Part shown: positions 1 to 64,000 of the stretch, one piece after another
How positions within the stretch are numbered: the stretch's first letter is position 1
Layout of the letters: each line of letters begins with the position of its first letter
IMG/VR virus record: IMGVR_UViG_3300033072_000728
Location: 8,554-72,553 of that record
Length of the DNA: 64,000 nucleotides
Source of the DNA: a virus
Taxonomy: Duplodnaviria; Caudoviricetes
Direction: 5' to 3' (one strand)
Program-made: the position numbers and the translations under genes
Notes under the pieces: model-generated
Told to the model about the DNA's origin: nothing
The model's input: only the letters and a program-made list of their open reading frames with translations
Databases searched by the model: none

Positions 1-2
1 GG

Positions 3-500
3 TTATTGGGATTGTAAACATGGCGTTAGGTATAAAATTTGGTATGAAGTTTCCAATGTCGGTGTATATGGTTCTATTTTGACTGACGGCAATAATGTTT
101 TAGTGTTTGTATCAAACTCAGTTTGCATTTTGTGTGAGGAATAAACTCTGATCCATCGATTTGAAAACTGAGTTTTGAACGTAACTTCTGGAACGAGTGA
201 GTTCATGACATTTCTGGTATGAACATTATCGTTTGGCCAACAATTAACAAAGATAGTGGAAACAAACTCGTCTGTTTCTGGATCAATAACCAACATGGGA
301 TGTTTGAGTGATTGGCTGGGCAATGGAAAGGTATCTTTGATATATTGTATTGTTTCTTGGGTTAAATGTGATGACAATAAACCAATGGGGCATGCCCCAC
401 GTTTATACGGGATTTGTTTTTGTTTTAAGAAATCTTCAAAATCAATAATTGTTTGCGGGTTATTTGAACCGCCGTGAAAAATAGTATCAATAGTATTCAT
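3..500 (-). CDS. hypothetical protein, 3' end runs off window edge
   Basis: ORF 3..575; likely start MNTID at 500, just below the stop of the next gene (508). Confidence 0.6.
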   Translation of the reverse strand: MNTIDTIFHGGSNNPQTIIDFEDFLKQKQIPYKRGACPIGLLSSHLTQETIQYIKDTFPLPSQSLKHPMLVIDPETDEFVSTIFVNCWPNDNVHTRNVMNSLVPEVTFKTQFSNRWIRVYSSHKMQTEFDTNTKTLLPSVKIEPYTPTLETSYQILYLTPCLQSQ

Positions 501-507
501 AATAAAA

Positions 508-933
508 TTAGGGTTGGTGAATCCATGAAACTGATAGGTCTGGGAATTTGCATTTTGCGACAAACAATAATGCATCTAAATCAGGAGTTGCAACACAGTG
601 TGTGTTATTTGCCATATTATAATGATATTCAAACCCTTGGACAAACTGCTGTAATTCATCTGATTTTTTGTAGGTGATGCCCCACCCGTTGTTAGTTTCA
701 ATAATGCCAACCCGACATGACGGCATTATTTGAACCTCACTATTATCAAGATAGGCATTCATGGTTGATATTAACAACGGCAACAATTCCGATTTTGGTG
801 TCCAATATATCACATTTGATTCTGATAGTTGTTGTAATGGTGAAAATGCACAAGCAATATCGTTGCTGAAATATAACAACAGCTCTCGTAATTGTTCGTA
901 TTGATCTAGTGAGTTAAATGTAAGTTTAATCAT
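508..933 (-). CDS. array-1 protein (C-terminal LFVAKCKFPDL)
   Basis: Likely start MIKLTF at 933 overlaps the upstream stop by 8 nt (ATGATTAA). Confidence 0.75.
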   Translation of the reverse strand: MIKLTFNSLDQYEQLRELLLYFSNDIACAFSPLQQLSESNVIYWTPKSELLPLLISTMNAYLDNSEVQIMPSCRVGIIETNNGWGITYKKSDELQQFVQGFEYHYNMANNTHCVATPDLDALLFVAKCKFPDLSVSWIHQP

Positions 934-1366
934 AATGATGGAATTCAATCATTTCCAAATCTGGGTTTTGACATTTTAACCAAAAAGATACATCAGGTGG
1001 AAGCAATAAGGCAGCATGTAAGTCAGAAACCCACCTTAAAATGTAAACAGTCGAACCAATCATTCCTTCAAACAATTTGATGATTTGGTTAATATCAGTG
1101 TGTTTGATGGTAGTATAGGTTCCAACATACGGAACAAATTCGACATGCTCAAAAACAGCAGGATCAATGGTGCTGATATATTCATCAAAATTTGATTGTG
1201 ATTCACAAACCAATCTTGCTGGGCATTTATAGTTTGGAATGGTTCTAACAACACTGCTATAGAAGTTTATTCCATTCAAACTATATTCTAATAATTTACC
1301 TTCGCATAATTCTTCACCATAATAAGTTTTTGGTTTGACAATGAATAGTTTCTTTGGGTTAGTCAT
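926..1366 (-). CDS. array-1 protein (C-terminal FWLKCQNPDL)
   Basis: 146 aa ORF; 8-nt ATGACTAA overlap with upstream gene. Confidence 0.75.
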   Translation of the reverse strand: MTNPKKLFIVKPKTYYGEELCEGKLLEYSLNGINFYSSVVRTIPNYKCPARLVCESQSNFDEYISTIDPAVFEHVEFVPYVGTYTTIKHTDINQIIKLFEGMIGSTVYILRWVSDLHAALLLPPDVSFWLKCQNPDLEMIEFHHYD

Positions 1367-1562
1367 ACTCTATTGTGATAGGTGGGAATTTGCATTGAAG
1401 CAAGAATAGGTTGACATCATTGGTAAAATTGACAGTAAAACAAACCCAGTTTCTGGCTAACCATGTAACATCAAATTGTGGAATGGTATTCTCGGTTAAC
1501 GATGTTTCAAAATCGTTTGGGTGAATTTCATTGGTGGGAACATGACAATAAACTAAAGTCAT
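1359..1562 (-). CDS. array-1 protein (C-terminal FLLQCKFP)
   Basis: 67 aa ORF with family motif. Confidence 0.75.
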   Translation of the reverse strand: MTLVYCHVPTNEIHPNDFETSLTENTIPQFDVTWLARNWVCFTVNFTNDVNLFLLQCKFPPITIEYD

Positions 1563-1565
1563 AAT

Positions 1566-1880
1566 TCAATAAACCCTTGTAATATCTGGATATTTGCATT
1601 GAAGAAGAAACCATTCTGTTTCATGTTCAATCCAAAAAAGTTTCAGATCAGAGTCTTCTAATAATCCCACAAAATTTATACCATACGTGGAGGGATCAAT
1701 CACCCAAAAATTTAGTTTCATATCATCGAATAACCAAACTAAAACATCTTGATCTTTTTTACTGGTACAAACTATTCCTATTGATTTTTGAAATTTTACT
1801 AATACTCCGTTTCCTTTCCAATAATTTTGGTAATATAAAAGTTGGGAGCATGTGTTAATATCATCTGATACAATGATCAT
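1566..1880 (-). CDS. array-1 protein (EWFLLQCKYPDITRVY)
   Basis: ORF 1566..1934; likely start MIIVS at 1880. Confidence 0.8.
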   Translation of the reverse strand: MIIVSDDINTCSQLLYYQNYWKGNGVLVKFQKSIGIVCTSKKDQDVLVWLFDDMKLNFWVIDPSTYGINFVGLLEDSDLKLFWIEHETEWFLLQCKYPDITRVY

Positions 1881-1885
1881 AGTGA

Positions 1886-2257
1886 TTAATATACCCTTAT
1901 AATATCTGGATATTTGCATTGAAGAAGAAACCATTGTGATTCATCGTCGGTTGATATAATTGCATCATTCTCGCTTGTTATCATGTGTACTGTCACTTCA
2001 GGCGTAAAAACCGAATCATATCCATATATAACTGCGATGAATTTTGATTCTATAGATGTGAGTTTTATTGTGTCATGAGCAGCAACATTCGCCCTTCCGT
2101 CGCATTTCATATCATCTTTCAATTCCCGCTCGGTCGAATAAAGGAATTCATGGTAGGTATCACCATCTAATGTTTTCCGCCAATATCTAAAGTTTGATCT
2201 AAATTTCATTTGGTAAGAAGGGGAATTTTCCCATCCAGTATACTCAAACACAAGCAT
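1886..2257 (-). CDS. array-1 protein (QWFLLQCKYPDIIRVY)
   Basis: 123 aa ORF. Confidence 0.8.
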   Translation of the reverse strand: MLVFEYTGWENSPSYQMKFRSNFRYWRKTLDGDTYHEFLYSTERELKDDMKCDGRANVAAHDTIKLTSIESKFIAVIYGYDSVFTPEVTVHMITSENDAIISTDDESQWFLLQCKYPDIIRVY

Positions 2258-2261
2258 ACCC

Positions 2262-2690
2262 TCAGTAAACCCTCACAATATCTGGATATTTGCATTGGAG
2301 TAGGAACCATTCGGTTTCGTCGCATTCATTAATGAAGTTTTGCCCATCATTCCATTTAACCATTGAATTTACTTGATCATCTGGGATGTCGTCCAGTAAT
2401 GCATAACACTTCTCTAATGGATCAATGTATTCCATTTCCCATTTAATTCCATACGCCACATAATCACTTGTAAATTTTATAAATCCATCTTGGCATTTCT
2501 TATATTCATTCGGGGAATAATTCCCAAATATGGCAACCCCATCATTGCGTTTGACGAAACATTTAAAGATAGGTTTGTGAATTTTTGAACGATCTACTAG
2601 AAATGGCGAAAATAAAAGGTAATTTCCGATAAGATCATTAAAATAAAAATCATCATACGTTATTGATGGATCATAATGAAGTAGTAACAT
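2262..2690 (-). CDS. array-1 protein (EWFLLQCKYPDIVRVY)
   Basis: 142 aa ORF. Confidence 0.8.
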   Translation of the reverse strand: MLLLHYDPSITYDDFYFNDLIGNYLLFSPFLVDRSKIHKPIFKCFVKRNDGVAIFGNYSPNEYKKCQDGFIKFTSDYVAYGIKWEMEYIDPLEKCYALLDDIPDDQVNSMVKWNDGQNFINECDETEWFLLQCKYPDIVRVY

Positions 2691-2693
2691 AGT

Positions 2694-3086
2694 TTAATAA
2701 ATCCTTACAATATCTGGATACTTGCATTGGAGTAGGAACCATTCTTCTTTGGAATCGGCGTGGACAATCTGAAATCCTTCATCCAGTAAAAATGCTGTGT
2801 TATGTGATGGTTCTGGGATCTTTACTAAACCAACAAGTTTAAACAAATTCAAGTCAGTTTGAATAGCATCACTTTTTGAGTATGGCGTTAATGATATGTA
2901 CAAATCAGTGACATAATCCTTGATAATTTGGCTAGCGTTGGTTGAATAAACAACAACGTTCAGTGAGTCTCGTATTGATGCCCAGTTAAGACTTTTATGG
3001 TTCATACTGCCCCAAACACACCGCAACGTGGAACTCGGTGCATCACACCCGTACCAATCATATTCAGTTAAGTTAACGAGAATCAT
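2694..3086 (-). CDS. array-1 protein (EWFLLQCKYPDIVRIY)
   Basis: 130 aa ORF. Confidence 0.8.
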   Translation of the reverse strand: MILVNLTEYDWYGCDAPSSTLRCVWGSMNHKSLNWASIRDSLNVVVYSTNASQIIKDYVTDLYISLTPYSKSDAIQTDLNLFKLVGLVKIPEPSHNTAFLLDEGFQIVHADSKEEWFLLQCKYPDIVRIY

Positions 3087-3090
3087 GTTT

Positions 3091-3456
3091 CTAATATACC
3101 CTTACAATATCTGGATATTTGCATTGAAGTAGAAACCATTCTGAATCTGATTCTGCAAATACTAATTCAGGTTTTCCAGTTTTACGAATTAAGCCCTTCC
3201 ATTCGGTTCCAACATCAGCAATGCTGAACTGGGGAGGGCAATAATCGTTACATTTAATCAAATAATCGATCAATGATTGTTGTTTTTGGTCTTTTATTTC
3301 AGATGATGTGAATGCGATTAAATTTCCATAGTAAGTTGAATAGAATGGAATAATCACGTTTTCTGGCATATCATGAATATCGGAAAACCATCTACATCGC
3401 GTAGTAATCCAGTTGTAGTTGTATGGTATCAAATCTGAAGGGTACACGGAAATCAT
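3091..3456 (-). CDS. array-1 protein (EWFLLQCKYPDIVRVY)
   Basis: Likely start MISVY at 3456 (ATGA overlap with exonuclease stop). Confidence 0.8.
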   Translation of the reverse strand: MISVYPSDLIPYNYNWITTRCRWFSDIHDMPENVIIPFYSTYYGNLIAFTSSEIKDQKQQSLIDYLIKCNDYCPPQFSIADVGTEWKGLIRKTGKPELVFAESDSEWFLLQCKYPDIVRVY

Positions 3457-4034
3457 GATACCCACTTAATAACCACATCTTTCAACGTGGGATTGTGCCA
3501 GTTTTCAATCACTTTGAAAGCACGTTGGACGGTTCTTGCTTGGTTAATAGCATCTTCCACTGCAACATGAGAAGTTTGATGATTATTATCAGTTAGTGAT
3601 ACTCCACACATTTCAAAAAGTGTTCGAGTGTCACGAACTTCCCAATACTTCCAAGGAATTGAAATGCCAACTTGATCTAAGACGTTTTCAAGAATACCAA
3701 TGTCAAACAGCGATCCATGTGCCCATGTTCGTTGGGGTGCATACTTATTAAAGAACGCTACAAGCGATCGAAGTGCTTCGGGTAAGGGAACCCTGCCTTC
3801 ATTGGTAAAAGCGCGCTCATAGGCCGTTTTAGACTGCTTGAGCCACCATTCTAGGGTAGATGTGCTCTCCGTCCTAATCCACTTGAATGATTGATCGATT
3901 AAATCAGGGTTAACCGAGAATGTATCAATGATTGAATCATTATTTGGATTGAAAATACAAGCACCAATACTTAGAATTTTCGATGTTGGTTTGGTATCGA
4001 CTGTTTCTAAGTCGATCATGATATGATTAGTCAT
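3453..4034 (-). CDS. DnaQ/DEDDh 3'-5' exonuclease (Rv2179c/exoribonuclease-like)
   Basis: ExoI HIMIDLET, WAHGSLFDI, RDTRT, ExoIII HVAVEDAINQA. Confidence 0.9.
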   Translation of the reverse strand: MTNHIMIDLETVDTKPTSKILSIGACIFNPNNDSIIDTFSVNPDLIDQSFKWIRTESTSTLEWWLKQSKTAYERAFTNEGRVPLPEALRSLVAFFNKYAPQRTWAHGSLFDIGILENVLDQVGISIPWKYWEVRDTRTLFEMCGVSLTDNNHQTSHVAVEDAINQARTVQRAFKVIENWHNPTLKDVVIKWVS

Positions 4035-4546
4035 GTAATTATTTCAAATTCAGGAAATGAGCATTTCAATATAAACACTACTGCTGGAAATTGTTCATTA
4101 TCGAGGCTAGTTAAGGTTATGATGGAATACTGAAGGGATGAATAGGGCAGACTGTTGGTATTAGTGTTTAGCCACGTTGAAAGCTCTTCAGTGGGAAAAT
4201 CGTTGGCATTGATAATGGTTGCAAATGGTGTTTCTGGAGTTTTTCCAAAATAGCATTCTTGTTCTTCCATGTCTTTTGAAAAACTTTGAAGTTCGGATAA
4301 CAATAAACATTCTTTGGTATAAGAATGACTTTTGATGGTTAAACAAACGGGTTGGTTTACCCCGAACTCAAAATTGTCAGATATTTCCCATGAATCGCCC
4401 AACTTATAAATGTGTCGGATTCGTGTTCCTATCTTTCGCAACACTCCGATTTTATTATGTTTATGGAAGATTTGAATCATTGAGGTTTTTGCAACGCCAA
4501 GAATAACGGCGCCGTTATTCTTTTGGTAACCCAAGCGGCATATCAC
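4031..4546 (-). CDS. array-1 protein, divergent (FILKCSFP)
   Basis: 171 aa ORF; start uncertain. Confidence 0.7.
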   Translation of the reverse strand: MICRLGYQKNNGAVILGVAKTSMIQIFHKHNKIGVLRKIGTRIRHIYKLGDSWEISDNFEFGVNQPVCLTIKSHSYTKECLLLSELQSFSKDMEEQECYFGKTPETPFATIINANDFPTEELSTWLNTNTNSLPYSSLQYSIITLTSLDNEQFPAVVFILKCSFPEFEIIT

Positions 4547-4988
4547 AAAATTTCGATTCTAATGCTTGCTTCATTCGTTCTAACTGAAATGGGGCAAATA
4601 AATCAGTATTGTTTTTCAAGAATAACGGCATGGTTCCCCATAATGAATCATCCCCTATGTGAAAATCGAATGTTACTTTCGCGGCATACCTCAATGACGA
4701 CTCATGGCTTTCATAAACCATGAAATTTGAATCGGATGGAGTTCTAAGTACAGAAAAACCATCGAGCAAAATATAGGAACTTTCGTATTCTGGAAACCCA
4801 CGAATATATGAGTCAATTATATCAAGATGTTTGGTTTCAAATATCTGGTATCGTTTATGGAACTCAATTGAGCTGCCATCAAAAATAGGGTATATCTGAT
4901 ACCCGTCAAGAATCATTTGCCAAGAATAGCCACGAAATCCCAGATCGCATAATACATATGGAACGGAAGTGTCAAGAAGTTTAGTCAT
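4515..4988 (-). CDS. hypothetical protein
   Basis: 157 aa ORF, ATGACTAA overlap; lacks the family motif. Confidence 0.7.
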   Translation of the reverse strand: MTKLLDTSVPYVLCDLGFRGYSWQMILDGYQIYPIFDGSSIEFHKRYQIFETKHLDIIDSYIRGFPEYESSYILLDGFSVLRTPSDSNFMVYESHESSLRYAAKVTFDFHIGDDSLWGTMPLFLKNNTDLFAPFQLERMKQALESKFCDMPLGLPKE

Positions 4989-5469
4989 ATGTAATTTCTA
5001 AATTTGGGTATTTGCATTTAATCAAAAATGCCTCGGATTGCCAATTTGTTTCTGAAAATGGGTTAAACTGGATAAAATTACCAACGATGTTAAATTTTAA
5101 ATCATATTCCTCACATAATGCAATTGTTTGATCTCTTTCAGGCGATGGTGAATAAACAAAATTAGTTGAAAAGAAAGGCATTGGGTTATTGATGACAAAA
5201 TCTTTTCGTTCTTCTAACGGGAATTGGTTTAACCACTTGCAAAGTTCGAGTTCTTTAAAATAAGAAGGATGTGCAATACATAAAACACGTTTACTTGAAG
5301 TTATATCAAGTGATCTTACTTCACCATTTCCGATGTATTCAAGTGAAAAACGATAATTCCACCCGTCGGGTTCAGGGTATTGTTTCTTTAACGCCCCTGA
5401 TAAATTTGACAAAATAATAACATCTTTTTGTTGACGTGAGGTAGAGTGTTCTAGAGATATTTGAATCAT
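4981..5469 (-). CDS. array-1 protein (FLIKCKYP)
   Basis: 162 aa ORF. Confidence 0.75.
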   Translation of the reverse strand: MIQISLEHSTSRQQKDVIILSNLSGALKKQYPEPDGWNYRFSLEYIGNGEVRSLDITSSKRVLCIAHPSYFKELELCKWLNQFPLEERKDFVINNPMPFFSTNFVYSPSPERDQTIALCEEYDLKFNIVGNFIQFNPFSETNWQSEAFLIKCKYPNLEITYD

Positions 5470-5726
5470 TGTTTGATTTCCTTAAATGTCACTGTTGGGA
5501 ACTTACATTTCAAAAGAAAAAACTCAGATTCAGAAAGTGCGGATAGGTTGATTTCTGCATGATAACATCCTTCAAACAATTCGGGAAACATCCAAATCGT
5601 ACCGTATTGTCTCAGATCATCGATTAAGTGTCCTTCGGCAATGAAGATTTCAATTTTATGAGAAGTATGAATGGCTGGGTGTTCTTCAACTGCCCGCATC
5701 AATTCACTGAAATTATAAGAATTCAT
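5466..5726 (-). CDS. array-1 protein (FLLKCKFP)
   Basis: 86 aa ORF, ATGA overlaps. Confidence 0.75.
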   Translation of the reverse strand: MNSYNFSELMRAVEEHPAIHTSHKIEIFIAEGHLIDDLRQYGTIWMFPELFEGCYHAEINLSALSESEFFLLKCKFPTVTFKEIKQ

Positions 5727-6112
5727 GGTTGAAAAAGGTTAGTTACTTTGAACAACGGGTTTGCACATTTAAACAAAAACTCGTCAGTATCGTTTCTAAA
5801 TTTTACAAAGAATACCATTTCGGTGTTTCGCATATAATGAGTATCGAATAGCTTCCATTTTTCAATAACAGCTTCAATATACTGACAACCAGCATTCCCA
5901 TCAACTGAAACTTCATGGGTATAATCTAATACAGCAGTTATATTGCCGTTTGTAACATGATGTCTGAACCATTTATTAGATGCGGTTACAACAGTTACAT
6001 AAGCACGATTGAATCGATTGCCATCAAACTGTATTGTTGTGGCGTATCCCGATTTAATCCGATCACGCCAAATAAATCCAACATCGTTTACTTGAATTAG
6101 TTTAGTTTGCAT
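5723..6112 (-). CDS. array-1 protein (FLFKCANP; ASNKWF subfamily)
   Basis: Likely start MQTKLI at 6112. Confidence 0.75.
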   Translation of the reverse strand: MQTKLIQVNDVGFIWRDRIKSGYATTIQFDGNRFNRAYVTVVTASNKWFRHHVTNGNITAVLDYTHEVSVDGNAGCQYIEAVIEKWKLFDTHYMRNTEMVFFVKFRNDTDEFLFKCANPLFKVTNLFQP

Positions 6113-6479
6113 TATGCGGAAGTTTATAAAGTTCAATTGTTGGATATTGGCAACGAAACAAAAATTCTTCTGGGTTAGGTGGTAAATTGATTAGCATATG
6201 AATCTCTGCTTCCATGCCTACCCAATAACATTCGATCAAAACCGCATTCCATTTTTCCCGAAGAGAGTTGATCAATGTCTCATTTGAGAACATTAACGTA
6301 TGGGTATATTGTTCTTCTTGATATAGGTGTTTGAATCGTTGGAACCAATGATTGGTGGCCTTGACTACGGCATAAACCCGCCAATCTTTTCCCGAACCTG
6401 ATTCACTGTCCCAAAGACGTTTTACGCCATGTCTAAACAAACAATGGGGTTTGTGGACTGAAATTAGTTTAGTTGGCAT
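6102..6479 (-). CDS. array-1 protein (FLFRCQYP; ATNHWF subfamily)
   Basis: 125 aa ORF. Confidence 0.75.
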   Translation of the reverse strand: MPTKLISVHKPHCLFRHGVKRLWDSESGSGKDWRVYAVVKATNHWFQRFKHLYQEEQYTHTLMFSNETLINSLREKWNAVLIECYWVGMEAEIHMLINLPPNPEEFLFRCQYPTIELYKLPHNAN

Positions 6480-6509
6480 TTTATGTGGTCAGTAATGAAA
6501 CAATAATGG

Positions 6510-6863
6510 TCAGCTCACGTTCTGGGGATAGGGAGTATGGTTCCATTTTGGGAATTTACAGTTAATAAGGAATTCTTGCTCAGGGGTATACCAAACCACA
6601 AACATTGGCCGTGAAAACCATCGTGGCGTTACCATGCTACGAATGAATCGGATATTGTTATCAATCAGAAATTGCTGGAATGCTTTCTTTTCTTCTGGAT
6701 CAATCCCAGAGGGTGAAGTCCAATATCCAGTAGGAATATCAGTAAACCCATCTGGATAATCTTTCCCTAAAACAAACCAATTACCATCTTGAAGTTTACA
6801 ACCTCCAATTGAGTTGGTAGCGAGTGCTTCTTCATGTGAACAAAATTTGTAAGTATATGTCAT
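6510..6863 (-). CDS. array-1 protein (FLINCKFP)
   Basis: 117 aa ORF. Confidence 0.75.
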   Translation of the reverse strand: MTYTYKFCSHEEALATNSIGGCKLQDGNWFVLGKDYPDGFTDIPTGYWTSPSGIDPEEKKAFQQFLIDNNIRFIRSMVTPRWFSRPMFVVWYTPEQEFLINCKFPKWNHTPYPQNVS

Positions 6864-6869
6864 GATAGA

Positions 6870-7052
6870 TTATTTCCAGGTATCTCGGATATGTTGAAGG
6901 TATTCTGGGTATTCAAGTGAGTTTGATAACAAGTCATCGGTGGATGGTTGTTGTGGTGGTTTGTAAGGTTTACATTTCCCAGAAAGAAAAAGTTTGCTTA
7001 AAAACTCTGATTCATCAGTGGTTAATTCTGATAGGGGGATTTCGACAATCAT
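6870..7052 (-). CDS. hypothetical protein
   Basis: 60 aa ORF in the gene run. Confidence 0.6.
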   Translation of the reverse strand: MIVEIPLSELTTDESEFLSKLFLSGKCKPYKPPQQPSTDDLLSNSLEYPEYLQHIRDTWK

Positions 7053-7064
7053 GATGGTTTAGTG

Positions 7065-7439
7065 TTAGATGGGCTCAATAGTCAGTTGTGGGTATAATTT
7101 GGTGAATAATGTTACCCGCTCATAATTTGCCAACGTGATGAGTGCTTTATTGACATTTGAACCAAACTCAGACTTGATTCGTTGTAAATTCCATTTACGT
7201 ACTAACCCATCAGGAATGCCATTATCCGACCCAACGATGTGTGAAAACTTTCTCCCAAGCATCAATTTAGACTTAACTCTGCTATTAACCCAACGGTTTG
7301 ACGCATCAATTTTTGCAATTGCCAGATTTGAATTAGTGGGTTCGTTGAAAACTAACCATTTTCCCAAAACCTTTATTTTTTCGGTATGTTCAAACATGAA
7401 AAGAAAACTTGGTGTAGTAATGATAAAAGTAACTGGCAT
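7065..7439 (-). CDS. array-1-like protein (ASNRW subfamily, LFTKLYP end)
   Basis: Likely start MPVTF at 7439. Confidence 0.7.
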   Translation of the reverse strand: MPVTFIITTPSFLFMFEHTEKIKVLGKWLVFNEPTNSNLAIAKIDASNRWVNSRVKSKLMLGRKFSHIVGSDNGIPDGLVRKWNLQRIKSEFGSNVNKALITLANYERVTLFTKLYPQLTIEPI

Positions 7440-7441
7440 TT

Positions 7442-7696
7442 TTAGTCTTTGATAATGTGGTTTAATGCTTCCACAATCGCCGCAGATTTTTGGTTGGCCC
7501 ATTCTGCTTGCTCAAATGGCACCTGCGACGAAACGCGATGGTAATATTCTGAAAAATCACTGACCAATGCCATCAATGATTGCTTCATTTTGGTATTTTC
7601 AGCTCTAAGTGCTTCTAGCTCATCTTGAGCATCTTGCGCCCAAGATTTCAGTACGTCAATATGCATTGTTGGTCGATAATTTTCAACTTGGTTCAT
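7442..7696 (-). CDS. hypothetical coiled-coil protein
   Basis: 84 aa ORF with heptad-like LEALRAENTKMKQSL. Confidence 0.7.
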   Translation of the reverse strand: MNQVENYRPTMHIDVLKSWAQDAQDELEALRAENTKMKQSLMALVSDFSEYYHRVSSQVPFEQAEWANQKSAAIVEALNHIIKD

Positions 7697-7702
7697 TTTG
7701 AC

Positions 7703-8032
7703 TTATCCACGGGAGGGTAAAATCATTACAAAACTCACAAACACCAGAAATACGAAGAATAGAAATGATATTCCCCACGCCTCATTGCTTCTGAATTTCT
7801 TTGGTTTCCCATCGTAGTCTTCGACAGTTGCGAAAAACATGTCAATTGGGCGGCGACAGGGATTAACTTCGACGAATCGAAACTTTTGAACAGTGCCATC
7901 CGTTAGATGCATTTCAAGAAAGTCCCCAGGTTCTGGTGTAATAGATTTAAACCCGTAAACAGTTCTATTTTCATAATTGTTGAAAACAATACTGTTACCC
8001 CAAGTTCCACCTACTTTGTAAACTCGTGGCAT
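7703..8032 (-). CDS. hypothetical protein with C-terminal transmembrane helix
   Basis: 109 aa; hydrophobic tail ISFLFFVFLVFVSFVMIL. Confidence 0.7.
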   Translation of the reverse strand: MPRVYKVGGTWGNSIVFNNYENRTVYGFKSITPEPGDFLEMHLTDGTVQKFRFVEVNPCRRPIDMFFATVEDYDGKPKKFRSNEAWGISFLFFVFLVFVSFVMILPSRG

Positions 8033-8049
8033 ATTTTTCCTTTCATAGT

Positions 8050-8532
8050 TTAAAGATCATCAGACGGTAGAAAATCCCATTCAATTTCGCCCATCTTGAC
8101 TTTTGAATGGTCGATAGTCACTGAGTAAACAATCTCATCAATGACTTCGAGTGCTTTCTTGAAGTACAGCTCTGGATCATCAATGTGAATGGTTTCGCTC
8201 CACCCTTCAAACTCTTCAAAGTGAAAATCGTAAAACGTATCACCCCACTTAGTTTTGGCATTCTCAATTCGCAAATTACGAATAAATGCCTTTGGTGGTG
8301 TAGGTACAAGTTCACCATTTATGATGGCGCATTTCTTATAAACCTTCTTGACAAACTCGCCATCAAGTTGCCAATAACCGTTTACAAATTTTGCGATACT
8401 AGCAGATGCCCAAAAATGCACCACGCCCTTTGATTCTTCATTCAATCCAGGGCTATCATAATCTTGACCGTCAGGTAAGCATTCACGAATGGCAATACAC
8501 CCAGATCGTTTGTCAACAAAGTATTTTGTCAT
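8050..8532 (-). CDS. hypothetical protein
   Basis: 160 aa ORF with upstream AAGGAG. Confidence 0.75.
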   Translation of the reverse strand: MTKYFVDKRSGCIAIRECLPDGQDYDSPGLNEESKGVVHFWASASIAKFVNGYWQLDGEFVKKVYKKCAIINGELVPTPPKAFIRNLRIENAKTKWGDTFYDFHFEEFEGWSETIHIDDPELYFKKALEVIDEIVYSVTIDHSKVKMGEIEWDFLPSDDL

Positions 8533-8598
8533 GTCAATTCTCCTTGTTCAATGCATTCATTCTAGATCAATTTTTCAAAAGTTGAAAGCACAAATGCA

Positions 8599-8627
8599 AA
8601 AAGCCTGAGTGATCAGCTCAGGCTTTT
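8599..8627. terminator. intrinsic terminator (bidirectional-looking)
   Basis: AAAAGCCTGAG / CTCAGGCTTTT inverted repeat. Confidence 0.85.
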
Positions 8628-8638
8628 GTTCGTTTAGG

Positions 8639-8959
8639 TCACTCGATCATCACCGCAGATGCAACATCAAATGATGAAATTCCACCCCATTCTGAGTTAG
8701 TGAATTCTACACTTTTCCCGTTCTTGAAGGTGATGACAATATCTTTCCCGCTATTGTCGATTTCATCGCGTACCGCATCGAACGATTGTTCTTAAAGTCG
8801 AACAATTTCATGTTCTAAATTTGAACCAGTAACACCCGTATGTGTAATTCTTGAAACATAAGCAGTTTCGACAATATCCTCTCCAAAAATGCGAGAAGCC
8901 ATGGTGGTGAGGTTTTTGTCATATTTCAGCAAATAATAGTCAGATACTGGTGTTACCAT
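8639..8959 (-). pseudogene. 107-codon gene with one in-frame TAA (8792-8794)
   Basis: Hand translation MVTPVS...HEIVRL*EQSFDAVRDE...FKNGKSVEFTNSEWG...; fills a gap in the ORF track. Confidence 0.75.
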
Positions 8960-8962
8960 GTT

Positions 8963-9613
8963 TCAGTCCCATTTAAAAACAGGATTGCTCAAATCTAATG
9001 ATACTTTAATGTCGGTCATTTGAACTGCAACAAATACATTGTTTGGGTTAGTGAGCGCTAGTTTTTGCATTTCTTGATTCAGAGTTTCAACATCAGTGTA
9101 AATGATTTGGTCAATAATGCTGATGCGGTTATCAATAATTGTAGCAATCATGTACTGAGCGTTTTGAACCTTCGCTGGCTTAGGAGGATTGATTGCATTC
9201 TTGATCTGAGTATCGGTAATCCAGGTGCCGCGAAGTTTCCAAACACGTTCACCATTTTGATTGGTAGAATGTTTCAGAATCTTGTAAGGAGTTACGTTTC
9301 GAGTTTTGATGGTGTTGGATTCAGTGTGGTAGAAATATCCTGCAAAATCATCGGTTTGAATCAGTGTGCTAAGTTCGCGGCGGTCGGTATTATTCATTTT
9401 ATAGTATACATAATCGGTTCGGAAATCAATCCATTGGCGCACCCCACAATCGTATATGTTAGAAAACTGTAACGGTTGTTTATCATGTTCACCGTTTGAT
9501 TGGATGGTTTTAATTGAAGTTGAAATTTCATAACCGTTGGGATGCGTGATAAGAATCGGATCACCAACTTTTAGACTTAGTTGTTTCCAGTTTTCAAAAG
9601 TAATTTGTTGCAT
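8963..9613 (-). CDS. hypothetical protein
   Basis: 216 aa ORF with upstream AAAGGA. Confidence 0.75.
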   Translation of the reverse strand: MQQITFENWKQLSLKVGDPILITHPNGYEISTSIKTIQSNGEHDKQPLQFSNIYDCGVRQWIDFRTDYVYYKMNNTDRRELSTLIQTDDFAGYFYHTESNTIKTRNVTPYKILKHSTNQNGERVWKLRGTWITDTQIKNAINPPKPAKVQNAQYMIATIIDNRISIIDQIIYTDVETLNQEMQKLALTNPNNVFVAVQMTDIKVSLDLSNPVFKWD

Positions 9614-9637
9614 GAATATTTCCTTTATGTTAATGAA

Positions 9638-10246
9638 TTAAAAGAGTGAAGAAAGAATTAGAACACGGTAGTTCCCATCAAAGTCTGATCCAGAAGTCCA
9701 AAGTTCATGATCTTTGATGTTAGAGCCATTATACACGATTTTGTTGCCGTCAACATCTTTGAAAATTCCGTAATCAGTGTCAGCCGCATAAACCACACAA
9801 CCATGTTTTGAAGATTCGGAAGCAAGTTTCTTCCACAACCCTTGCGCGGTTTTAAACTGAACCGTGTCAGAAATGACAGTGTAACCTAGTTTTGCAAGTT
9901 GGAAGTAAACTTGTGAAGCAATTTGTTTTGATCTCAAATCACGATCAAGGTAAACATTATTGACTTGAATGGTGTTAGTTTCAATGACTGACTGTGCAAT
10001 GGATTTGAAATAAAGACTGAAAATTGGTTTAACCCTAGAGCTATCACCAACTGTCGAATCTAAACCAATGAGCCGAACATTATGGTCATCAAAATAAAAA
10101 TCAATAATGCCAAAATCAATCAGGTTGATTGAGAATATCAAAGAGAACTCTCGGGTTAACGTGTTAACAGAAATTGACCCGTCATTGTGCAAAATCGGAA
10201 CAGGCATTTCACCTTGATTCAAATATGGTGGCACGATAAGACTCAA
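9638..10246 (-). CDS. GNAT-fold-like protein
   Basis: VYLDRDLRSKQIASQVY...GYTVISDTVQ...GLWKKL resembles acetyl-CoA-binding motif A; paralogue at 30325. Confidence 0.5.
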   Translation of the reverse strand: MSLIVPPYLNQGEMPVPILHNDGSISVNTLTREFSLIFSINLIDFGIIDFYFDDHNVRLIGLDSTVGDSSRVKPIFSLYFKSIAQSVIETNTIQVNNVYLDRDLRSKQIASQVYFQLAKLGYTVISDTVQFKTAQGLWKKLASESSKHGCVVYAADTDYGIFKDVDGNKIVYNGSNIKDHELWTSGSDFDGNYRVLILSSLF

Positions 10247-10478
10247 AAAGGCGCATCCTCAGTTGTTGCAACTATTTCAGCATAAGACATTTTGCGTTTA
10301 TGTCGAGTGGGGTTTGCCACAATAACATGCTTGACTTGATTCAACTTCTTTGCGGCCTTCTGTTGCCGAAGATGTTGTTCAAACAGCTTGAAGGATTCTT
10401 GTTTAGAGATCATGGTATAAGCAGTGATAAAACAAAAAGAGTGGACACCATTATGAAACCAGTGTCCACGTATGTTGG

Positions 10479-11420
10479 TTACTTGATTTGCAACAATTGG
10501 TTTCGAAGGTCTTGGATTTGCTTCATGATGTATTCACGTTTTTGCTGTTTCTCGGCTTCTTCAGGATCAACCCATTGAGAAACTTCCCATACTCGATCAC
10601 CGTGTTTAGATGGGGCAAATGCATCGGACGGGTCTGAAGGTGTTTGATACACTGCTTCAACGTGTTTGAGTTCGTCAAGAATGTGTTCGCGTTCGGAACA
10701 GCATCCACCAGTTGCCCACAACATTAAATCACAGTCAGAATCTTGGTTAACCATTGTGGAGGGGACAACAATCAACCAACCATTTCGGGAAGATTTCACT
10801 CGCATTCCTGGCTTCAGAATTGAGAAAACGTAATTCTGTTTGGTGGGCCATGTTACATCAGTTTGTTTAAACCAACCATATTCACCGTCTCTAAATTCCA
10901 GTTTGAATGGCACCCCAGATTTATCATCCTTAATCAAAGTCCCAACTTGCCCAATTCGATATTTCCGCTCACCATCAAATGAAGAAACTACCAACAATTT
11001 TTGACCAACTTTTGGGCGCACATTAGGGGCAGGCTGTTCAATTGGAAGTTCAATATCATTATCATTGAAATACCAAACTTTACCATCATTAAATTTAACT
11101 CCAATGGGTTCAAACTCATGGATTACACCAGTTTGACCAATATACGGCTTTGCGCCACCACAGCCGTTGAGAATTTTAACTTGTTGACCGAGTTTGAATT
11201 CAACGTTGGAGTCGGGCTGTTCAATTAGGGGTTCTATATTGCTTTTATTAAAGCGTTCTTGCCCACCAGCATCAAATTGTATCAAAAAATACATACCGCA
11301 ACTGAGATCATCAGTACCGATAATAGTTCCAATTTTACTCTGATGACGGCTTCGCGTGCCCGTGGTATTGATAATTTTAACTTTTTGACCAATTTTGAAT
11401 CGTTGAGTTTCGTTACACAT
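10479..11420 (-). CDS. protein with three tandem KOW/SH3-like repeats
   Basis: FKIGQKVKI, FKLGQQVKI, PKVGQKLLV repeats, each followed by GxxGxI/L. Confidence 0.7.
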   Translation of the reverse strand: MCNETQRFKIGQKVKIINTTGTRSRHQSKIGTIIGTDDLSCGMYFLIQFDAGGQERFNKSNIEPLIEQPDSNVEFKLGQQVKILNGCGGAKPYIGQTGVIHEFEPIGVKFNDGKVWYFNDNDIELPIEQPAPNVRPKVGQKLLVVSSFDGERKYRIGQVGTLIKDDKSGVPFKLEFRDGEYGWFKQTDVTWPTKQNYVFSILKPGMRVKSSRNGWLIVVPSTMVNQDSDCDLMLWATGGCCSEREHILDELKHVEAVYQTPSDPSDAFAPSKHGDRVWEVSQWVDPEEAEKQQKREYIMKQIQDLRNQLLQIK

Positions 11421-11510
11421 GATTAGAAGATTCCTTGTTTGATGCGATAGATTGAATTATGATCGGTTGGATGCGTGGTGTCAATTGTTGTTGACTGAAA
11501 TGGTCAACAA

Positions 11511-11744
11511 TTACGACACGATGATCTTCAAGTCAGGGTGCGCCGCATTGAACTCATTGAATTGTTCAGAAGTCTTAAACTTTACTTTCATTCCATGCTT
11601 CTTTGTAATAGACGGAATCATGCCGCGTTCAATGAACCATCTTAGTGTATCAATGCCAATGTAATTCACTTCAAAATTTAGAATTCTTGAGTGAGTATGG
11701 TAGATAGGTGAAGATAATAGTTTTGCGATTTTTGTATTCATCAT
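11511..11744 (-). CDS. hypothetical protein
   Basis: 77 aa ORF. Confidence 0.6.
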   Translation of the reverse strand: MMNTKIAKLLSSPIYHTHSRILNFEVNYIGIDTLRWFIERGMIPSITKKHGMKVKFKTSEQFNEFNAAHPDLKIIVS

Positions 11745-12004
11745 GGAGTAAGTTGTGGGTATTTAAAAAATAGAACAGACACGAGTGTTTCATCTTTAAT
11801 GAGAATATAACGATCAGAAGTTTTCTGGGTGAGAAACAATGTCCCCCAAGATCAGCATCACTGTATGAACATCGATGATGGCCCAAAACTTTCTGTTAAG
11901 AATTTAAGCATGTTTGAGAATTCATTATCTCCAGTAAACCCTTCAATACGAAACTGATATTTTTCATGTCCAGTGTGCGTTTTCTTTTGTTTGATGAGTT
12001 TCAT
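11741..12004 (-). pseudogene. 88-codon gene with two in-frame TGA (11858-60, 11852-54)
   Basis: MKLIKQ...SSMFIQ*C*SWGTLF...VLFFKYPQLTP*; ends at an ATGA overlap. Confidence 0.7.
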
Positions 12005-12207
12005 TAGTTTGTTTGCAAAAATGGGAAGTTATTTGGGAACCTGATAAAAGTCATTCGTGCAATTCGTTCGGAAAGGTTGAAAACAATCCTCCCATTAAAT
12101 CCTCGCATTGATAGCTGTTCATCGACCGAAGCATATTGTTTTAAGAACTTGTAATAATTGGTTAGTGGATAGTCTTTTGACAATTTCAATGAAACTTTAT
12201 GCATCAC
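12004..12207 (-). CDS. hypothetical protein
   Basis: 67 aa ORF, TAATG overlap. Confidence 0.6.
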   Translation of the reverse strand: MMHKVSLKLSKDYPLTNYYKFLKQYASVDEQLSMRGFNGRIVFNLSERIARMTFIRFPNNFPFLQTN

Positions 12208-12754
12208 ATTGAGTTACTAAGTGTTCTATCATACCCGCCAACTGACCAAGAATAGATTCTCTAGTGTGGTTACTGTCTTTACCATTCTCATTTCGTTGCT
12301 TGAAACCTTTCGGGAAAGTTATCTCAACTGGTATTTGACAAGCAATAGCTGCAACAGCGCCAGCAATATCTACTCCAGTTTGTCCACCTGTATAGATTTT
12401 AGAAATGGGCCATAAATGATGACAGTTATGAATAACTTCATACACAATCTGGTTTATTTGTGGTTGACTCATTCCAAATTTAGTTAGAGTGTATATCCCA
12501 TTCCCTGCGATATTCAATGTTTTCAGGTTTTTGACTTGCATTTCATACACCAACAACCCAACCATATTTTCAATAGTACATGATGGTGAAAGCAAGTCAA
12601 AACCAATATATTTGGTTCCTGCAAATTTTTTGGTTGCTTGTTCCCCGTAGGTAGACAAATCTACAGCAAAGGCAACTGTTAAATCAGCTTTACTTGCATT
12701 ATATTTTGTTCGTGGTTGGTATGAAGGTGATTCGTGCTCATTGATTACAATCAT
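12197..12754 (-). CDS. SLOG-superfamily (putative molybdenum-carrier-like) protein, circularly permuted
   Basis: Motifs YQPRTKYNASKADLTV, LNIAGN, YTGGQTGVDIAG; likely start 12754. Confidence 0.75.
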   Translation of the reverse strand: MIVINEHESPSYQPRTKYNASKADLTVAFAVDLSTYGEQATKKFAGTKYIGFDLLSPSCTIENMVGLLVYEMQVKNLKTLNIAGNGIYTLTKFGMSQPQINQIVYEVIHNCHHLWPISKIYTGGQTGVDIAGAVAAIACQIPVEITFPKGFKQRNENGKDSNHTRESILGQLAGMIEHLVTQCDA

Positions 12755-13079
12755 TTTTGTGTGTAATATGTTTAATGAATTTCCAAACCCACGAACCTTT
12801 TTGTGTACATGCGTTATATCCTTCAATTCTATTAACAACCACTTTACATGCAAGTTGGTTAGCAATCAATCGTTGAATCGATCTGCATGACAAGGTATCA
12901 CCATCGTGTAACGGCCCTGATTCAAAAAGTGATTGAAGCTGTTCAGTATCAACGTCTTCGATCAATTTAATTGCGATATTTGCAGTATCATGAAAATAAC
13001 AATACTCAGAATGAGTCATTAATGCTTTTGGGCCAAATACTGCTTCAAAATCTTCAAGAGTGTAAGTTGCTGGTTTCAT
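12738..13079 (-). CDS. hypothetical protein
   Basis: Likely start MKPATY at 13079. Confidence 0.6.
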   Translation of the reverse strand: MKPATYTLEDFEAVFGPKALMTHSEYCYFHDTANIAIKLIEDVDTEQLQSLFESGPLHDGDTLSCRSIQRLIANQLACKVVVNRIEGYNACTQKGSWVWKFIKHITHKNDCNQ

Positions 13080-13119
13080 AAGTGTGTTTTGTGAAGTTTC
13101 GTATAATTCTAAAAGGTTA

Positions 13120-13551
13120 TCAAATGATACAAGTTGAATTGCAAAAAGATGTAGTTTGAAATGCACTAATGGGTTCAAACATCGGAATAGGGTTATTCAG
13201 CATCTTATCAACTTTATCAAGTTCTTTGCGCTGCAAATCGACATTTAATCGAATGTCTGATTCCGTAGTTTCTAAAACAGATTCTAACTTGTTGATCAAT
13301 GGTAACATGCTATCAGTTACGTCTGGGTGATCTTTTAGTTTTTCAAATGCAGCAGTTACGGAGTATAAAACGTCAGAATCTGGCACATATGAACGAACTT
13401 CGTCAAATGCTTTGAATAGGTCAGAATCGAAGTTCTCATAAAATTGAGAAGTTTCAATCAGTCTATCAATAACACATTCTGGAAGTGTACCGTGTCGTTT
13501 GAAGTATTCTTTAAACTGTTGAACACTATATGTTTCGTCAATATATTCCAT
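13120..13551 (-). CDS. hypothetical protein, tandem paralogue of 13553
   Basis: MEYIDETYSVQQFKEYFKRHGTLP. Confidence 0.8.
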   Translation of the reverse strand: MEYIDETYSVQQFKEYFKRHGTLPECVIDRLIETSQFYENFDSDLFKAFDEVRSYVPDSDVLYSVTAAFEKLKDHPDVTDSMLPLINKLESVLETTESDIRLNVDLQRKELDKVDKMLNNPIPMFEPISAFQTTSFCNSTCII

Positions 13552-13552
13552 G

Positions 13553-13969
13553 TTATTGTTTAGTATTAAAGGGGTTAGAAGGTTCAAACACCTTGAATTG
13601 GTTGTCTAACATCCTAGACACTGCGTTTAGTTGTTCAAGCTGATATTCACCGTCTTGTCGAAATTGAGTTTCTAGATGATCCAAATCATCAATGGCACTA
13701 TCAATAAGTGTAAGCGAAGTTTTGTCTTTTACCTTTGATGGGAATTCTGCTTTTGCTTCCAAAAGCAAATCTTTAACCTCTTGAAGAACATCTTCAGATT
13801 GTACACATGCTTTTGCTTCTTGAATGTTAGCCGATAGGGTTTCTTCTACTTCTTCCAAGTATTCGTATTTTTCAATCAAAAATTCAATAACATGGGCTGG
13901 AAGTGAACCATGCCGATTGAAGTATTCTTTGAAACACTGTGCGCCATAGGTTTGGTCAATGTATTCCAT
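13553..13969 (-). CDS. hypothetical protein, tandem paralogue of 13120
   Basis: MEYIDQTYGAQCFKEYFNRHGSLP. Confidence 0.8.
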   Translation of the reverse strand: MEYIDQTYGAQCFKEYFNRHGSLPAHVIEFLIEKYEYLEEVEETLSANIQEAKACVQSEDVLQEVKDLLLEAKAEFPSKVKDKTSLTLIDSAIDDLDHLETQFRQDGEYQLEQLNAVSRMLDNQFKVFEPSNPFNTKQ

Positions 13970-14063
13970 GTAATGTTAGGTCAGTTGTTTAAATTCAGGG
14001 TAGTTGAACACAAGTTCAGAGTAAAGTATAGGATTGTTGACAACGATATTCAACTTTTTGAAG

Positions 14064-14456
14064 CTAGAAAGAAGTGTCAATTGGTTGAATAACTCGGAAT
14101 AGCATTTCCGAGGTAAATTCTTTGTAGTATTTCCAAGTATTAGGAATCATTATAAAATGAAAAATTTGGTATTCTTTGGAAATGTTATAGGGTTCAATAA
14201 AAGGTTCAATATCTTCTATCCGATATAGGTCAGCTTCGTTCCACTGTTTTAACTGTGGGTTGCGTTCAATATCAGCAGAAGTTATATCTAATTCGGTTTT
14301 CCGTGTGGGTGGATTATCAGTCCATCTTACTTCTAACCCAGGGAAACGGTTATTAAAATGCCCGAAAAGTTCTTGGATTTGGCAAATCGTCTTATTGTCA
14401 TAAATTTCAAAAACAAATGGTCGAATAGCGTGGCGTATTAAAAATGTGAAGTTCAT
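14064..14456 (-). CDS. hypothetical protein, paralogue of 14619
   Basis: C-terminal PNTWKYYKEFTSEMLFR. Confidence 0.75.
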   Translation of the reverse strand: MNFTFLIRHAIRPFVFEIYDNKTICQIQELFGHFNNRFPGLEVRWTDNPPTRKTELDITSADIERNPQLKQWNEADLYRIEDIEPFIEPYNISKEYQIFHFIMIPNTWKYYKEFTSEMLFRVIQPIDTSF

Positions 14457-14464
14457 ATCAAAGG

Positions 14465-14626
14465 TTAATGGTTAGCTATTGTGTTAGATTTTGTTTGTTC
14501 AAGATCATATTCTGAGCAAATACCGTTCCATCCACGTTTTCCAACATACAGACTGTTAGTGTTCCAGACACACCATTCAATAAACACAGTCTGAACTAAT
14601 AGACATTTGAATAAAGGTTTAATCAC
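14465..14626 (-). CDS. array-2 (MIKP) cassette, GTG start
   Basis: GTGATTAAACC start; 8-nt overlap with the 14619 stop. Confidence 0.6.
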   Translation of the reverse strand: MIKPLFKCLLVQTVFIEWCVWNTNSLYVGKRGWNGICSEYDLEQTKSNTIANH

Positions 14627-15017
14627 ATGGATATTCCCGTCGAACACATCGGAACAACATTTCCGAAGTAAATGCTTCATAATGTTCCCAAGATGGCGGA
14701 ATTATAACAAACTGAAAGAATTGGTGTTTCGACAGGTCTACTTCATAAATGAAAGCATGATGTTTGATGGTGTTTACCAAATAAACATCAGACAAGAAAT
14801 GATCTTGATTGGATTCATCGTATGGGCAATACCAAACGAACTTGTCGTTACCCTTATCATATTGCTGGATGACTTGAACCCCTTTGAAAAATTGTCCGAA
14901 TCTCTGAAGTCGGAATTCTAAATCAATCTTGCCTTTAATTTGTTGCTTACGTCTATTGAATGGCTTGTTAATAAGTTCATCCATTATAAACTGTGGTGCG
15001 TTATAATATTGTTTCAT
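14619..15017 (-). CDS. hypothetical protein, paralogue of 14064
   Basis: C-terminal PPSWEHYEAFTSEMLFR. Confidence 0.75.
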   Translation of the reverse strand: MKQYYNAPQFIMDELINKPFNRRKQQIKGKIDLEFRLQRFGQFFKGVQVIQQYDKGNDKFVWYCPYDESNQDHFLSDVYLVNTIKHHAFIYEVDLSKHQFFQFVIIPPSWEHYEAFTSEMLFRCVRREYPCD

Positions 15018-15152
15018 TTATAAGCCATTCATCTAGTTTCATTTCCCTCATTTACTGAAAAGTTTCAACATATTCCCATTCAGCATAATAAAGATACGTC
15101 ACACCGAGGTGAACAACCGATTTCATTAAAGTTAATATTGGGTTTAATCATA

Positions 15153-15317
15153 CTATTTGGTCGTGTAACCAATTCCTAAAAGTGCAAAATCAATGCATTT
15201 AGATGATGTGGAATAATAGATCAGACAGGTTCGCCATCCTTCTATTTTTCTAAATGCACTCATATCGCGTTCATTTGCATTTTCAAGTCGAATGTTATTC
15301 AAGTGTGGTTTAATCAT
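15153..15317 (-). CDS. array-2 cassette (54 aa)
   Basis: Hand translation MIKPHLNNIRLE... Confidence 0.6.
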   Translation of the reverse strand: MIKPHLNNIRLENANERDMSAFRKIEGWRTCLIYYSTSSKCIDFALLGIGYTTK

Positions 15318-15318
15318 T

Positions 15319-15492
15319 TTATCCCCCTATTTCATCTCCAAGCATTTCAGATAACCATAGTTGTGATAAATCAAATCTGATTCTCACATCACTAAACAAC
15401 AAACACGAAAATCCACCGATGGTTCTAAATTGAACGTGTTCGTGATCCACGAGATTAGTATGCTCAATAAATCGAAGTTTTTCCTTAATCAT
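15319..15492 (-). CDS. array-2 cassette (57 aa)
   Basis: MIKEKLRF...QLWLSEML. Confidence 0.6.
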   Translation of the reverse strand: MIKEKLRFIEHTNLVDHEHVQFRTIGGFSCLLFSDVRIRFDLSQLWLSEMLGDEIGG

Positions 15493-15622
15493 GTGGCTTT
15501 CCTATTTCATCCATTAACCAAATTGAAATAACCGTGTTGTAAACAATATCAAAAGGATGAAACCATACATCAGTATGACCGAATCCACAAAGCTGAATGT
15601 GAGTTATTATAGGTTTAATCAT
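15485..15622 (-). CDS. array-2 cassette (45 aa)
   Basis: MIKPIITHI...ISIWLMDEIGKPHD*; 8-nt overlap. Confidence 0.6.
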   Translation of the reverse strand: MIKPIITHIQLCGFGHTDVWFHPFDIVYNTVISIWLMDEIGKPHD

Positions 15623-15797
15623 TTGTTAATATAACTTCCAACCATTTTTCAATCTCTAGTAGTTCAATATCATGAACACTTTCCACGAAAAGCAGCCATG
15701 TTGAATCAAAAGCAATAAATCCACGCTTATTCCACCATTCAATATCAAAATCATCAGTCGATTCGACGTAGAACAGCTTAATTACAGGTTTAATCAT
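15615..15797 (-). CDS. array-2 cassette (60 aa)
   Basis: MIKPVIKLFYV...IEKWLEVILTND*. Confidence 0.7.
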   Translation of the reverse strand: MIKPVIKLFYVESTDDFDIEWWNKRGFIAFDSTWLLFVESVHDIELLEIEKWLEVILTND

Positions 15798-16019
15798 TTC
15801 ACTTGATCTTTCAACCATTTTGTCGAATTATCGTCAAGATCAGTTCGATATAACCTGGCAAGTGAAATATATTCCCAGGGAGGAGTTTTGTGCCATTTCT
15901 TATCCCGACCCACAAAATAATAAGTGTATTTTCTGTCATTCCTGGAAATTTGAATTTGGTCAAAACCAGAAAGATTACACATTACACATATCGATATATC
16001 TGATAACGGGTTTAATCAC
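15794..16019 (-). pseudogene. array-2 cassette frameshifted by a 7-bp tandem duplication
   Basis: ATTACAC twice at 15974-15987; removing one copy restores a 73-codon frame from the GTG at 16019. Confidence 0.75.
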
Positions 16020-16840
16020 AATCCAAGTTCCTCAAAGGTTTGTTTAATTTCAGCCACACGCTCTGGATACCGTTTGAATATCACTTGCCATTGGACGGGT
16101 TGAATAACATCAATCAAAGTGTCAACCAAATCATCATTCAATTGATACAGAAATGTTTGACCCATATTGCTCTGATACAACAACCAAGGTGAGATTCTAC
16201 CGTTTCTGATATTCATGCAAATTCTATTAGGACTGACATTTGAAAGAACTTGATCCAGTGGTTGCTTGTACTCTGTCCCAAGTGAATCCAAAGTTTCAAT
16301 ACTTCGATGAATGGCATCAAATGGGTCTTCTTTCTTTAGAAACTCTGTTAAAAACTTTTGGTAGTTTTCATCCAATGACCAATCACCGATTTTCACTTTG
16401 TTGTCAAGTAACCATTCCATATACATCATAGTGTTAATTACTGAAGTATTGATACAGTAGTTTGCAAACTTGACAAAAGCTAGAAACGAACTTGTGCCCA
16501 TAAAATCTTTATAAGTGGTTTTTGTATTACTTGGCCAATGTAGTTTCATAAATTGTTGCCACGCCATAAAGGCTGTTCGGTATTCTAACTTATCACGATC
16601 CATCCATCGTTGTTTTTTCACACACAAATGATTCATCCATGTGGTTTCGCGCTTAAACGACATCCCACAATGTTCGCACTTGAATTCAACTTCTGGTTCA
16701 GAAACGATAGGGCTAGGAGCCTCTAGAACGGCCTTGGTTCGTTTTTTTCTGGGTGGCGTAGGTGTAGCATCATCCTTTAGATTTTTTGGCTCCTTTGGTG
16801 GCCTTCCGCGCTTTGGTTTGATCTGGGACTGTGATTCCAT
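16016..16840 (-). CDS. AT-hook- and C2H2-zinc-finger-containing protein
   Basis: KRGRPPK; FKCEHCGMSFKRETTWMNHLC. Confidence 0.75.
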   Translation of the reverse strand: MESQSQIKPKRGRPPKEPKNLKDDATPTPPRKKRTKAVLEAPSPIVSEPEVEFKCEHCGMSFKRETTWMNHLCVKKQRWMDRDKLEYRTAFMAWQQFMKLHWPSNTKTTYKDFMGTSSFLAFVKFANYCINTSVINTMMYMEWLLDNKVKIGDWSLDENYQKFLTEFLKKEDPFDAIHRSIETLDSLGTEYKQPLDQVLSNVSPNRICMNIRNGRISPWLLYQSNMGQTFLYQLNDDLVDTLIDVIQPVQWQVIFKRYPERVAEIKQTFEELGL

Positions 16841-17402
16841 GTGCTTCCTTCAATTGCTCAAGTTGTTCAGTGGTTAGAATTTTTGACATGGCTTTAATGT
16901 CACTTAACTTCATTGTATCAAACATTAATGCTAAATCACATTGGTTATTTTGAGCCTTAACATACTGTTCAACATCATTGGTAAAATCTGGCACTTTTTT
17001 TGCATACTCGGTTGCTTCTTTGTTAGAGATTTTTTCATCCATTTGGATGAACTTTTTACTAAGTTGTGGCAACCATTTGTGGTTGTATTTCTGTGAAGTG
17101 CCAGTTCCAGATGCACACATGAGCTGCCAAGTTAATTCAGGATGGTCTTTAAGTTGTTCATCAAACAGATATTTGTTTGCATAGTGGTTGGTTGCAATCA
17201 CCGCATATTCTGTTAAATGTGGTTTTTTCGGTGAATTGATTGACGCCATCCACTGAGCAAACATGAATGGGACAAACTTCTTTTGTTCTTCTGGGGTGAA
17301 TTGATTTAAAAAATCATATTGTTTGGTATCTGCTGCATTCAATGCTTCAAATAAATCAAAAGATTTTTCGTTGGTAGTTTCGTCAGTTTGGGTGGTTGTC
17401 AT
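16770..17402 (-). CDS. putative clamp-loader small subunit (T4 gp62-like)
   Basis: DLFEALNAAD...FVPFMFAQW...DHPELTWQL resembles my recollection of gp62-like proteins; likely start 17402. Confidence 0.5.
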   Translation of the reverse strand: MTTTQTDETTNEKSFDLFEALNAADTKQYDFLNQFTPEEQKKFVPFMFAQWMASINSPKKPHLTEYAVIATNHYANKYLFDEQLKDHPELTWQLMCASGTGTSQKYNHKWLPQLSKKFIQMDEKISNKEATEYAKKVPDFTNDVEQYVKAQNNQCDLALMFDTMKLSDIKAMSKILTTEQLEQLKEAHGITVPDQTKARKATKGAKKSKG

Positions 17403-17509
17403 GCTGATAATTTTGATATTGAGTAGGATAAGAATTCTGACATAAATGGATGTCGCGTGCAATAACCTTGATGGTTTATCTTGATACTAGTGATCTTGGA
17501 TTTAATCAT
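17399..17509 (-). CDS. array-2 cassette (36 aa)
   Basis: MIKSKITSI...; ATGA overlap with the gp62-like start. Confidence 0.5.
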   Translation of the reverse strand: MIKSKITSIKINHQGYCTRHPFMSEFLSYSISKLSA

Positions 17510-17655
17510 GAAATTTGGTTTTCAATACCATTGAGAAGTTGCTGTTTAAACACATCATATCTGATCGTTTTGGCATAAAAACTCAGCCGACCCAATGACA
17601 GTGATGTACCGTTTTCATATAGTAATTTTACTAGAACTATTTTAGGTTTAACCAC
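17506..17655 (-). CDS. array-2 cassette (49 aa, GTG start)
   Basis: VVKPKIVLVK...; overlaps at both ends. Confidence 0.55.
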   Translation of the reverse strand: MVKPKIVLVKLLYENGTSLSLGRLSFYAKTIRYDVFKQQLLNGIENQIS

Positions 17656-17776
17656 TAATTTCTTTCTTTATCAGAGATAGATAAGTTTCTGGAATCTCAG
17701 TATTAAGATGTCGATGCGAAATAATCCATTTGTGTTTACTCCCAAACATAACAAATTTAATAAGCGGTTTAATCAT
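17648..17776 (-). CDS. array-2 cassette (42 aa)
   Basis: MIKPLIKFVMF... Confidence 0.55.
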   Translation of the reverse strand: MIKPLIKFVMFGSKHKWIISHRHLNTEIPETYLSLIKKEISG

Positions 17777-17997
17777 GACAATAAGTTTTCCAATTGTTGT
17801 CCAAACACGGGTGAAAATAAAAGAACGCAGACCCAGGGGTTCCATTAACGATGAAATTCAATCTGTCAATATTGGATTTGGTCATCGAGTAGCTTTGTCA
17901 ATAATCTTGTTGTATAGGTGCTGCCATAAGGGTCAAATAACCTTCGCAAATTTCTACATTCTGAAACAGTTATAAACTCAATTGTAGGTTTAATCAT
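17773..17997 (-). pseudogene. array-2 cassette with in-frame TGA (17866-68) and TAA (17845-47)
   Basis: 75-codon frame ending exactly at the next ATGA junction. Confidence 0.7.
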
Positions 17998-18017
17998 TAT
18001 GAGAACCATAGAAATAC

Positions 18018-18059
18018 AAATAGCCACACCCTAACAAAAATTAAAGGGTGTGGCTATTT
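18018..18059. terminator. intrinsic terminator
   Basis: AAATAGCCACACCCT / AGGGTGTGGCTATTT, 15-bp stem. Confidence 0.9.
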
Positions 18060-18076
18060 TTGGTTATTACATCAGA

Positions 18077-18394
18077 TTAACCTTCGGAAGATGTTTGTTC
18101 AGGTTTGGGCATACGTTCTTTGATTTCAGTTAGTAGTTCGTCAACGGTGTCATAAACTTTGAATCCACCTGAATTAAATGAAATGTGCATAAACTCATCA
18201 GGATCGGCAACATTGACAGGATAAACGTATTCTTGTGTTCCGCCTTCGCATTCAAACACAAGATGTTTGGTTTCGGCATACTTTTCAATCTTGTTTTGAC
18301 ACCAAACCCAACGCTTTACGGGTGTAGGAGCTTGTCCAGACCTAAAAGTTAGATCGGTAGTTTGTGGGAATTCAGTGATGTTTACAGAAGTCAT
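18077..18394 (-). CDS. hypothetical protein
   Basis: 105 aa ORF. Confidence 0.75.
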   Translation of the reverse strand: MTSVNITEFPQTTDLTFRSGQAPTPVKRWVWCQNKIEKYAETKHLVFECEGGTQEYVYPVNVADPDEFMHISFNSGGFKVYDTVDELLTEIKERMPKPEQTSSEG

Positions 18395-18431
18395 GTTACG
18401 AAAAAGTGTGTAAGTTGTTGAGAAGGTTTGA

Positions 18432-18680
18432 TTATGCCGTAGTTGTGTTTGTGTGGGTTAATAGTGAAGCAGAATGGTTGGGATTGAATGCCGTGACATC
18501 GGGGATACGGTTGGTTTCGTCGTTTGGGTCTTTTCGGTATCTGATTTCAAGATGATGCTCCCCTGTATCAAGTAACGTCTGAATACCTTTGGAAATATCT
18601 TGAATGTTAGTAATGAAAATATAGTTTGTTGGAATACCTAAACGGTGGATCAAAACTCGTTTAATAATGGATGGTTTCAT
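18432..18680 (-). CDS. array-2-like cassette (MKPSIIK)
   Basis: 82 aa ORF. Confidence 0.65.
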   Translation of the reverse strand: MKPSIIKRVLIHRLGIPTNYIFITNIQDISKGIQTLLDTGEHHLEIRYRKDPNDETNRIPDVTAFNPNHSASLLTHTNTTTA

Positions 18681-18844
18681 GGTAGAGTTGTTTGGTCAAT
18701 ATGGTCTTTCAATTTAAAAATAATGTCAAGGGATTGAACTTGAAGTTCGATTAACAATAGTAATAATTCTGGCGTAACAAGACATCGTTCAAAATTTTCA
18801 ATAGGTTTAGTAACGCGAATGATGGTTACAATCGGTTTAATCAT
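18677..18844 (-). CDS. array-2 cassette (55 aa)
   Basis: MIKPIVTIIRV...; ATGA overlap. Confidence 0.6.
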   Translation of the reverse strand: MIKPIVTIIRVTKPIENFERCLVTPELLLLLIELQVQSLDIIFKLKDHIDQTTLP

Positions 18845-19025
18845 CTTCACTTATTACATAACATAAAATACTTATAACGTTTTCCATTTTGGAATAAGGG
18901 AAAGATTGGGATTTGCTATGAATATACGTCCACAAATAAACATCAATACAGGTTGTCCCATAATATACGTTAAAATCCGATCTAAAGTTTTTGGTTTTAA
19001 ATGATGTTAGTGTAGGTTTATTCAA
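18837..19025 (-). CDS. array-2 cassette (TTG start, xNKPTL)
   Basis: TTGAATAAACC junction variant. Confidence 0.6.
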   Translation of the reverse strand: MNKPTLTSFKTKNFRSDFNVYYGTTCIDVYLWTYIHSKSQSFPYSKMENVISILCYVISEDD

Positions 19026-19260
19026 TTCTATTCTTCCCAAATTGTAATTCAAATATCTTATTTAAATGATAATCCAGTTTATCACGTTCATACGCTGAAA
19101 TAGTTGCTTTATATGAAGTTTTTTGTTCCATTTCGGGTGAAAGTTTTATCGTATTTGACCAACCCATTGCAATTAACGGAATTCCACGATAATGTTGTGT
19201 GGCATGTCTAATTACAAACCCACGTTCACAACTAATTTTACGGATGATGGGTTTATTCAT
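19018..19260 (-). CDS. array-2 cassette (MNKPII)
   Basis: 80 aa ORF. Confidence 0.7.
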   Translation of the reverse strand: MNKPIIRKISCERGFVIRHATQHYRGIPLIAMGWSNTIKLSPEMEQKTSYKATISAYERDKLDYHLNKIFELQFGKNRIE

Positions 19261-19438
19261 TTTGGAGTTGTTTCACTATCTGTTTGTAAGTTTCTTGATT
19301 TATACGGGTTGACAGTTCATTCCAATGTTTCCAATATAAACCGCTAATAAACAATTCAAATGGTAGAGGACATAGTTCAAATTCTAATGAACGTTGGGAA
19401 TTGACAAAATGCGGATATGTTATTTGAGGTTTAATCAT
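19253..19438 (-). CDS. array-2 cassette (MIKPQI)
   Basis: Start reassigned to the junction ATG at 19438. Confidence 0.65.
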   Translation of the reverse strand: MIKPQITYPHFVNSQRSLEFELCPLPFELFISGLYWKHWNELSTRINQETYKQIVKQLQNE

Positions 19439-19661
19439 AAAATTTAGAAATGAAATGTGCTCCAAACATTTTGCGTAAGGAAGAAACGATTCTTGCATCG
19501 TCAGATAATGTAATTTCTTTCCAGAAGAAATTATTATGAAATTCATTGGTTGGTAGTCGGATAGTACATAAAGGAACACCATCGTGGTGATTTGGCGCAT
19601 ACATTACAACTAGGTATTGAAGCGGGTTGTGTAATACCTTTACAATTTTTGGTTTAATCAT
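19431..19661 (-). CDS. array-2 cassette (MIKPKI)
   Basis: 76 aa ORF. Confidence 0.7.
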   Translation of the reverse strand: MIKPKIVKVLHNPLQYLVVMYAPNHHDGVPLCTIRLPTNEFHNNFFWKEITLSDDARIVSSLRKMFGAHFISKFYD

Positions 19662-19775
19662 TGGTTAAAAACTCCATTAAACGGTTCTGCAATCTTTCAG
19701 TAAAAGCTGGAATGCCATACTTGTCTGATTTTGCCAACCAGAATAACGATGTTTTAGAATAAGTGGTTTAATCGT
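19654..19775 (-). pseudogene. decayed array-2 cassette (ACG start, frameshift)
   Basis: ACGATTAAACC start; the family-type end LMEFLTND* lies in another frame. Confidence 0.55.
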
Positions 19776-19936
19776 ATTTGCAAGAATTTTAACACATATT
19801 CTGGGAACGGTTTAGAGCGAGCAACATTTATGATCGGGGGGTTTCACCAGACCACCATGATTTAAATAACGGATTCTAACCCCATCCCAAAATAATTCAA
19901 AATGAGTACAAACTCCAATATCCAGCCACAACATTG

Positions 19937-20047
19937 TTAGTATTTTTGGTTTGACCATGTTCGTAATTTTTCAAAATCTTGAAAGATGATTTCACAAGTA
20001 GCCGATTTCCATTTACACCCGATATAATTTATTTTGGATTTAATCAT
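19937..20047 (-). CDS. array-2 cassette (MIKSKI)
   Basis: Start reassigned to 20047. Confidence 0.55.
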   Translation of the reverse strand: MIKSKINYIGCKWKSATCEIIFQDFEKLRTWSNQKY

Positions 20048-20267
20048 TATTAAATTCCAACTCAAAAAATGGGACACATTCATCGAAATTGTCAAACAAT
20101 TGTTGCCCAACATCTTCAATTCCATTTGTTAAATTTACATAAACTGCAACTTCGTATTTCCAGTTATTAACGTCATCCAATACTTGACTTATAGTTGTTA
20201 TGTAATAAGAAGAATCGGATTTTCTCGATGAAACCGTATTGCACCAATCTATTTTGGGTTTAATCAT
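20040..20267 (-). CDS. array-2 cassette (MIKPKIDW)
   Basis: 75 aa ORF. Confidence 0.7.
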   Translation of the reverse strand: MIKPKIDWCNTVSSRKSDSSYYITTISQVLDDVNNWKYEVAVYVNLTNGIEDVGQQLFDNFDECVPFFELEFNND

Positions 20268-20269
20268 TT

Positions 20270-20434
20270 CTATTTCCTTGAGATTAATTTGTTAAGCCAG
20301 TTTCTGATCTGAGTATTATATCTCTGATTTATGAACCGAACAAAATGAATAGGATATAACACCCGATCATACATATCAGCATCCGAATCTGTTATATCGA
20401 CAAATCTTACAGTTTTAAGTTTGGGTTTAATCAT
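20270..20434 (-). CDS. array-2 cassette (54 aa)
   Basis: MIKPKLK...IRNWLNKL. Confidence 0.65.
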   Translation of the reverse strand: MIKPKLKTVRFVDITDSDADMYDRVLYPIHFVRFINQRYNTQIRNWLNKLISRK

Positions 20435-20574
20435 GATAACTCTTGAATACGTCTTTTAACGCGGTTGGTAAAACTCGATGGATAATACTCATCCCCATTT
20501 GCTGGACTAATTGATCTATCTTTCAGAGATCGACAACACATGACACGAACATCTAGGATTCTAGGTTTAATCAT
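20431..20574 (-). CDS. array-2 cassette (47 aa)
   Basis: MIKPRILDV... Confidence 0.55.
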   Translation of the reverse strand: MIKPRILDVRVMCCRSLKDRSISPANGDEYYPSSFTNRVKRRIQELS

Positions 20575-20734
20575 TTTTCAACAAAACTTCCCAATGGTTT
20601 TTCATCCAATTCAACATCCCAGCATAAACAACAAACTGGGATGCATAATTGCACCTTGGACTTGATGGGGTAGATTGAAAAGTATGTTTTTGGAAACCAT
20701 TAAACACGCCAGTTTTAATCGAATCCTTAATCAT
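20567..20734 (-). CDS. array-2 cassette (55 aa)
   Basis: MIKDSIK...LLKND*. Confidence 0.55.
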   Translation of the reverse strand: MIKDSIKTGVFNGFQKHTFQSTPSSPRCNYASQFVVYAGMLNWMKNHWEVLLKND

Positions 20735-20883
20735 TTAATATCTTTCTCAAAATTTCTCAAATATCGTTCCACCACGTTCAACCATTTTGATTCTTGTTCT
20801 GGGGTTCGATAATAAGAATCATATTCAACTGAATTGTTTTCATCATCGAAACATTTTACCTATTTAAACATAGGTTTTATCAT
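20731..20883 (-). pseudogene. array-2 cassette with TAG at codon 8 (20860-62)
   Basis: MIKPMFK*VKCF...; several relatives have Trp at position 8. Confidence 0.75.
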
Positions 20884-21062
20884 AGTTCATTTAACCAGAT
20901 CGTAATATCGTTAACATGATCCGAATATGATTCAACATTCCACCAGCCAGTGACTGGGTTTGGTACTTCTACCATCAATACACCTCTTTGGTTGAAAATG
21001 CGCCACGGATATAACCCCAGTGGTTCTGAAAAATCTACCCAGTGAATTTTACGTTTAATCAT
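20880..21062 (-). CDS. array-2 cassette (IHWVDF subfamily)
   Basis: 60 aa, ends ITIWLNEL. Confidence 0.75.
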   Translation of the reverse strand: MIKRKIHWVDFSEPLGLYPWRIFNQRGVLMVEVPNPVTGWWNVESYSDHVNDITIWLNEL

Positions 21063-21277
21063 TCTGAATAGTCTTGATCAAAAATTCTACAACCTCGTTA
21101 CAATCAAAAACTGAACCAACTCTGATGGATTGTGAGAAACTATGGTCTTGATTCCATTTTCTAAATGTTAATGTCATATTGTTGAGAAATGTGGTTAAAA
21201 TTATATTCTCCGATCAGTAAACGGACAAACTCATTATCTGGATTTAATGTAAACCAGTTAATTGCGGGGTTAATCAT
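21055..21277 (-). pseudogene. frameshifted array-2 cassette
   Basis: Start MINPAINW and end VEFLIKTIQND* are in different frames; shift near 21210. Confidence 0.6.
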
Positions 21278-21513
21278 GTTACCCCGCCATTCAAACGTGT
21301 TTCTAATTTGCTGTAATAATTATCAAGGGTTTTCATAAGACCACGATGTTTAAATAAACTTATTCCCCTTACCGTATTCTGGTGATATTGATCGACTGCT
21401 TCAAGCATCATTGAACAATGGCGTTTCCCTTTAATATATTCAAACAACTTTCCAAGTTTGAATACAATATCACCATCACAAAAATATACTGCATTGATGT
21501 TGGGTTTAATCAT
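21274..21513 (-). CDS. array-2 cassette
   Basis: 79 aa, MIKPNIN. Confidence 0.7.
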   Translation of the reverse strand: MIKPNINAVYFCDGDIVFKLGKLFEYIKGKRHCSMMLEAVDQYHQNTVRGISLFKHRGLMKTLDNYYSKLETRLNGGVT

Positions 21514-21737
21514 TGTTTTAATCTATTAACTAACCAATACATTAGTTCTGGCTCATATAATTCATATTCGTTGTCATTAACGTTGTTATTCATATATGTC
21601 CGAACAAACATCCGAACGGTGGGTGGCCAAACTAATTCATCAGGATCATATCCCAAAAATATACAAAAATTAAAGTCGTTATTAACAACCGTGCCATTAA
21701 CCCCTACATACACATAAATTAGATTAGTTTTTATCAT
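21510..21737 (-). CDS. array-2 cassette (LIYV subfamily)
   Basis: 75 aa. Confidence 0.7.
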   Translation of the reverse strand: MIKTNLIYVYVGVNGTVVNNDFNFCIFLGYDPDELVWPPTVRMFVRTYMNNNVNDNEYELYEPELMYWLVNRLKQ

Positions 21738-21937
21738 GACACTTTATCAGTTAACCATTGAACCAATTCTGATTCAAAATCGGCATATATTTTCTTTTCG
21801 CGATTTCCGTTATTATTGAATTTCATAATGGTTAGTACGCATGGATAATACTCCATAAAAATTCCAAAATCGAGAACAAAAACGCCTAGTTCATCTAGTT
21901 TGCCCATTTTTACGTAAATTAGTAGTGGTTTAACCAT
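21734..21937 (-). CDS. array-2 cassette (LIYV subfamily)
   Basis: 67 aa, MVKPLLIYV. Confidence 0.7.
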   Translation of the reverse strand: MVKPLLIYVKMGKLDELGVFVLDFGIFMEYYPCVLTIMKFNNNGNREKKIYADFESELVQWLTDKVS

Positions 21938-22125
21938 TCAATAATCCTTTGTTTTTCACGTTCATAAGCATAGGTCAGCCACCTTGAACTATGCCCTAAT
22001 TCAACCATTAGTTTGAAATCATATTCCATACCAGATCAAAGGATTTTTATACAAGATGGGAACCTAGTTGGAAACCATAACGGAGAATCAATTAAGTTGA
22101 CTTCACGTAATTTTGGTTTAATCAT
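21919..22125 (-). pseudogene. array-2 cassette with in-frame TGA (22036-38)
   Basis: MIKPKLRE...IKIL*SGMEY...IIEWLNHY*. Confidence 0.75.
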
Positions 22126-22330
22126 AAGTTAGATACTTTCTTAATTCATTACATTCCATCATATCTCCATTGTATTTTCCTTGCTGAATTCCACCTAGTT
22201 CATTGATGACTAGAACTAACCGTACATATCTAAAATGCTTTGTTTGTTTATCATAATGGTGTTGTTTAGATAATTGATAATAAGTTTCTGATTTTCTAAA
22301 GTTTAGAAGTTCGATGATGGGTTTTCTCAT
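22118..22330 (-). CDS. array-2 cassette
   Basis: 70 aa, MRKPII. Confidence 0.7.
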   Translation of the reverse strand: MRKPIIELLNFRKSETYYQLSKQHHYDKQTKHFRYVRLVLVINELGGIQQGKYNGDMMECNELRKYLTYD

Positions 22331-22533
22331 AACTCATTTAACCATTGGTTTATTTCCTGAGTATGATTCTCAAACGGTTCATAAGTCCAATAATCGTTGG
22401 TTGGTGAATTAAACTCCAACAAAAGTTGTTGGTCATCATAATTTAAAAATATCCTGTATGCTAGTAGAGTACATCCTTTCCATATTCGATCTGGCTCTAT
22501 GAAATCCACCCAATGAATCGATGATTTTTTCAT
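22327..22533 (-). CDS. array-2 cassette (IHWVDF subfamily)
   Basis: 68 aa, ends INQWLNEL. Confidence 0.75.
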   Translation of the reverse strand: MKKSSIHWVDFIEPDRIWKGCTLLAYRIFLNYDDQQLLLEFNSPTNDYWTYEPFENHTQEINQWLNEL

Positions 22534-22769
22534 AGTTCATTCAGCCAGTTTTTGACATCAGGTTTATTAAAGAATTGATCTAGTGAATTAAAGTATTCGG
22601 GATCACGGGTATTATCACGATACCAGTGAAATGCACCGCCAGCCCACCACACTTGTTTGTAAGAATCAAACACTAAATCATCATTTTGGATTCTATACCC
22701 CTTTGACAATGAAAACATATTGTCAAAAACCGTGTAGAACTCAACACCGTGGAATAACGGTTTAATCAT
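22530..22769 (-). CDS. array-2 cassette
   Basis: 79 aa, ends VKNWLNEL. Confidence 0.75.
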   Translation of the reverse strand: MIKPLFHGVEFYTVFDNMFSLSKGYRIQNDDLVFDSYKQVWWAGGAFHWYRDNTRDPEYFNSLDQFFNKPDVKNWLNEL

Positions 22770-22993
22770 AGGAGTTCTCGGGAAATAAACTCAAACATAT
22801 TAACTGATTCATTCAATGTTTGATACAACATATGAGTTTCGGTCTGTTCCCCATTCAAAAACCGAACTTCTTTATACGAATCCGAAACCATTTCCCCATT
22901 CACGAACGTGGTTCCTGTATAACCCACACTCAATGATATAAATTCTTCGTCGTTTAGATAGAATAACAGTTGTTCAATGTGTGGTTTAATCAT
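22766..22993 (-). CDS. array-2 cassette
   Basis: 75 aa. Confidence 0.75.
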   Translation of the reverse strand: MIKPHIEQLLFYLNDEEFISLSVGYTGTTFVNGEMVSDSYKEVRFLNGEQTETHMLYQTLNESVNMFEFISRELL

Positions 22994-23211
22994 ATAGATA
23001 ATCCTGTTTTAATATATTGAATAATTTGAAACGTATCATCAATATCAAGTGAATCTATTTGAGATAGTTGATATGTTGCTGTAAAAACTTTTTCAGAGTA
23101 ATGATTCCATTTCATCTTTCTTGGGTTATCCATGAGCTTAAATGACGATGACAAACTTATAGAGGTTTGGGTAGTGTACAACTTAATTCTTCGCAGTTTT
23201 GGTTTAATCAT
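22990..23211 (-). CDS. array-2 cassette
   Basis: 73 aa. Confidence 0.75.
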   Translation of the reverse strand: MIKPKLRRIKLYTTQTSISLSSSFKLMDNPRKMKWNHYSEKVFTATYQLSQIDSLDIDDTFQIIQYIKTGLSI

Positions 23212-23410
23212 TAAGAAACTCCATTATCTGGCTTAACTCTTTCAAATCATTGCATTCAAAAACTTGCCCTTCTGATTTTGCAAAATCCCATACTTTAAGT
23301 ATAAAAATAGGCTCAAGTAACGGGTTATTAAACTGATTTCGGAAGTGTGATAGCTGGTAAAACTCGGTTTCAGTTTTCCATTTTACATATTTGATAACAA
23401 GTTTAATCAT
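23204..23410 (-). CDS. array-2 cassette
   Basis: 68 aa, ends IMEFLND. Confidence 0.75.
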   Translation of the reverse strand: MIKLVIKYVKWKTETEFYQLSHFRNQFNNPLLEPIFILKVWDFAKSEGQVFECNDLKELSQIMEFLND

Positions 23411-23598
23411 ATTTCAGTCAACCATTTGAATAAGAAATTCTCAAAATCTTTATATAATACCGAGCACCATCCACGATCATCAGATAGTTCGACCGAAAAA
23501 TTATAATCCCAAAAAACTCTATAATAGGTGCCCATTATCCCACTACCATCCGTCGTAGTGTCCTTAAAATCTGCAAATTTTATAACGGGTTTAATCAT
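23407..23598 (-). CDS. array-2 cassette
   Basis: 63 aa, ends FKWLTEI. Confidence 0.75.
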   Translation of the reverse strand: MIKPVIKFADFKDTTTDGSGIMGTYYRVFWDYNFSVELSDDRGWCSVLYKDFENFLFKWLTEI

Positions 23599-23770
23599 TA
23601 TTAAGGCTTTTCACGATAGTTTTACGGTGAGAGGAAAGTTCTCGTAGTTTTCAGACGATGCGCTGGATCAATTCTAGGTCAGTGTTAGCAAACAATGTCG
23701 AAGTGTATTGTTCCCATAATTAGTCGAGTTGTTCATTTAATGATTGCAACTCTGCTTTAGATTGGGTCAT
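23591..23770 (-). pseudogene. 60-codon coiled-coil gene heading array 2, with in-frame TAA (23720-22) and TGA (23651-53)
   Basis: MTQSKAELQSLNEQLD*LWEQY...QRIV*KLREL...LNND*; ends at the 8-nt junction. Confidence 0.7.
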
Positions 23771-23807
23771 TTTTGATTCGTGTTTCTATATCTTGATGGG
23801 ATGTTTC

Positions 23808-23836
23808 ATTATACGTGACTTCGACTACTTAGTAAA
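23808..23836 (-). promoter_or_regulatory. sigma70-like promoter for array 2
   Basis: TTTACT-17 bp-TATAAT on the minus strand, just downstream of a terminator. Confidence 0.7.
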
Positions 23837-23869
23837 ATAGTCAACTATTTTCAGGTGGTGACAAACGAC

Positions 23870-23911
23870 AAAAATGCCTCTACACTGTTTTTCAAGTGTA
23901 GAGGCATTTTT
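23870..23911. terminator. intrinsic terminator
   Basis: AAAAATGCCTCTACACT / AGTGTAGAGGCATTTTT. Confidence 0.9.
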
Positions 23912-23926
23912 AGTTGTTCAGTTTGA

Positions 23927-24310
23927 TTACTTTCCCGAAACGGTCTTAATCATTTCCATCAGCTCATCAAAAGTTTCACGGGTGCTGTCCCACGAATCAT
24001 GGTCATATTCCCGTGCCCTGTCCCAGACCAGTTCCTTATGTTCGTTGGAGAATTCTGGATACCCCGAAAAAGAAATATCTTTGAATTCATTCAATGCTTC
24101 AGCGTGAACAGCAAACAGCGCACGTCTATAATTGTTGATTTCATCAGTGTTGGATTCAACCTCAACAATGTTGGAAAATGCATGCGCATCGTCACGATTA
24201 TCGAAGGTAGTAACCTTGCCATTTTTTACAGCGTGATACTTAGTGATACGCACAGGTGCTGGGCCAAGTGCTGCAATCTTCGCGGCGTGAATTTCTTTGA
24301 ACGTGGTCAT
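23927..24310 (-). CDS. hypothetical early protein
   Basis: 127 aa, SD CGGAGA, own promoter and terminator. Confidence 0.8.
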   Translation of the reverse strand: MTTFKEIHAAKIAALGPAPVRITKYHAVKNGKVTTFDNRDDAHAFSNIVEVESNTDEINNYRRALFAVHAEALNEFKDISFSGYPEFSNEHKELVWDRAREYDHDSWDSTRETFDELMEMIKTVSGK

Positions 24311-24354
24311 GATGTCATTTCTCCGTTGGTTGGTTTGATTTGCATTTCTTACTA

Positions 24355-24394
24355 ACCGATGAATCTATTATGCATCAGAAAACGCGAAATGCAA
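24355..24394 (-). promoter_or_regulatory. early-type promoter, copy 1
   Basis: TTGCAT-16 bp-CATAAT within the shared 23-mer TGATGCATAATAGATTCATCGGT. Confidence 0.8.
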
Positions 24395-24424
24395 GCGCTT
24401 TCAATCAATCCCCGACGAAATCAG

Positions 24425-25840
24425 TCAACTAATCATTGCGTATCGTTCAGAGCCAAGTGTTTGCATCATAACCCCAACAGGTGAGAAGTCAGATGCGCCC
24501 AGAATGGCTTTCATGATAGAAGGTGAGAATCCGCTAACCAGTGCAACGCCAGACTTGCTAAAGCTCACTGGAACACCAACAGAAGCATTCAGGTTCCAGA
24601 AAATAACCTTTGGCACTTTGTAGCCAGCTTGCTCGTATTTTCGTTCAATCATTTGCATTGCAGCGTCATTAGGTTCTTTTGTTGCGACATCAAACTGCAT
24701 ATCACTGAAAATGATAATGTCAGTTGGCATGTCACTTTCTGGCACCTTGCCTGCAATTCCTGTTTCTAAAATTCGTTCAAAGGTTTTTTCAAGATTGGTG
24801 TTCATTCCCCATTCGAGTGATTCAACTTCACGCTTCTTTGTCAGAATTGTTTTCGACTTCAATTTCACTAAACTTGGATTTGCAGAGAACGTGCAAATCA
24901 CGTCCTTAAATGCGCCAACATTCTTATCTGCAATATACAACCCAAGTGCAATACAAACTTCCATACAAGTAACTGAAGTATTATTTCCAGCACTGGTGCT
25001 CATTGAACCTGACACATCACAAACAGGCAAAATACGGCGGTTTTGTTGTTGAGCACTTTCAAGAAAATTAGGTAACGCTTTCCATTGGGCTTCAACTACT
25101 TTGGCATCATTGCCGCGTAATACATCATGCGGAAAGATTGCAGCAGCATTGATCTTTGCATCACCACTGATTAATGCCTCTTTGTATGCACCATAACCTT
25201 CTGGATCATGTTTGTTGAATGCTTTTTGATAGTTCTTTGCTGCAATACTAGGAACATGGTTGTAATTAATTTCAGTCCATTTATTGGCACACATTTTGGT
25301 TTCAACTACATTGGTAGTATTAACCAACAATTTGCGATACTCTTTTGGAGATATTTGCATGAAAATACGAAGTTCAGATGCTTCTTTGCCCTTACGTGGC
25401 ATCCATTTTCCTGCTAATTGGTTTCCTGCTTTTAGTGCATCTTGAATGATTTTGAAAGCATGATGTTTGACTTGTTTGGTTTCAAAAATCAGCAGATCAT
25501 CAAACCGCCCAAATTCAGGCAAGTGTGACAGAAACTTGATGAGTGATTCTGGATTATGTTTTTCAAGTGCTTTGAGACATTGGCGCACAATTTCACGTTC
25601 GCCTGCACCTTGACGAATATCGCGTGCCCATGCAAGTAGTTTCATTGCAATTGCTTGGTCTTCTTTGAACGCTTGAATAAACTTTGCCGAAATATCCTTA
25701 CCACGGGATGCACCAATGGTAAAGAATAGATCAACGTGTGTATCCATACTGGAAACTTGTGTTGGCATTCCATTAGTGGTTTGGGTCAGTGGAATATGAT
25801 TGTTTTGAATGTTGACTTGGGAGATAAAACGATTTGTCAT
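24425..25840 (-). CDS. TROVE/DUF2828-type protein with C-terminal vWA domain
   Basis: ARDIRQGAGER, FGRFDDL, KWMPRK, MIDAS VCDVSGSM, IFSDMQFD, IFWNL, LVSGFS; likely start 25840. Confidence 0.9.
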   Translation of the reverse strand: MTNRFISQVNIQNNHIPLTQTTNGMPTQVSSMDTHVDLFFTIGASRGKDISAKFIQAFKEDQAIAMKLLAWARDIRQGAGEREIVRQCLKALEKHNPESLIKFLSHLPEFGRFDDLLIFETKQVKHHAFKIIQDALKAGNQLAGKWMPRKGKEASELRIFMQISPKEYRKLLVNTTNVVETKMCANKWTEINYNHVPSIAAKNYQKAFNKHDPEGYGAYKEALISGDAKINAAAIFPHDVLRGNDAKVVEAQWKALPNFLESAQQQNRRILPVCDVSGSMSTSAGNNTSVTCMEVCIALGLYIADKNVGAFKDVICTFSANPSLVKLKSKTILTKKREVESLEWGMNTNLEKTFERILETGIAGKVPESDMPTDIIIFSDMQFDVATKEPNDAAMQMIERKYEQAGYKVPKVIFWNLNASVGVPVSFSKSGVALVSGFSPSIMKAILGASDFSPVGVMMQTLGSERYAMIS

Positions 25841-25899
25841 AGTTGAATTGTTTACTTGAGTGTTAGTGGTATGTGCGAGGGGAAAAAAAGAAAAATGGC

Positions 25900-25915
25900 A
25901 TCCCATTTTAATGGG
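25900..25915 (-). terminator. intrinsic terminator after the 383-aa gene
   Basis: TCCCATT/AATGGGA stem followed by a T-rich tract on the minus strand. Confidence 0.6.
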
Positions 25916-25930
25916 ACACCATATTGTTGA

Positions 25931-27082
25931 TTAATGCAAATGTGGATGCATTAGTTCTTTTGCTTTATCGGTTAATTCTTCTTGCGCAGTACCACTGAAT
26001 TCATATCCTGAAAATTCATTTGCACCAAGAGTAAAGTTTATAGATTTAACTTCAGTTCCTTCAAACTTTTCGTTTGCTAGAGATACAAGTTTTGCAAAAA
26101 TTTCTTTTGGTTTTCCAGAAAACATAGACCGAGAAACGGTCATTCCAGAAAGTTTGGTAAGCGATTGGTCAAGTGATCCATTTGCTGCCAAAGTATTAAT
26201 TAAGTTATTTCGGAAATCAATCTTACCTTTTGTAATTGGAATAACCAACGTACCACTTGATAAAAGTTGTGGATTTTTTGAAAGGGCAAGACCGATTTTT
26301 TTGGCCTGGGCACTCACTTCCCCATATCGTTTAAGTAGGTCTGATTTTCCAAACAAAGATTCACTAATCGGGTGTTTCAGTGATTCCGAAACAGAATCAT
26401 CCAAAACTGTCTGAATTTCAGTGTTGATTTTATTAACCGATGATGAATCAAAACTCTGAAGTTTGTAAACCACGCCAGTCATTACATCGGAAACTTCAAC
26501 TATTTTGTAACCCCCGCTTGCAATGGGCATAAACAAAACAGAAACTTCAATTGGTTTTTTAGTAACAGGATGCTTGACAAATACATCAACTGTTTGTTCT
26601 TCAGAATCATTGGTTTCATATACCAGTGATTCAGAAACTTTGGCCACAATGCTTTTAGCTTTTGATTCACTGATCTTGAACTTTTGCATCAGAGCTTTAA
26701 CTACGATCTGGGTGGATTCGTTAACACCTTTACGTTGAACGTGAATCTTTGAGCCAATCTGATGACATTTTTCTTGAATTGATTTCTTGCTGATTTTGTC
26801 AAGTTTATCAAACTCGATTTCGGTGCCAGTTTCTTGATCCCAAATTACTTCAGGAAAGTAAGAATCAGTGTTTTCGTCATATCCGATCTTTACGCCGACC
26901 GTGACATAGTAACGATTGCCTTCACTTTCCTCAGTATCTTCGTCACCTTGAAAATATGGGTTTTCAATATCTTCTAACGTAAAATCTTCACGGGTAGAAG
27001 CAGGCACTTTACCCGCACTTTCCACTATCATCATGTACTTTTTAATATCGGCTTTTGTTGAATCAATTAGCTTTTTGCGCAT
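25931..27082 (-). CDS. putative virion/internal head protein
   Basis: 383 aa; six (I/V)xES motifs; ATAAATA upstream. Confidence 0.5.
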   Translation of the reverse strand: MRKKLIDSTKADIKKYMMIVESAGKVPASTREDFTLEDIENPYFQGDEDTEESEGNRYYVTVGVKIGYDENTDSYFPEVIWDQETGTEIEFDKLDKISKKSIQEKCHQIGSKIHVQRKGVNESTQIVVKALMQKFKISESKAKSIVAKVSESLVYETNDSEEQTVDVFVKHPVTKKPIEVSVLFMPIASGGYKIVEVSDVMTGVVYKLQSFDSSSVNKINTEIQTVLDDSVSESLKHPISESLFGKSDLLKRYGEVSAQAKKIGLALSKNPQLLSSGTLVIPITKGKIDFRNNLINTLAANGSLDQSLTKLSGMTVSRSMFSGKPKEIFAKLVSLANEKFEGTEVKSINFTLGANEFSGYEFSGTAQEELTDKAKELMHPHLH

Positions 27083-27113
27083 TTTAGTTATTATCCTTTT
27101 GTGTTATTTTGGT

Positions 27114-27120
27114 TATTTAT
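27114..27120 (-). promoter_or_regulatory. late-promoter-like ATAAATA
   Basis: Similar to the T4 late TATAAATA; 32 nt upstream of the ATG. Confidence 0.5.
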
Positions 27121-27404
27121 CATTTATATGAACAATAACACTTATAATGCCCAACACCATGAACACATTCAATTTCATTCGTTACTTCACCACAAACAAA
27201 ACATGGTTCATACGGAATTGGTGGGACAGGTTTAGGAGGAATGTCAATACCAAAAATTTTGCCATTATCTTCAACACAAACCTTACGAACAAAAGTTACT
27301 AATTCTTGCTCAGACACATTAGCAAACCATGAGCCAAAGATGCCATTCTTATTGTTGCCGAGATATTGAACTTGATAGTACATGATATTCATTTCCTTAA
27401 TCAA
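27120..27404 (-). CDS. hypothetical protein with Cys/His-rich C-terminus
   Basis: 94 aa; CFVC...CVHGVGHYKCYC. Confidence 0.65.
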   Translation of the reverse strand: MIKEMNIMYYQVQYLGNNKNGIFGSWFANVSEQELVTFVRKVCVEDNGKIFGIDIPPKPVPPIPYEPCFVCGEVTNEIECVHGVGHYKCYCSYK

Positions 27405-27826
27405 TGAAGTGTTCGATGTTGCATTTCCATTGCCTCTGAATATGGCAGAAATGCGTGTTTAGATGTTGTTGCATCAGCGTCCAAGTTTAGCAGAAAATAC
27501 TCGGACGGAATCTCTAAAATTTCATCATCATGTGTCACTTTGTAAACCACTGGATTGATACAACTGAATTGCATCATAACAGATTCTAGTGCTTTAGTAG
27601 CAACATATTCAAACGAAGGGTTCAGAATACTAGAACAAATCGTGATGTTAATTGGTTCGCCTGATTCTGGATCAAATGCCAACAAATAATCAAACTTTGC
27701 TTGCCATCCTGAAACTGGTTCAGAATCTACATTTGATTTTAATGGAGTTTCTACAACAGAAACTGATACCATTTCTGGTTGTTCAAACAGTGTCCAATTT
27801 TGGATGGTTAGGTTATTTGGAGTCAT
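27401..27826 (-). CDS. hypothetical protein
   Basis: 141 aa ORF. Confidence 0.7.
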   Translation of the reverse strand: MTPNNLTIQNWTLFEQPEMVSVSVVETPLKSNVDSEPVSGWQAKFDYLLAFDPESGEPINITICSSILNPSFEYVATKALESVMMQFSCINPVVYKVTHDDEILEIPSEYFLLNLDADATTSKHAFLPYSEAMEMQHRTLH

Positions 27827-28070
27827 TTAGATATTCAATAATTTCTTGAGCTTGGGATTTTGAAAGCAGCACCGTATCAAACGCGGAATTATTTGTTAAG
27901 TTGAACAAATACTTGAATGCATATTTCAGTCTATACCAAAACCCTAGATCGGCAAGATGAATACAAACCTGAAAGGCAGGGTCTTGAATATCTTCACCAA
28001 ATGGGTGTTTTTCAATATAGAAAATATGGTCAGGCGATTCGCACTGACACTTGAAAATTTTGGGTTTCAT
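27813..28070 (-). CDS. hypothetical protein
   Basis: 85 aa; FKCQCESPDH. Confidence 0.7.
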   Translation of the reverse strand: MKPKIFKCQCESPDHIFYIEKHPFGEDIQDPAFQVCIHLADLGFWYRLKYAFKYLFNLTNNSAFDTVLLSKSQAQEIIEYLNDSK

Positions 28071-28645
28071 ACTTTGATTTGTTGGTTATGAGACAGTTTG
28101 TGGCCCATATTGATTACGTTGTGAACCACATCGGTTGAACATTCTCCCAAGTCTTTGCCATGTTTTGGATCAAGAATAATTGCACAGTCGGTTAGTTTTG
28201 CTAGTTGCAATCCTGCTTTATCAGAATCACACACTGCAACGGTTTTTCTTCCGAGAGATTTTAACCACGATTTGTAACCTTCTTTTGGATTAGTTGAGTT
28301 TCCTAGTAGGGAAATACAGCATTCACCTTTGAACCATGTGATCCGTGTTGCATCAAAAATGCCTTCAGTTACAAAAATAGTTTTAGTGGTATGCCAATTA
28401 AATGTTTCAAGTCCAAATACTGTTTGGGTATTTTGAAACTCAGTCCTGATTGTGGTGTACCGACCATAAACATCATTCGACTTTGATTTACCTGCATTTG
28501 GGTTATATTGCTGTTTTCCAACAATTTTCCCACTCAGGTTATAAAGTAGAAAGGTTGCCTTGCATTCTTGTTCATCAATGAACGGTTGATGAACCTCGAA
28601 GTTGACAAACCTTTCTTTTAAATGCTGTTTAAGATCGGTTATCAT
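28067..28645 (-). CDS. Toprim-domain (primase-like) protein
   Basis: FVTEGIFDA, SLLG, VCDSDKAG, KDLGE; likely start 28645. Confidence 0.85.
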   Translation of the reverse strand: MITDLKQHLKERFVNFEVHQPFIDEQECKATFLLYNLSGKIVGKQQYNPNAGKSKSNDVYGRYTTIRTEFQNTQTVFGLETFNWHTTKTIFVTEGIFDATRITWFKGECCISLLGNSTNPKEGYKSWLKSLGRKTVAVCDSDKAGLQLAKLTDCAIILDPKHGKDLGECSTDVVHNVINMGHKLSHNQQIKV

Positions 28646-28652
28646 GATTTTG

Positions 28653-29048
28653 TCAAAGTAACGGAAGATGCCCCGTAATTGGATCAATCACATTTGAATA
28701 ATCTGGGCCAATTGCAACCGCAGTTTTTGTTAGGACACCATGAAACTCTGTTTTGCCATTATCTGTGATTATGGTTGTCAGGATTCCTGCATCTTTTGCT
28801 TTTTGGTGAATGTCGATTAGTTCTTGTTCAGAACTGACATACACCACAACTTTCTTAAATCCGTCATTCATCCATTGTGCGGCTTGTGGTGAAAACGGTT
28901 TTGAATGAAATTCACCTGTGTATGGATTAATTCCACCATGATTCAAGAAAACCGCCAAAGATGCATGGGCGCCCATAGCAATCATCTTGCCCTTTCGCAT
29001 ATTCAAATCCTTGCGGATTATGATAACTTGTTTAATGTCTTGATCCAT
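28653..29048 (-). CDS. pth2: peptidyl-tRNA hydrolase type 2
   Basis: KQVIIIRKDLNMRKGK...AHAS, KKVVVYV, DNGKTE, TAVAIGP, ITGHLPLL; likely start 29048. Confidence 0.92.
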   Translation of the reverse strand: MDQDIKQVIIIRKDLNMRKGKMIAMGAHASLAVFLNHGGINPYTGEFHSKPFSPQAAQWMNDGFKKVVVYVSSEQELIDIHQKAKDAGILTTIITDNGKTEFHGVLTKTAVAIGPDYSNVIDPITGHLPLL

Positions 29049-29064
29049 TTTTAACCCTTCAATT

Positions 29065-29370
29065 TCAATCAATCTTGATTTGACCATGCTTCAGGATGGA
29101 ATCAATCATCCAATCATAACCACAAAACCCTTTCGATTGGCGACGGATTTTGGCAGCTTCTTTTGCATCAATTTGTCGAACGTCAACACGGGCACACCAA
29201 CCATCATCCCATGCATAACGGAAAGAACCAGTTTCCACAATCTTTTTCAACGTGTCGTTAAGTTCTTTGGATCGTGTAGATTTTACTCGGGCATACATCT
29301 GGCCTTGTCCAGACCATTGTCCATTCCATGATCCAACACGCGGCATGTTCAGTTCAAAAACGACGATCAT
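29065..29370 (-). CDS. hypothetical protein
   Basis: 101 aa; GSWNGQWSG. Confidence 0.75.
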   Translation of the reverse strand: MIVVFELNMPRVGSWNGQWSGQGQMYARVKSTRSKELNDTLKKIVETGSFRYAWDDGWCARVDVRQIDAKEAAKIRRQSKGFCGYDWMIDSILKHGQIKID

Positions 29371-29405
29371 GATTCTTACCTTTCATTTAGAACCAAGATT
29401 ACAAC

Positions 29406-30017
29406 TCAGTCCCATAGTCCTTGAAAGTAGCGCCCAAACAATCGGGTGCCGTTTGCAATGCGTTCATTATGCGCCTTTAATCCTTCCATATCAACCTTTG
29501 ACTTAGTAAAATTGTCGGATATTGGCGCATCATCATCCCATTCACTGTGGTCAAAGAACTTTGTATCGTTGTCATCGTTGACGATTTGCTCAAATGCCCA
29601 GATCATTTCATCCATGACCCATTCCCAACGTGCATGGAATTTTGGATCGGTGTCACCCGTTTGTTCACACACAATGACTTCATTTTCTGATGGTCGGAGA
29701 TATTCTGGAACATCATTAATATCAACGCACGGTGATCCATGTTTTTGTTCCTTCAATTTCTTCAGCATTGGCAAAATGATGAGAGCAAGGGTGTAATCCA
29801 TATTCCAAACATCATAATTGTCAATATGGACTTTAACAGTGCGCTTACGCTTGTCATAAATCCACTGACAGAAATTGTTAATGAATGGGAACTTTTCATC
29901 AATGTATTTTCCAATCTCGAATAATTTGTCTTCGTCTTTGATGAATGGTTTCAAAAACAACTCAGTAAGTTGGAAAACACCAAAGTAGTTGATATAAGGG
30001 CCGATTTTTACTTTCAT
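29406..30017 (-). CDS. conserved-type myophage hypothetical protein
   Basis: 203 aa; IDNYDVWNMDYTLALIILPML, LFGRYFQGLWD. Confidence 0.8.
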   Translation of the reverse strand: MKVKIGPYINYFGVFQLTELFLKPFIKDEDKLFEIGKYIDEKFPFINNFCQWIYDKRKRTVKVHIDNYDVWNMDYTLALIILPMLKKLKEQKHGSPCVDINDVPEYLRPSENEVIVCEQTGDTDPKFHARWEWVMDEMIWAFEQIVNDDNDTKFFDHSEWDDDAPISDNFTKSKVDMEGLKAHNERIANGTRLFGRYFQGLWD

Positions 30018-30286
30018 GTTGGTTCGCAGTATGGAGTAATTGAAGTGTTGGTTTTTGAAGTTAAAATTTCACCAGTGTATTTGTCAGTAGTAATTGCTTG
30101 AACATAATAACACACTGAAGTTTCAGTTACGACTTTAATGATCTGGTGGATTTCAGATGCTTTATACTTGTTGAAATCATGACTTGAACTCCAAAGCATC
30201 ATGTATCCGAGTGTAAAAACACTTGCCATCAATGCTGAAGCATACAGCCATTTTCCCGCTCTTTGATTGAATGTTTCTTGTTCCAT
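30014..30286 (-). CDS. membrane-anchored hypothetical protein
   Basis: 90 aa with an N-terminal hydrophobic segment. Confidence 0.7.
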   Translation of the reverse strand: MEQETFNQRAGKWLYASALMASVFTLGYMMLWSSSHDFNKYKASEIHQIIKVVTETSVCYYVQAITTDKYTGEILTSKTNTSITPYCEPT

Positions 30287-30324
30287 TTTGTTTTTATTGT
30301 TATAGATGGAACGATATTTAGATT

Positions 30325-30972
30325 TTATTTGGTAGACATAACCAGTAAAGTAGTAGGTTCAGAATAATCCATTGTCCAGATTTTGGATGATGCTATATTA
30401 TGATTATCAAACAAAAGTGGTTCATTTGTTTCTTTATCACGAATCCAATGATCTTCGGAATCATCCCAGACTCTGACTTTAATTAAGTCATTTTGAAATG
30501 CTTTCATAATGTTGACCCATATTTGTTTTTCACCTTTGTATTGCTCAAAGTCGCTGATAATAACATATCCTCTTACGGTCAGAATAGCATAAAGCCAGAA
30601 TGCAAGACGTTTTGAAGTATATTCCGTTGATGTGTAAACCAACGAAACTTGAAGTTGTTTGGATTGGTCAAAATCTGGAACAACTGCGCGGCGATTGAAT
30701 TCAATTTCAGTACAAACATCTTGGTATTCGTTTGGGTTGTCTTTTGATGCGGTTGTTACTTTTGCAAAACCATGCGCTTTATTCAACCAAAAATGATATT
30801 GACGGTTTGAAATTTCTTTTGCACCAAGATTGTGACAAACTCGATTTAGATTCTCTAAGCTATTTTGTTGCACATTACCAAACATTGAATGGTCAAGATC
30901 AGTCAAGTTTAGGTGTGGATTTTCAGATAAGAAACCAGATATTTTCATTTCAGAATGGTTTAAGTACGGCAT
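30325..30972 (-). CDS. GNAT-fold-like protein, paralogue of 9638
   Basis: GYVIISDFEQ...QIWVNI. Confidence 0.5.
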   Translation of the reverse strand: MPYLNHSEMKISGFLSENPHLNLTDLDHSMFGNVQQNSLENLNRVCHNLGAKEISNRQYHFWLNKAHGFAKVTTASKDNPNEYQDVCTEIEFNRRAVVPDFDQSKQLQVSLVYTSTEYTSKRLAFWLYAILTVRGYVIISDFEQYKGEKQIWVNIMKAFQNDLIKVRVWDDSEDHWIRDKETNEPLLFDNHNIASSKIWTMDYSEPTTLLVMSTK

Positions 30973-31835
30973 CAGACGTGTTCAGATAATGCTTCAACAC
31001 CAAACTGTAAATTTAGTTTAAAAATATCCATCCAGTTTTCGTCAATTTCTTTCCAAATACGATTGGACATTACAATATGTGGTTTAATTTCACCTGAGTT
31101 TATCTTGCCAAGGAATATCTCAAACTTACTAAAACATTGGAATTTTAATTCAGAATAAACTTTGAACGAATAACCTTTCTTTGATGAAACCTTGATTAGT
31201 TGCCACACATTTTGATCTTCAAAAACAAAACTACCATCATGTAAGTACCAAATAAAATTGTCAGAATCATTAAACACGAAGGCAGAATCTCTGTTTGTTG
31301 CGGATGGGTGGAGCGTTCTTTCCATCTTTCGCAACAAACTTGAAATTTCTGTTTGAACGTTTGGTTGTTTATTGTAAGCATTAATTGTGCTCAATTGATT
31401 GATGGCTTTGATTTCATTTTCAGGCAAGTTCAAAACAGCAGAACCAAATAATGCATAATCGTTCCATGATGGCGTGATATGTTTTAATTCATCGGTCTGA
31501 TAATCAATCTCAAGAATCTTATACAAATAAATTTTGTTCGACTTATTCAATGATTGCACATGCCAAACATTATCAAACCATTTTGTTTTATCTTCTTCCC
31601 AATACCTTGGTTCTTGATCCAAATGAACAGTGATAATGTTGTCAGTTTCATTGTGAACAATTAAAAATCGATTCGTTTCAGAGTGAATCCACTCATACAC
31701 TTTTACCAGAGAAGTTTCCATTATTGGCTTTTTATTGGTCAGTTCAGACAACAACTTTTTGCCAATTTTAGAAACAAACGTAAACTCAACGCTTGGTTCA
31801 CAGACAATAAAATTGTAGATGTAATTTAAGGACAT
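30972..31835 (-). CDS. hypothetical protein
   Basis: Long ORF; likely ATG at 31835. Confidence 0.75.
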   Translation of the reverse strand: MSLNYIYNFIVCEPSVEFTFVSKIGKKLLSELTNKKPIMETSLVKVYEWIHSETNRFLIVHNETDNIITVHLDQEPRYWEEDKTKWFDNVWHVQSLNKSNKIYLYKILEIDYQTDELKHITPSWNDYALFGSAVLNLPENEIKAINQLSTINAYNKQPNVQTEISSLLRKMERTLHPSATNRDSAFVFNDSDNFIWYLHDGSFVFEDQNVWQLIKVSSKKGYSFKVYSELKFQCFSKFEIFLGKINSGEIKPHIVMSNRIWKEIDENWMDIFKLNLQFGVEALSEHV

Positions 31836-31854
31836 GATTTTGGACAAACAAAAT

Positions 31855-31887
31855 AACCATCCTCTCAGATCGTAAGAGAGGATGGTT
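31855..31887 (-). terminator. intrinsic terminator
   Basis: AACCATCCTCTC / GAGAGGATGGTT, 12-bp stem with T-rich tail. Confidence 0.85.
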
Positions 31888-31896
31888 TAGTTGGAA

Positions 31897-32166
31897 TTAG
31901 TTTTCGTTTTTAAGAATGAGGTCAGCGTAAAGCCAAACTCGGGCAGTGAGTGAATTATAAAGATTCCAGACCCCCTTTTCTGCAAGGGAATTGTTTACGA
32001 TGTTTGAAAGTGCTTTCACGCTTTCTTCACCGATTAAATCGCATTCGTCCGCACATTTGATGCGGTCAAACCAATTTGCAATGATGTTTGCTTGTTCTTC
32101 GGTGTATTTGCACTGAAGCATGGTAACAATATCGGAACGCCATTGATAGTATTCGGATTCAAACAT
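31897..32166 (-). CDS. hypothetical protein
   Basis: 89 aa ORF. Confidence 0.65.
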   Translation of the reverse strand: MFESEYYQWRSDIVTMLQCKYTEEQANIIANWFDRIKCADECDLIGEESVKALSNIVNNSLAEKGVWNLYNSLTARVWLYADLILKNEN

Positions 32167-32199
32167 TTTCAGTCACTTTTTGATGGTTGGTAAAGATTT

Positions 32200-32276
32200 T
32201 GGAAACTGCGGTGGGATTCGCACCCACGAAACACCATTTTGCAGATCGCTCCATTAGACTACTCTGGCACGCAGTT
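32200..32276 (-). tRNA. tRNA-Cys(GCA), slightly aberrant
   Basis: Acceptor AACTGCG/CGCAGTT, U discriminator, encoded CCA, anticodon loop CTGCAAA, T-arm GTGGG-TGCGAAT-CCCAC. Confidence 0.85.
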
Positions 32277-32359
32277 GTTTGGTTGATTTTAGGACAGGTT
32301 ACAGTTTTGGTTTTCAAGAATTGTAAAACATGATTGCTGTTTGTAACCTTACAAAATTT

Positions 32360-32443
32360 TGGCACCCCTGGGAGGAATCGAACCTCATACCATCCTCCTA
32401 ACTTTAAGGATCGGCTTAGAAGACCGATGTTAGGCTCAGGGGT
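32360..32443 (-). tRNA. tRNA-Arg(UCU)-like gene lacking the D-arm, with a long extra arm
   Basis: Acceptor ACCCCTG/CAGGGGT + GCCA, anticodon arm TCGGT-CTTCTAA-GCCGA, T-arm GAGG-TTCGATT-CCTC. Confidence 0.75.
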
Positions 32444-32645
32444 TTTGTGAATTTGGTATTTGTAAAAACTTGCTTATTTTGTATCAGAAAAGCTCTTACA
32501 AATACCATCAATGTATTTAACGTGGTAGGCCGTGTTGAGTTTGCATCAACACCTTCCAAATTATGAGTTTGGTACACTACTGATTATGTTAACGGCCCAC
32601 AATGATGTTATTTACTTCGTGGGAGATTCTTTCTCCCACGCTAGA

Positions 32646-33035
32646 TTAAACAATGAATTCTGCCCAACGCAGTTCTTCGATCAGTTGAACAATCGCAGCA
32701 CGCTTTTCAGCGGCCATTACGTTGCTCATGGGAGAACTAGACATAGAAGTGTTTTGCATTGCAACCATAATTTCACGGGTCAATTGTGAAACCCAGTGTT
32801 CAACCACTTCTTTTGCGTCAACATCCTTAGAAGGAAACTTATTCAGATGGGGCAACATACCACCGATGATTTGCAATTGTGCTGCTGCGCGAGTCATCTT
32901 GTCGCCCCACGTGAGTGCATGGAACGGATTCTTTTGGATGTCGGCAACAGCTTCGTCAATTTGCTTTTGAGCCTTCGTTTGCGCCTTGGTCAACAGAGAG
33001 ATCAAAGCGGCGATGTTGGTGGTCTTGGCGTTCAT
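32646..33035 (-). CDS. hypothetical early protein (helical)
   Basis: Likely start MNAKTT at 33035, SD AAAGGA. Confidence 0.8.
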   Translation of the reverse strand: MNAKTTNIAALISLLTKAQTKAQKQIDEAVADIQKNPFHALTWGDKMTRAAAQLQIIGGMLPHLNKFPSKDVDAKEVVEHWVSQLTREIMVAMQNTSMSSSPMSNVMAAEKRAAIVQLIEELRWAEFIV

Positions 33036-33083
33036 GATGTTTATTCCTTTTGCGTTCGGTGTTTTGGTTCGCACTTCTTGCTA

Positions 33084-33123
33084 ACCGATGAATCTATTAT
33101 GCATCAGAAATCATGGAATGCAA
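33084..33123 (-). promoter_or_regulatory. early-type promoter, copy 2
   Basis: Same 23-mer and TTGCAT -35. Confidence 0.8.
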
Positions 33124-33149
33124 GGACTTTTGTGTAAAGGTTGATAATT

Positions 33150-33443
33150 TTACTCAGAAATTTTGATCCCGAACTTTGCGCAGGCTTCGTTGAGCAACCT
33201 ATAGAACTTTTCTTTGTATTCTTTTGAATCACCGTAACAAGGCCAGCTCAGGTTTACACCAATGTATCGAACGACATCATCCGCAAACGTGGCACGCACA
33301 TCGGTTGTTTCAGCATACTCGAACCGATAACCAGGGTGCATGGCAATAACAGCTTCAACGATTGACAGTGGAACTTCAAGACCAAAGTAATCGGAAAGCA
33401 TGTCTTGATAGTCGGTGGCAGGGGTTTCATTAAGATGGTTCAT
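33150..33443 (-). CDS. hypothetical protein
   Basis: 97 aa ORF. Confidence 0.7.
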   Translation of the reverse strand: MNHLNETPATDYQDMLSDYFGLEVPLSIVEAVIAMHPGYRFEYAETTDVRATFADDVVRYIGVNLSWPCYGDSKEYKEKFYRLLNEACAKFGIKISE

Positions 33444-33658
33444 AATTTGTTCTCGGTAAGGCGAATGTCAATTCTTTCAATCATGGGATCCATCCATTCC
33501 TCAAAATCATCATTTAAACACCAGGATTGGATACCTTCAATATCATCGGTGAAAATTCTGTAAAGGAGAAATTCCATTCTTGCTTTCCACTTGTCATCAT
33601 TTTGTTTTAGAAGTTGGACAACAGAAGAAAGTTGGCCGTCATTAATTTGGGATGATAT
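33440..33658 (-). pseudogene. 73-codon ORF whose start codon appears mutated to ATA
   Basis: SD AAGGGA, spacer, ATA TCA TCC...; open to an ATGA overlap at 33440. Confidence 0.6.
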
Positions 33659-33673
33659 GATTTGTTTCCCTTT

Positions 33674-34063
33674 TCAAAGTTGTTGGGTTTCGTAATACGC
33701 GACCATTGCATGGTAACGATCAATATCGTTTTGATTCTCGGGACGATTTCTCAATCCACTTTTAAGATTTTGTAAAACTTCGGCATTGTGTGAATTTGCA
33801 GAATTAACTCGTTCATCGCGGTCTTCAATTGACTCAAGATATGGTTCAAGAAGTTCCCAAACAACATAACCATTTTCGTCAGTTGACAGAACAAAATCAC
33901 GATTTAGCATTTCAATGCGTTGTTCTTTGGTCACATCTTTATCGTAATGTTGTTCGACAACATTCATGAAAATTTGCTGGGTTCGTGGGAATTCCCGAAC
34001 ATCGAACCCCAAACGTGATAGAACCATTCGGTCATAACGGTGTGTGGTTTCGTTAGTTTTCAT
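33674..34063 (-). CDS. hypothetical protein
   Basis: 129 aa ORF. Confidence 0.75.
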   Translation of the reverse strand: MKTNETTHRYDRMVLSRLGFDVREFPRTQQIFMNVVEQHYDKDVTKEQRIEMLNRDFVLSTDENGYVVWELLEPYLESIEDRDERVNSANSHNAEVLQNLKSGLRNRPENQNDIDRYHAMVAYYETQQL

Positions 34064-34104
34064 AATGCTTTTCTTTCAATTAGTTTTGTTGACGTTGAAA
34101 TTAC

Positions 34105-34335
34105 TCAAATGTGAAACAACACCCGATTTATATTAAAAGACCAGTCTGAAACATAGGCGCCGCCAACTTCAATTGGAAAACGATCATCAGTTTCGTCAAT
34201 ATCCGTCACTGTTACCTCTTTCGCATCAAACTCAACCCGTTCAGGATTGCCATTGTGAACTGTAATGACGATCTTGTCGCCAACCTTGAACATTTTACGA
34301 ATTTGTTGTGCGGAAAGTTGTTGCTTGATCTTCAT
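34105..34335 (-). CDS. small early protein, KOW/SH3-like
   Basis: 76 aa; FKVGDKIVI; SD AAAGGA. Confidence 0.7.
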   Translation of the reverse strand: MKIKQQLSAQQIRKMFKVGDKIVITVHNGNPERVEFDAKEVTVTDIDETDDRFPIEVGGAYVSDWSFNINRVLFHI

Positions 34336-34373
34336 ATCAATTTCCTTTACTGTTAGGTTAGAGGTTCTTGTGA

Positions 34374-34413
34374 ACCGATGAATCTATTATGCATCATCAT
34401 TTCAACAATGCAA
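34374..34413 (-). promoter_or_regulatory. early-type promoter, copy 3
   Basis: Same 23-mer and TTGCAT -35. Confidence 0.8.
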
Positions 34414-34439
34414 GTGCTTTGTTGTAAACACCGACAATT

Positions 34440-35462
34440 TTACTCAACATCTTCGTCATCGTCCTCGCCGTACCGTGCTTTGATCTCAGCATTGATGCCA
34501 GCGTTCACGGTCTTGACCATTTCAAGAAAAGCCGAACCAATGTTGTTTGAATAGTCTTGTGAAGCATAGACCATAGGTGACAGCTTGGTGTTCAGATCAT
34601 CCAACCCACGATGGATATATCGATGATCTAATTGAAGTTTGTAAAGTTGAAATAACTCAGGCATTTTATTGAAATCACCAGAAACCATTGTTTGGAGAAT
34701 ATCAATCACTCCATTAGGTGAACGATACAAACTAGAAATAAAACTTCCTTCAGAATCTCCAATTCGATAACCATCCAGTGATTCAATTCTCCAAAACACA
34801 AATTCTAGCAATTCAGGTGGAACTTCTTTTGTTTCATCGCCGAGTTTAGAAAGTTTTGATTTAACAAAGTTCTCAAAATAATTATATTGGTGATAACTCA
34901 CACCATCCCATGCTTTTTGATCTGAAACCATTTCAATCAAAAACTCAGCAGATTTTTGATGCATGACTGCAAATTGGAATTGACGTGCATCATGTTTGTA
35001 ATTTCTGACAAACAATCGATGTTCCACTGTCACCATCCAAATTTCATCCCAAACACCAATGAGTTGTTCAAATGAGTATTCAGAATCAGGTGAATACAAA
35101 CTTGACATATTAAAAGCAACATCGTGATATTCATTTTTCCCTTGTTTAGTTTTGAATGAATCTTTGAGAAGTTTATTGAACAGAAACTTTAGAGATTGGA
35201 TATTTTCAGGTGAGTTATCAAGTTCAAACTTCCCATAATCGTAATATGTACCAGTGATTAGAGGGGCATAATAACCCCAGAAACAAGTTGGATAGCAAGT
35301 AGTATGAGCATGACCAAGAACTGAAGTTTCAAATGAATTATCAGGTTAAATCAATTGAATTTCGTCATACGTGGATTGCTGAATAATAGGGAGAATGATG
35401 CACTTGGCACCAGGAATAATGGTTTGTTGAGAAACGAAGCAAGTGGCATTGAATGAACCCAT
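34440..35462 (-). pseudogene. 341-codon gene interrupted by TAA at codon 39 (35346-48)
   Basis: MGSFNATCFVSQQTIIPGAKCIILPIIQQSTYDEIQLI*PDNSF... continues in frame into ORF 34440..35108. Confidence 0.8.
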
Positions 35463-35808
35463 GATATGTGTTAAGAAATTAAGTTGTTGGAAAGAAGTGG
35501 TGACTGTAATTGATTTGATGACGGATGTGTCTAGAAGTTGAGTGATTTGTGTGGATTAAAAAGAAAAGCCGATTCCCTATTTTTCAATGGGTGATCGGCT
35601 TTATTTGTTTTTGGGGATTTTACAGGCGAGATATGCCATTGATGATTGGTTTAGGTGTTTCTTAGTGAAAAATAAAATTCGCATAATTTCTCACTTGGCA
35701 ATTATTGACTTACATGAAAACCCAAACATTTTGTCTAACCAATTATTTTCATTAGTCACTCACTTATGCATTCATAACAACAGCAATCATTGAGATATAC
35801 AGAACTGA

Positions 35809-35871
35809 GTTGCTAACGCAACATCAGAAATGCTTCGCATTGAATTAATTCCGCTGCGCTTCATTAATTCA
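35809..35871. other. three adjacent hairpins in a non-coding region
   Basis: GTTGC-TAAC-GCAAC; ATGC-TTC-GCAT; TGAATTAAT-N13-ATTAATTCA. Confidence 0.7.
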
Positions 35872-36629
35872 AGTTTGCTCGCATTTGTTTCTTTCATAAT
35901 CTATTTTGTCTCCCTCATTCATTAAACACCAACATAACAAATTATAGAAAGATGTTGTTAGATGACTCACAATAACAACAATTATGATGCATTCATTTTA
36001 ATTATTTCTGACTTACGTCTAATCAATCAAAACAACATTCATCATGTACTCATTCAATCAATCACTACAAGAACATGCATCTATAACAATCAATGTTATG
36101 AATTAAAAACACATCATGGAAGGAAGATGGCGAGTAAATGTAGGAAAAATCCAAATAAAAAGCGATTAAGAAATCATGCTGAATCCCAAAACTATGAGAA
36201 ACAACACAACTTCTTAATCGCTTTTAGATAATTCCCCAAACACATTTACTCACTCATTTTCGCAGAGCTGTATAACATATTGTTTTAACCAATATGCATG
36301 GACTGGGTGGTTATTAGCCACAGGCGACCAGAACAAGATTTTCATAATTGTCATGGGTCAACAATTATGTGGTGGAGGATTGACTATGTCTCACCAACTT
36401 TGCATTTTTATTAATCCACTTAAATGCAAAGCAAAACAGTTATATCACGGTTTGGAATAATAGATTTTGCTGTTCTGGCTCTTAATCTATCCCGTGGCCG
36501 CCCTTTGTCGCAATTATCATGACGGCCCAACTTTACAAGGGGTAACGAACAATTTAGACGTTTTTGTAAACAAACCCCTTTTCATGGAACTTTCGTTCCA
36601 ACAACCAATTAAAATGATGGGAAACATTA

Positions 36630-36794
36630 CTTGCAATGGCAAGATGTTTTAATGGCACCGCTGTGGATTGGGTGTCCCATCAAGTCGTTAGATAGATCAG
36701 CTAACTTATCCTTTACCGTCACTACACCAATGAGAACGGATTTGTGGACGGCTTCCAGGTGCCGCATACCCAAATGATCTATAAGTTTATTTAG
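36630..36794 (-). ncRNA. candidate structured RNA (unclassified)
   Basis: GC-rich island with several complementary segments; CTAAATA about 20 nt upstream. Confidence 0.35.
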
Positions 36795-36933
36795 TGTGTT
36801 TGTTTTAAATGTTGCCTACAAGGCCATTTTTTGATGTTTTTTTGAAAACACCGCAGTCACAAACGACAAATGGGTCAGTCAAGCAATTAAGCTCAACCGA
36901 CCCATGTATTAAAACATAAAACTTAGTTGTTTG

Positions 36934-37224
36934 TCAAGTGTTATTTTGAATTATTTTTACATTAACACCTGAAAGTTTTGAAGAAAGTGTTGGAGTGAAC
37001 TTTGATGGTTCGTCTATCTGGTATGCCACTTTTTCAACTTTTGAATTTTGGAAATTTTGTTCTACCCATTCAATTAGTATCTGGGTTATTTGTTCTGAGT
37101 TTATGATTAGAGTATTTTCAATATCTTTTGAATTCAGTTTTTTCGTTGTTTCCACTGTGATGCACTTTCTTGTTTGATCGTGAACATATTTAAGTCTAAC
37201 AACGACAAAAGACCGTGAAATCAC
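36934..37224 (-). CDS. hypothetical protein
   Basis: 96 aa ORF; start overlaps a hairpin, so uncertain. Confidence 0.45.
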   Translation of the reverse strand: MISRSFVVVRLKYVHDQTRKCITVETTKKLNSKDIENTLIINSEQITQILIEWVEQNFQNSKVEKVAYQIDEPSKFTPTLSSKLSGVNVKIIQNNT

Positions 37225-37242
37225 GGTCTTTATTATAACCCG

Positions 37243-37566
37243 TTATTGGTTGGGTTCGTGTAGAAGATCAATGAATTGTTTGAACTTTGGCTTCAATACT
37301 TGAATCTCGATTGCAAGATTTGCCAATTCATCAAGACTCAAATAACACCACGTTGAAGTATCACGCATGTCAAAAAGAACACTGTATTCTGGATCGCTTT
37401 GTGCAACTTCAGCATCGATACAGAATGCACAGAATCCGTTATCAACTAGATTGCACAGAATGGGGAATTGATCTTGAATCGATTCTGGCAATTCTGTAGA
37501 TGACGTGATTCCATAAAAAGGATTCAATTCACATGCAGAAAACTTGGAGAAATATGGGAAAGTCAT
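37243..37566 (-). CDS. hypothetical protein
   Basis: 107 aa ORF. Confidence 0.7.
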   Translation of the reverse strand: MTFPYFSKFSACELNPFYGITSSTELPESIQDQFPILCNLVDNGFCAFCIDAEVAQSDPEYSVLFDMRDTSTWCYLSLDELANLAIEIQVLKPKFKQFIDLLHEPNQ

Positions 37567-37843
37567 GATGGTATATTGAGGTTAAGGGTTAATCGACAAT
37601 TTCAATGGTGATTTTAACTTGTTTACCGAGCAAAGATTTTAGAAAATCATGTTGTTTAGTTTCATCCCATGATTGAAGCCAAATAAAGAAACAAGGGTCA
37701 ACCTTATTTTCGTTTCCAAATTCAACAATTAATTCGCATTCTTCGTTTTCATCACCAAAAATATCAAGGGTTTCGATATTTTCAATCTTTTCAGTGTGTT
37801 CAAATACTGTGGTAGTCATGATGGTATATTGAGGTTAAGGGTT
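37561..37843. repeat. perfect 30-bp direct repeat (37561-37590, 37814-37843) flanking a 76-aa gene
   Basis: AGTCATGATGGTATATTGAGGTTAAGGGTT twice. Confidence 0.95.
37589..37819 (-). CDS. hypothetical protein
   Basis: 76 aa ORF between the direct repeats. Confidence 0.75.
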   Translation of the reverse strand: MTTTVFEHTEKIENIETLDIFGDENEECELIVEFGNENKVDPCFFIWLQSWDETKQHDFLKSLLGKQVKITIEIVD

Positions 37844-38104
37844 GGAGTATCCGTGCGCCGAATACAAACTTTGAAAAGCGGGAATGTTTGGATATTCTGT
37901 TGCCAGAAAATGAATGATACTATCAAAACTATTTGAACAACATTCCGCAGTTCCCATTTCAGAAACAACGATCTGATTTTCAAAGTTTTCAAAATCAAAC
38001 AATCGTCCAGCACTTTTGACTGAGTAATGAGCTGTTGAATACTCGGTTAAGATAGGAACGTGCTGTTCGAGTTCAGTGACAAGTTGTTGAAATTCGTCCT
38101 TCAT
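37835..38104 (-). CDS. hypothetical protein
   Basis: Likely start MKDEF at 38104. Confidence 0.65.
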   Translation of the reverse strand: MKDEFQQLVTELEQHVPILTEYSTAHYSVKSAGRLFDFENFENQIVVSEMGTAECCSNSFDSIIHFLATEYPNIPAFQSLYSAHGYSNP

Positions 38105-38316
38105 TTTACTTCCTCGCAGTTGCAAAATTCCAAAGATTTGATGTGTTCGCCATATTCAGAAAGATATTGAATGGCAAGATCAAAGAATTCAGTTTGAGAA
38201 AGGTGTTGAACAGATTTACTTGGATAGTAATATCCCAGAATATCTTCCGCCACCCAGGTTGAAGATTTGTAGTCTCCAACCATCGTGATGTTTCCAATTT
38301 TCATCTTTTTAATCAT
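38101..38316 (-). CDS. hypothetical protein
   Basis: 71 aa ORF. Confidence 0.65.
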   Translation of the reverse strand: MIKKMKIGNITMVGDYKSSTWVAEDILGYYYPSKSVQHLSQTEFFDLAIQYLSEYGEHIKSLEFCNCEEVK

Positions 38317-38588
38317 CAGATGCCATCCTTTGAGTTTGAACGAAAGTCTACCATACGTCCACCAGCATAGAATGCAATTGCAATGAAAGCGTTATTGACT
38401 GAGATAACATCTTCGTATTCCTTTGCCACAAATTTCTTTGCAGCTTCAAGAACACTTTTGATGTTGTACACAACAATTAAGTACCCATGCTTCAACGATG
38501 TTTCAGTTTGTAAGTAAACTCATTCATTTTCTTCTAACGATGTTTGAATTCCATGAATTTCAACACTTTGGATTTTACTGGAAGACAT
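38316..38588 (-). pseudogene. 91-codon gene with in-frame TGA (38520-22)
   Basis: MSSSKIQS...LEENE*VYLQTE...SKDGI*; TGATG overlap at the end. Confidence 0.75.
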
Positions 38589-38597
38589 ACTAGATTC

Positions 38598-38843
38598 TCA
38601 CAAACCAGATTCTGGAATATAGGCAATTTGCGACAAGGTTGCACTATCGCAGTTTAGTACCTCATCACGATAGCCCATCAGGTGATCACATGCAAGTTTG
38701 AGAAGTGAAGCCTCGTCAGTCACAAATCGAATTTTGAACCAATGTACGAACTTTAGGTCTTCCATCAAAACCTCTTTGGTTTCAATGCCATCATCACATA
38801 CGACGTTTGCAATGACGATTTTTTCAATGTTGTCAAGATTCAT
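38598..38843 (-). CDS. hypothetical protein
   Basis: 81 aa ORF. Confidence 0.65.
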   Translation of the reverse strand: MNLDNIEKIVIANVVCDDGIETKEVLMEDLKFVHWFKIRFVTDEASLLKLACDHLMGYRDEVLNCDSATLSQIAYIPESGL

Positions 38844-38880
38844 AATTTGCTTTCAAAGTAAGGTTGTTTTGATGTGTCCA

Positions 38881-38910
38881 ACTATAGATCATGTATTTAA
38901 TGAATGTCAA
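38881..38910 (-). promoter_or_regulatory. sigma70-like promoter
   Basis: TTGACA-18 bp-TATAGT on the minus strand. Confidence 0.65.
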
Positions 38911-38939
38911 GAAATAGTTGATCAATCTTTGTGGGTATT

Positions 38940-39983
38940 TTAGCTGCCCACCATCGAAGTCGTGACTGTAATGAGTCCCCAAGTATCGGCATATCGTGAC
39001 GTGCTGGGTTCAAGAATGTTAACGGTGCATCTTGACCCAGCACTTGCAATAATTCTAGATTTCCCTGCATCGGGTGTTTCGTAAAATGTTACTTTGATAA
39101 CAAGTTGAGAACCATTATCACCATTCAGGGTTTGAATTCCGTTGGTATTCATTTGAATTTTGATACCACTAGAATTGTAACCTAATAGTCTCTGGGATTG
39201 TGGCAAGTTTAATCCCAATATCGCAAAAACCACTTCTTCACTTGACGACAATGAATACCATCCTTTGTTTGTCAAATAAACAGAAGGTGTAGGCAATCCA
39301 GAACCAATTCTAGTGATTCCAGTATATTCTACGTTTTTGATCGAAACTGAATCATTTGACACTGGTGAACTTAAAAACACAGAACCACATGCAGTTGCAA
39401 GGTAGTTGAATAATTGGTTAATCTTTGCAACATCACCTGTTCCACCTGTTGGATGGAACGGAGTCACTTTGATTTGTCCACCACGATTAAAAAAGTATCT
39501 TGCTTTATCTGCGCTTTCAAAATCAATGGTGTAAGTAAATTCGACCTGTCGTTTCCAAGGACTTGTGTAGGTTATTTGGTATTGTGATGTTTGTCCTTGT
39601 GCAATCGCATTCAAACTGTTTTCCATCAATGAATCTAAGTTGGTTTGAATGTTTGGAAGTGCTTTGACTTTTATTCCAGTGGCAGGAACGGGATAAGACA
39701 CGTTGTTAATTGTTCCCGTCATGGGCAATACAGTTGTGCCTTGATGTAAACCTACCGTTGTAATTTCAGACAATATAGTATTCCAATCACTTGCCGTCAC
39801 TGAATCACCATATTCTTTGGGAGTTAGCGTCAATACTTTACCATATCCATATTTTCCATAACCTTCACTGATTAGTGAACCTAGATTGGATACCAAATGA
39901 TCATAATAACTGCCATCTTCGGTGCCTGTTAGAAAGGTGTTGAAGTCTTTTGCTTCAATCAATGATCCTGTTTGATATGTCAT
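38940..39983 (-). CDS. virion structural protein (tail/baseplate-associated)
   Basis: 347 aa; S/T/G-rich; located in the structural operon. Confidence 0.65.
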   Translation of the reverse strand: MTYQTGSLIEAKDFNTFLTGTEDGSYYDHLVSNLGSLISEGYGKYGYGKVLTLTPKEYGDSVTASDWNTILSEITTVGLHQGTTVLPMTGTINNVSYPVPATGIKVKALPNIQTNLDSLMENSLNAIAQGQTSQYQITYTSPWKRQVEFTYTIDFESADKARYFFNRGGQIKVTPFHPTGGTGDVAKINQLFNYLATACGSVFLSSPVSNDSVSIKNVEYTGITRIGSGLPTPSVYLTNKGWYSLSSSEEVVFAILGLNLPQSQRLLGYNSSGIKIQMNTNGIQTLNGDNGSQLVIKVTFYETPDAGKSRIIASAGSRCTVNILEPSTSRYADTWGLITVTTSMVGS

Positions 39984-41200
39984 ACTCTAATCATCACTGA
40001 AGCAAGGAGTGTAGTATTTGCACCAGATTCTAGTGCTCGACCAATGGACGGTTTTTTGTCATCAATTTGAGGGATTGCTATTCTTGCACAACCATTTTTG
40101 CCAGAAACTAATCTTGCAAACTTGGTAACATTTCCAGAAACTTTAATTGGAGTTCGACCTGCAATGACAATTGGAATCATGACTGATTGCTCACTTGATG
40201 CTTTTGAAACAGCATTCATGACGAATCCTGGCTTGTCAGAAACAACCCCAAATACCTCATCACATTCTGTTTCTAGTTTGGTGACTTCAAACTGTCCGCC
40301 GAGTTTCACCAATGTTCCTGGCTGATATTCATAATCAGATTCATAGCATTCTGCAATATCGGCATATGTGCTGTCAATTTTAGCACCAGTTGCCAACGTC
40401 CATACACCCCGAATAGTGCCACCAGCACCAGTATTTCCGAGATAATTGGTTAGAATTTGGTTTGTAGTTAATGTATTAACTCGGGTGCTATTGTTCCCAC
40501 CAATGTTGCCTGTGTAGGTTGGCAAATATGCTGCGACTTGTGTGTTACCGTATGCACTTGAACTTGAGGGGACTGGTGTACCATCAGAATAATAAAATGC
40601 ATCTGCAACCACTTGTCCAGTGACTGTGATGGTATTAGCACCAGTGACGCCATTAAATGCCCATTGTCCAGTGATTGTGCCATCGGTAGATGATGAGCCA
40701 GTAGTAATTGCAGTGGTTTTAAGAGAGCCGACATTGGCTTGCCCCGTGACTGTACAAGTATTTGAAATTGCAACTGTGGTTAAATTAGCAGTTCCGTTTG
40801 ACTCAATGATGCTGAATTGAAGTTTATTCCCACTTGAACTAGAAATGATGTTTCCAGAAGCAGTATGAGTCCCAACAACTGTGATATTTCCCAAAGTCAC
40901 ATCGCCACTTGAAGTAACAGTGCTTAAAGTCATCCAAGCATTTTGGGGAGCCTTATCATACGGACAAACATTTAATGTTGACGTATTGGTGTTGTACCAC
41001 AGTTGTCCTTTGAGTGCGTTACTCGGTGGAGTATCATCTGCAAAATTTTCAATGATTCTGACAAATGCAGTTCCTTGAACTTGACCATACCCAGGATAAT
41101 TTCGCCCAGGTAAACCAACCGAACAACTGGTGGTGTTAATAGTACCATCTTGAATGGTAGTTAATGTAGTGCCATTTGCACGAATAATAATGTATGCCAT
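39980..41200 (-). CDS. tail-fibre/baseplate-associated protein with a possible C-terminal chaperone domain
   Basis: 406 aa; GQLWYNT motif, beta-helix-like middle, ADIAECY...GVVS...GRTPIKV tail. Confidence 0.65.
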   Translation of the reverse strand: MAYIIIRANGTTLTTIQDGTINTTSCSVGLPGRNYPGYGQVQGTAFVRIIENFADDTPPSNALKGQLWYNTNTSTLNVCPYDKAPQNAWMTLSTVTSSGDVTLGNITVVGTHTASGNIISSSSGNKLQFSIIESNGTANLTTVAISNTCTVTGQANVGSLKTTAITTGSSSTDGTITGQWAFNGVTGANTITVTGQVVADAFYYSDGTPVPSSSSAYGNTQVAAYLPTYTGNIGGNNSTRVNTLTTNQILTNYLGNTGAGGTIRGVWTLATGAKIDSTYADIAECYESDYEYQPGTLVKLGGQFEVTKLETECDEVFGVVSDKPGFVMNAVSKASSEQSVMIPIVIAGRTPIKVSGNVTKFARLVSGKNGCARIAIPQIDDKKPSIGRALESGANTTLLASVMIRV

Positions 41201-41202
41201 TT

Positions 41203-41844
41203 TTAGATTGTTACCATATTAGTGAGTGATTGAATGCGAATAACATATTCAACCATAATTTGACGATTCAGTGATTTTTGTACAGGATGAAAAATCACAT
41301 GGGTTAGAAGTTTGGTTTGTTCATTGCCTGCACCATCAACTCCCCAATTTGCAAGAATACCAATCTCATCAAAGACGAATGAACTTTCATTTTGGGTTGC
41401 ATTATCAAACGCCATTTGTCCTGCGGGTTCACCATAATCCAATAGACATTCGATTAAAATGTCGGTATACACTTTCCCACTCAGGTGAGATATTGACATT
41501 TTGTTTCTGGTTGGATCATTGTTCAGAACACTTGTATCATCGATGATTTTAGAATAGGTTTGATTGTATAAGGCAGCATTTTGTCCAGTTGCATTTGGTG
41601 GCAAGTATGAAATAACACCAGTTACATCAACCGAGCTAGCACCATTTCCAAAAGCCATTCTAAGAATTGATCCATTTGATCTTGATGCCAATACGTTTGC
41701 AATGGCAATTGACATATTCTCATAATTGATTGCATTCTTTTTACTGATCAAAACTTCATGGGTGTTGACATCTTTAATTGTCAAAAACCCTTCAATGCCA
41801 ACACTTTGCGCAGCAAGTGGTTTTAATTTTGGTTTGAATTTCAT
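41203..41844 (-). CDS. virion structural protein
   Basis: 213 aa; KKNAINYENMS, FDEIGI, LLTHVIFHPVQKS. Confidence 0.65.
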   Translation of the reverse strand: MKFKPKLKPLAAQSVGIEGFLTIKDVNTHEVLISKKNAINYENMSIAIANVLASRSNGSILRMAFGNGASSVDVTGVISYLPPNATGQNAALYNQTYSKIIDDTSVLNNDPTRNKMSISHLSGKVYTDILIECLLDYGEPAGQMAFDNATQNESSFVFDEIGILANWGVDGAGNEQTKLLTHVIFHPVQKSLNRQIMVEYVIRIQSLTNMVTI

Positions 41845-41994
41845 GTCATTCAGTCTCCGCGCACTTGTCTTACTAACTTATCATCAAGTTTTATTTTGAC
41901 AGAAGTGCTATAGGTTACACCCGAAACTTCTTTGAATGTCTCTGAAGTCTTAGGTGGAGTTTGTTGTTTTTTAATTGTTTTCATAATTTTGCTG

Positions 41995-42001
41995 TATTTA
42001 G
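41995..42001 (-). promoter_or_regulatory. late-promoter-like CTAAATA
   Basis: Directly downstream of a terminator, upstream of structural genes. Confidence 0.55.
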
Positions 42002-42018
42002 GTTTGATACTAGCAAAA

Positions 42019-42056
42019 AATAAGGGGCATAGTATTAAGTTACTATGCCCCTTATT
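42019..42056. terminator. intrinsic terminator after the giant gene
   Basis: AATAAGGGGCATAGTA / TACTATGCCCCTTATT. Confidence 0.9.
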
Positions 42057-42065
42057 GTTTTTGTG

Positions 42066-45000
42066 TTATTTGTTAGTTAGAAACATTGCTGGATAAGTTT
42101 CTAACAGTTGTAATGGATCAGACATTTTGAATCCGTAGTTGTCTACATTATCAAGAATCGCCGTATTCCAAGTAACTGAATTGTATGATGGATCAAGTTT
42201 ATTAGAATCAAGAATTCCGTAGATAAGTGATCTTGCTGCAATCGCTTCACGAATTGGAGTGCAATTTGTTCCACGGGTTAGTCCAGAAATTGTATTGGTT
42301 GTAAAATTGATATTAGAGAATCTAATCATTTCACCATTAACCAACACATAATTTCCTTCATAGGCATATACCACCAAACTATCACCAGAAGAAACTTCAC
42401 TTGATGCAATCATAATAGTTGGCATCAATTGAATAAGTTTCAATGATAGTGCATCATCTGAAATCCATTTTCCAGTTGACCTATTGAATACCTGAACACC
42501 GACAATTTGAGTTCGATTCACTTCAGGTAACTCGATATTTCCAGAATATGTTTTTTCAAACACAGAAGGCTTGACTAATCGAGTAACATCAAATACCTGA
42601 ATCTCATTTGCATCAATATCTACGTCAGAATAAACCCATGTTTGTGTTGACGATGGAACACGATATGTTACTTCGTTTGCCATCGCATCAACCACCGTTC
42701 GGAATTTAACTGAATCTGGGCATTCTCTGGCACTTGCTTTAGTGATAATGACATGATCACCAGTAACAATCTCGGTCAAAATACCAATACGGTTTCCAGA
42801 ATAGACTTTGATGTTGGGTTCAAACAAACGATAACCATTCAGAGTTACCCACAATCTTGACGGATTGATTACAGTTTCGTTCTCAAATGAGAACAAATTA
42901 TTCAACCACATAAAACCACCCGATGCACCTGTTACTATTCCGTTAGAATCCACTGAAACATGACCAACATCAGAATTCGTTAGAATAGTGATAGTGTCAA
43001 GTGATGAATCGCCCAAACTGGTTGTAATTGAACTGATTTTGTATTCATTGCCGTTTAATCCGATACCATTGCTTCCAAAACCATCAATTAAAACAATGTC
43101 ATTGACCGAGAATGTATGAGCAGTCTTTTCAACTTCAAGCGATACCCCTGAATCAGTGGCAATCACTCTTAAAATTGGAACAACTCTTGCACTCATGGTT
43201 TCTAAAGTTGTTAGTTGTTGGTTTTTGATGTTATCGAAAGTAGTTAGAGTAACCATGTCCCCATTTGAACATCCTGAACTCAATACTAAACTTCCACTTG
43301 AAATAGTGTACTCAGTTGAATAAAGTCTTAGTCCATTCTTACAAACAATCGCATTATCTGCATGGTCAGAAGAAATAGAATAACCAAACTCAAAAGTAGT
43401 TTGTCCAGAAGTTGCCACAAATTCATGGGGCTCTGCAAGACTGTATAATCTCAGGTAAACCTTGTACTGTGTTCCAAATGCGTTCACCGTTAGCGAAGTG
43501 CGATTAGTGAGTGTGAAATCCGAGGTTTCAACACCATCCACTTTAACTACCAGCGAATCATATGATGCATGTTGTGCAACTGAATTTGGAAGTGTAATGA
43601 TATTAGAACTAGAAGTTACTATTTCAGGAACTCCAAAATCCTTCAACTTGATTCTGACGTTTTGATTTTCCACCACTGAAGTATCGGTAATAGTTACAAC
43701 GCCATTTAACACTGTCCATTCAGTTGTTTCCACCCATTGCTCAGTGTCTAGGTTTTGTAAGAATACTTGACCCCACGTAGACGTGAAAAACTGCTTCAAG
43801 CCGTGCGTCAATGTGAATGATTGTGGTGCCACGTTAGTTGTCACAAATTCTGCAACATCTGCCGAAGGCTTGCCCATAATGGCAAATGCAACATAGTCAA
43901 CATTCGGATCACCTGCTACTGAAAACACTAACTTACAGTAACCGTCATCAGTGAATACCAATTCATAATCAGTTCCTTGAACTTGTTCAACCCCATTTCT
44001 GAAAACAGGATGAATACAATCAATAACTCTTGATGCCTGAATGGGCACGCGAATTTCGTTTCCAATAGAAACTGGTAACATCAATGTGTTTGCTTTGAAT
44101 ATCTGATTTCCACCACCTGATTCAAATACTTCAACAATTGGGATGGTTGTCATGCCATCAAACACCCCAGTAGTAAACGTGATAGTTTGGTTTCTCCAAT
44201 CAATCGTGTATTTTGAAGTGTCTAATAAAGTTGCAAAATTAGTTTCAGTATTTTCTGAATAAACTTGCAACAACATCGGACATGTTACTTGATTTGCAAA
44301 AGAAACCTTGTTCTCAAAGATACTAGGTCTAAAACTTACTTTCTTAAACCCATTTGCTTTATAAACAGAATGATAACCACCAAAATCACCACTAGGTGTT
44401 GAATCAACTGTGATTGAAATAGATTCTTTGACAATACCCGAAACCATTTCTTCAGGGCTATAACCTGCCTCAAATGATTCACCAACCAACGAATATGCTG
44501 ATTTGTTATTGATAATCTTAGTTTCATTATTCCAAGTAACGCCATCAGCACTGATTAGAATGGTTTTATCATCGCCAATTGCAACCCATGTAGTAATTGA
44601 ATCAAAGTATTTCACTTTTGTTAGGTTTGACGTGGTTAACGAAGTAATTTGTGTCCAAGTATTCAAATCACTTGAAACAAACATTGTTCCTTCTGAACCA
44701 ACAACCACACAACTTGTTCCACTTGAAGCAATACTAACCAAATCAGTATTAGGAATGATTTGAACCTTCTCCCAAATTTGAGGATGGGTTGAAGTCCAAA
44801 TATATCCATTAGAACTACAAGCGACTATTTTGTTAGCAAATACTGTGAAGTCAAAAATGGTTTCTTGTCCGAGCAATGATGAATCAAGTTGTTGCCAGAT
44901 TGTCAAGTTCGATTCTGGATCAATTGTTCCAACAATGACAACAGCTTGGTCACTAGGGAATGAAGTTTCATCTGCTTGTGATAGCAGTTTTGCTGTACCT

Positions 45001-48000
45001 GTTACCAAGTATCCCTCAAATCCACCCACAATCGAAATCCATTCAATGGTTTTCAATGAAGGTTCAATCCAGTTTGCGTCAAGTTCAAATGCAACTTGCC
45101 AAGCATCATTTTCATATTCACTGATATTAGAACCAATTACAAAGCGTTTCCCATTGTGTTCAAACACTTGAGTGATATTAGAACAAGTTGAATTTTCAGG
45201 CCTGTCCCATGATCCTTCAGTGGTAGGCATAACTGAAGAAAGTAATTCGGAATCAGCAGTAATTGATGATACCAACCATCCTTCAGTAGATTTACAAATA
45301 CTGGTTACACCAATATCAACTGAATCTGAAAGATCAATTGTTTTTGTCCAAGATACTTGTGGGATGGTTGAAACTAATAGCTGAGACTGTGAACCGTTAT
45401 TTGCAATCACAAAAAGTCGATTAGAAGAACTGTCATACTCACAATCTACCAAGTTTGTCTCAATCTGATCAAACTTGAAACTTTGGACTTTAATATCTAA
45501 ACCAAGATCACTTGCAAATGGATTGCCAAGATAGGTTGGTTTTGAATAACTAACACCCTTCATTAACTGTGACAAATCGTTTCCTGCCATTCCTGGTGTT
45601 GGTGCATAGTACGCAAAGATTCGATCAGTTGCATTTAGTCCAGCACTTCCACCAGTAATAGCTTCCCAATTATCGTAGTCGAAAATTGCATCATTGTTAC
45701 TTGTCAAACACTTATACAACTTACCTTCATATGTGACTAAACTCTGAGAATAATTGGTAAACTCTCCGACATATCCTAGTACATCTGAACTGACCAATGA
45801 ATACTCGAAATCAGAAACTACCCCCGCATTTGAAGGATATTTGAATAACTCAATTTCAGTGTCAGAGATAACACTAACATAGTACGAAGAAACTTTGTTA
45901 TTACAAAAACCAGTTGCGGTAAATGCTCCGATTCTACCCCCAGAAAAAGTGTATTCTACTTTAATTTGAATATCATTCTCTGGTGAAATGCCACCAACAT
46001 CAGTGCCTAGAATAGTTAGGATTTGCCCAGCACGATAACCAGAACCTGCTTGTTCAACACCACTTGAATCAAACGCGAGTTCAACCGCATATTGTTGTTT
46101 CACTTGGTTAGATTCAAAAACAGGGGTGTAAACATTGAATTCTGCGCCTGAACCAAAGGCTGTAACTTGATGAGTAACATTCTCAAAAGATTCAGGTAAT
46201 TGATAGAAATAGATTTTCTCGTTATCAATTTCAGCGGGGTTTAATCCACCATTATATTCCACTGTCAGTTTAGTGGTTTGGGTTGAAGTTGTTGGTTGTG
46301 TTACCCCTGTTACAGAAATATGCCCCGCAGTAGTTGAGTTCTTTGCAAACCCACTCACACGAAGACTTACTTTTCCTGAACCATTGATACTCATTCCTGA
46401 TACTGCACCAGTGCCTGAAACAACGCTTGAAATAACCAAAGTTGCATCGTTGTCAGGTGCCAAACCACCCAAATCAGTGCCCAAAATAGTAAACGTATCA
46501 CCTTCACTATATCCATTGCCACCTGACCATGCAGAATCTAACAAATATGTGTTAGCTGGTGGAACATTTCTATCATACCGAGTAACATTTACCACAGCCC
46601 CTGAACCTGTACCAATAATGTTTGTTGGTACAATCGCAGAATAATCAACTGTTTCTGAAGTTCCAATCTTTGCTGGAATACCCGTATAAGAATATGCTAG
46701 TATTGAACCTGAACTTGTTTCAGAATCAATGACCGTTATATCATCAATTGAAATAACAACATCATTGATAACATTAGCCCCACCCAAAACTGAACCAGAA
46801 ACTAATAACCGATCACCAATTTTATAACCAGTTCCTGAATTTGAAACTGTTACCACATAGTTTTCAGTATTGACTCCACCATATTCGGTCGCATATACTT
46901 TAATTTGTAATCCAGAACCAGATGTTGGGGCATTTGGGTACAATGTGGGTTGGTCAAAAATAACTGAAGAAAATAAAGAACTTGATGAGCTTGCCATTGT
47001 TCCTAGTTTCTTCAACGTATTTTCTAATGAGCCAGCATAATATGCACCCGATTCCCATTTACTAACTTTTGATGTGAAACTGGTTCTATCAAACCGTAAC
47101 GTGGTTGCAAGTTTACGAACATTGTCAGCCTTACCTGAACAAATTGCAAAAGCACCTTGACTTAGAGTAAACCCGTTTGTCCCTGAAACGGAAATGAAAT
47201 CAATTCGATGAATATCATTTTTGGCATCTTGTTCCCAAACATAAAGTGCAACGTCTTGGGTGTAAGTGGAATCATTCAAAGAGGATGAAACCACACCCAA
47301 CCAATAATGCTGTCCAGAAACTAGACCATTTATTGAAGATAACCCGTTTGTAGTATATTTGATTAAATCACCTGTTTCAAACGGGGTTGCAGTAAACACT
47401 CGAATGGTTTTTGCTGAAAGATTTACATAACCAGAAGTAAATGAAACACTGAATGCTGGATCGATATTGACAACAGGCAATGAACGAATTCCAACACCTT
47501 GTCCAGAAACTGTGATACCAACGACTCCACCATTTGCCAAATATGCTTTGCAATAATATGGCTTAGATGGTTGAATTGTTTGCGAAGGATATGACAGTTT
47601 AACCTTTGGGGTTGAAGTATATCCTCTGCCTGAATTCATGACCATGATTGCTGGCATTGAGAAAAGAATTTCAGAATTTGCAGCATGGGATGTTATGTTT
47701 GTATCATTTGCACCACGGCTTAATCCATAAACAATACCATTAACACGATCAACAGATGTGTAAGTTATTTGTTCAGAATCAATTAGAAGTGTTCCAGATA
47801 CAGGTAATCCATTTGCGTTATCAACGTATAACTCAGTATCTTTGGTTCCGATGTATTTGACCAAGAATGAGATTGATTGCCAGCCTAGATTCTTCAATTT
47901 CAAATCATAATTTTCACTCCAATTTGTGTATTCAAAATTGCCCCACATAGAATCGGTATACATTTTTTGAGTATACGGATCACTAATATCAGACTCACTG

Positions 48001-51000
48001 AAAACAATCTGGGGTGAAATATAACTTTGTGTTTCGTCATTAAACTGAGCTGGAATATCAAAATCAGTGGTGGTAGATTGATAAACCACATTTCCAGAAT
48101 ACTTGAACTCAAAGTCTTTGATAACACAGTGGTATGGTTTAACTTCGTTGATATAACCTTCTAAGAAAGTTTGGTTATCTTTCTGATACTTTGGAAGTTT
48201 TTCCAAAGAACCAGCAGAATATACCACATCGATTAAACTTGTCTTGAATAACCAAGGAATGTAGTTTCCTAGTTCTTTGGCTTCACTGTTTGCATAATTG
48301 AATATAACTTGAAGTAGATTATTTCTTTCAAATTCAAGATCATCTGTCAGAATTTCTTCAATAAGACTTCGGACAATATATCGAGTTTCTTCCCCAGGGA
48401 ATGAGTCAAATGCATCACCAAACACATCAGAGCCATACCCAGATTTTGAATATAGTGATTCATTGATTTTGAATGTTCCGTTTGTTAGACCAATTCTCTC
48501 CCACGAATCATTTTCGTACAACCAATACTCGGATTGCCCTTCACTGTTTTGTAATACCTTGGCAATCATTCCATCAAACTTGTTTTTAACCTTTGCTAGA
48601 TTTTCAAACCGTTTAACTTGAACATTGGTTTTGGTAGTTTGTGAATAACCAGTTTGCCACCAATCAGTATATGTCCAATAATCTGTAGTATTGAATGAAA
48701 CTGAAGCATCGCCTGTATCATCATTGGTGATTGTTTCACCTTGTTTGAATAACAATGTTGGGTTTCTTGTTTCAACCAATGGATATTGTACCATTACGTT
48801 GTTTGCAAATTCAATGATGTTTGCAAGTGCTGCATTGCGATCAATGAACATGCTTTGACGTGGGCGGAAACTTACCCCATATTGTTGCTTGCGTGGCAAA
48901 TATGAGTCTGGGACTAGATTTCCAACGGAGTCAATACCACTGATACTGTCAATGAATTTCAGATATAACCCTGAAAGAGTTTCCGACACTTTAGCTGGAA
49001 TTCCATCAAAGAACTCTGACATAGAGTCATCATTTGAAGTCTTGATGATTTTGTATTCATCAAACTTCTGAGAATCAGTGTTTGACTTGAAATTAACTCT
49101 TATGGTTACTGAATCAGTATTGAATAATCCCGCCAAGTTATACACTGCAAAAGAATGTTCATTCAAGAAAGCAATGAATGGAATACCTGACTTAACAGGA
49201 TTAGAAATATACTCAGAAACAACAGAATCACTCAGGGAATGGTTAAAATCAATTGAGTTATTATTTTCAACCCAGAAGTAATAATACTGTGTAGAGTTGC
49301 CCACTTTGTTACCAATAACGTAATTGGATGCAGGTTTACCTTGTCCAACATATTGATCGGGTGGAGTTAAACTCTTAACCCAAGTTGAAACCTTTACGTT
49401 TGAATTGGGAACCGTGGTGCCCCATTGTTCACTTGCAAATTTCAAATCGGGCGAATAGTAATTGACATAACGGAGTTTCGACGTATCAACCCATATTTGA
49501 CCAACTTGGTTATCGCCCCAGATAATGCTTGAATTATCATAACCAGCGGGATCAAAGTCGCACATATAATCAATGTTAGACTTTACTTGACTTAATAACA
49601 GCCCTGCCACTGGATCAAAAACATCAAGTTCAGTAATAACTTCAGAGGTTTCTGGGTTTACTAATTCCACGCTACTGATATTTGAGTAATCAATTTGCTT
49701 GGTTTCTTGTTGAATTGTAGTCCAACCTGTCAAACCTTCTGACTTGAATTGACATAGTAAACCATTTCCGTTTGATGTAGAAACATTCTTAACACCGACT
49801 AGAATTTGATCTTTGGTTGCACTTGACGTATTCCCAAATTTTGAATCTGATTTAGTGATACTAGAATCGTACAGTGCTTGAGAAAACTGATACCAATCCG
49901 AATCTACTTTGTCATAAACAAATACTTGTCCAATGTTCTTTACTTGGTCAATGAATGTGGTTGCATTTTGATCAAATACACAGTCGTTGAATTCAAGATC
50001 ATCGACCCAATCAAATTCAACTGGTTTTAATGCGGTTGAATTGGGGGCAGATACCACAATAGAATTCCCAACATCAATGATATTAAAACCAAACCCTGTA
50101 TCAAGATCGTATGGGATAGGGTTCTTTAGAGTTTGATACAATTGATATTGGTCATACTCAAGATATTTGTCTTCCACATTGGCAGCAAACATTTTAACAC
50201 TTAGGGTTGAACCAGAACTTGAAATGGTTACTGTGCTTGAATCTTTGACCAAAGCTGTAATGTGTTGAATATATGCTTGGTTAATCAGTAAAGCTAGTTG
50301 CGCAGCAGACACGTTTGATGGCACCTGAACCACAACATTGTTGATTACAACATTGAAAGCGTCATTTCCAGAGACGATAACAACATCCAAAATTTTGTTT
50401 GTTCGTGCCACGTCAATGTAGCGTTGAACTTCACCTGAAGTAGTGGCGTCAATTGGCTTTCCAGGTGCTCCAATAAACAAATCAGTAGAAGCAGCACCTA
50501 AACAAACACTTTGACCAAAACGCTGGCCCACTGTGCTTTCATTCGTTGAAACAATGGTTTGCGCAAGACTAATCTTCCCACCAATCACTTCAATTTGATC
50601 ACCAACCACGGTATTTTCAACAACTAATTGATCAGAAGAAATAATTGAAAACTGTGATTTTTTCAGTTCAACGCCATTCAAATATACAAGTGGAATTGCA
50701 CTAGGAGTCCAACCAATACTAGCTTGGAATTTACCCGATGATTTCACATTGAATAGGCGACGGATATTAGAATAGACAAATACCTTACCAACATTTGAAT
50801 GGAATGAATCTTGATCCCATTTACTTGCGCCAACGATAATGTCTTCACCGTTGTTTGAAATATCCACTACTTCACCAAAACCTTGAATGGTATTGGAAAT
50901 TGTAGATTGAATAGTGTAGTCAGTCTCTGCAACATAGATTTCACCAAGGTTGACAAAATCTCGTTCTAATTGGTCAAGCAATCTAACAGTGGTAACTCCA

Positions 51001-54000
51001 CTAGCAAATGAACTTGAAACCACTGGATAAGTTTTTGAACCTTCGTCTGCTGAGAAAGAAACCAATACCCCAGCGTTAATTTGCGACGTTACATCACCCA
51101 CTAACTTCAGTTGTTTGTTTCCAGGTTTAGGAGAAACACTGAAAGAGGTCGAAACTAGAGATCGGGTGAAGTCTTGATACTTGCTCAGAACAACAACTTT
51201 ACCTTCAGCTTCACATCCAATCACTAACCATTTCTCATCATCGGAAATTGCAATCGATGATGGGGTGTATGTTAATTGAATGGTTTGGGTTTTTTCAGGA
51301 ATTACAATTTGTGCGCTTGGGTGAATATGATAGACATAAACCCGTTTGTTTGTTGGATCGGTGACAAATAGTGTTCCAGATTCAGTGATTAATAGATTTG
51401 ATCCGAATGAATTAACTAATCCCGTTAACTTTGAAACATACAACCCGTTTGCAGTATAACGATATACTTGACCGAGCGAAACATCACTTACGAAAATAGA
51501 AGTAGAATTATGGGTTACTGCACTTGCAAAGTTTTCAGAGTTCTTAACAGTTGGAACATAAGAAACATTCTCAGTATCATAACGGTTTTGTTTTTCTACT
51601 ACTTTCTGTGGTTCACCGAACCTATCAATCCAGATTCTTGCTTTTTGTAAGAAGTTCGGATTAAGTGTCAAGTCTTTAACTTGTGATGTGTACTTCACCG
51701 ATTCAAGTTTCATACACACAAGATTCAAGTTTTGAACTGTGGTATTAGAACTAATTGGTTTAAGAGCCTTTAGTTTTACTTGAAGTCCAGAAGTGCGAAC
51801 AACTTGAAACACATTAGAAGTAACTTCAGGGATATTTGCATCCTGTGTAACATCTGCCAATAATACAAAATCACCTTTACTAAGGGTTGACTGATATGAA
51901 ACATTAAACAGAATGGTTACTTCGTTGGTTGCCTTGTTGGCGCTCAACTGGTTAACTGCAATATCACCTTCAATATCTTGATTGACGTTTGAAATTGCAA
52001 CAGGAACAAATACATCCCATTCTTGTGCTGCATCAAAACGCTGTGCAACCCAGATGTATTCATATTGGTAAACTTTCGACCAATCAAAATTATCAGTCAA
52101 CGAGTATAGTTTATGAGCAATACTATCAAAATCAGTAACAAGTCCAGAGTGTTTTAACACTTCTGTTTTTGTTTCTTTTGTCTTGAATTGATTTGGTGAA
52201 GTAATCAGTAAATCTCGACAGTTGATATTCAAGTCAGCCGCATCTTCTGGAAACTTGTTGAACAAACTAACAACAATGGGTGAATGAGTGAACAATGATT
52301 TGTCAAGACTGAATTCTAATTCAGAAACTTGATCACATGCTCCAAACTCGGCTTGTTTAATAGCCCAATTTTCATTCATGCTGTAATCAATTTGACCCCG
52401 TAGAAGTTTTGTATTCTTGAACAGATCAATCGCATTTGATGTGCCTTTTGATGCAATCATATTCTTGAAAACATTAACTTGAGTAATATCGTCAAGATCG
52501 GCACTTGCCATATAATCACGCGGAACATAACCAATCAAATTGAAGGCTAGTTTGTCACTGGAGTTTTCTAGGTTGGTTCGATCAGAATCATAATACCGTA
52601 AACTTTCAATTGATCGAGTGGTAGAGTTTGCTAGCAGTCCTTTCTGAATATCACCGTACTCTGTGCGAGTCCATTTTCTAAAATCAAACTCAGATGATGG
52701 ATAGATGATTTCATTAGCAGTCCAATAGTTTGATTGGTACTTAACAATCGACCCAGCACCATACTGAACATTTTGATCCCATTCAGAAACATTATCTTGA
52801 TTCAAAATGAACCCAGATGTATCTAACCAACCACTCCATTCTGCTGTTTTGGTGATCGAAGCAATCAGTTTTTGTTGTCTTACACCATTTTCATTTTTAT
52901 TGATTATGTCGCCAAAATCTGTTTCATTGTCAAAAACAACCGCATGTTCAATAGAACTCAGTTCAAATTTGGCAAAAGAAATAACGTCAGTTGGGTTTAG
53001 TGGTTCAACTTGGAATTTGTGATTATCACGATGGACACACAAATCTTTAACGGCAATCGGCAATGCATTTTGATTCAATACAAAATTCTTGCCAATAATT
53101 TGCATGGGTTGAACAATCAATGATGGATGTTCAATCGTGAATCTATTAGCACATGGATTTAATTGAATAACTGCGCCAGATGCCCAATTAGTTTGTGACC
53201 AAATCATGAATTCATTGATCATGGTTTTCCAGGTAATCTGGTTTCCATTTTCAATAGAATCAAAAACAACCCCACTTGCTTCTAATAATCGACCATAGTT
53301 GATTAGGAATTCACACACTGATTCAACCGAACCGAACTCAGTTCCGTAAGCAATGCTTTGGATTTTATCAGTGGTGAAATTCTGTGAGATTTTAATGGTT
53401 TGATCATTATTGGTTATGAACTCGTAGAATCCATTATCAAACCCTGTTGCAGTTTTGAAACTTGCTTCATACTGGCTATTTCCCCAAACTTTGAAACCTG
53501 AAGCAGTGCGTTGAACAATCACTGAGCTATAAGTTATGGTTTGTTGAACTGGATTGTTATAGAGAATCAAAGAATAGTTTTCATCTGGAATTAACAACGA
53601 TGAGCCACTATTATTCAAGCTAGATTTCTCTACCCAAAATTTCAGCATTGATTTATCGCTGAACCCTGCCAGTTTGTGGCTTAACCGAACATCCAAATTG
53701 TCAACAATATCTTTGAATGTAGTGGTTGTGTCAATGCCGTATTGTTTTGCATAATCAATTAACCAACAAATAAACCCACGTTGAGGTTCACCAGTTGCAC
53801 CATATTTGATGGTTTGTTGGTTTGACAATTCACGAAGTTGTGAGTGTGAGAAAACCCATTGCCCAACTTCAACTGAATCAAAGTGATAGGCGTCAACATC
53901 AAACGCATACGCAAAGAACTTGGCTGGACGAAGTTTAACCATGATTTTTGCAAGGTCAAACTTGAAGCTAGAACTATTCAGATATGCATATTCTGCTGGC

Positions 54001-57000
54001 CCAAAATCACCAATTTCCCATTGTTTCTGAGTTTTGTTAATGTCATACCGCATAATGACGCATTCAATAGGACTCAGTAATGCACCTGTATTAGAAACAG
54101 GAATAATAGAACTTAATCCAGGGCGTGCATAGATTGTGCGAGTTGTAGGAGAACCATTGTTGTAATCATACCCATTTTCCAAATCAGTCCAAAGTAGATC
54201 ATTGGTGCGAGTATATGGCGCAACACCATAACGCTCATCAAACCACGTAGGTTTGTCAAGATAACCTAACATTCTCCAAGGAGTTTCTGCTGGGTTAATA
54301 CAGTCGTAATACCAAAGATAGATTCCTTTCCAGTTACCTTGGTTAATGGTGTTTCCAAACTTGTCAACACTGTTTCTATAATTCCAAGTAAACGGATTGG
54401 TTTTGCTGTAGTATTGTGTTTGAAAATCAATACGATACTTGCCAGCCCAATTTACAAAATGGTTTTTATATTCTTGGAAAAAGGTTTGACGAATTGAATC
54501 ATTCGTTCTGAAATATCCTGGCATGAGTTCGCTAAGTTTTGACAATACTGGTGTTTTTGTAGTTTGAATTTGATTGAATACTCGTTTTTCAAACTCAAAT
54601 AAACATTCATCACGAATGTCGGTAAACTCACCATCGATAACATCGCCGTACAGTCTTGATTTTGAACCATCGTGGCCTACCATAACCCAAGTTGGAACAA
54701 GATAGGTTGAATCTTGGAATACTTGTGGCTTAAAGTGTTCAACGATACCAATTTTACTTGGAGTCATTGGAACATAGTTTGCATAAACCTTTGAATACTC
54801 ATTCACTTCAATCACGTCACCCTCTAGTAACTGTTTCGTGATAGTTACAATGGCGGATGCAGGGCTGGTGATATATTCATGGTCTTTTAGTAGTAGAGTT
54901 TTCTCGATGATTCCAGTTTCAGTATTTTCACGATACAAATAAACCAAAACACCTGAATAAGTTTCTCCACTTGAATAACTTACCACTGACTGTAATGGAT
55001 ATTCCACATTGGTTACTTCAGCATTTACTTGATACTGATTTGAAACCACTGGCGTATCACATGCCATCATACTTGACCAAAAGAAAGGACTAGAATCAGA
55101 TTTAACAGAAGTAATTTGACTGAAAATTAGATCAAGTTTTTCATCGGTGTGGGTGGTATTAGAGAAGTCGGAACGGGTTGCAAGGTCGGCAATAATGGCT
55201 TTAATCTTTTCATATTCGACCGAAGAATGTTCAATAGAATCGATGATATTGACTGGAGATGCACGCAAGAATGCACCAGTATTAACCAACGATGCAGCGT
55301 GTTGAATGAATTTTGAACCATACTTCGTTAGATCACCTTTGTTCACAAAATCATTTGAACCAAATACTGAACCAGTTAGCTTCGCATTTTCAAAAATGGT
55401 CTGATAATGCCCCTTCATATCACTCATTGTCAACTCAGAAGGCGCGACATTGAATGCGTTGGTTGAAAGGTTTGATGGGACTTCGTAATAGCTTGATTTT
55501 GACTTAGTGGAAGAAATAAACTTAACCTGAATTAAATCACCCTTTACCAACGGATAGGTTATCGTGGTTCGTTTCTTAGCAGCATTTCTAGTAATGGTAT
55601 ATGAATCTGGTGAAACAAATTCTCCATTCAAGAACAGTTTACACACAGGCCAACCAGAAGCTTCACTTGAAAACACTGCATCAATGTCAAAACTTGCGGT
55701 TTTCTTTAGGACAGTTTTCTCAAATACTTGATATTGGATGGTATCAGCAAAACCATAGCGCCAACCATTATGACGCATTTTGTTTATAATAACGTAACCT
55801 TGACGAACTTGAGTTTCGACTGAATCCAATGAGTCGGAGGGTGTGAAGGTGAATGAGTCACTGTTAAAGGTTGCATTGAAGCAAATTTCACCAATCCCCA
55901 TAATTTCATTGTATTTTAATGGGAATCCTAGTTCAACGTCATTCAAGTTTGATGAGTCGGTGGCGAACTCAAATAAAGTACAACCACGGAAATTATTAGC
56001 AGGATAGTAACTGCTATTAGAAAAACTAATTTTATTGGCGTCAACAACATCAAACAGCGGTGGCTGATTTACGGTGGTTTTTGTTTGAGAATTTTGCCAA
56101 CCATATTGCGATGAATAATAGAAACTTTGTTTCTGTGCAAGTTCACCAAATTTCACCATAAACCCATCACCAGAAACAATTGGAGTAAATGGCTGACTAA
56201 CAGTAATAACTCGTTGCCCTGATTGTGTGGTTTGACTGAAATTTACTTGAAATACTGACAAACGATCAGAGCTGTTAGTGTCAATAGAAGAAATAATTGA
56301 ACAGCCATTGAATACCGAATTATCAGCAGCAAATGGAGTTGAATCATTAACGTCAATATAACATCCTAGAGAGCCATTGAGGTCGGTTTGAAGTGCTAGA
56401 TTTGCTCCAAGTACAAATGTACCAACTTGGGCAAACAACGTGGTCAATGGCGTGGTTGCATCCACCATTTCAACAACAATACTAGAATCAATATGTTTAA
56501 TGGTTACACGATTGTTTATGGTATCTACCGAATTCACCAAATATGGAGTATCAGCTAGTATCGTAGTCCCCGAAGTATCTCCACCAAATTGAATAACATC
56601 ATCAACCAAAATACCAGACACTGAATTCAAGCGAATTGAATCATCACTTGCGCGAGTGCTAATAACATCAAGTGTTTTGACATTGATAACGATTTTGGTG
56701 TCAGATTTAATGAAATAGTCTACGGGTTCACGTCCAACTACTCCATGATCGTAAAGATTGATATTTGCCTTGAATTCAATAATTGGACGTGTGGCACGAT
56801 TAGACAAATCATAGAGAGTTTCTAGTGAAACTTTGCTAGACGTAGCTTTATAGGTTTCTTCTAACACGGAACGATGAAACCAACGATTTGACCGTGACCA
56901 TGCATTTAAGTCATCACTTGCACGATTGATCGTGATGTAATCTTTATCAACAGGTAGAGTTAATGCGCCGTCATAAGGGCTATTATCGTAATACTCAGCA

Positions 57001-58400
57001 TCAAAACCAGTTTGTTTTGTTTTAGAAAATGCTTCGTATACAACAAGGTTATTTTCACCAACTAAAGTAATCGAATCGCCAACCCCTTCGACATAATAGT
57101 TTTGAGTCTTGTATTCAACAGGTGTCACATTTCCAGTGAAATATACCTTCAACCCATTAACAAACTTTACTCCATTTTTACTGGTGTATTGTTTTTGTCC
57201 AATAATGGATGATTCAACATCAATTACATCACTTGCACTATCAGAAACGACACTTAGTTTGATTACACAGTTTTCGTTTTGTGCATCACGAATATACAGC
57301 GTGTCTAATGGTGCGCTGATATATGGAACCAATGTCACGATGCCAGTGGTATTCCTGAAGAAATGTTTCCCGTGATATTGTTCACCTGACAAAACAGTAA
57401 TTCGTTTATTAACTGGAATGGTTGAACCATACTGTGACAAATTGATAACAGGATTATCATCGTCCCCACTGAATGAAATTTGATATAGTTTGGTTTGAAT
57501 AGGCTCTGCCGAATTGTAAATCAGAATGGTTTTACCATCACATAGAACAGCATTAACTCCATCAATGGTTTTTACTGACAGAGTAGTTCTATTATGCAAT
57601 TCAGCAAAAGTGCCAGTCCAAACTAGATCACATTCATAGGTGCCTGTTTTGTCATAGTTGTTTTGTTCGTCTGCAAATGGAACATTGAATGTAATAGTGC
57701 CTGACGTAATCCCATTGCTTGAAACACCAAATACTTCACGGGTGTTTACGTTAGGGCGGGATTCATCGTATCCATCGAAGGTGTTTGCGCCTTGAATCCA
57801 TGTACCGCCACTGTCTTGAACTTTGATGGTGTATTGTCCACCCCGTACAACTGGAAATGATGCATTACGATCTGACTGTTGTTCATTATCAATTGAAACA
57901 ATGTAACCCGTTGCAGTGGGCTTGAGTACAATTTCACTCACTGCACTCAATTCAGAGGAACTGATCTCAACTGCTTCGGGGCCATTAGGAAGCCAATAAT
58001 AGCTTGAAAAGTTGACGATTTTATCAATGTCAACAAAAGGCTCCCATGCATAGAATGGTTGCGAAAATAGTGCTGATTCATTGATATCAGAATCATCTTC
58101 AAACCCCAATGAATTCAGCATCCCAGGGTATTGAATAAAGTCTTTTGTAATTTTAGTGTCTGGTTTCTGAACACAAACTGCTGGTGTTAATTGGTAGTTT
58201 TTTCGTTGGTCTGAAATTTCAGAAACAAAATTGTCAGACGAAACAGTGCCTCTCGCATACTTCGCACCAATATACCCATATTGCTTTGAAAGATTAGGAG
58301 AGGAAAACAGTTGGTCAATTGTTGCTGACAAAAACTGACGGTTAGGTTCAGTCTTAAAAATGTCAGGCAGAAAATCAAATGCTTTTTTCGTGGTTGTCAT
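42066..58400 (-). CDS. giant (5444 aa) baseplate wedge/fibre-like virion protein
   Basis: Uninterrupted 16.3-kb ORF next to gp6-like and gp25-like genes; propeller-like and carbohydrate-binding-like motifs. Confidence 0.85.
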   Translation of the reverse strand: MTTTKKAFDFLPDIFKTEPNRQFLSATIDQLFSSPNLSKQYGYIGAKYARGTVSSDNFVSEISDQRKNYQLTPAVCVQKPDTKITKDFIQYPGMLNSLGFEDDSDINESALFSQPFYAWEPFVDIDKIVNFSSYYWLPNGPEAVEISSSELSAVSEIVLKPTATGYIVSIDNEQQSDRNASFPVVRGGQYTIKVQDSGGTWIQGANTFDGYDESRPNVNTREVFGVSSNGITSGTITFNVPFADEQNNYDKTGTYECDLVWTGTFAELHNRTTLSVKTIDGVNAVLCDGKTILIYNSAEPIQTKLYQISFSGDDDNPVINLSQYGSTIPVNKRITVLSGEQYHGKHFFRNTTGIVTLVPYISAPLDTLYIRDAQNENCVIKLSVVSDSASDVIDVESSIIGQKQYTSKNGVKFVNGLKVYFTGNVTPVEYKTQNYYVEGVGDSITLVGENNLVVYEAFSKTKQTGFDAEYYDNSPYDGALTLPVDKDYITINRASDDLNAWSRSNRWFHRSVLEETYKATSSKVSLETLYDLSNRATRPIIEFKANINLYDHGVVGREPVDYFIKSDTKIVINVKTLDVISTRASDDSIRLNSVSGILVDDVIQFGGDTSGTTILADTPYLVNSVDTINNRVTIKHIDSSIVVEMVDATTPLTTLFAQVGTFVLGANLALQTDLNGSLGCYIDVNDSTPFAADNSVFNGCSIISSIDTNSSDRLSVFQVNFSQTTQSGQRVITVSQPFTPIVSGDGFMVKFGELAQKQSFYYSSQYGWQNSQTKTTVNQPPLFDVVDANKISFSNSSYYPANNFRGCTLFEFATDSSNLNDVELGFPLKYNEIMGIGEICFNATFNSDSFTFTPSDSLDSVETQVRQGYVIINKMRHNGWRYGFADTIQYQVFEKTVLKKTASFDIDAVFSSEASGWPVCKLFLNGEFVSPDSYTITRNAAKKRTTITYPLVKGDLIQVKFISSTKSKSSYYEVPSNLSTNAFNVAPSELTMSDMKGHYQTIFENAKLTGSVFGSNDFVNKGDLTKYGSKFIQHAASLVNTGAFLRASPVNIIDSIEHSSVEYEKIKAIIADLATRSDFSNTTHTDEKLDLIFSQITSVKSDSSPFFWSSMMACDTPVVSNQYQVNAEVTNVEYPLQSVVSYSSGETYSGVLVYLYRENTETGIIEKTLLLKDHEYITSPASAIVTITKQLLEGDVIEVNEYSKVYANYVPMTPSKIGIVEHFKPQVFQDSTYLVPTWVMVGHDGSKSRLYGDVIDGEFTDIRDECLFEFEKRVFNQIQTTKTPVLSKLSELMPGYFRTNDSIRQTFFQEYKNHFVNWAGKYRIDFQTQYYSKTNPFTWNYRNSVDKFGNTINQGNWKGIYLWYYDCINPAETPWRMLGYLDKPTWFDERYGVAPYTRTNDLLWTDLENGYDYNNGSPTTRTIYARPGLSSIIPVSNTGALLSPIECVIMRYDINKTQKQWEIGDFGPAEYAYLNSSSFKFDLAKIMVKLRPAKFFAYAFDVDAYHFDSVEVGQWVFSHSQLRELSNQQTIKYGATGEPQRGFICWLIDYAKQYGIDTTTTFKDIVDNLDVRLSHKLAGFSDKSMLKFWVEKSSLNNSGSSLLIPDENYSLILYNNPVQQTITYSSVIVQRTASGFKVWGNSQYEASFKTATGFDNGFYEFITNNDQTIKISQNFTTDKIQSIAYGTEFGSVESVCEFLINYGRLLEASGVVFDSIENGNQITWKTMINEFMIWSQTNWASGAVIQLNPCANRFTIEHPSLIVQPMQIIGKNFVLNQNALPIAVKDLCVHRDNHKFQVEPLNPTDVISFAKFELSSIEHAVVFDNETDFGDIINKNENGVRQQKLIASITKTAEWSGWLDTSGFILNQDNVSEWDQNVQYGAGSIVKYQSNYWTANEIIYPSSEFDFRKWTRTEYGDIQKGLLANSTTRSIESLRYYDSDRTNLENSSDKLAFNLIGYVPRDYMASADLDDITQVNVFKNMIASKGTSNAIDLFKNTKLLRGQIDYSMNENWAIKQAEFGACDQVSELEFSLDKSLFTHSPIVVSLFNKFPEDAADLNINCRDLLITSPNQFKTKETKTEVLKHSGLVTDFDSIAHKLYSLTDNFDWSKVYQYEYIWVAQRFDAAQEWDVFVPVAISNVNQDIEGDIAVNQLSANKATNEVTILFNVSYQSTLSKGDFVLLADVTQDANIPEVTSNVFQVVRTSGLQVKLKALKPISSNTTVQNLNLVCMKLESVKYTSQVKDLTLNPNFLQKARIWIDRFGEPQKVVEKQNRYDTENVSYVPTVKNSENFASAVTHNSTSIFVSDVSLGQVYRYTANGLYVSKLTGLVNSFGSNLLITESGTLFVTDPTNKRVYVYHIHPSAQIVIPEKTQTIQLTYTPSSIAISDDEKWLVIGCEAEGKVVVLSKYQDFTRSLVSTSFSVSPKPGNKQLKLVGDVTSQINAGVLVSFSADEGSKTYPVVSSSFASGVTTVRLLDQLERDFVNLGEIYVAETDYTIQSTISNTIQGFGEVVDISNNGEDIIVGASKWDQDSFHSNVGKVFVYSNIRRLFNVKSSGKFQASIGWTPSAIPLVYLNGVELKKSQFSIISSDQLVVENTVVGDQIEVIGGKISLAQTIVSTNESTVGQRFGQSVCLGAASTDLFIGAPGKPIDATTSGEVQRYIDVARTNKILDVVIVSGNDAFNVVINNVVVQVPSNVSAAQLALLINQAYIQHITALVKDSSTVTISSSGSTLSVKMFAANVEDKYLEYDQYQLYQTLKNPIPYDLDTGFGFNIIDVGNSIVVSAPNSTALKPVEFDWVDDLEFNDCVFDQNATTFIDQVKNIGQVFVYDKVDSDWYQFSQALYDSSITKSDSKFGNTSSATKDQILVGVKNVSTSNGNGLLCQFKSEGLTGWTTIQQETKQIDYSNISSVELVNPETSEVITELDVFDPVAGLLLSQVKSNIDYMCDFDPAGYDNSSIIWGDNQVGQIWVDTSKLRYVNYYSPDLKFASEQWGTTVPNSNVKVSTWVKSLTPPDQYVGQGKPASNYVIGNKVGNSTQYYYFWVENNNSIDFNHSLSDSVVSEYISNPVKSGIPFIAFLNEHSFAVYNLAGLFNTDSVTIRVNFKSNTDSQKFDEYKIIKTSNDDSMSEFFDGIPAKVSETLSGLYLKFIDSISGIDSVGNLVPDSYLPRKQQYGVSFRPRQSMFIDRNAALANIIEFANNVMVQYPLVETRNPTLLFKQGETITNDDTGDASVSFNTTDYWTYTDWWQTGYSQTTKTNVQVKRFENLAKVKNKFDGMIAKVLQNSEGQSEYWLYENDSWERIGLTNGTFKINESLYSKSGYGSDVFGDAFDSFPGEETRYIVRSLIEEILTDDLEFERNNLLQVIFNYANSEAKELGNYIPWLFKTSLIDVVYSAGSLEKLPKYQKDNQTFLEGYINEVKPYHCVIKDFEFKYSGNVVYQSTTTDFDIPAQFNDETQSYISPQIVFSESDISDPYTQKMYTDSMWGNFEYTNWSENYDLKLKNLGWQSISFLVKYIGTKDTELYVDNANGLPVSGTLLIDSEQITYTSVDRVNGIVYGLSRGANDTNITSHAANSEILFSMPAIMVMNSGRGYTSTPKVKLSYPSQTIQPSKPYYCKAYLANGGVVGITVSGQGVGIRSLPVVNIDPAFSVSFTSGYVNLSAKTIRVFTATPFETGDLIKYTTNGLSSINGLVSGQHYWLGVVSSSLNDSTYTQDVALYVWEQDAKNDIHRIDFISVSGTNGFTLSQGAFAICSGKADNVRKLATTLRFDRTSFTSKVSKWESGAYYAGSLENTLKKLGTMASSSSSLFSSVIFDQPTLYPNAPTSGSGLQIKVYATEYGGVNTENYVVTVSNSGTGYKIGDRLLVSGSVLGGANVINDVVISIDDITVIDSETSSGSILAYSYTGIPAKIGTSETVDYSAIVPTNIIGTGSGAVVNVTRYDRNVPPANTYLLDSAWSGGNGYSEGDTFTILGTDLGGLAPDNDATLVISSVVSGTGAVSGMSINGSGKVSLRVSGFAKNSTTAGHISVTGVTQPTTSTQTTKLTVEYNGGLNPAEIDNEKIYFYQLPESFENVTHQVTAFGSGAEFNVYTPVFESNQVKQQYAVELAFDSSGVEQAGSGYRAGQILTILGTDVGGISPENDIQIKVEYTFSGGRIGAFTATGFCNNKVSSYYVSVISDTEIELFKYPSNAGVVSDFEYSLVSSDVLGYVGEFTNYSQSLVTYEGKLYKCLTSNNDAIFDYDNWEAITGGSAGLNATDRIFAYYAPTPGMAGNDLSQLMKGVSYSKPTYLGNPFASDLGLDIKVQSFKFDQIETNLVDCEYDSSSNRLFVIANNGSQSQLLVSTIPQVSWTKTIDLSDSVDIGVTSICKSTEGWLVSSITADSELLSSVMPTTEGSWDRPENSTCSNITQVFEHNGKRFVIGSNISEYENDAWQVAFELDANWIEPSLKTIEWISIVGGFEGYLVTGTAKLLSQADETSFPSDQAVVIVGTIDPESNLTIWQQLDSSLLGQETIFDFTVFANKIVACSSNGYIWTSTHPQIWEKVQIIPNTDLVSIASSGTSCVVVGSEGTMFVSSDLNTWTQITSLTTSNLTKVKYFDSITTWVAIGDDKTILISADGVTWNNETKIINNKSAYSLVGESFEAGYSPEEMVSGIVKESISITVDSTPSGDFGGYHSVYKANGFKKVSFRPSIFENKVSFANQVTCPMLLQVYSENTETNFATLLDTSKYTIDWRNQTITFTTGVFDGMTTIPIVEVFESGGGNQIFKANTLMLPVSIGNEIRVPIQASRVIDCIHPVFRNGVEQVQGTDYELVFTDDGYCKLVFSVAGDPNVDYVAFAIMGKPSADVAEFVTTNVAPQSFTLTHGLKQFFTSTWGQVFLQNLDTEQWVETTEWTVLNGVVTITDTSVVENQNVRIKLKDFGVPEIVTSSSNIITLPNSVAQHASYDSLVVKVDGVETSDFTLTNRTSLTVNAFGTQYKVYLRLYSLAEPHEFVATSGQTTFEFGYSISSDHADNAIVCKNGLRLYSTEYTISSGSLVLSSGCSNGDMVTLTTFDNIKNQQLTTLETMSARVVPILRVIATDSGVSLEVEKTAHTFSVNDIVLIDGFGSNGIGLNGNEYKISSITTSLGDSSLDTITILTNSDVGHVSVDSNGIVTGASGGFMWLNNLFSFENETVINPSRLWVTLNGYRLFEPNIKVYSGNRIGILTEIVTGDHVIITKASARECPDSVKFRTVVDAMANEVTYRVPSSTQTWVYSDVDIDANEIQVFDVTRLVKPSVFEKTYSGNIELPEVNRTQIVGVQVFNRSTGKWISDDALSLKLIQLMPTIMIASSEVSSGDSLVVYAYEGNYVLVNGEMIRFSNINFTTNTISGLTRGTNCTPIREAIAARSLIYGILDSNKLDPSYNSVTWNTAILDNVDNYGFKMSDPLQLLETYPAMFLTNK

Positions 58401-58433
58401 ATTTTGTTTCTTACATTGTGTTTGTTATGTTAT

Positions 58434-58440
58434 TATTTAG
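58434..58440 (-). promoter_or_regulatory. late-promoter-like CTAAATA
   Basis: 34 nt upstream of the giant gene ATG. Confidence 0.55.
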
Positions 58441-58449
58441 GAATCAAAT

Positions 58450-61400
58450 TCAGGTATTTTTGAAGTCTGAGGGTGATAATGTGTCAACAATATCAATATC
58501 AGTAACTTGTGCTGCACTCATGAATATCTCAAATGGCATGGCTCTGATTTCATACAACTCACCAAATCGTTTATTATTTTGAATTGGGACAATAATAGCC
58601 GAACTAATCATGGTTGAAAGTTTGGTATGCAAGTATGCGCTCAATTCCGAGAAGTAAAACGTTTGTCCAAAATCCCATTTTTCAATTGAAAAGAACTCAT
58701 CAATGACTGCAATAACTGCTGACTTTATCTCGCTGTCACTTGCAGTTGACGATTTTAGTTTTGTTACTTTAATCTTTGCTTGAAGGTTTGCTGAGGCTTT
58801 TGTTCCAAATAATGGCTTGAACTTTACCGAGTTCAGAATCAGTTCATCACTAGAAGTTTTATATGTGTTCAATTTAGAAAACTCTGTCATTAACTGATAG
58901 GTAGATGGTTGTGACGGTTCAGCCACTTTGCCAGTTTGATCACGCAACCAGTTTTTGTAATTTTGATAGTAAGTTTTCAGAACAATATAAACATCAATGA
59001 TATTAGATGTTGTTGGGTTTACTCTGACATTTTGATTTGCATAATGCTGATACTGAAATGAGAGAGGTTGGCGACCAATTCTTACACTGTAATCGGTAGT
59101 TTCAGAAACTACAAGTGAGGTAGAAACTGTAGTATCTTGTTCAGCAACATAAAACTTATTTTCTTTGGTTGCATAGTAAATTTGATTTGGTGGATAATCA
59201 TACTTACTTCGCTCGATTTGGATCAAAGTTGCAAACTCTGAAACTACTTCAGCAGTTGCAATCATTTGGGTTCTCGTTAATAACTGCGGATCAGTTGAAG
59301 TTTTCAAGAATACCCATTTCTTTGAAGGAATACCAATCAATTTTGAAAAGAAATCTGGGTCAGTTGTAAACTGCTTATTCTTTGGGTTGATTGCAGAAAC
59401 TTCAATTTGAAAATCATTGGTGTATCCATCAGTTTCAATAGTTTGCCCGACACAAGTTAAAACAATATCTTGGTTCAATGATGCGGTCGGAATATCTGGA
59501 TCGAGGTTTGTTCGTAAAACCTTAATATAATCATTGAGAATTTGTCCAGTATTTCTGTCATAAACAATTTGGTCATTGTTGAACGTAAATCTGGTTTCAT
59601 TAACACTAGAAAACACATACTTTAATGATCTATATTCAACCAAATAACTCCCAGAAGATTGACACGTAAACTTGAAGAACCAGTCGGTGGATGACGTTGC
59701 CACTACTCGCCAGCGTTCTAAACTCAGTGCCAGTGAGTTATTAAACTTCAGTGCAAAGTCACGTTGCAAATTCATTCGTGAAATGATATTTTGAATCAAC
59801 GAAGTCCCGACGGTGTTGTCAAAACTAGGGATGACTTGGGCAACAATGGCACCACTTGGCACATAATCAGAAAGAGTAATCGGCCCTTCACCAGTTGATA
59901 ATAATCCCTGACCATTGTTGTATCCATCTTCAACTACATTAGTAACAGTTGTCCAATAATACAACTTGCCATTTTTGGTATTTGTAATGGTTCCTTGTTG
60001 TAACCGATTGGTATCAACATCAAAATAATATCCTTCAGGTGCAACTATTTTAATCAGTGCATTTTGACCAATGTATTTCAAGTTGTTGTCTGAATAATTG
60101 CCCACGGCCAATGGATTTTTGATAAGATTTTCGTCTGAGCCAATATAATCAAACAGATAACCAGTTGTAAAGTAATTTGACTGTACTGATCCAGTTTTCC
60201 AGTAGATTTTGTTATCAGTGTCAGAACCTTCGGTTAGTGATAGGTCATACCGTGCGGCATTCGCTTGATACCATTGAATGGTTTTAGGTGTTGCCAATAA
60301 TTTCTTCAAATCTTCCGTAAAGAATTTTGCAAGATCGGTTACATCAGAAAATGTGACATTTAAGGTTTCTGTGTCATCTAACTTAAAGATTCCACCGTCA
60401 GTTGCAAACAAAGTATGATTTGAGTATTTGCCAGTTGGATCAAGCAAATCTTTTGATCTTGAGACACCAATAGATGCGCGGTTAATGGCTTTTGTCTTCA
60501 GAATTGAGTTGTATTGTGTGAATGGTAACAAGTTGTAATCTTCACCATTCACCATTCGATTTTGTGAATAGAATTGTGTTGGTGCTCGTTGTTTGATGTC
60601 ATCAATTGATTCTGCTGGCAATGCATTGCTTACTGGCAATTGTAGACTAAGTTGTAGGGTTAATTTTTGCTGAACATCGTTTGCATCGATATAATCGAAA
60701 GAAACTTGCACACCTTGAATTTCATTGATAGCAATTTGGTAACTGTTGCCATTTGAAACACGGTATGCTACACGAAACTTCCCTGAAGGTAGATCACTGA
60801 ATACCCCATCACCAAACCTCAAACTTATTTGGTCATTAGCTCTAGATTTTACACTGAATAGAGTTCGGGTGGTTGAACCTTGGTTTGCAGAGTAAACATT
60901 ATCCACCTTTGTCCATTCTTGTAACGAACTTGAATCAATGGGATCAATTTGAAACAACCAAACGTCAGAATCATTGATATTGTTTTGGTTAATATCAATC
61001 AATTGGTTTTGGGTTTGCTCAGTTATTGAAAAATCTTTTGTGAATAATTGCCCCTGTTTGAAGTAAACAAAGAAACCAGTGTTTGCACTTGCATATCCTA
61101 ACTTGTCATTTCGGTACAAGATATTAAAAGTTGAACTTGGTTTTGGGTTTACTTCTTGAAGGTTATCAGAGTTTACGCTTGAAACAGATACCAATTCAAA
61201 TCGTTGTTTTACTCCCTGAACTTTCGATTCAAACGCTTTGATCGGAAGTGTGGTGGCTGGAAGTTGGATGGCATATTCATCGGTCTTGATGTTAAGAATA
61301 GTTTTTGAATTTCCTGGTTTACCAAACTTCTGACTAGAAACAAGTGAAGCATTCACGATTGAACAAAATTGTTCAAACCAGTTTTGGTTGGCTGGATCAT

Positions 61401-61830
61401 TCCAAATGATGGTTTGACCATTTAGATTATACCCATTCAAATCAAACACGTCTTCGGTTGTGCGAATACTTGAAATTTTAAGAACACCTTGCGCACATTG
61501 GTTTCGTTTTGGAGTGTAATTAACCAATGACGCCAATTTGATTACACTGTCTCTCTTTTCTGCAAGTTCAATGAAGTTCTCGCGGGTGTTTAGATCATGA
61601 CGGAAAGCCAATGATTGGCCCATGAATGCAATGACATTAAGCAATGCCATGTATTCTGACCCTTGAGTGTAATCATTGAAATTTTCAGGGTAGTATGTTT
61701 TTAGATATTCAATAAAGCTCTTTTTAAGGGTTTCTGCATCATATGATGAGAAATCAGCTTGACTGAAAGTTTTATAGATTTTTTGCCAATCATTTGTACC
61801 AAATACATTGGCGTTAGGAGTGGTTGCCAT
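58450..61830 (-). CDS. baseplate wedge subunit (T4 gp6/baseplate-J-like)
   Basis: 1126 aa; SEYMALLNVIAF...RENFIELA; ESIDDIKQRAP...QNRMVNGEDY. Confidence 0.85.
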   Translation of the reverse strand: MATTPNANVFGTNDWQKIYKTFSQADFSSYDAETLKKSFIEYLKTYYPENFNDYTQGSEYMALLNVIAFMGQSLAFRHDLNTRENFIELAEKRDSVIKLASLVNYTPKRNQCAQGVLKISSIRTTEDVFDLNGYNLNGQTIIWNDPANQNWFEQFCSIVNASLVSSQKFGKPGNSKTILNIKTDEYAIQLPATTLPIKAFESKVQGVKQRFELVSVSSVNSDNLQEVNPKPSSTFNILYRNDKLGYASANTGFFVYFKQGQLFTKDFSITEQTQNQLIDINQNNINDSDVWLFQIDPIDSSSLQEWTKVDNVYSANQGSTTRTLFSVKSRANDQISLRFGDGVFSDLPSGKFRVAYRVSNGNSYQIAINEIQGVQVSFDYIDANDVQQKLTLQLSLQLPVSNALPAESIDDIKQRAPTQFYSQNRMVNGEDYNLLPFTQYNSILKTKAINRASIGVSRSKDLLDPTGKYSNHTLFATDGGIFKLDDTETLNVTFSDVTDLAKFFTEDLKKLLATPKTIQWYQANAARYDLSLTEGSDTDNKIYWKTGSVQSNYFTTGYLFDYIGSDENLIKNPLAVGNYSDNNLKYIGQNALIKIVAPEGYYFDVDTNRLQQGTITNTKNGKLYYWTTVTNVVEDGYNNGQGLLSTGEGPITLSDYVPSGAIVAQVIPSFDNTVGTSLIQNIISRMNLQRDFALKFNNSLALSLERWRVVATSSTDWFFKFTCQSSGSYLVEYRSLKYVFSSVNETRFTFNNDQIVYDRNTGQILNDYIKVLRTNLDPDIPTASLNQDIVLTCVGQTIETDGYTNDFQIEVSAINPKNKQFTTDPDFFSKLIGIPSKKWVFLKTSTDPQLLTRTQMIATAEVVSEFATLIQIERSKYDYPPNQIYYATKENKFYVAEQDTTVSTSLVVSETTDYSVRIGRQPLSFQYQHYANQNVRVNPTTSNIIDVYIVLKTYYQNYKNWLRDQTGKVAEPSQPSTYQLMTEFSKLNTYKTSSDELILNSVKFKPLFGTKASANLQAKIKVTKLKSSTASDSEIKSAVIAVIDEFFSIEKWDFGQTFYFSELSAYLHTKLSTMISSAIIVPIQNNKRFGELYEIRAMPFEIFMSAAQVTDIDIVDTLSPSDFKNT

Positions 61831-61834
61831 TTAA

Positions 61835-62248
61835 TTATTGTCCTATGGTGGTAACGGTTGCTGTATTGATTCTTGAATCAAATAGCACTGAAAAATTAAC
61901 CACTTTGTTTGTTGGTTTTACTGCGACTTCAATATCCACATAAACGGTGTGTTCAGATGAAAACAGTTTAATGGTTCCAATCGTTATCCGAGTGTCTTGA
62001 GACAGAATTCTTCGTATTTCATTATCAATCTTTAATCTAGTTTCTTCAGTATTCGGGTCAAAGATATAATCCCATATTGAAGTTCCGATTGTGGGATCAC
62101 CTGGAATAACTCCGATAGGTATGTTTAATTGGTTGATGACATCTTCAACGATTAGATTCACGTCAGTTAATGTGAATCCTAACTTATTAAGTTTACTGCA
62201 TCGTGTCTTTGAAGAAAAACCAATATGAATGGGTTTTTGTGGTTTCAT
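61835..62248 (-). CDS. baseplate wedge subunit (gp25-like)
   Basis: 137 aa; PGDPTIGTSIWDYIFDP...DTRI. Confidence 0.85.
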   Translation of the reverse strand: MKPQKPIHIGFSSKTRCSKLNKLGFTLTDVNLIVEDVINQLNIPIGVIPGDPTIGTSIWDYIFDPNTEETRLKIDNEIRRILSQDTRITIGTIKLFSSEHTVYVDIEVAVKPTNKVVNFSVLFDSRINTATVTTIGQ

Positions 62249-63336
62249 TGTAATGGTGGAATTCTTGAATCACCTGCGGCACTTAAAAGTGCGGTGGATT
62301 GTTGTACTTGTTTGTTTAATCCTGGCATGTTTATTTCTGGAGGATTGGCAAGAACACTGGCAGCTTGGGATGCGATGGCACTTGCTTTATTTTGAATATC
62401 TGAAAACTGACCCATGATCTGCGCTTGTTTAGCAGATGCTTGTCCTTCAAGTGATGCGATTTTGTCCGATGCCAGTGATTCAAGTTTTTCAGTGGTTGGC
62501 ATGAATTTTGAAGGATTGTCGAGTGCTTCTTTCAAAGTGTCGAGTGAACCTGTGGGAAGTGCTTTTCTTGCTTCAGCCGTTAAACTATCTTGTGCAAGTT
62601 GAGTCAAATCTTGTGGATTTTTTAATCCTGCTATTAGATTGTCTGGAATTCTTGCAAGTGCTGCGTTGATTTCAGCTTGAATATCAGGTAAGCCCAGGTT
62701 TTCAAGATTGATACCATTTTTTGCAATTGACATAACTTGATCCAATCGTTCCCCTGTAATTGATTGGATTCTGGTTAATGATTGAATTCCATTTGCAGCA
62801 AATTTAGAAGCAAGGGTCGCAGCAGATACCCCAGCGGCCATTACACCTAAAATAACTGGTGCTGATTTAATACTTGCAGTTGTAGTTTGTTTTGATAATG
62901 GGGAAGTGCTAGCTTGTATTACTTCTGCACTCTTAGAAACTGTTTCCGTTAAAGCGTGTTTTTGTGAATTGTTAGAAGCAGTGAATGTTTTTACGTTTCC
63001 TGATTTCCACACATGATCTGGACATGCCTTAGAAAGTGGTAAACCTTTCTTTAAGTTTCTTTCAACTTGTTTGTCCATCCCTGGCTTCAGTCCATTTTTA
63101 ACCTCAGTCAATTGTTCAGGCGTTAATCCGTATTTTCCAATGGTTGCAAGTTTCTTACCTTTACCCGTTGTTAATACTCCACCCGATTTGAAACCGTTTG
63201 TTCGGATTGCCGTATTAGCGTGAAGTATTTTTTGATGTTGCGCCATGATGCACTTTGCAGATATAGAAGTTAACCCAGAAGAAACAGGTTGTTCTATATC
63301 GGTGTTAATCATGTGATGTAGTTTAATGGGTTTCAT
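62245..63336 (-). CDS. baseplate hub-associated structural protein
   Basis: 363 aa; IGKYGLTPEQL; A/S-rich helical tail. Confidence 0.6.
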   Translation of the reverse strand: MKPIKLHHMINTDIEQPVSSGLTSISAKCIMAQHQKILHANTAIRTNGFKSGGVLTTGKGKKLATIGKYGLTPEQLTEVKNGLKPGMDKQVERNLKKGLPLSKACPDHVWKSGNVKTFTASNNSQKHALTETVSKSAEVIQASTSPLSKQTTTASIKSAPVILGVMAAGVSAATLASKFAANGIQSLTRIQSITGERLDQVMSIAKNGINLENLGLPDIQAEINAALARIPDNLIAGLKNPQDLTQLAQDSLTAEARKALPTGSLDTLKEALDNPSKFMPTTEKLESLASDKIASLEGQASAKQAQIMGQFSDIQNKASAIASQAASVLANPPEINMPGLNKQVQQSTALLSAAGDSRIPPLQ

Positions 63337-64000
63337 TCTAAGCTGTTGTTTAATTCTTGAATCTCAAATGGTACTTCAGGGATCATCTGTGACGTACTAA
63401 CATCGGGTTCAGATTGTGCGCCTTTTCCTGCCATTGTCCACGGCAGATGACTTGGTGATCGTGACCCAAAACCTTCGGCAATGCCATGAGCCTCGACAAA
63501 ACCTTTCTTGGAGTCAAACGATGAATCTGGGTGAACTGTCATTTTAAGTTCAGAGACAGTAGGGGGTTGCGCTGGTTTAATTGTATTCATCATAATCTTT
63601 GAGCCATTCAGGTAGAAATTAGCACTTGATGCAAATGATCCCATTCCACTTGAATAGAAATTAACCTCAGAACAACGTGCAGTAAATTTGCCGACAGTAT
63701 GAACATTGAAATCCCCATTACTTCTTAGTTTTAGGTTATCAGTTTGGATCGCAGTATTCTTTGAAGTTATTTGTAATCCTTCACCAGCATCGATATTGAT
63801 ATTCTTATCTGCCCTAAGATTCAAATCACCTTTAACTCTGACGTTGAAACTATCTTCACCAAACAGATCAATTGATCCTTGGCTTCCTAATTCAGCCCAC
63901 GATTTACCATTTGCATGTGCAATGAGGATGAATCCTTCAGCGTCATTAAGCATAATTTGATGGCCGATTGCAGTTCTTAATCGAATTAAATTATCTTTGC
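63333..64000 (-). CDS. baseplate hub/spike (gp5/VgrG-like), 5' part outside the window
   Basis: Frame open to the window edge (…LIRLRTAIGHQIMLND…); beta-helix repeats FNVRVKGDLNLRADKNINIDA. Confidence 0.8.
   Translation of the reverse strand, partial: KDNLIRLRTAIGHQIMLNDAEGFILIAHANGKSWAELGSQGSIDLFGEDSFNVRVKGDLNLRADKNINIDAGEGLQITSKNTAIQTDNLKLRSNGDFNVHTVGKFTARCSEVNFYSSGMGSFASSANFYLNGSKIMMNTIKPAQPPTVSELKMTVHPDSSFDSKKGFVEAHGIAEGFGSRSPSHLPWTMAGKGAQSEPDVSTSQMIPEVPFEIQELNNSLE

Follow-up and report, generated by a model that had tools for sequence, protein, structure and literature searches.

Five neighbouring genes of an uncultured jumbo phage share a conserved C-terminal tip on bodies that do not align

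In the stretch of 64,000 nucleotides analysed here (the window), five neighbouring genes on the minus strand (1566–3456) all have the C-terminus [E/Q]WFLLQCKYPDI[T/I/V]R[V/I]Y, as an earlier note on this DNA had described for five consecutive genes. A protein alignment of the five contains 13 invariant columns in this tip and almost nothing elsewhere. The explanation that we favour, with moderate confidence, is that the genes are highly diverged tandem paralogues whose tip is selected as a peptide and kept alike by gene conversion, would provide a docking surface, and may be used as the initiation region of the next gene.

The source is an uncultured jumbo phage with a genome estimated at ~345 kb, and the 72.5-kb contig that contains the window is 21% complete (CheckV). 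The gp6-like baseplate wedge protein is ~32–36% identical to those of the jumbo phages SCTP-2, Atu_ph07, and RaK2. The phage is a jumbo myovirus of the T4 superfamily, and the gene array lies within an accessory-gene region. An Rv2179c-like 3′–5′ exonuclease gene (3453–4034, minus strand; PF16473, E = 2.3e-39) is located inside the array and is not a member of the family.

The five genes, all on the minus strand, are designated A to E. Gene A (1566–1880) encodes 104 residues, the length also of the gene-caller product P0009 and the orthologue P0011; a longer reading frame with a start at 1934 overlaps gene B and is probably unused, the true start probably being 1880. Gene B (1886–2257, 123 residues) has the orthologue P0012 (67% full-length identity by tblastn), gene C (2262–2690, 142 residues) has P0006, P0022, and P0024 (body identity 83–87%), and gene D (2694–3086, 130 residues) has P0007 and P0010 (body identity 78% and 60%, respectively). 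The ATG of gene E (3091–3456, 121 residues) overlaps the stop codon of the exonuclease gene as ATGA. The reading frame of gene E opens at 3465, whereas the true start is probably 3456, and its orthologues begin with MIS. The tips, each consisting of 16 codons and the stop codon on the minus strand, occupy 1566–1616 (A), 1886–1936 (B), 2262–2312 (C), 2694–2744 (D), and 3091–3141 (E), and the next ATG follows the stop codon after 3, 5, 4, 3, and 4 nt, respectively. A repeat search returned one family of 57-nt copies that are 79–93% identical, and reproduced the start-to-start spacing reported earlier (320, 376, 432, and 397 nt).

The boundary between tip and body should be noted, since a sharp step in identity along the genes had been expected in the earlier note. 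Ungapped DNA identity, counted back from the stop codon, is 0.75, 0.97, 0.88, and 0.67 in the first four 15-nt bins, and 0.21–0.38 in every later bin. The high values over the last 45 nt (0.75–0.97) thus drop sharply to ~0.3, the random level, beyond 60 nt. The step is real, with a weak shoulder: physico-chemical similarity (an acidic turn and a hydrophobic strand) runs back to about residue −29, giving a pre-tip shoulder of ~13 residues common to the five. At the 12 invariant residues that have more than one codon, the codons match in 94 of the 120 pairwise comparisons, while 56.9 ± 6.9 matches are expected from simulations based on the codon usage of the contig itself, and none of the 20,000 simulations reached 94. 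With the AGG codon left out, the matches are 84 of 110 against about 55 expected. The third-position conservation noticed earlier is upheld statistically, and the tips are far more alike at synonymous sites than the bodies.

Orthologues specific to each body-plus-tip pair are present in a small number of related uncultured phages, which were compared as proteins only. The bodies are 60–87% identical to those of their orthologues (35–39% in a more distant E-like group), and the core of the tip is unchanged in all 24 full-length proteins (24/24), representing seven body types from the source phage and its relatives. The seventh body type (P0016), found in a relative, carries the same tip, and no gene on the source contig matches it over its full length. 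In the 11-codon core from W to I, four codons vary among the five copies, and all the changes are synonymous ones at the third position, indicating selection on the peptide. At the level of sequence, these comparisons show that the tip is a translated element on which strong purifying selection acts at the peptide level, and that each body-plus-tip gene is vertically inherited and conserved in related phages. The earlier idea of a peptide element common to very different bodies is borne out by the synonymous-only variation of the core and by the seven body types; a recent attachment of the tag is contradicted by the orthologues that carry the same tip. The family members in the window each have an orthologue in related contigs, with 69–92% identity. 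In IMG/VR, neither the tip DNA nor protein E nor the adjacent exonuclease retrieved related DNA, and none was found in metagenome collections or prokaryote genomes. The phages in INPHARED gave no nucleotide match, and their tblastn matches were at chance level only (E ≥ 3).

No similarity among the five bodies was detected by Smith–Waterman comparison of the proteins, by the same comparison of DNA in any frame combination, or by hhalign on orthologue profiles without tips (all P ≥ 0.06). A frameshifted common ancestry of the bodies was rejected, as the sole match in 90 frame combinations (z = 4.2) is not significant after multiple testing. However, an N-terminal Met followed by three aliphatic residues is found in four of the five genes and also in body type F from a relative, while only two of the ~96 other ORFs on the contig begin in this way. 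This shared start, the shoulder, and ~12 neighbours with a degenerate C-terminal module make it likelier that the genes are true paralogues that have diverged extremely than that foreign domains were captured. The bodies had been called unrelated; they indeed fail to align in all three comparisons, but the same three features speak against the lack of kinship that the word implies.

In the explanation favoured here, the five genes would be the most closely knit subfamily within a tandem family of ~17 small accessory proteins (67–162 residues) that is specific to this lineage. The array genes all lie on the minus strand, with overlaps of up to 11 nt or gaps of ≤34 nt. Three downstream members with degenerate tails occupy 508–1562, namely 508–933 (CKFPDL), 926–1366 (CQNPDL), and 1359–1562, the last of which encodes 67 residues and has the tail LFLLQCKFP. 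Seven upstream members with degenerate tails are found between 4031 and 7502 (4031–4480, 4981–5469, 5466–5726, 5723–6112, 6102–6479, 6510–6863, and 7065–7397), and the ORF at 4515–4988 and a small ORF at 6870–7052 are without the motif. All these members are encoded on the minus strand. Two further candidates are located just upstream of the window, at contig positions 7284–7577, with FLLQCKYPD, and 7693–8163, without the CKYP motif. The latter has only its tail in common with the gene at 926–1366 of the window, and at the DNA level the two share just the last nine codons, the stop codon, and the 5 nt beyond it.

In the ~12 further tandem genes, the same motif is written in different codons. 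The residues Q, K, Y, and D are replaced there by K/R/N, Q/S/A, F/N, and N/T/P/E, respectively, while F, C, and P are nearly invariant. The hydrophobicity pattern of the C-terminal module of ~30 residues is a strand, an acidic turn, a strand F-h-h-x-C-x-[Y/F]-P, and a short strand h-x-h-x-h, and many members also have a short hydrophobic stretch at the N-terminus. As a further part of the favoured explanation, this module probably defines the family, the middles of the proteins having diverged past recognition. Neither the five proteins nor the other members nor the C-terminal profile had a match past the cut-off in Pfam, PHROGs, NCBIfam, or PDB sequences, and no usable match for the family came from the ESM Atlas. 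The mean pLDDT of AlphaFold2 models is 48.6 for protein E (7 sequences) and 39.1 for protein A (2 sequences), and models from the ESM Atlas are no better; none of them lends support to the module or to a shared fold. The family is thus uncatalogued; it is new, well documented, and unusual in its conservation profile, but the system is not of a new kind.

Short-tract gene conversion in tandem multigene families is a general concept in population genetics. Conversion among the 48–51-nt tips of neighbouring genes would keep the tips younger than the bodies, and a conversion tract that stops where homology stops would give the sharp identity step. The array resembles partial-gene concerted evolution in tandem multigene families in having a homogenised segment with a sharp boundary beside diverged sequence, synonymous sites too alike for the age of the remainder of the gene, and one residue that co-varies by genome. 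The residue at position 13 of the tip is Val in C, D, and E of the source phage, and Ile in the C and D orthologues of the relatives and in all but one of the E orthologues, including the distant E-like group; the exception is P0021, an E orthologue from elsewhere, which also has Val. Position 16 (Gln in B) tracks orthologue lines, not genome lines. The codon statistics and the one co-varying residue suggest that short-tract conversion between the tips has probably occurred, the array differing from the general case in that these two are the evidence and that the tips are ~10% different. Since the five tips still differ at ~10% of nucleotides, any conversion is neither very recent nor full-length. 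Thus, of the recent gene conversion proposed earlier, the conversion agrees with a synonymous likeness beyond that expected from the age of the bodies and codon usage, but a very recent date does not hold.

The tips contain AAGG(G/A) at −17 to −13 relative to the start of the next gene. The motif lies at −17 to −15 before B, C, and D and, by reading, is also present before A and before the gene that starts at 1562, the tip of gene A having AAGGG 16–17 nt ahead of the next ATG. The source phage places AAGGA in the same range before other genes, although most of its genes have no recognisable Shine–Dalgarno sequence. The distance from AAGG to ATG is long (11–13 nt after the G run), and the stop-to-start gaps across the tips are 3–5 nt. 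The last third of the tip may double as the translation-initiation region of the next gene, a role that would explain the fivefold use of the rare codon AGG. No RNA structure was predicted at the five junctions (z +0.3 to +1.9, no stabler than shuffles), and no terminator match lies within any tip, so that an RNA hairpin or terminator in the tip was rejected.

The tip would be more than a fold core, serving as a docking or assembly surface for the subfamily. The residues W, Q, K, D, and R are invariant across the seven body types and several phage lineages, though the face that they form varies in the wider family, suggesting that such a common surface is probably present. The variable bodies would lend different specificities to one shared interaction, and a role in host takeover or counter-defence would be the most plausible. 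In poxvirus ankyrin/PRANC (F-box-like) and SOCS-box families, variable N-terminal parts are followed by a short conserved C-terminal element that docks all members to one partner. The family described here works like these by analogy only, in that its genes, too, differ in their N-terminal parts and end in a short constant C-terminal element; there is no sequence relation (no Pfam match), and the tip has only 16 residues and is predicted to be β. If the docking surface is real, the array is a panel of natural adaptors with one handle, and would offer a direct experimental route to the host or phage hub targeted by this phage clade. Prohead proteases cleave after L/I-x-E in T4 and S/A/G-x-E in phiKZ. 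A site of this kind before the tip was rejected, since the residues ahead of W fit neither motif by eye.

Promoter-early stem-loops (PeSLs) are short repeats (~50–100 bp) that border small ORFan genes in accessory regions of the T4 superfamily; inverse PCR has shown that, as proposed, whole genes are lost, gained, or circularised through them (PMC2839356; PMC4122927), and their length suffices for the homologous recombination of the phage itself (Arbiol, Comeau & Krisch 2010, PMC2839356). The array is similar in having short repeats of recombination-sufficient length at the borders of small ORFan genes. In a reading as in-frame cassette shuffling, the 51-nt tip would be mainly a recombination joint, a coding equivalent of the PeSLs, between which bodies of independent origin had been captured or exchanged, and tip-to-tip recombination would delete, duplicate, or circularise whole genes while every ORF stays intact. 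The tips are the only homology, with no body similarity in any frame, and have about the length (<50 bp) needed in T4-type recombination (PMC2839356); the P0016 body with the same tip and the tail-only likeness of contig 7693–8163 to 926–1366 also agree with such shuffling. However, the content of the array is stable and the members found keep their body–tip pairing in relatives, the pre-tip shoulder and the shared N-terminal start point to common descent, and the wider family keeps the motif in protein with diverged DNA, leaving no recombination substrate there. In-frame capture of foreign ORFs without stop codons is improbable, and the lack of body F holds only for the 21% of the genome in hand. 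We regard in-frame cassette shuffling as unlikely. It is similarly doubtful that the tip is a portable docking tag, kept uniform by conversion and making the proteins adaptors that bring their different bodies to one host or phage machine, with the same 51 nt acting as an in-frame recombination joint. If it were so, the array would be a protein-coding counterpart of PeSLs or integron cassettes, and such a joint would show how whole genes are exchanged between phages without broken reading frames.

A further possibility is that the genes are ordinary fast-evolving tandem paralogues in which the tip is a buried pair of core strands in one small common fold, with neither conversion nor a shared partner, and that the codon excess is caused by local codon preferences together with nucleotide constraint from the overlapping initiation region. 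The F..C.[Y/F]P face is kept in the wider family, as in a fold core, the orthologues are under ordinary purifying selection, and the SD-like AAGG, the tight coupling of the genes, and the unstructured mRNA fit an initiation constraint. This reading is improbable, because residues that are free in the wider family are invariant here in seven body types and several phages, the codon excess persists without AGG and lies partly beyond the reach of a normal ribosome-binding site, 22–50 nt ahead of the next start, and position 13 co-varies by genome. A nucleotide-level element (an operator, a promoter, or an attC-, REP-, or PeSL-like site), with the peptide as a mere by-product, is close to refuted. 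The codon identity above expectation and a 14-nt palindrome, AATATC-NN-GATATT, which recurs in each of the five tips (once with a single mismatch) and is nearly matched at only one other site in 64 kb (0.43 expected), would suit such an element. The variation in the core is all synonymous, however, the frame and the distance to the stop codon are the same in all copies, and ~12 other genes keep the protein motif in different codons without the palindrome. The confinement of the palindrome essentially to the tips led us to reject a genome-wide operator role. None of the 32 sigma-70-like promoter matches in positions 1–8000 of the window, a total not above that in shuffles, lies in a tip, and a promoter of this type there was rejected; the absence of a stable hairpin and of an integrase or reverse transcriptase on the contig also stands against a nucleotide element.

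The array was also compared with known repeat systems. PeSLs lie between genes and combine a sigma-70-like promoter with a terminator stem-loop (PMC2839356; PMC4122927), whereas the repeat here is the last 16 codons and stop codon of an ORF, with only 3–5 nt between genes, and is selected as a peptide. Neither a reverse transcriptase (PF00078) nor a tyrosine integrase (PF00589) was found on the whole 72.5-kb contig (~21% of the genome), consistent with the earlier claim that both are missing. A diversity-generating retroelement was rejected on the absence of PF00078 from the contig and because its template and variable repeats align and differ mainly at adenines, while the variable parts here are unalignable in DNA and the conserved part is the 3′ tip. 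Integron cassettes, which rely on IntI and non-coding attC hairpins, were rejected since PF00589 is absent and the repeat is coding and does not fold. The repeats (23–50 nt) and spacers (26–72 nt) of CRISPR arrays are non-coding, and here the spacers of 270–380 nt are coding, being the bodies of conserved genes that have orthologues, which rejects a CRISPR array. The repeat–spacer architecture described earlier bears no feature of CRISPR, retroelement, or integron systems.

Jumbo phages spend a large share of their genomes on arrays of tiny genes annotated without function, and the present array illustrates this cleanly, with a tail of 16 residues that stays frozen while the remainder can diverge freely from protein to protein. 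In the jumbo phages G and 121Q, arrays of lineage-specific small genes that run head to tail on the same strand were read as tandem duplications (Hua et al. 2017, PMC5646251), and the array here is likewise head to tail on one strand of a jumbo phage. It differs in having ~17 members and in the extent of homology: copies in an array of that type would be recognisably homologous along their length, whereas only the last 16–30 residues and the first ~4 are alike here.

Five consecutive ORFs on the minus strand, genes A (1566–1880), B (1886–2257), C (2262–2690), D (2694–3086) and E (3091–3456), all terminate in [E/Q]WFLLQCKYPDI-x-R-x-Y. The starts of A and E are those given by the gene caller and the orthologues; B, C and D are ORFs ending in the tip, the last 16 codons with the stop (51 nt). 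A repeat search places the tip copies in one family (79–93% identical) with spacings of 320, 376, 432 and 397 nt, in agreement with the shared 3′ tip claimed in the earlier note. When the genes are anchored at their stops, the mean pairwise DNA identity in successive 15-nt bins is 0.75, 0.97, 0.88 and 0.67 and, from the fifth bin onward, 0.21–0.38, the random level at 37% G+C. This is the sharp step that the same note had expected. Its claim of third-position conservation also stands, since the codons at the 12 invariant multi-codon residues are identical in 94 of 120 pairwise comparisons, versus 56.9 ± 6.9 expected from contig codon usage (94 was reached in 0 of 20,000 simulations). All five tips use the rare AGG, which makes up 7% of Arg codons, and likewise TGC, at 31% of Cys codons. 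The shared tip is real and cleanly defined.

The tip probably also serves in the initiation region of the next gene. Its stop lies 3–5 nt from the next start, and AAGG(G/A) occurs in it 13–17 nt before the next ATG. Most genes of this phage lack a recognizable Shine-Dalgarno sequence; those that have one carry AAGGA 9–16 nt before the ATG, and AAGGA precedes about a dozen other genes in the same range as in the tips. RNA across the junctions shows no more structure than shuffled sequences and, if anything, less. The overlapping translation signal would explain why AGG is used, whereas the codon excess further upstream is left unexplained by it.

The bodies upstream of the tips are, as formerly claimed, unrelated at the sequence level. 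Tip-less profiles of the orthologue groups give no match among bodies in profile–profile comparison (all P ≥ 0.06), and Smith-Waterman scores of the bodies, for protein and DNA, are the same as those of shuffles. Frameshifted common ancestry is unsupported, because all nine frame combinations score at this level. Two features are weak signals that may reflect a common architecture. Similarity in residue character extends about 13 residues upstream of the tip as a hydrophobic strand followed by an acidic turn (mean BLOSUM 0 to 1.4 versus a baseline of −0.9 ± 0.5). In addition, A, B, C, D and the body type F of a relative begin with Met and three aliphatic residues, a start that recurs in only 2 of the contig's other ORFs (about 96). 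The AlphaFold2 models of E and A (mean pLDDT of 48.6 and 39.1, respectively) are too poor to compare folds.

Word-indexed searches of 5.8 billion proteins and an exhaustive HMMER search of 1.84 billion cluster representatives recovered just seven tip-bearing clusters at 50% identity, all from a few uncultured contigs (Logan, ENA and JGI). Each of A–E has its own orthologues, with body identities of 78% (A), 64% (B), 83–87% (C), 60–78% (D) and 60–82% (E). A distant E-like group shows 35–42% body identity, and a relative carries the tip on a further body type, F (P0016). The WFLLQCKYPDI core is unchanged in all 24 full-length proteins, in which the tip varies only at positions 13, 14 and 15 and at the E/Q before Trp. 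Other family members in the window have orthologues at 69–92% identity in the same related contigs. Since the orthologues keep the same pairing of body and tip, the combinations are old, vertically inherited and individually conserved. These pairs rule out a recently assembled or hypervariable system and, together with the unchanged core, the recent attachment of the tip proposed earlier. Scans of sequence collections for DNA of the related contigs gave no match. The family, absent from the protein catalogues searched, is restricted to a small clade of phages. Within the related contigs, B and E have bodies (64–67% and 65–82%) less conserved than other family members (84–88%); the tip-frozen subfamily may have the fastest-evolving bodies.

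About 12 further small genes directly adjoin A–E on the same strand, spanning contig positions 7284–16055 (window −1269 to 7502). Their C-termini carry a degenerate form of the tip module, such as LFLLQCKFP, AFLIKCKYP, FFLLKCKFP, EFLFRCQYP, EFLINCKFP or VFILKCSFP, each followed by a short h-x-h-x-h stretch. Phe, Cys and Pro are nearly invariant, and the other motif positions vary. Because these residues are kept while the codons differ, the motif is conserved as protein, not as DNA. The run is interrupted by a gene with an Rv2179c-like 3′–5′ exoribonuclease domain (3453–4034, minus strand; PF16473, E = 2e-39), which has ATGA stop/start overlaps with both neighbors, and by a motif-less ORF of 157 aa (4515–4988, minus strand). 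The start of the latter overlaps the TATGACTAA tail of the preceding gene, and this Y-D-stop/ATG overlap recurs at 1359–1366. Body likeness is detectable in one pair, 5723–6112 and 6102–6479 (Smith-Waterman z = 6.4). The gene at 7065–7397 (minus strand) scores z = 3.0–3.8 against both and shares a motif around [A/T]-[S/T]-N-x-W-[F/V]; body homology within the array is detectable solely among these three. A second common 3′ tail is found at window 926–960 and contig 7693–7730 (both minus strand), the latter 860 nt upstream of the window. Their genes, window 926–1366 and contig 7693–8163 (156 aa, no CKYP motif), both terminate in E-x-x-EFHHYD, with nearly identical DNA over the last nine codons, the stop and 5 nt beyond. 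Within the tail lies ATGATTAAAC, the word (M-I-K) with which the next gene starts in overlap; after contig 7693, this word opens just a six-codon dead ORF.

Several observations bear on what keeps the tip. Across the 11 core codons, the five copies vary at four (F, L, L, K), always by a synonymous third-position change, so the tip is under selection as a peptide. Trp, Gln, Lys, Asp and Arg, variable in the wider family, are frozen in the A–E subfamily, whichever of the seven body types or several phage lineages is considered, which points beyond upkeep of a fold. Under conversion alone, the consensus tip would be free to drift apart between phages; it has not done so, suggesting that the tip is a common interaction surface. 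Saturation of synonymous sites, as estimated from codon matches, is below one half in the tips, and in the bodies every position is saturated; the tips are either younger than the bodies or under constraint at the nucleotide level. Position 13 is Val in this phage's C, D and E; in the relatives it is Ile in the orthologues of C and D, in the distant E-like group and, with one exception, in the E orthologues. This pattern implies either three parallel Ile-to-Val changes or one change that was copied. It is modest evidence for concerted change: one foreign E orthologue has Val at this position, the Gln in B tracks its orthologue group, and about 10% of nucleotides still differ among the tips.

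On balance, we slightly favor the reading that A–E are tandem paralogues diverged to an extreme. The tip peptide would be selected, probably for binding a partner, and short-tract conversion and its second role in initiation of the next gene would help to keep it uniform. The best functional analogy is with adaptors that share one C-terminal docking box, for example the poxvirus ankyrin/PRANC proteins, as a "works like" comparison alone. In-frame cassette shuffling at the tip is unlikely; the unalignable bodies and the tip on body type F speak for it, and the orthologous pairings described for every one of A–E speak against it. Extreme divergence of paralogues is the likelier account.

The nearest published mechanisms are the promoter-early stem-loop (PeSL) cassettes in hyperplastic regions of T4-type phages, where repeats at ORFan borders recombine to give gene deletion, insertion and circularization, and the recombination system requires <50 bp of homology (PMC2839356). 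Genomic context and repeat length are alike, whereas the tip repeat is coding and selected as a peptide. The tips are not PeSLs, since they have no sigma-70-like promoter match, terminator or stable hairpin. A 14-nt palindrome inside the K-Y-P-D-I codons is limited to the tips, and the other family members lack it; an operator role is thus unsupported. The contig holds no reverse transcriptase or tyrosine integrase, in line with the absence noted earlier; for this reason, and because the variable parts do not align, the analogies with diversity-generating retroelements, integrons and CRISPR fail, including the repeat-spacer likeness once drawn. Phage G and 121Q have tandem arrays of >30 similar genes (PMC5646251); the arrangement is alike, but A–E lack similarity along the gene.

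The contig (72,553 nt, an IMG/VR virus record), of which the window covers 8554–72553, carries essentially all its genes on the minus strand. CheckV completeness of 21% gives a genome of roughly 345 kb, and a 1,126-aa gp6-like baseplate-wedge protein (58450–61830, minus strand; phrog_10646) is ~32–36% identical to those of jumbo myoviruses such as Salicola phage SCTP-2, Agrobacterium phage Atu_ph07 and Klebsiella phage RaK2. From this size and similarity, the contig is a piece of an uncultured T4-superfamily jumbo phage genome; a search of deposited phage genomes found no close relative. The T4 late-promoter octamer TATAAATA occurs 0 times on both strands of the 64 kb (4.1 ± 2.2 expected). The sole sizeable gap upstream of the array operon (8533–8962) contains a terminator-like 12-bp hairpin (8599–8627), flanked by A and T runs and readable on either strand; TAGAAT, seen by eye after it on the minus strand, was not flagged in the promoter scan. 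A single 5,444-aa ORF (42066–58400, minus strand) is followed by the gp6-like wedge gene.

Follow-up and report, generated by a model that had tools for sequence, protein, structure and literature searches.

We analyzed a window of 64,000 nt (the whole stretch of phage DNA examined here), in which translation from the sites of one 11-nt word, ATGATTAAACC, and of its near variants yields about 35 ORFs of 23-82 codons lying head to tail on the minus strand, together with a few remnants of 7-22 codons. An earlier note on this DNA had reported a row of small genes whose products begin with M-I-K-P, and the row is real: the word occurs in 18 exact copies, each of them on the minus strand and within 15141-23598, compared with a shuffle expectation of 0.11 for the whole window, and no shuffled sequence ever contained more than one copy. 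Outside the array, no copy was found in the rest of the 72.5-kb source record. When near variants were counted (at most two mismatches, xTG retained), 35 minus-strand sites were found in 14000-24000 versus 24 in the remaining 54 kb, and there were 12 on the entire plus strand. The array is not the continuous head-to-tail series described before, since larger genes, which are conserved, break it at 18394-18077, 17402-16016 and 15017-14619. Its features are as follows.

23869..23912, minus strand: intrinsic-terminator-like hairpin with an 18-bp stem, closing the upstream 127-aa gene just before the array
23808..23836, minus strand: promoter-like site TTTACT-17-TATAAT (10/12 matches), a putative promoter at the array head
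23598..23770, minus strand: leader ORF without the MIKP start, ~65 aa, intact in the relatives L017, L018 and L021
18432..23598, minus strand: sub-array A, about 25 units, with starts at 23598, 23410, 23211, 22993, 22769, 22533, 22330, 22125, 21937, 21737, 21513, 21277, 21062, 20734, 20574, 20434, 20267, 20047, 19958, 19661, 19438, 19260, 19025, 18844 and 18680; decayed pieces are the split units 22125+22029 and 21277+21177, the remnants 20883 and 20846, and a C-terminal remnant at 19737-19654
20880..23598, minus strand: core of the 'WL' family, 13 units with detectable full-length similarity
18077..18394, minus strand: conserved 105-aa non-unit gene between sub-arrays A and B (dN/dS 0.04-0.07)
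17399..17997, minus strand: sub-array B, four short units starting at 17997, 17776, 17655 (GTG) and 17509
16016..17402, minus strand: conserved core pair (210 aa and 274 aa) common to RaK2-group jumbo phages
15080..16019, minus strand: sub-array C, comprising a broken unit (16019/15982), units 15797, 15622, 15492 and 15317, and the remnant 15151
14465..14626, minus strand: lone unit with a GTG start, overlapping by 8 nt the 132-aa gene at 15017-14619

The lone unit is flanked by two paralogous 130-aa genes. At the opposite end, the leader ORF is broken in the window by an in-frame TAA (23722-23720), and its final codons (N-D-stop) overlap the first MIKP start. The phage carrying the array is a distant, uncultured member of the RaK2 group of jumbo myophages, in which the core pair is found without the surrounding small-gene array. 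By megablast, the flanking 6.6 kb had no match among known phages, and a single-protein search of IMG/VR with the 274-aa core gene revealed no relative.

The promoter-like site that had been placed at the head of the array was indeed found there, behind the terminator-like hairpin, and both elements are kept in all relatives; the stem of the hairpin is invariant in six relatives, and its loop is inverted in two of them. The promoter-like site is unlike three promoters with identical cores at 24355, 33084 and 34374. A scan of 13500-24500 detected no excess of promoter-like sites (51 vs 51.4 expected) or of terminator-like sites (8 vs 5.8 expected) inside the array, and a strong terminator-plus-promoter pair was seen only at the array head. 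The array thus appears to be one long operon behind a single promoter-like site, without obvious internal terminators, and it may be expressed early. Wastewater metatranscriptome contigs include relatives of the array; since contigs from RNA libraries cannot reveal transcription, strand or transcript ends, they do not serve as expression evidence.

The start word and its reading frames

Translated from its start codon, the word reads M-I-K-P, and it also holds TGA in frame +1 and TAA in frame +2. At 28 of the 35 starts, the preceding ORF (counted only if it had at least 25 codons) terminates within the word, at the TGA with a 4-nt overlap or at the TAA with an 8-nt overlap, about half of these ORFs using each stop, and such junctions leave no intergenic space between units. 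A start word carrying stops in both other frames is the key property of the array. The '-ND' ending, previously described as a unit motif, was rejected as a C-terminal protein motif because it is what the start word of the following gene spells in frame +2, where xAT GAT TAA forces N/D/H/Y-D-stop on the C-terminus of the upstream product.

The conservation profile of the array starts consists of the 11-nt word followed by a T in the middle of codons 6, 9 and 11, which corresponds to hydrophobic residues. Conservation begins at the ATG: the profile contains no conserved sequence 5' of it, including no conserved SD, and no inverted repeat or extended site was seen around the word at the junctions. 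The word is under synonymous constraint. Its Ile2 codon is ATT in 80 of 86 units versus 50% in unit bodies (p = 5e-18), and its Lys3 codon is AAA in 107 of 114 units versus 80% in bodies (p = 2e-5); the TAA is formed by T6 and A7-A8. In the Pro4 codon, CC is conserved and the wobble base is free. As the conserved CC is unnecessary for either stop, a peptide-level or start-context requirement is present too.

Three starts lie most clearly just 3' of a separate upstream stop, with gaps of 1-2 nt (20267, 15317 and 15151), and their SD-like pairing energies are -5.4, -9.3 (the strongest among the 35 starts) and -2.7, respectively. These energies did not cleanly separate coupled units, uncoupled units, other genes of the phage and random sites; either strong SDs are missing from those other genes as well, or the starts of these genes have been wrongly placed.

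Unit proteins, relatives and a second element with the same word

The dN/dS of the units was 0.34 (0.30-0.39; 27 unit families), compared with 0.11 for seven neighbouring core genes, and all 27 unit families were below 1. Judged by these ratios, the units are real protein genes under purifying but relaxed selection, which agrees with the repertoire of small proteins proposed earlier. Between unit orthologues, dS was 0.2-1.0, that is, synonymous sites outside the word are randomised. The view that the middles of the units are unrelated is no more than half correct: 37 of the 56 unit groups (56 unit families were counted over five partial genomes) have nothing detectable in common beyond the word, but about 13 units form one orphan family ('WL') with full-length similarity and a common predicted fold. 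Outside the 13-unit core, units 20434, 20267 and 15797 also belong to this family. Its layout comprises an N-terminal strand, further strands and a C-terminal helix with a W/F/Y-L motif. The subfamilies named in the earlier note were recovered by BLASTP (21062 with 22533 at 7e-13, 21937 with 21737 at 9e-6, and 22993 with 22769 at 2e-6).

The AF2 model of the WL unit 22533-22330 has four strands and a helix (pLDDT 76.7), with the first seven residues outside the fold; the model of the non-WL unit 19661 reached a pLDDT of only 61. Searches of the units against Pfam, PHROGs and PADLOC yielded no match except one weak PHROG (phrog_7022, E 7e-4, function unknown), and there was no match to known virion protein families. 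One unit searched by tblastn against phages had no match, the ESM Atlas offered no neighbour above chance, and Foldseek found nothing at E <= 1e-3 in PDB and BFVD. The best VIA-align rows, PURA repeat III (Z 4.0, rmsd 5.1, 61 aligned), a T5 PC4-like protein (Z 3.5) and Borrelia Pur-alpha (Z 3.3), were all at noise level; they were compared for the beta-beta-beta-beta-alpha repeat of PUR / PC4 / Whirly-type nucleic-acid binders. The units were thus assigned to no characterised family, and none of the results that the earlier note had named as refuting its proposal was obtained; the proposal is partly supported.

In five metagenomic relatives (L011, L013, L017, L018 and L021), the shared units are collinear and differences concern whole units. 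Among 136 homology breakpoints, 51% lie within 15 nt of a junction start versus 11% for random positions, a clustering that is somewhat inflated because alignments run into the conserved word regardless of the neighbouring sequence. In L013, four units (23598-22769) are missing and the sequences that meet there overlap by 11 bp; single-unit indels (20267, 22533 and 15797) and a two-unit indel (17776+17655) have overlaps of 18-23 bp, and these indels are unit-precise. An extra joint, 19260|20580, was present in contigs from wastewater RNA libraries, and two large deletions have non-junction ends (22251..19701 in L021 and 20647..18489 in L018). Sub-array B has seven units in L017 and one or two in L018 and L021. 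Tandem duplicates of units are present in relatives, and some units are split or truncated in one genome and intact in another. The expansion, the decay and the change through junctions that had been predicted are thus all observed; shuffling, which had been predicted with them, is not, as no altered unit order and no cassette in a new position was seen in any of the five relatives. Given this collinearity, the word may mediate deletions and duplications only, not exchange.

The same word is reused in a second element (L099, L023, L036, L032, L095 and L097), where it chains a different, unrelated family of small proteins with the same -4/-8 overlaps. When this family was compared with the array units by hhalign, only the first 11 residues aligned, and no gene common to the second element and the array phages was found. 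The word might also be an inheritance common to both families, if these are very distantly homologous. One Pfam match in the second family was spurious. A search for a two-word DNA pattern returned only chance pairs or short repeats in IMG/VR, and in GTDB genomes the hits were repeats with 21-66-nt periods, either CRISPR-like or in tandem, which were rejected as gene arrays.

A candidate coupling mechanism and its alternatives

With moderate confidence, we propose that the array encodes a family of small accessory proteins that are translationally coupled and turn over by birth and death, in which the word would be both a frame-independent stop/restart signal and a recombination microhomology. 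About 35 lineage-specific proteins of 40-80 aa are encoded head to tail, each unit opening with a word that offers a start in frame 0, TGA in +1 and TAA in +2. Because stops exist in both other frames, an upstream gene terminates on the next start whichever of these frames it uses, and the terminating ribosome would probably restart there (termination-reinitiation coupling), so that the chain would tolerate indels and unit swaps. No sequence other than the word, with 0-12 flanking nt, is repeated in the array, and the word could therefore provide microhomology for unequal recombination, which may delete, duplicate or insert whole units. Eleven nucleotides are short for homologous recombination. 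Unit-level recombination and the decay of single units would together produce a fast birth-and-death turnover, and the unit proteins are most likely host-interaction or counter-defence factors.

A broader proposal, which we put forward only tentatively, is that ATGATTAAACC is a portable, SD-independent stop-and-restart signal usable from any upstream frame, a universal adaptor adopted by convergence or transfer among mobile elements that share no detected gene. Any small gene beginning with it could then join an operon chain, be expressed, and be acquired or dropped with no harm to its neighbours. The MIKP N-terminus that the units have in common would in that case be a side effect of a signal in RNA and DNA rather than a protein motif.

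Passive inheritance would account for several of these observations without any function of the word: one ancestral gene was tandemly duplicated and the word is its slowest-evolving remnant, an A/U-rich start context being favoured, the overlaps being ordinary phage packing and the indels ordinary recombination between paralogues. The array is in part a true paralogue family, relatives show tandem duplicates, ATGA overlaps are common in prokaryotes (PMC6728339), and AAA and ATT are already the commonest Lys and Ile codons here. A mere remnant is difficult to reconcile, however, with ATT and AAA being held far above codon usage in the word while synonymous sites elsewhere in the units are randomised, with the 37 of 56 unit groups that lack detectable likeness past it, or with a second family that has no similarity past residue 11 and no detected common gene and nevertheless has the same 11 nt and both overlap types; we regard this explanation as unlikely. 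Less probable still is that M-I-K-P(-x-hydrophobic) tags diverse cargo for targeting, processing or packaging, the array encoding proteins packed into the virion and injected, as with the capsid targeting sequence of T4 internal proteins. Such a tag would fit the seven N-terminal residues outside the modelled fold, the conservation of Pro4 despite its free wobble base, and the situation in the relative fHe-Yen9-04, where many small genes close to the homologous core pair have been assigned to virion structural proteins by annotation. It would leave the synonymous constraint on ATT and AAA unexplained, and alignments of either family show no conserved Glu or other invariant or cleavage-like residue after M-I-K-P in the first 15 positions. 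Moreover, the array has its own promoter-like site (TTTACT-17-TATAAT) and adjoins genes of the replication module of known relatives, and its units match no known virion protein family.

Unit-precise indels at the word, and its presence in an element with no detected common gene, would also be expected if the word were the core site of a phage recombinase or nuclease and the units were integron-like mobile cassettes. This we consider very improbable, as the word has no inverted repeat or extended site and the relatives are strictly collinear with no sign of repositioned cassettes; no recombinase gene was encountered beside the array in the window or among the called genes of the relatives, an absence that is weak because about 21% of the genome is covered.

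The coupled family proposed here resembles several known systems in part. In the hyperplastic regions of T4-type phages, PeSLs are intergenic promoter-plus-terminator cassettes of ~100 bp that make each gene its own transcription unit (Arbiol et al. 2010, PMC2839356; PMC4122927). In both cases small, non-essential ORFan genes in a large myophage are separated by a short conserved repeat, the places where close relatives have gained, lost or replaced genes coincide with this repeat, which flanks the differential ORFs, and the repeat is proposed to be both expression signal and recombination substrate. The array repeat, in contrast, is 11 nt long, lies inside coding sequence at the start codon, would act, if at all, on translation, and gives all proteins the same first four residues; sigma70-like promoters with stem-loop terminators between small ORFs were not encountered in the array. 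The SAS of Cluster K mycobacteriophages is a 13-bp G/C-rich sequence, GGGATAGGAGCCC, with an SD core, located 3-7 bp before the start codon; it has no established function and has been suggested to take part in translation initiation (Pope et al. 2011, PMC3203893). Like the MIKP word, it is conserved in one orientation at the starts of many non-structural genes of different families and sometimes includes the upstream stop, but the MIKP word opens with the ATG itself, lacks an SD and contains a stop in each of the two other frames, and the two sequences are unrelated. Termination-reinitiation at overlapping ATGA / TGATG pairs is established in bacteria (Huber et al. 2019, PMC6728339; PMC10666635); the 4-nt ATGA overlap is identical and the same restart mechanism is proposed for the array. 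Known pairs, however, are scattered and lack a fixed extended word, whereas a single word here gives both -4 and -8 overlaps, serves either upstream frame and is repeated ~35 times in a row.

Diverse small proteins with only a short conserved N-terminus in common, encoded by a gene set that varies between relatives, are also known as the T-even internal proteins, which are packaged by means of a capsid targeting sequence of ~10 residues ending at a prohead-protease site (hydrophobic-x-Glu) (PMC3012670); the N-terminus of the array units shows no cleavage motif, and its conserved part coincides with a nucleotide word under synonymous constraint. Precedents for a single small-protein family that reaches tens of copies within a giant phage, and for recombination that alters copy number, are the lineage-specific expansion of zinc ribbons in Bacillus phage G (about 35 copies; PMC7824862) and the recombination-driven amplification of T4 tifA (bioRxiv 10.1101/2022.04.14.488369). 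In those cases there is no shared junction word and the copies are still recognisably one family, whereas most array units have diverged beyond recognition and kept the word.

Large phages carry hundreds of small accessory genes, and how these are expressed and exchanged without disrupting their neighbours is poorly understood. One 11-nt word that starts a gene, ends the previous one from either other frame and marks whole-gene gain and loss is a very economical arrangement. If its restart function is true, it would explain conserved N-termini in unrelated families of small phage proteins, supply an annotation rule for genes below 60 codons that pipelines miss, and be of use as a compact coupling element in synthetic operons. 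With its 56 unit families, the repertoire is also a delimited set of candidates for host-interaction or counter-defence proteins.

The start word and the head of the array

The 11-nt start sequence ATGATTAAACC (hereafter, the word), which reads M-I-K-P, occurs in 18 copies in the window against an expectation of 0.11, all of them minus-strand copies lying between 15141 and 23598, and a search of the rest of the 72.5-kb source record returned zero exact copies. When up to two mismatches were allowed, 35 word sites were found within 10 kb, at each of which an ORF 23-82 codons long or a shorter remnant begins (these small ORFs are called units and are named by their start coordinates). The head-to-tail array of small units described in the earlier note is therefore present, but it is interrupted by conserved larger genes, namely a 105-aa gene, a core pair of 210-aa and 274-aa genes (17402-16016), and a 132-aa gene.

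The conservation profile of the starts comprises the 11 nt of the word and a T as the middle base of codons 6, 9, and 11, with no conservation in the sequence upstream of the word. The word starts at ATG, is translated, and lacks an SD; its frames 0, +1, and +2 contain ATG, TGA, and TAA, respectively. Neighbouring units share either 4 nt (ATGA) or 8 nt (ATGATTAA). At 28 of the 35 starts an upstream ORF of at least 25 codons ends on the TGA or TAA of the word, split about evenly between the two, and at starts 20267, 15317, and 15151 a separate stop lies directly upstream. The strongest SD-like pairing among the 35 starts is that of 15317 (-9.3); overall, the SD comparison did not discriminate. 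The recurrent '...ND' ending, previously taken for a motif of the units, is explained by the next start word read in frame +2: C-terminal '-ND', '-YD', '-DD', and '-HD' all correspond to xAT-GAT-TAA, and they were rejected as a protein motif.

Codon choice within the word was compared in 115 units from five genomes. Ile2 is encoded by ATT in 80 of 86 units vs 50% in unit bodies (p = 5e-18), and Lys3 by AAA in 107 of 114 units vs 80% (p = 2e-5); for Pro4, the wobble base is unconstrained. The TAA in frame +2 requires precisely ATT and AAA at codons 2-3. Stops do not account for the conserved CC of the word.

The head of the array contains the following features:
23912-23869, terminator with an 18-bp stem, closing the upstream 127-aa gene
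23836-23808, promoter-like site, downstream of the terminator and before the leader
leader of ~210 nt, after the promoter-like site

All three are kept in six relatives, and the promoter that had been proposed to head the array is borne out to the extent that a conserved promoter-like site lies there. Promoter-like and terminator-like sites within the array showed no excess over shuffled sequence. The leader contains an ORF of ~65 aa that ends in N-D-stop over the first MIKP start and is intact in three relatives. It is interrupted by an in-frame TAA at 23720-23722 (minus strand) in the window and by the same codon in L013 (CAA elsewhere), and by an in-frame TAG at a different Gln codon in L011; beyond the nonsense codon, frame and sequence are kept. 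These stops could reflect repeated nonsense decay, or else stop read-through or suppression.

In the array relatives L011 and L018 (metagenomic contigs), the loop of the terminator hairpin (23869-23912) is reverse-complemented compared with the window and the relatives L017, L021, and L013. Because the stem is unchanged, this difference is a hairpin-loop inversion. Elsewhere in the window, three promoter-like sites (24355-24377, 33084-33106, and 34374-34396) share one identical core (TTGCAT, 17 nt, CATAAT, and a conserved stretch), which is unlike the site at the array head.

Source phage and turnover of units among relatives

The source is a 72.5-kb IMG/VR virus record (21% complete according to CheckV), 64 kb of which form the window. 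Its 1126-aa baseplate wedge protein (58450-61830; phrog_10646, E 4.5e-262) shares 32-36% identity with proteins of Salicola phage SCTP-2, Agrobacterium phage Atu_ph07, Klebsiella phage RaK2, and their kin, and the same degree of identity holds for the 274-aa protein within the array region (16016-16840; phrog_11058). Judging from these two matches, the source phage is a distant uncultured jumbo myophage of the RaK2 group. Wastewater, freshwater, and groundwater runs contain DNA that is near-identical or related to it. In SCTP-2 and fHe-Yen9-04, the core pair lies within the replication module without a small-gene array, and the word occurs only once and twice, respectively; the array is therefore a gain in the lineage of the window.

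Several neighbouring features were also recorded. A single ORF of 5444 aa (42066-58400, minus strand) adjoins the baseplate wedge gene. L017 (10278-11165) and L018 (9772-10692) carry a gene of 295-306 aa, flanked by the core 274-aa gene and the last unit, that is missing from the window and L021. Two tandem paralogue pairs, kept in relatives, lie directly downstream of the array (13120-15017):
15017-14619, 132-aa gene, pair 1
14456-14064, 130-aa gene, pair 1
13969-13553, 138-aa gene, pair 2
13551-13120, 143-aa gene, pair 2

In L011, L013, L017, L018, and L021, the flanking genes have 77-92% DNA identity and the arrays differ. The interval from the 127-aa to the 105-aa gene measures 5.5 kb in the window; that of L017 is longer (6.2 kb), and those of L018 (3.7 kb) and L021 (3.2 kb) are shorter. 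Presence or absence of units is unit-precise: in L013 the leader is joined straight to unit 22769, with four units absent and an 11-bp overlap, and overlaps of 18-23 bp accompany the single indels of units 20267, 22533, and 15797 and of the pair 17776+17655. L017 has three additional units at 20434, and L011 an additional 96-aa unit at 21937. A junction start is no more than 15 nt away from 51% of the 136 homology breakpoints, vs 11% for random positions; two large deletions have their ends within units, off junctions. Tandem duplicates were found in family 2 (L017 and L011), family 7 (L013), and families 44/41 (L017), and many units that are split or truncated in one genome are intact in another. 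Four RNA libraries from a single wastewater study yielded contigs with further array variants, including a joint (19260|20580) that removes eight units.

The expansion and decay that the earlier note had proposed are seen in these comparisons, as is change by whole units at the junctions. Shuffling is not evident, because shared units are collinear throughout, apart from one possible deviation that could be due to a paralogue. In the simplest history, an ancestral array of at least 45 units lost members by deletion from one junction to another and gained others by local duplication. Two further contigs are either chimeric assemblies or true recombinants: in L015 (719-1117), one reading frame joins a 4TM-phosphoesterase-like N-terminus with the C-terminal half of unit family 6, and in L012 (3-701), an LRR-repeat gene and a partial copy of a 22769-type unit precede the array.

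Unit proteins and a second element with the same word

dN/dS was estimated for the 27 unit families that have orthologues in two or more genomes. The pooled value is 0.34 (bootstrap 0.30-0.39), with no family reaching 1, compared with 0.11 for seven neighbouring core genes; the units are genes, as expected of a small-protein repertoire. With the first five residues removed, 102 units form 56 ortholog groups, nine of which join one superfamily, with a few small clusters; 37 of the 56 have no detectable relative. The proposal that unit middles are largely unrelated holds for these 37, but not for the WL family, whose members (13 units from 23598 to 20880, plus 20434, 20267, and 15797) can be aligned from end to end. 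Shared features are an N-terminal strand, more strands, and a C-terminal helix that carries a W/F/Y-L motif. An AF2 model from this alignment (pLDDT 76.7) consists of four strands and a helix and leaves residues 1-7 out of the fold; no structural match rose above noise (top, PUR repeat, Z 4.0). A unit outside the family gave a poor model (pLDDT 61). No characterised family was found: Pfam, PHROGs, and PADLOC searches gave no matches, and a profile search of 1.84 billion representative proteins gave 12, all within this lineage.

A search of JGI metagenomes for a two-word pattern revealed a second element on six contigs (L099, L023, L036, L032, L095, and L097; GC 27-39%). They carry as many as 16 units, 40-75 aa long, each of which begins with ATGATTAAACC, and the overlaps are again 4 or 8 nt. 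The units make up a family distinct from that of the window, with the consensus M-I-K-P-x-K-x-I, a near-invariant Tyr, and then x-x-L. These contigs encode PhoH-like, Ku-like, TnpB-like, helicase, DUF932, and DUF7448 proteins, have no protein in common with the window and its relatives, and matched no close known phage. Since hhalign aligns the two families over the first 11 residues only and no protein is shared, what the two systems have in common would be the word and not the protein. In L097 (8194-9429), a TnpB/IS200-605-type transposase-like gene (phrog_506, E 2e-111) adjoins the Ku-like and PhoH-like genes.

A proposed dual-use junction and its rivals

We favour the word as a dual-use junction. 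It would serve as a frame-independent stop and restart signal that links small genes translationally, and, being the only repeat in the array, also as the microhomology at which units get lost and duplicated. Passive inheritance of a good start context is an unlikely explanation, a peptide tag like the T4 capsid targeting sequence is less probable again, and a dedicated recombination site seems very improbable; no single one of the three accounts jointly for the synonymous constraint at codons 2-3, the two overlap classes, and the second family. Among the closest published cases are the PeSLs of T4-type phages (PMC2839356), the start-associated sequences of Cluster K mycobacteriophages (PMC3203893), and termination-reinitiation at ATGA overlaps (PMC6728339); full-text literature searches for the word or MIKP returned nothing relevant.

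Several properties suggest that the unit proteins may have host-interaction or counter-defence roles: they are small and orphan, selection on them is purifying but relaxed, their turnover is rapid, and the array lies behind its own promoter-like site and beside genes that belong to the replication module in known relatives.

Follow-up and report, generated by a model that had tools for sequence, protein, structure and literature searches.

The window analysed here, a stretch of 64,000 nucleotides, comes from a 72.5-kb contig of a jumbo phage related to T4. At the estimated completeness of 21%, the whole genome would amount to roughly 345 kb. ORF tiling revealed an array of about 38 mini-genes, arranged head-to-tail in tandem on the minus strand, to which all array features below belong. 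The genes abut without spacers, and the intact family members span 36–82 aa. The main block (18432..23598) contains 28 cassettes or remnants of 7–82 aa, also head-to-tail, with orthologues in the related loci L001–L003. Their starts lie at 23598, 23410, 23211, 22993, 22769, 22533, 22330, 22125, 22029, 21937, 21737, 21513, 21277, 21177, 21062, 20883, 20734, 20574, 20434, 20267, 20047, 19958, 19661, 19438, 19260, 19025, 18844 and 18680. A second block (17399..17997) holds five cassettes starting at 17997, 17885, 17776, 17655 (a GTG start) and 17509, with junctions of −20, −8, −8 and −4. Cassettes of the third block (14465..15982) start at 15982, 15797, 15622, 15492, 15317, 15151 and 14626; the one at 15982 has an atypical start but retains the WL tail, that at 15151 is a 23-aa stub, and that at 14626 begins MIKPLFKC. 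A non-family gene of 132 aa (14619–15017) sits among them.

Frameshifted and truncated copies were found in every genome compared. In the window, a decayed leader ORF (23591..23770) ends ...NND* within the first start word and contains an in-frame TAA, which replaces a Gln of the relatives, as well as an in-frame TGA; its orthologues in L001–L003 are intact, at 65–85 aa. The frameshifted cassette at 21919..22125 is split into 22125–22036 (29 aa) and 22029–21919 (36 aa), and its orthologue in L001 is intact (2646–2834, 62 aa). Another, at 21055..21277, is split into 21277–21161 and 21177–21055, with intact 76-aa orthologues in L001 (3316–3546) and L003 (5901–6131). The interval 20735..20883 comprises a 7-aa stub with the start ATGATAAAACC at 20883, followed by what is left of a lost cassette; at this place L001 carries an intact gene of 58 aa, from 3872, and part of L001 4132–4386 matches too.

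The family genes begin with ATGATTAAACC, an 11-mer forming the first 3 2/3 codons (Met-Ile-Lys-Pro). An earlier note on this DNA had called for a test of its enrichment, and the word is indeed enriched: 18 copies were found against 0.11 expected and a maximum of 1 in dinucleotide shuffles, all on the minus strand within 15141..23598 and all at gene starts, each supplying the ATG of an ORF of 23–79 aa. The opposite strand of the whole 72.5-kb contig has no copy. By the A of the ATG, seven copies receive the upstream stop in the −8 register (23211, 22125, 20574, 19438, 18844, 17776 and 15622) and five in the −4 register (22993, 22769, 21513, 20434 and 15797); three follow a gap of 1–2 nt (20267, 15317 and 15151), and three have no close intact upstream gene (23598, 19661 and 17997).

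A census of the 34 close junctions of the array located the upstream stop inside the downstream start word at 26, with 13 in the −4 register (A-TGA) and 13 in the −8 register (AT-GAT-TAA, of the ATGATTAA type); gaps of 1–6 nt occur at four. The word thus terminates upstream ORFs in both alternative frames, as the earlier note had held. Its 4-nt overlaps ending at 15794, 20431, 20880, 21510, 22766, 22990 and 23407 are all correct, as are its 8-nt overlaps ending at 15615, 18837, 19431, 20040, 22118 and 23204; at 23591 the upstream ORF is decayed, though its frame ends ...SLNND*. The cited overlaps are real, but three carry variants rather than the exact 11-mer, namely ATGATAAAACC at 20883, ATGATTAAACT at 23410 and ATGATTAAATC at 20047. 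The N-D* ends reported for the −8 register were recovered, together with Y-D*, H-D* and D-D*, whereas the reported E-D* was not seen; variant start words also give N-E* and S-G*. Further −8 junctions, absent from that list, have downstream starts at 21062, 20574, 19260, 19025, 17776, 17655 and 15492, and the first-array examples at 933, 1366 and 4988 do overlap in the −8 register.

The genetic code permits no shorter overlaps than −4 and −8 in the two shifted phases; an upstream ORF in the same frame as the start word would get no stop from it. Outside the array on the same contig, where ATGA overlaps are common at non-family genes, −4 clearly outnumbers −8, whereas inside the array the two are equal. 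Across prokaryotes, −8 overlaps are much rarer than −4 overlaps (PMC10666635). Among eight related loci, 24 of 36 multi-member homology groups show one and the same gene start switching register from phage to phage.

In the array of the window, given M-I-K-P and the codon bias of the genome, the exact word occurs at 18 of 19 MIKP starts against 8.9 expected (p = 1.2e-5), so that MIK conservation plus codon bias, the deflating account named in the earlier note, does not suffice. Codon usage was also examined in the eight loci (156 genes, 59 homology groups). Ile at codon 2 is written ATT in 47.9 of 51 groups (94%), counts that are not fully independent because the compared loci are related to each other; the comparison values are 0.49 for the bodies of these genes (p = 5e-12) and 0.64 for long genes (p = 5e-7). 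For AAA at codon 3 the excess is only mild (146/156, or 94%, versus 81% in bodies), and the Pro wobble is free (CCT 48, CCA 30, CCC 29, CCG 4). The TGA comes automatically with Met-Ile, whereas the TAA requires the synonymous T of ATT. The strong synonymous constraint therefore falls precisely on the TAA-forming base and, this T being held far above codon bias, the −8 register is probably a maintained feature of the family start. Across 17 orthologue pairs, 7/187 sites changed in the word but 82/561 in the next 33 nt (p = 1e-6), a roughly 4-fold difference in conservation. In the 23 groups never seen at −8, ATT is still present in 21.5, so current use as a stop does not account for the T, which may instead owe its retention to a preference at codon 2 or in the initiation context; among non-family genes with a Met-Ile start, 10 of 12 likewise have ATT.

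What kind of element is the word? The cassette proteins have in common the N-terminal pattern M-[IVNRK]-K-[P]-x-[ILVF] and often a C-terminal [WFY]-L (alignments A1, A2 and A3). Beyond M-I-K-P, hydrophobic residues are conserved at positions 6 and 9, and the pattern extends through residue 9 in all members. In the nucleotide profile, positions 0–10 are conserved, the wobble positions 11, 14 and 17 carry about 0.1 bit, and the second-position T carries 1.7 bits at codon 6 and 1.1 bits at codon 9. This conservation looks protein-like, following codon positions, and the word represents the start of a protein family with at least a paralogous core rather than an independent DNA element. A core of at least 11 members aligns over its full length (pairwise blastp; alignment A3), with YRIF and WL blocks in common. 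A search with the core-family profile recovered the same clusters, only 10 among 1.84 billion representatives, and the cassette bodies are thus orphans. About 20 members could not be linked to the core after removal of the first seven residues, and in HHalign comparisons lacking the N-terminus 23 members outside the core gave no signal; common descent is therefore supported for the core, not for all bodies. AlphaFold2 predicted four beta strands and a C-terminal helix for the protein encoded at 22327..22533 (pLDDT 81.6); for one member unlinked to the core the pLDDT was 48. Searches of Pfam and PHROG matched no cassette to an outside family except one, weakly (E = 7e-4). We guess that the cassette proteins are fast-evolving accessory proteins, probably expressed early.

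Initiation and transcription signals were also surveyed. The lack of a consistent Shine-Dalgarno (SD) sequence reported earlier was confirmed, positions −45 to −1 carrying about 0 bits in a fixed register. An SD core of at least 4 nt precedes 21% of family starts, 28% of long ORFs genome-wide and 13% of random positions; the whole genome is SD-poor, not just the array. Consensus scans inside the array gave 47 promoter-like sites versus 47.1 in shuffles, none above expectation, and these scans with direct reading revealed no promoter and no hairpin between cassettes, hairpins occurring only at array ends. Upstream of the main block, consensus scans found a terminator-like hairpin followed by a promoter-like site (23808..23912): an 18-bp hairpin at 23912–23869, then TTTACT-17-TATAAT at 23836–23808, the top promoter-like site in this region. 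Judged by these motifs, this is likely the head of the array's transcription unit. A 12-bp hairpin with a T-rich run (ATAGCCACACCC / GGGTGTGGCTAT, 14-nt loop; stem-loop 18057–18020) lies at 18011..18057, after the conserved 105-aa gene 18077–18394 and in the 60 nt upstream of 17997; it was read directly, as the scanner listed only loops of up to 8 nt, and likely marks the end of the first transcription unit. The array genes probably lie in long polycistronic units.

Comparison with related phages revealed differences by whole cassettes, which are gained, lost or swapped: flanking genes are 82–92% identical at the DNA level, and cassettes are either present or absent. The breaks fall at the word: 37 of 57 blastn block ends lie between −16 and +25 relative to a family start, as against 9.6 ± 2.8 (maximum 20) when placed at random. 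Block ends at gene boundaries are also expected from selection for intact genes after random recombination, since in overlapping genes the word is the one place where a joint would be viable. The cassette at 22327..22533 (MKKSSIHW, 68 aa) is a single presence/absence case in alignment A4 and the blastn blocks, present in the window and L001, absent from L003, and flanked on both sides by a common junction patch of about 25 nt, TGGYTRAATGARYTATGARAAAA. In contigs of four other metagenomic runs, the joints coincide with the gene starts 22769, 20434 (three runs) and 18681. We infer that recombination itself takes place within the word, and that the pattern is more than a product of selection.

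The simplest alternative is that the word is a pure by-product, M-I-K-P written in preferred codons under ordinary phage gene packing and with no selection on stops. ATT (0.64) and AAA (0.73) are indeed the preferred codons of the genome, the Pro wobble is free with protein-like conservation into codons 6 and 9, TGA is automatic with Met-Ile, and non-family genes of the contig often overlap through ATGA. Present data argue against this explanation, which we regard as unlikely: the exact word exceeds its expectation at MIKP starts twofold (18 of 19 versus 8.9), ATT at codon 2 (94% of groups) far exceeds its share among the remaining Ile codons in these genes (49%), −8 equals −4 in the array while being a minority elsewhere (PMC10666635), and the word is about 4-fold better conserved than the next 33 nt in orthologues. 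Another alternative is a start signal acting at the RNA level, with AUGAUUAAACC kept as an optimal initiation region in a host independent of SD pairing or as the operator of a phage translational repressor that would switch off the whole family at once, and the stops incidental. T4 RegA is a translational repressor acting at the start regions of early mRNAs. The SD-poor genome (a core of at least 4 nt before 28% of long ORFs), the retention of ATT in groups never at −8 (21.5/23), the same preference at non-family Met-Ile starts (10/12) and the nearly invariant AAA at codon 3 all agree with such a signal. It nonetheless seems doubtful, since T at +6 occurs in only 19 of 53 non-family long ORFs, which speaks against a general preference, ATA, equally A/U-rich, is avoided at codon 2 yet makes up about 30% of Ile codons in bodies, and nothing is conserved upstream of the ATG. 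The lack of a RegA-family gene (PF01818) in the 72.5-kb fragment weighs little, as the fragment is 21% complete and control genomes also gave no match.

The earlier note had gone further and proposed a universal plug-in junction, at which almost any insert becomes a coupled gene, serving foreign gene acquisition or de novo gene birth. About 20 bodies in which no similarity to the core or among themselves was detected, the orphan status of the bodies in the profile search (only 10 clusters of 1.84 billion representatives) and the replacement of cassettes as units with breaks at the word would fit this proposal. The exchanged units are family cassettes, however, every one having features beyond the 11-mer (hydrophobic positions 6 and 9, often the WL tail), and the non-family genes inside or beside the array (274, 210, 105, 127 and 132 aa) lack the word. 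No foreign insert was found in the array, the single weak Pfam/PHROG match being the only outside link, and no cassette body is another cassette read out of frame; neither the capture of any insert nor gene birth is supported. A stand-alone junction is likewise at odds with the free Pro wobble, the conservation by codon position and the failure of unrelated genes to use the word, and an in-frame insert would get no stop from it. Outside the clade, IMG/VR contains no such arrays except one small unrelated mini-array. We consider this explanation very improbable.

We favor, with a probability of about 60%, the reading that the word is the start of a clade-restricted tandem family, doubling as a two-register stop and a cassette-exchange point. 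It builds on the demonstrated position of the word, core family relationship, codon constraint, register switching and block ends at the word. The family occupies a hyperplastic region of the phage genome. Its two overlap types match the known signature of termination-reinitiation coupling, which suggests that each gene may depend for its translation on that of the gene in front; the scarcity of SD sequences and the promoter-like sites inside the array, which stay at background, lend this indirect support. With the same word at the head of every cassette and a W-L-N-E-L-like tail on many, neighbouring junctions amount to short direct repeats, between which unequal or homologous exchange may duplicate, delete or swap whole cassettes. 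After such an exchange, the new upstream partner would still be terminated at the start word in either shifted frame.

How does the array compare with known systems? Stop/start overlaps of termination-reinitiation include ATGA at −4, TAATG/TGATG at −1 and ATGNNTGA/TAA at −8, and a stop/start window of −8 to +6 nt is treated as diagnostic for coupled pairs (Huber et al. 2019, PMC6728339; 2023 follow-up, PMC10666635); −8 overlaps reportedly reinitiate less efficiently and are a small minority in prokaryotes (PMC10666635). The array genes are likewise co-directional, with the stop within the next start at 26 of 34 close junctions, in the −8 to +6 window. Unlike in the known cases, a single conserved word makes both registers available along about 38 consecutive genes, −8 matches −4 in frequency, and the base of the −8 stop is under synonymous constraint. 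Integron arrays are similar in being long, promoter-poor series of small, mostly orphan cassettes that vary among relatives and are expressed from one end. However, the array junctions have no spacer and thus no room for an attC-like recombination site, and no integrase was noticed among the proteins examined; exchange is best explained by junction homology, not site-specific recombination. The array also resembles birth-and-death tandem families shaped by unequal crossing-over, being head-to-tail, with a paralogous core of at least 11 members and a copy number that varies between relatives, but its bodies are extremely diverged while the first 11 nt are almost identical, and its conserved part is also the neighbour's stop. 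In T4-type phages, genes of hyperplastic regions are shuffled as modules by way of PeSL (promoter-early stem-loop) cassettes (Arbiol et al. 2010, PMC2839356; Comeau et al. 2014, PMC4122927). The setting here is similar, a hyperplastic region of small non-conserved genes in a T4-related phage, whose relatives differ by whole-gene insertion, deletion or replacement with breakpoints at a short repeated motif. That motif, however, is a start/stop word in coding sequence rather than a promoter plus terminator; no sigma-70-like promoter with stem-loop lies between cassettes, the overlapping junctions leave no intergenic space for such an element, and the cassettes are at least partly paralogues of one family. 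Overall, termination-reinitiation overlaps and PeSL-like shuffling are each of a known kind, and here they would be combined in one conserved start word.

The 11-mer ATGATTAAACC, referred to here as the start word, encodes Met-Ile-Lys-Pro (MIKP) and occurs 18 times between 15141 and 23598, always on the minus strand (0.11 copies expected from shuffles), with zero copies on the opposite strand of the contig. All 18 copies provide the ATG of a small ORF. Tiling of the minus-strand ORFs revealed about 38 head-to-tail mini-genes or remnants (cassettes) arranged in three blocks (23598-18432, 17997-17399 and 15982-14465, all minus strand), and the sole interruptions of these blocks are conserved genes of 105, 210, 274 and 132 aa.

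The contig carrying this array is viral, 72.5 kb long (64 kb of it form the window) and 21% complete (CheckV); the minus strand holds nearly all genes of the window, and the GC content is about 36%. A Pfam/PHROGs search of neighbouring genes detected a baseplate wedge protein of 1126 aa (58450-61830, minus strand) showing 32-36% identity to homologues in T4-related jumbo phages with genomes of 340-490 kb (Salicola phage SCTP-2, Agrobacterium phage Atu_ph07 and the RaK2 group). Adjoining its gene is a single ORF of 5444 aa (42066-58400, minus strand), inside which lie the only two internal M-I-K-P sites of the contig (44572 and 53407); these use ATA and ATC, without ATT. Directly upstream of the array, a Ro-like DUF2828/DUF7788 protein is encoded (24425-25906; phrog_850 'RNA-binding protein', E = 5.6e-143). 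A Shine-Dalgarno (SD) core of at least 4 nt was found before 28% of long ORFs (15 of 53 in the window and 8.5 kb upstream, at most 20 nt from the start), 21% of family starts and 13% of random positions. None stands at a fixed distance before the family starts, as the earlier note had observed, and structural genes such as those of the baseplate wedge and the 5444-aa ORF are preceded by A-rich leaders, not by SD sequences. SD poverty is a property of the whole genome, in which the array is not special, and hints at a host with SD-independent initiation.

Among the curated array junctions, 13 are in the -4 register, an A-TGA overlap (ATGA), and 13 are in the -8 register, an AT-GAT-TAA overlap with the sequence ATGATTAA or the variants ATGAATAA, GTGGTTAA and TTGAATAA; in both, the upstream stop lies inside the downstream start word. 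The remaining junctions are four longer overlaps, four gaps of 1-6 nt and four gaps of more than 60 nt, the last of which hold cassette remnants. The contig outside the array contains many -4 junctions and only five -8 junctions. In prokaryotes at large, the -4 overlap is by far the commonest and the -8 overlap a distant third; its phase allows no overlap shorter than -8, for which less efficient reinitiation is reported (PMC10666635; PMC6728339). Parity of the two registers is the expected outcome if an upstream gene can enter in either of the shifted frames and terminates at the earliest stop that the word provides. Consistent with such either-frame arrival, the same gene start was observed in different states (-4, -8 or none) across phages in 24 of 36 multi-member homology groups. 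The dual-register stop/start described in the earlier note, whose overlap coordinates needed minor corrections only, is confirmed at sequence level and shows a signature of selection. An upstream ORF arriving in frame would not be stopped.

This signature emerged from a check proposed in the earlier note, the comparison with MIK conservation plus codon bias. The exact word was found at 18 of 19 MIKP starts, against 8.9 expected (p = 1.2e-5), given that long genes write 64% of their Ile codons as ATT and 73% of their Lys codons as AAA. The word exceeds this expectation in a specific way. In a pool of 156 family-type genes from eight loci (the window and the related metagenomic loci L001-L003 and L011-L014), counted per homology group, the codon-2 Ile is ATT in 47.9 of 51 groups, an excess both over the 49% at other Ile codons of the same genes (p = 5e-12) and over the 0.64 of long genes (p = 5e-7). 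The codon-3 Lys is AAA in 146/156 (94%), a small excess over the 81% in gene bodies, and the Pro wobble is unconstrained; the strong constraint therefore falls only on the site that creates the TAA of AT-GAT-TAA. In 17 orthologue pairs, the word was observed to change at 7/187 sites compared with 82/561 in the next 33 nt (p = 1e-6), and whole cassettes evolve fast (214 non-synonymous and 107 synonymous codon changes). Retention of ATT may instead reflect a preference at codon 2 or in the initiation context, since the groups in which no -8 junction was observed retain ATT as well (21.5/23), as do 10 of 12 Met-Ile starts outside the family.

The word is also the start of a protein family, whose N-terminus reads M-[I/V/N/R/K]-K-[P]-x-[I/L/V/F]. 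From positions 0 to 10 the information content is high; it falls to about 0.1 bit at the wobbles 11, 14 and 17 and climbs again at the second bases of codons 6 and 9 (1.7 and 1.1 bits). Because it follows codon positions, this conservation is of the protein type, not that of a DNA linker. A core of at least 11 members shows full-length homology, and its confident AlphaFold2 model (pLDDT 81.6) contains four beta strands and a C-terminal helix. Foldseek returned no match to this model in PDB or BFVD at E <= 0.001, and Pfam/PHROGs assigned no family to the core proteins. A PHROGs search with 10 members gave two weak matches only (phrog_7022, E = 7e-4; phrog_34804, E = 0.07), both to families of unknown function. 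The core profile matches just 10 clusters among 1.84 billion representative proteins, indicating a family confined to this clade of phages. In about 20 further members, similarity to the core covers no more than the first 9 residues, plus the tail in some cases; after removal of the N-terminus, blastp links none of them to it. HHalign of 23 unlinked members without the N-terminus against the core profile gave probabilities no higher than those of shuffled controls, in a crude test (single sequences, global mode) with which relatedness of the 23 is still compatible. For the member at 19661-19431, AlphaFold2 with a 5-sequence alignment produced a model with a pLDDT of 48, too low to rely on, in which three predicted strands are followed by a helix in an order resembling the core model. 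The bodies of outlying members may have diverged or may have been replaced. An aromatic-Leu helix closes many family proteins (...W-L-N-E-L* or ...F-L-N-D*), and the variation of the tail Leu codons between members (TTA, TTG, CTG, CTT) argues for conservation of the W-L-N-E-L tail in general at the protein level. At gene 21937 (21919-21937), which starts with ATGGTTAAACC (MVKP), the -4 stop TGA became TGG, and the upstream ORF reads through ATGGTTAAACC in the +1 frame as W-L-N-H-Y*, mimicking this usual tail.

Homologues of the mini-genes were found in metagenomic contigs only, including three syntenic loci that share the flanking genes of the window. At the protein level, the Ro-like gene, which L002 and L003 carry, is 95-96% identical to its relatives; the corresponding values are 90-94% (105-aa gene), 83-94% (210-aa and 274-aa genes) and 77-83% (127-aa gene). 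The mini-genes between these conserved flanks form a mosaic, each window cassette having an orthologue in only some relatives. Blocks of blastn similarity start either 0-1 nt from an ATG or some 14 nt ahead of it, and end 8-24 nt inside the next start; 37 of 57 internal block ends fall within -16 to +25 of a family start, compared with 9.6 +/- 2.8 (maximum 20) for random placement in 10,000 trials. Cassette 22533-22327 is missing from L003; a patch of about 25 nt, TGGTTAAATGAGTTATGA.AAAA, is common to its two flanking junctions, and recombination of the two yields the junction seen in L003 (alignment A4). Joins at 22769, 20434 (three runs) and 18681, each a gene start, occur in contigs from four further runs (aquatic, freshwater, groundwater and a wastewater RNA library); uncovered parts of the array were not taken as absence in these runs, nor RNA-library contigs as transcription. 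Frameshifted or truncated copies are present in every genome compared, and comparison with relatives placed such copies at 22125/22029 and 21277/21177 and a 7-aa stub at 20883 (all minus strand). The leader ORF that precedes the array (23770-23591, minus strand) contains two in-frame stops, a TAA where relatives have Gln and a TGA. In L001, L002 and L003 it is unbroken (65-85 aa) and encodes a coiled-coil-like protein ending in ...KND* or ...NND* inside the first start word. Stop-codon recoding of this ORF was rejected, since one TAA and one TGA are involved, both true stops in the family, and ARAGORN detected no tRNA gene in the window. As read from these alignments, the word marks cassette boundaries and the array evolves by birth-and-death with exchange at junctions. 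Crossovers may be targeted to the word by its homology; alternatively, selection for intact overlapping genes may leave only those joints that fall at the word.

Ahead of the array lie a hairpin of 18 bp (23912-23869) and the region's best predicted promoter-like site (23836-23808); the 105-aa gene is followed by a hairpin of 12 bp with a T-run (18057-18011). All three are on the minus strand. Promoter- and terminator-like sites within the array do not exceed shuffle expectation. For the presumed long SD-free polycistrons, termination-reinitiation would be the most economical route of translation. Wastewater metatranscriptome contigs from a related phage (run X5) span several consecutive cassettes (21541-22769 and 16522-18496), which is compatible with polycistronic RNA but may also reflect DNA carry-over. 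The RegA family (PF01818) gave no match in the 72.5-kb contig, which is 21% complete, and none in control genomes either, so that this negative is uninformative.

The earlier note had regarded the word as a universal junction by which almost any inserted fragment becomes a gene, including by de novo birth. A megablast search with the array found no match among 50,697 phage records, and a related-locus search with the single 274-aa protein confirmed none. In two-copy scans over 2.9 million IMG/VR contigs, chance pairs came up together with one unrelated five-gene MIKP mini-array, at positions 266-2446 (minus strand) of the locus from a 476-kb jumbo phage (L009, IMGVR_UViG_3300018080_008436). 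Its five paralogues start with MIKP[I/L]TLD..., three with the exact 11-mer, and some of its junctions are ATGA overlaps; five of the six word copies in that genome cluster at 34.4-37.3 kb, and the bodies are unrelated to the start-word family of the window. Given the two-copy scans and the inability of the word to stop an in-frame upstream ORF, universality does not hold. Capture of almost any fragment is unsupported, the word being a family N-terminus with protein-type conservation. De novo birth found no backing, as tblastn for cassettes read out of frame recovered only decayed orthologous remnants, and no body overprinted on another cassette was detected by tblastn.

What, then, might the word do? 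One short coding word appears in three roles: family N-terminus, stop for its neighbour in both shifted frames and exchange boundary. We consider it possible, at a probability of roughly 0.3, that the word is a selected dual-register 'translational joint' and a patch of homology through which cassettes are exchanged without an integrase. It would let about 30 or more mini-genes share one promoter through termination-reinitiation in a phage-host system poor in SD sequences; any family cassette placed behind any other, in either shifted frame, would receive a correct stop and restart, and the same word would double as the patch for exchange. If both coupling and junction-targeted exchange are true, they would account for the equal frequency of -4 and the normally rare -8 overlaps in the array and would provide a natural compact design for long SD-free polycistrons. 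If not, what stands is a well-documented family of orphan genes that evolves fast and is under unusual constraint at its start. Hyperplastic regions hold most of the unexplored genes of large phages, and their fast turnover is only partly understood.

How does the array compare with known systems? Its overlaps are canonical termination-reinitiation configurations, and it resembles PeSL shuffling, in which cassettes are exchanged at a short repeated motif in the hyperplastic region of T4-type phages (PMC2839356, PMC4122927). Unlike in PeSLs, the defining promoter-terminator composite is absent from its junctions, so the array is not a PeSL; nor is it an integron, since the junctions leave no room for attC sites. 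A second array within the window (1568-3149) carries a 57-nt direct repeat five times (79-100% identical, spaced 320-432 nt apart) at the junctions of five consecutive genes, indicating that a conserved junction between dissimilar gene bodies recurs in this genome, there at the 3' tips of genes, whereas the start word is at the 5' tips. Overall, the array is a variation on arrangements already known. The translational joint, if true, would be a counterpart of PeSLs within coding sequence, tuned to renew an arsenal of accessory proteins rapidly, and, with coupling and exchange both in place, would extend the PeSL idea from transcription to translation signals.
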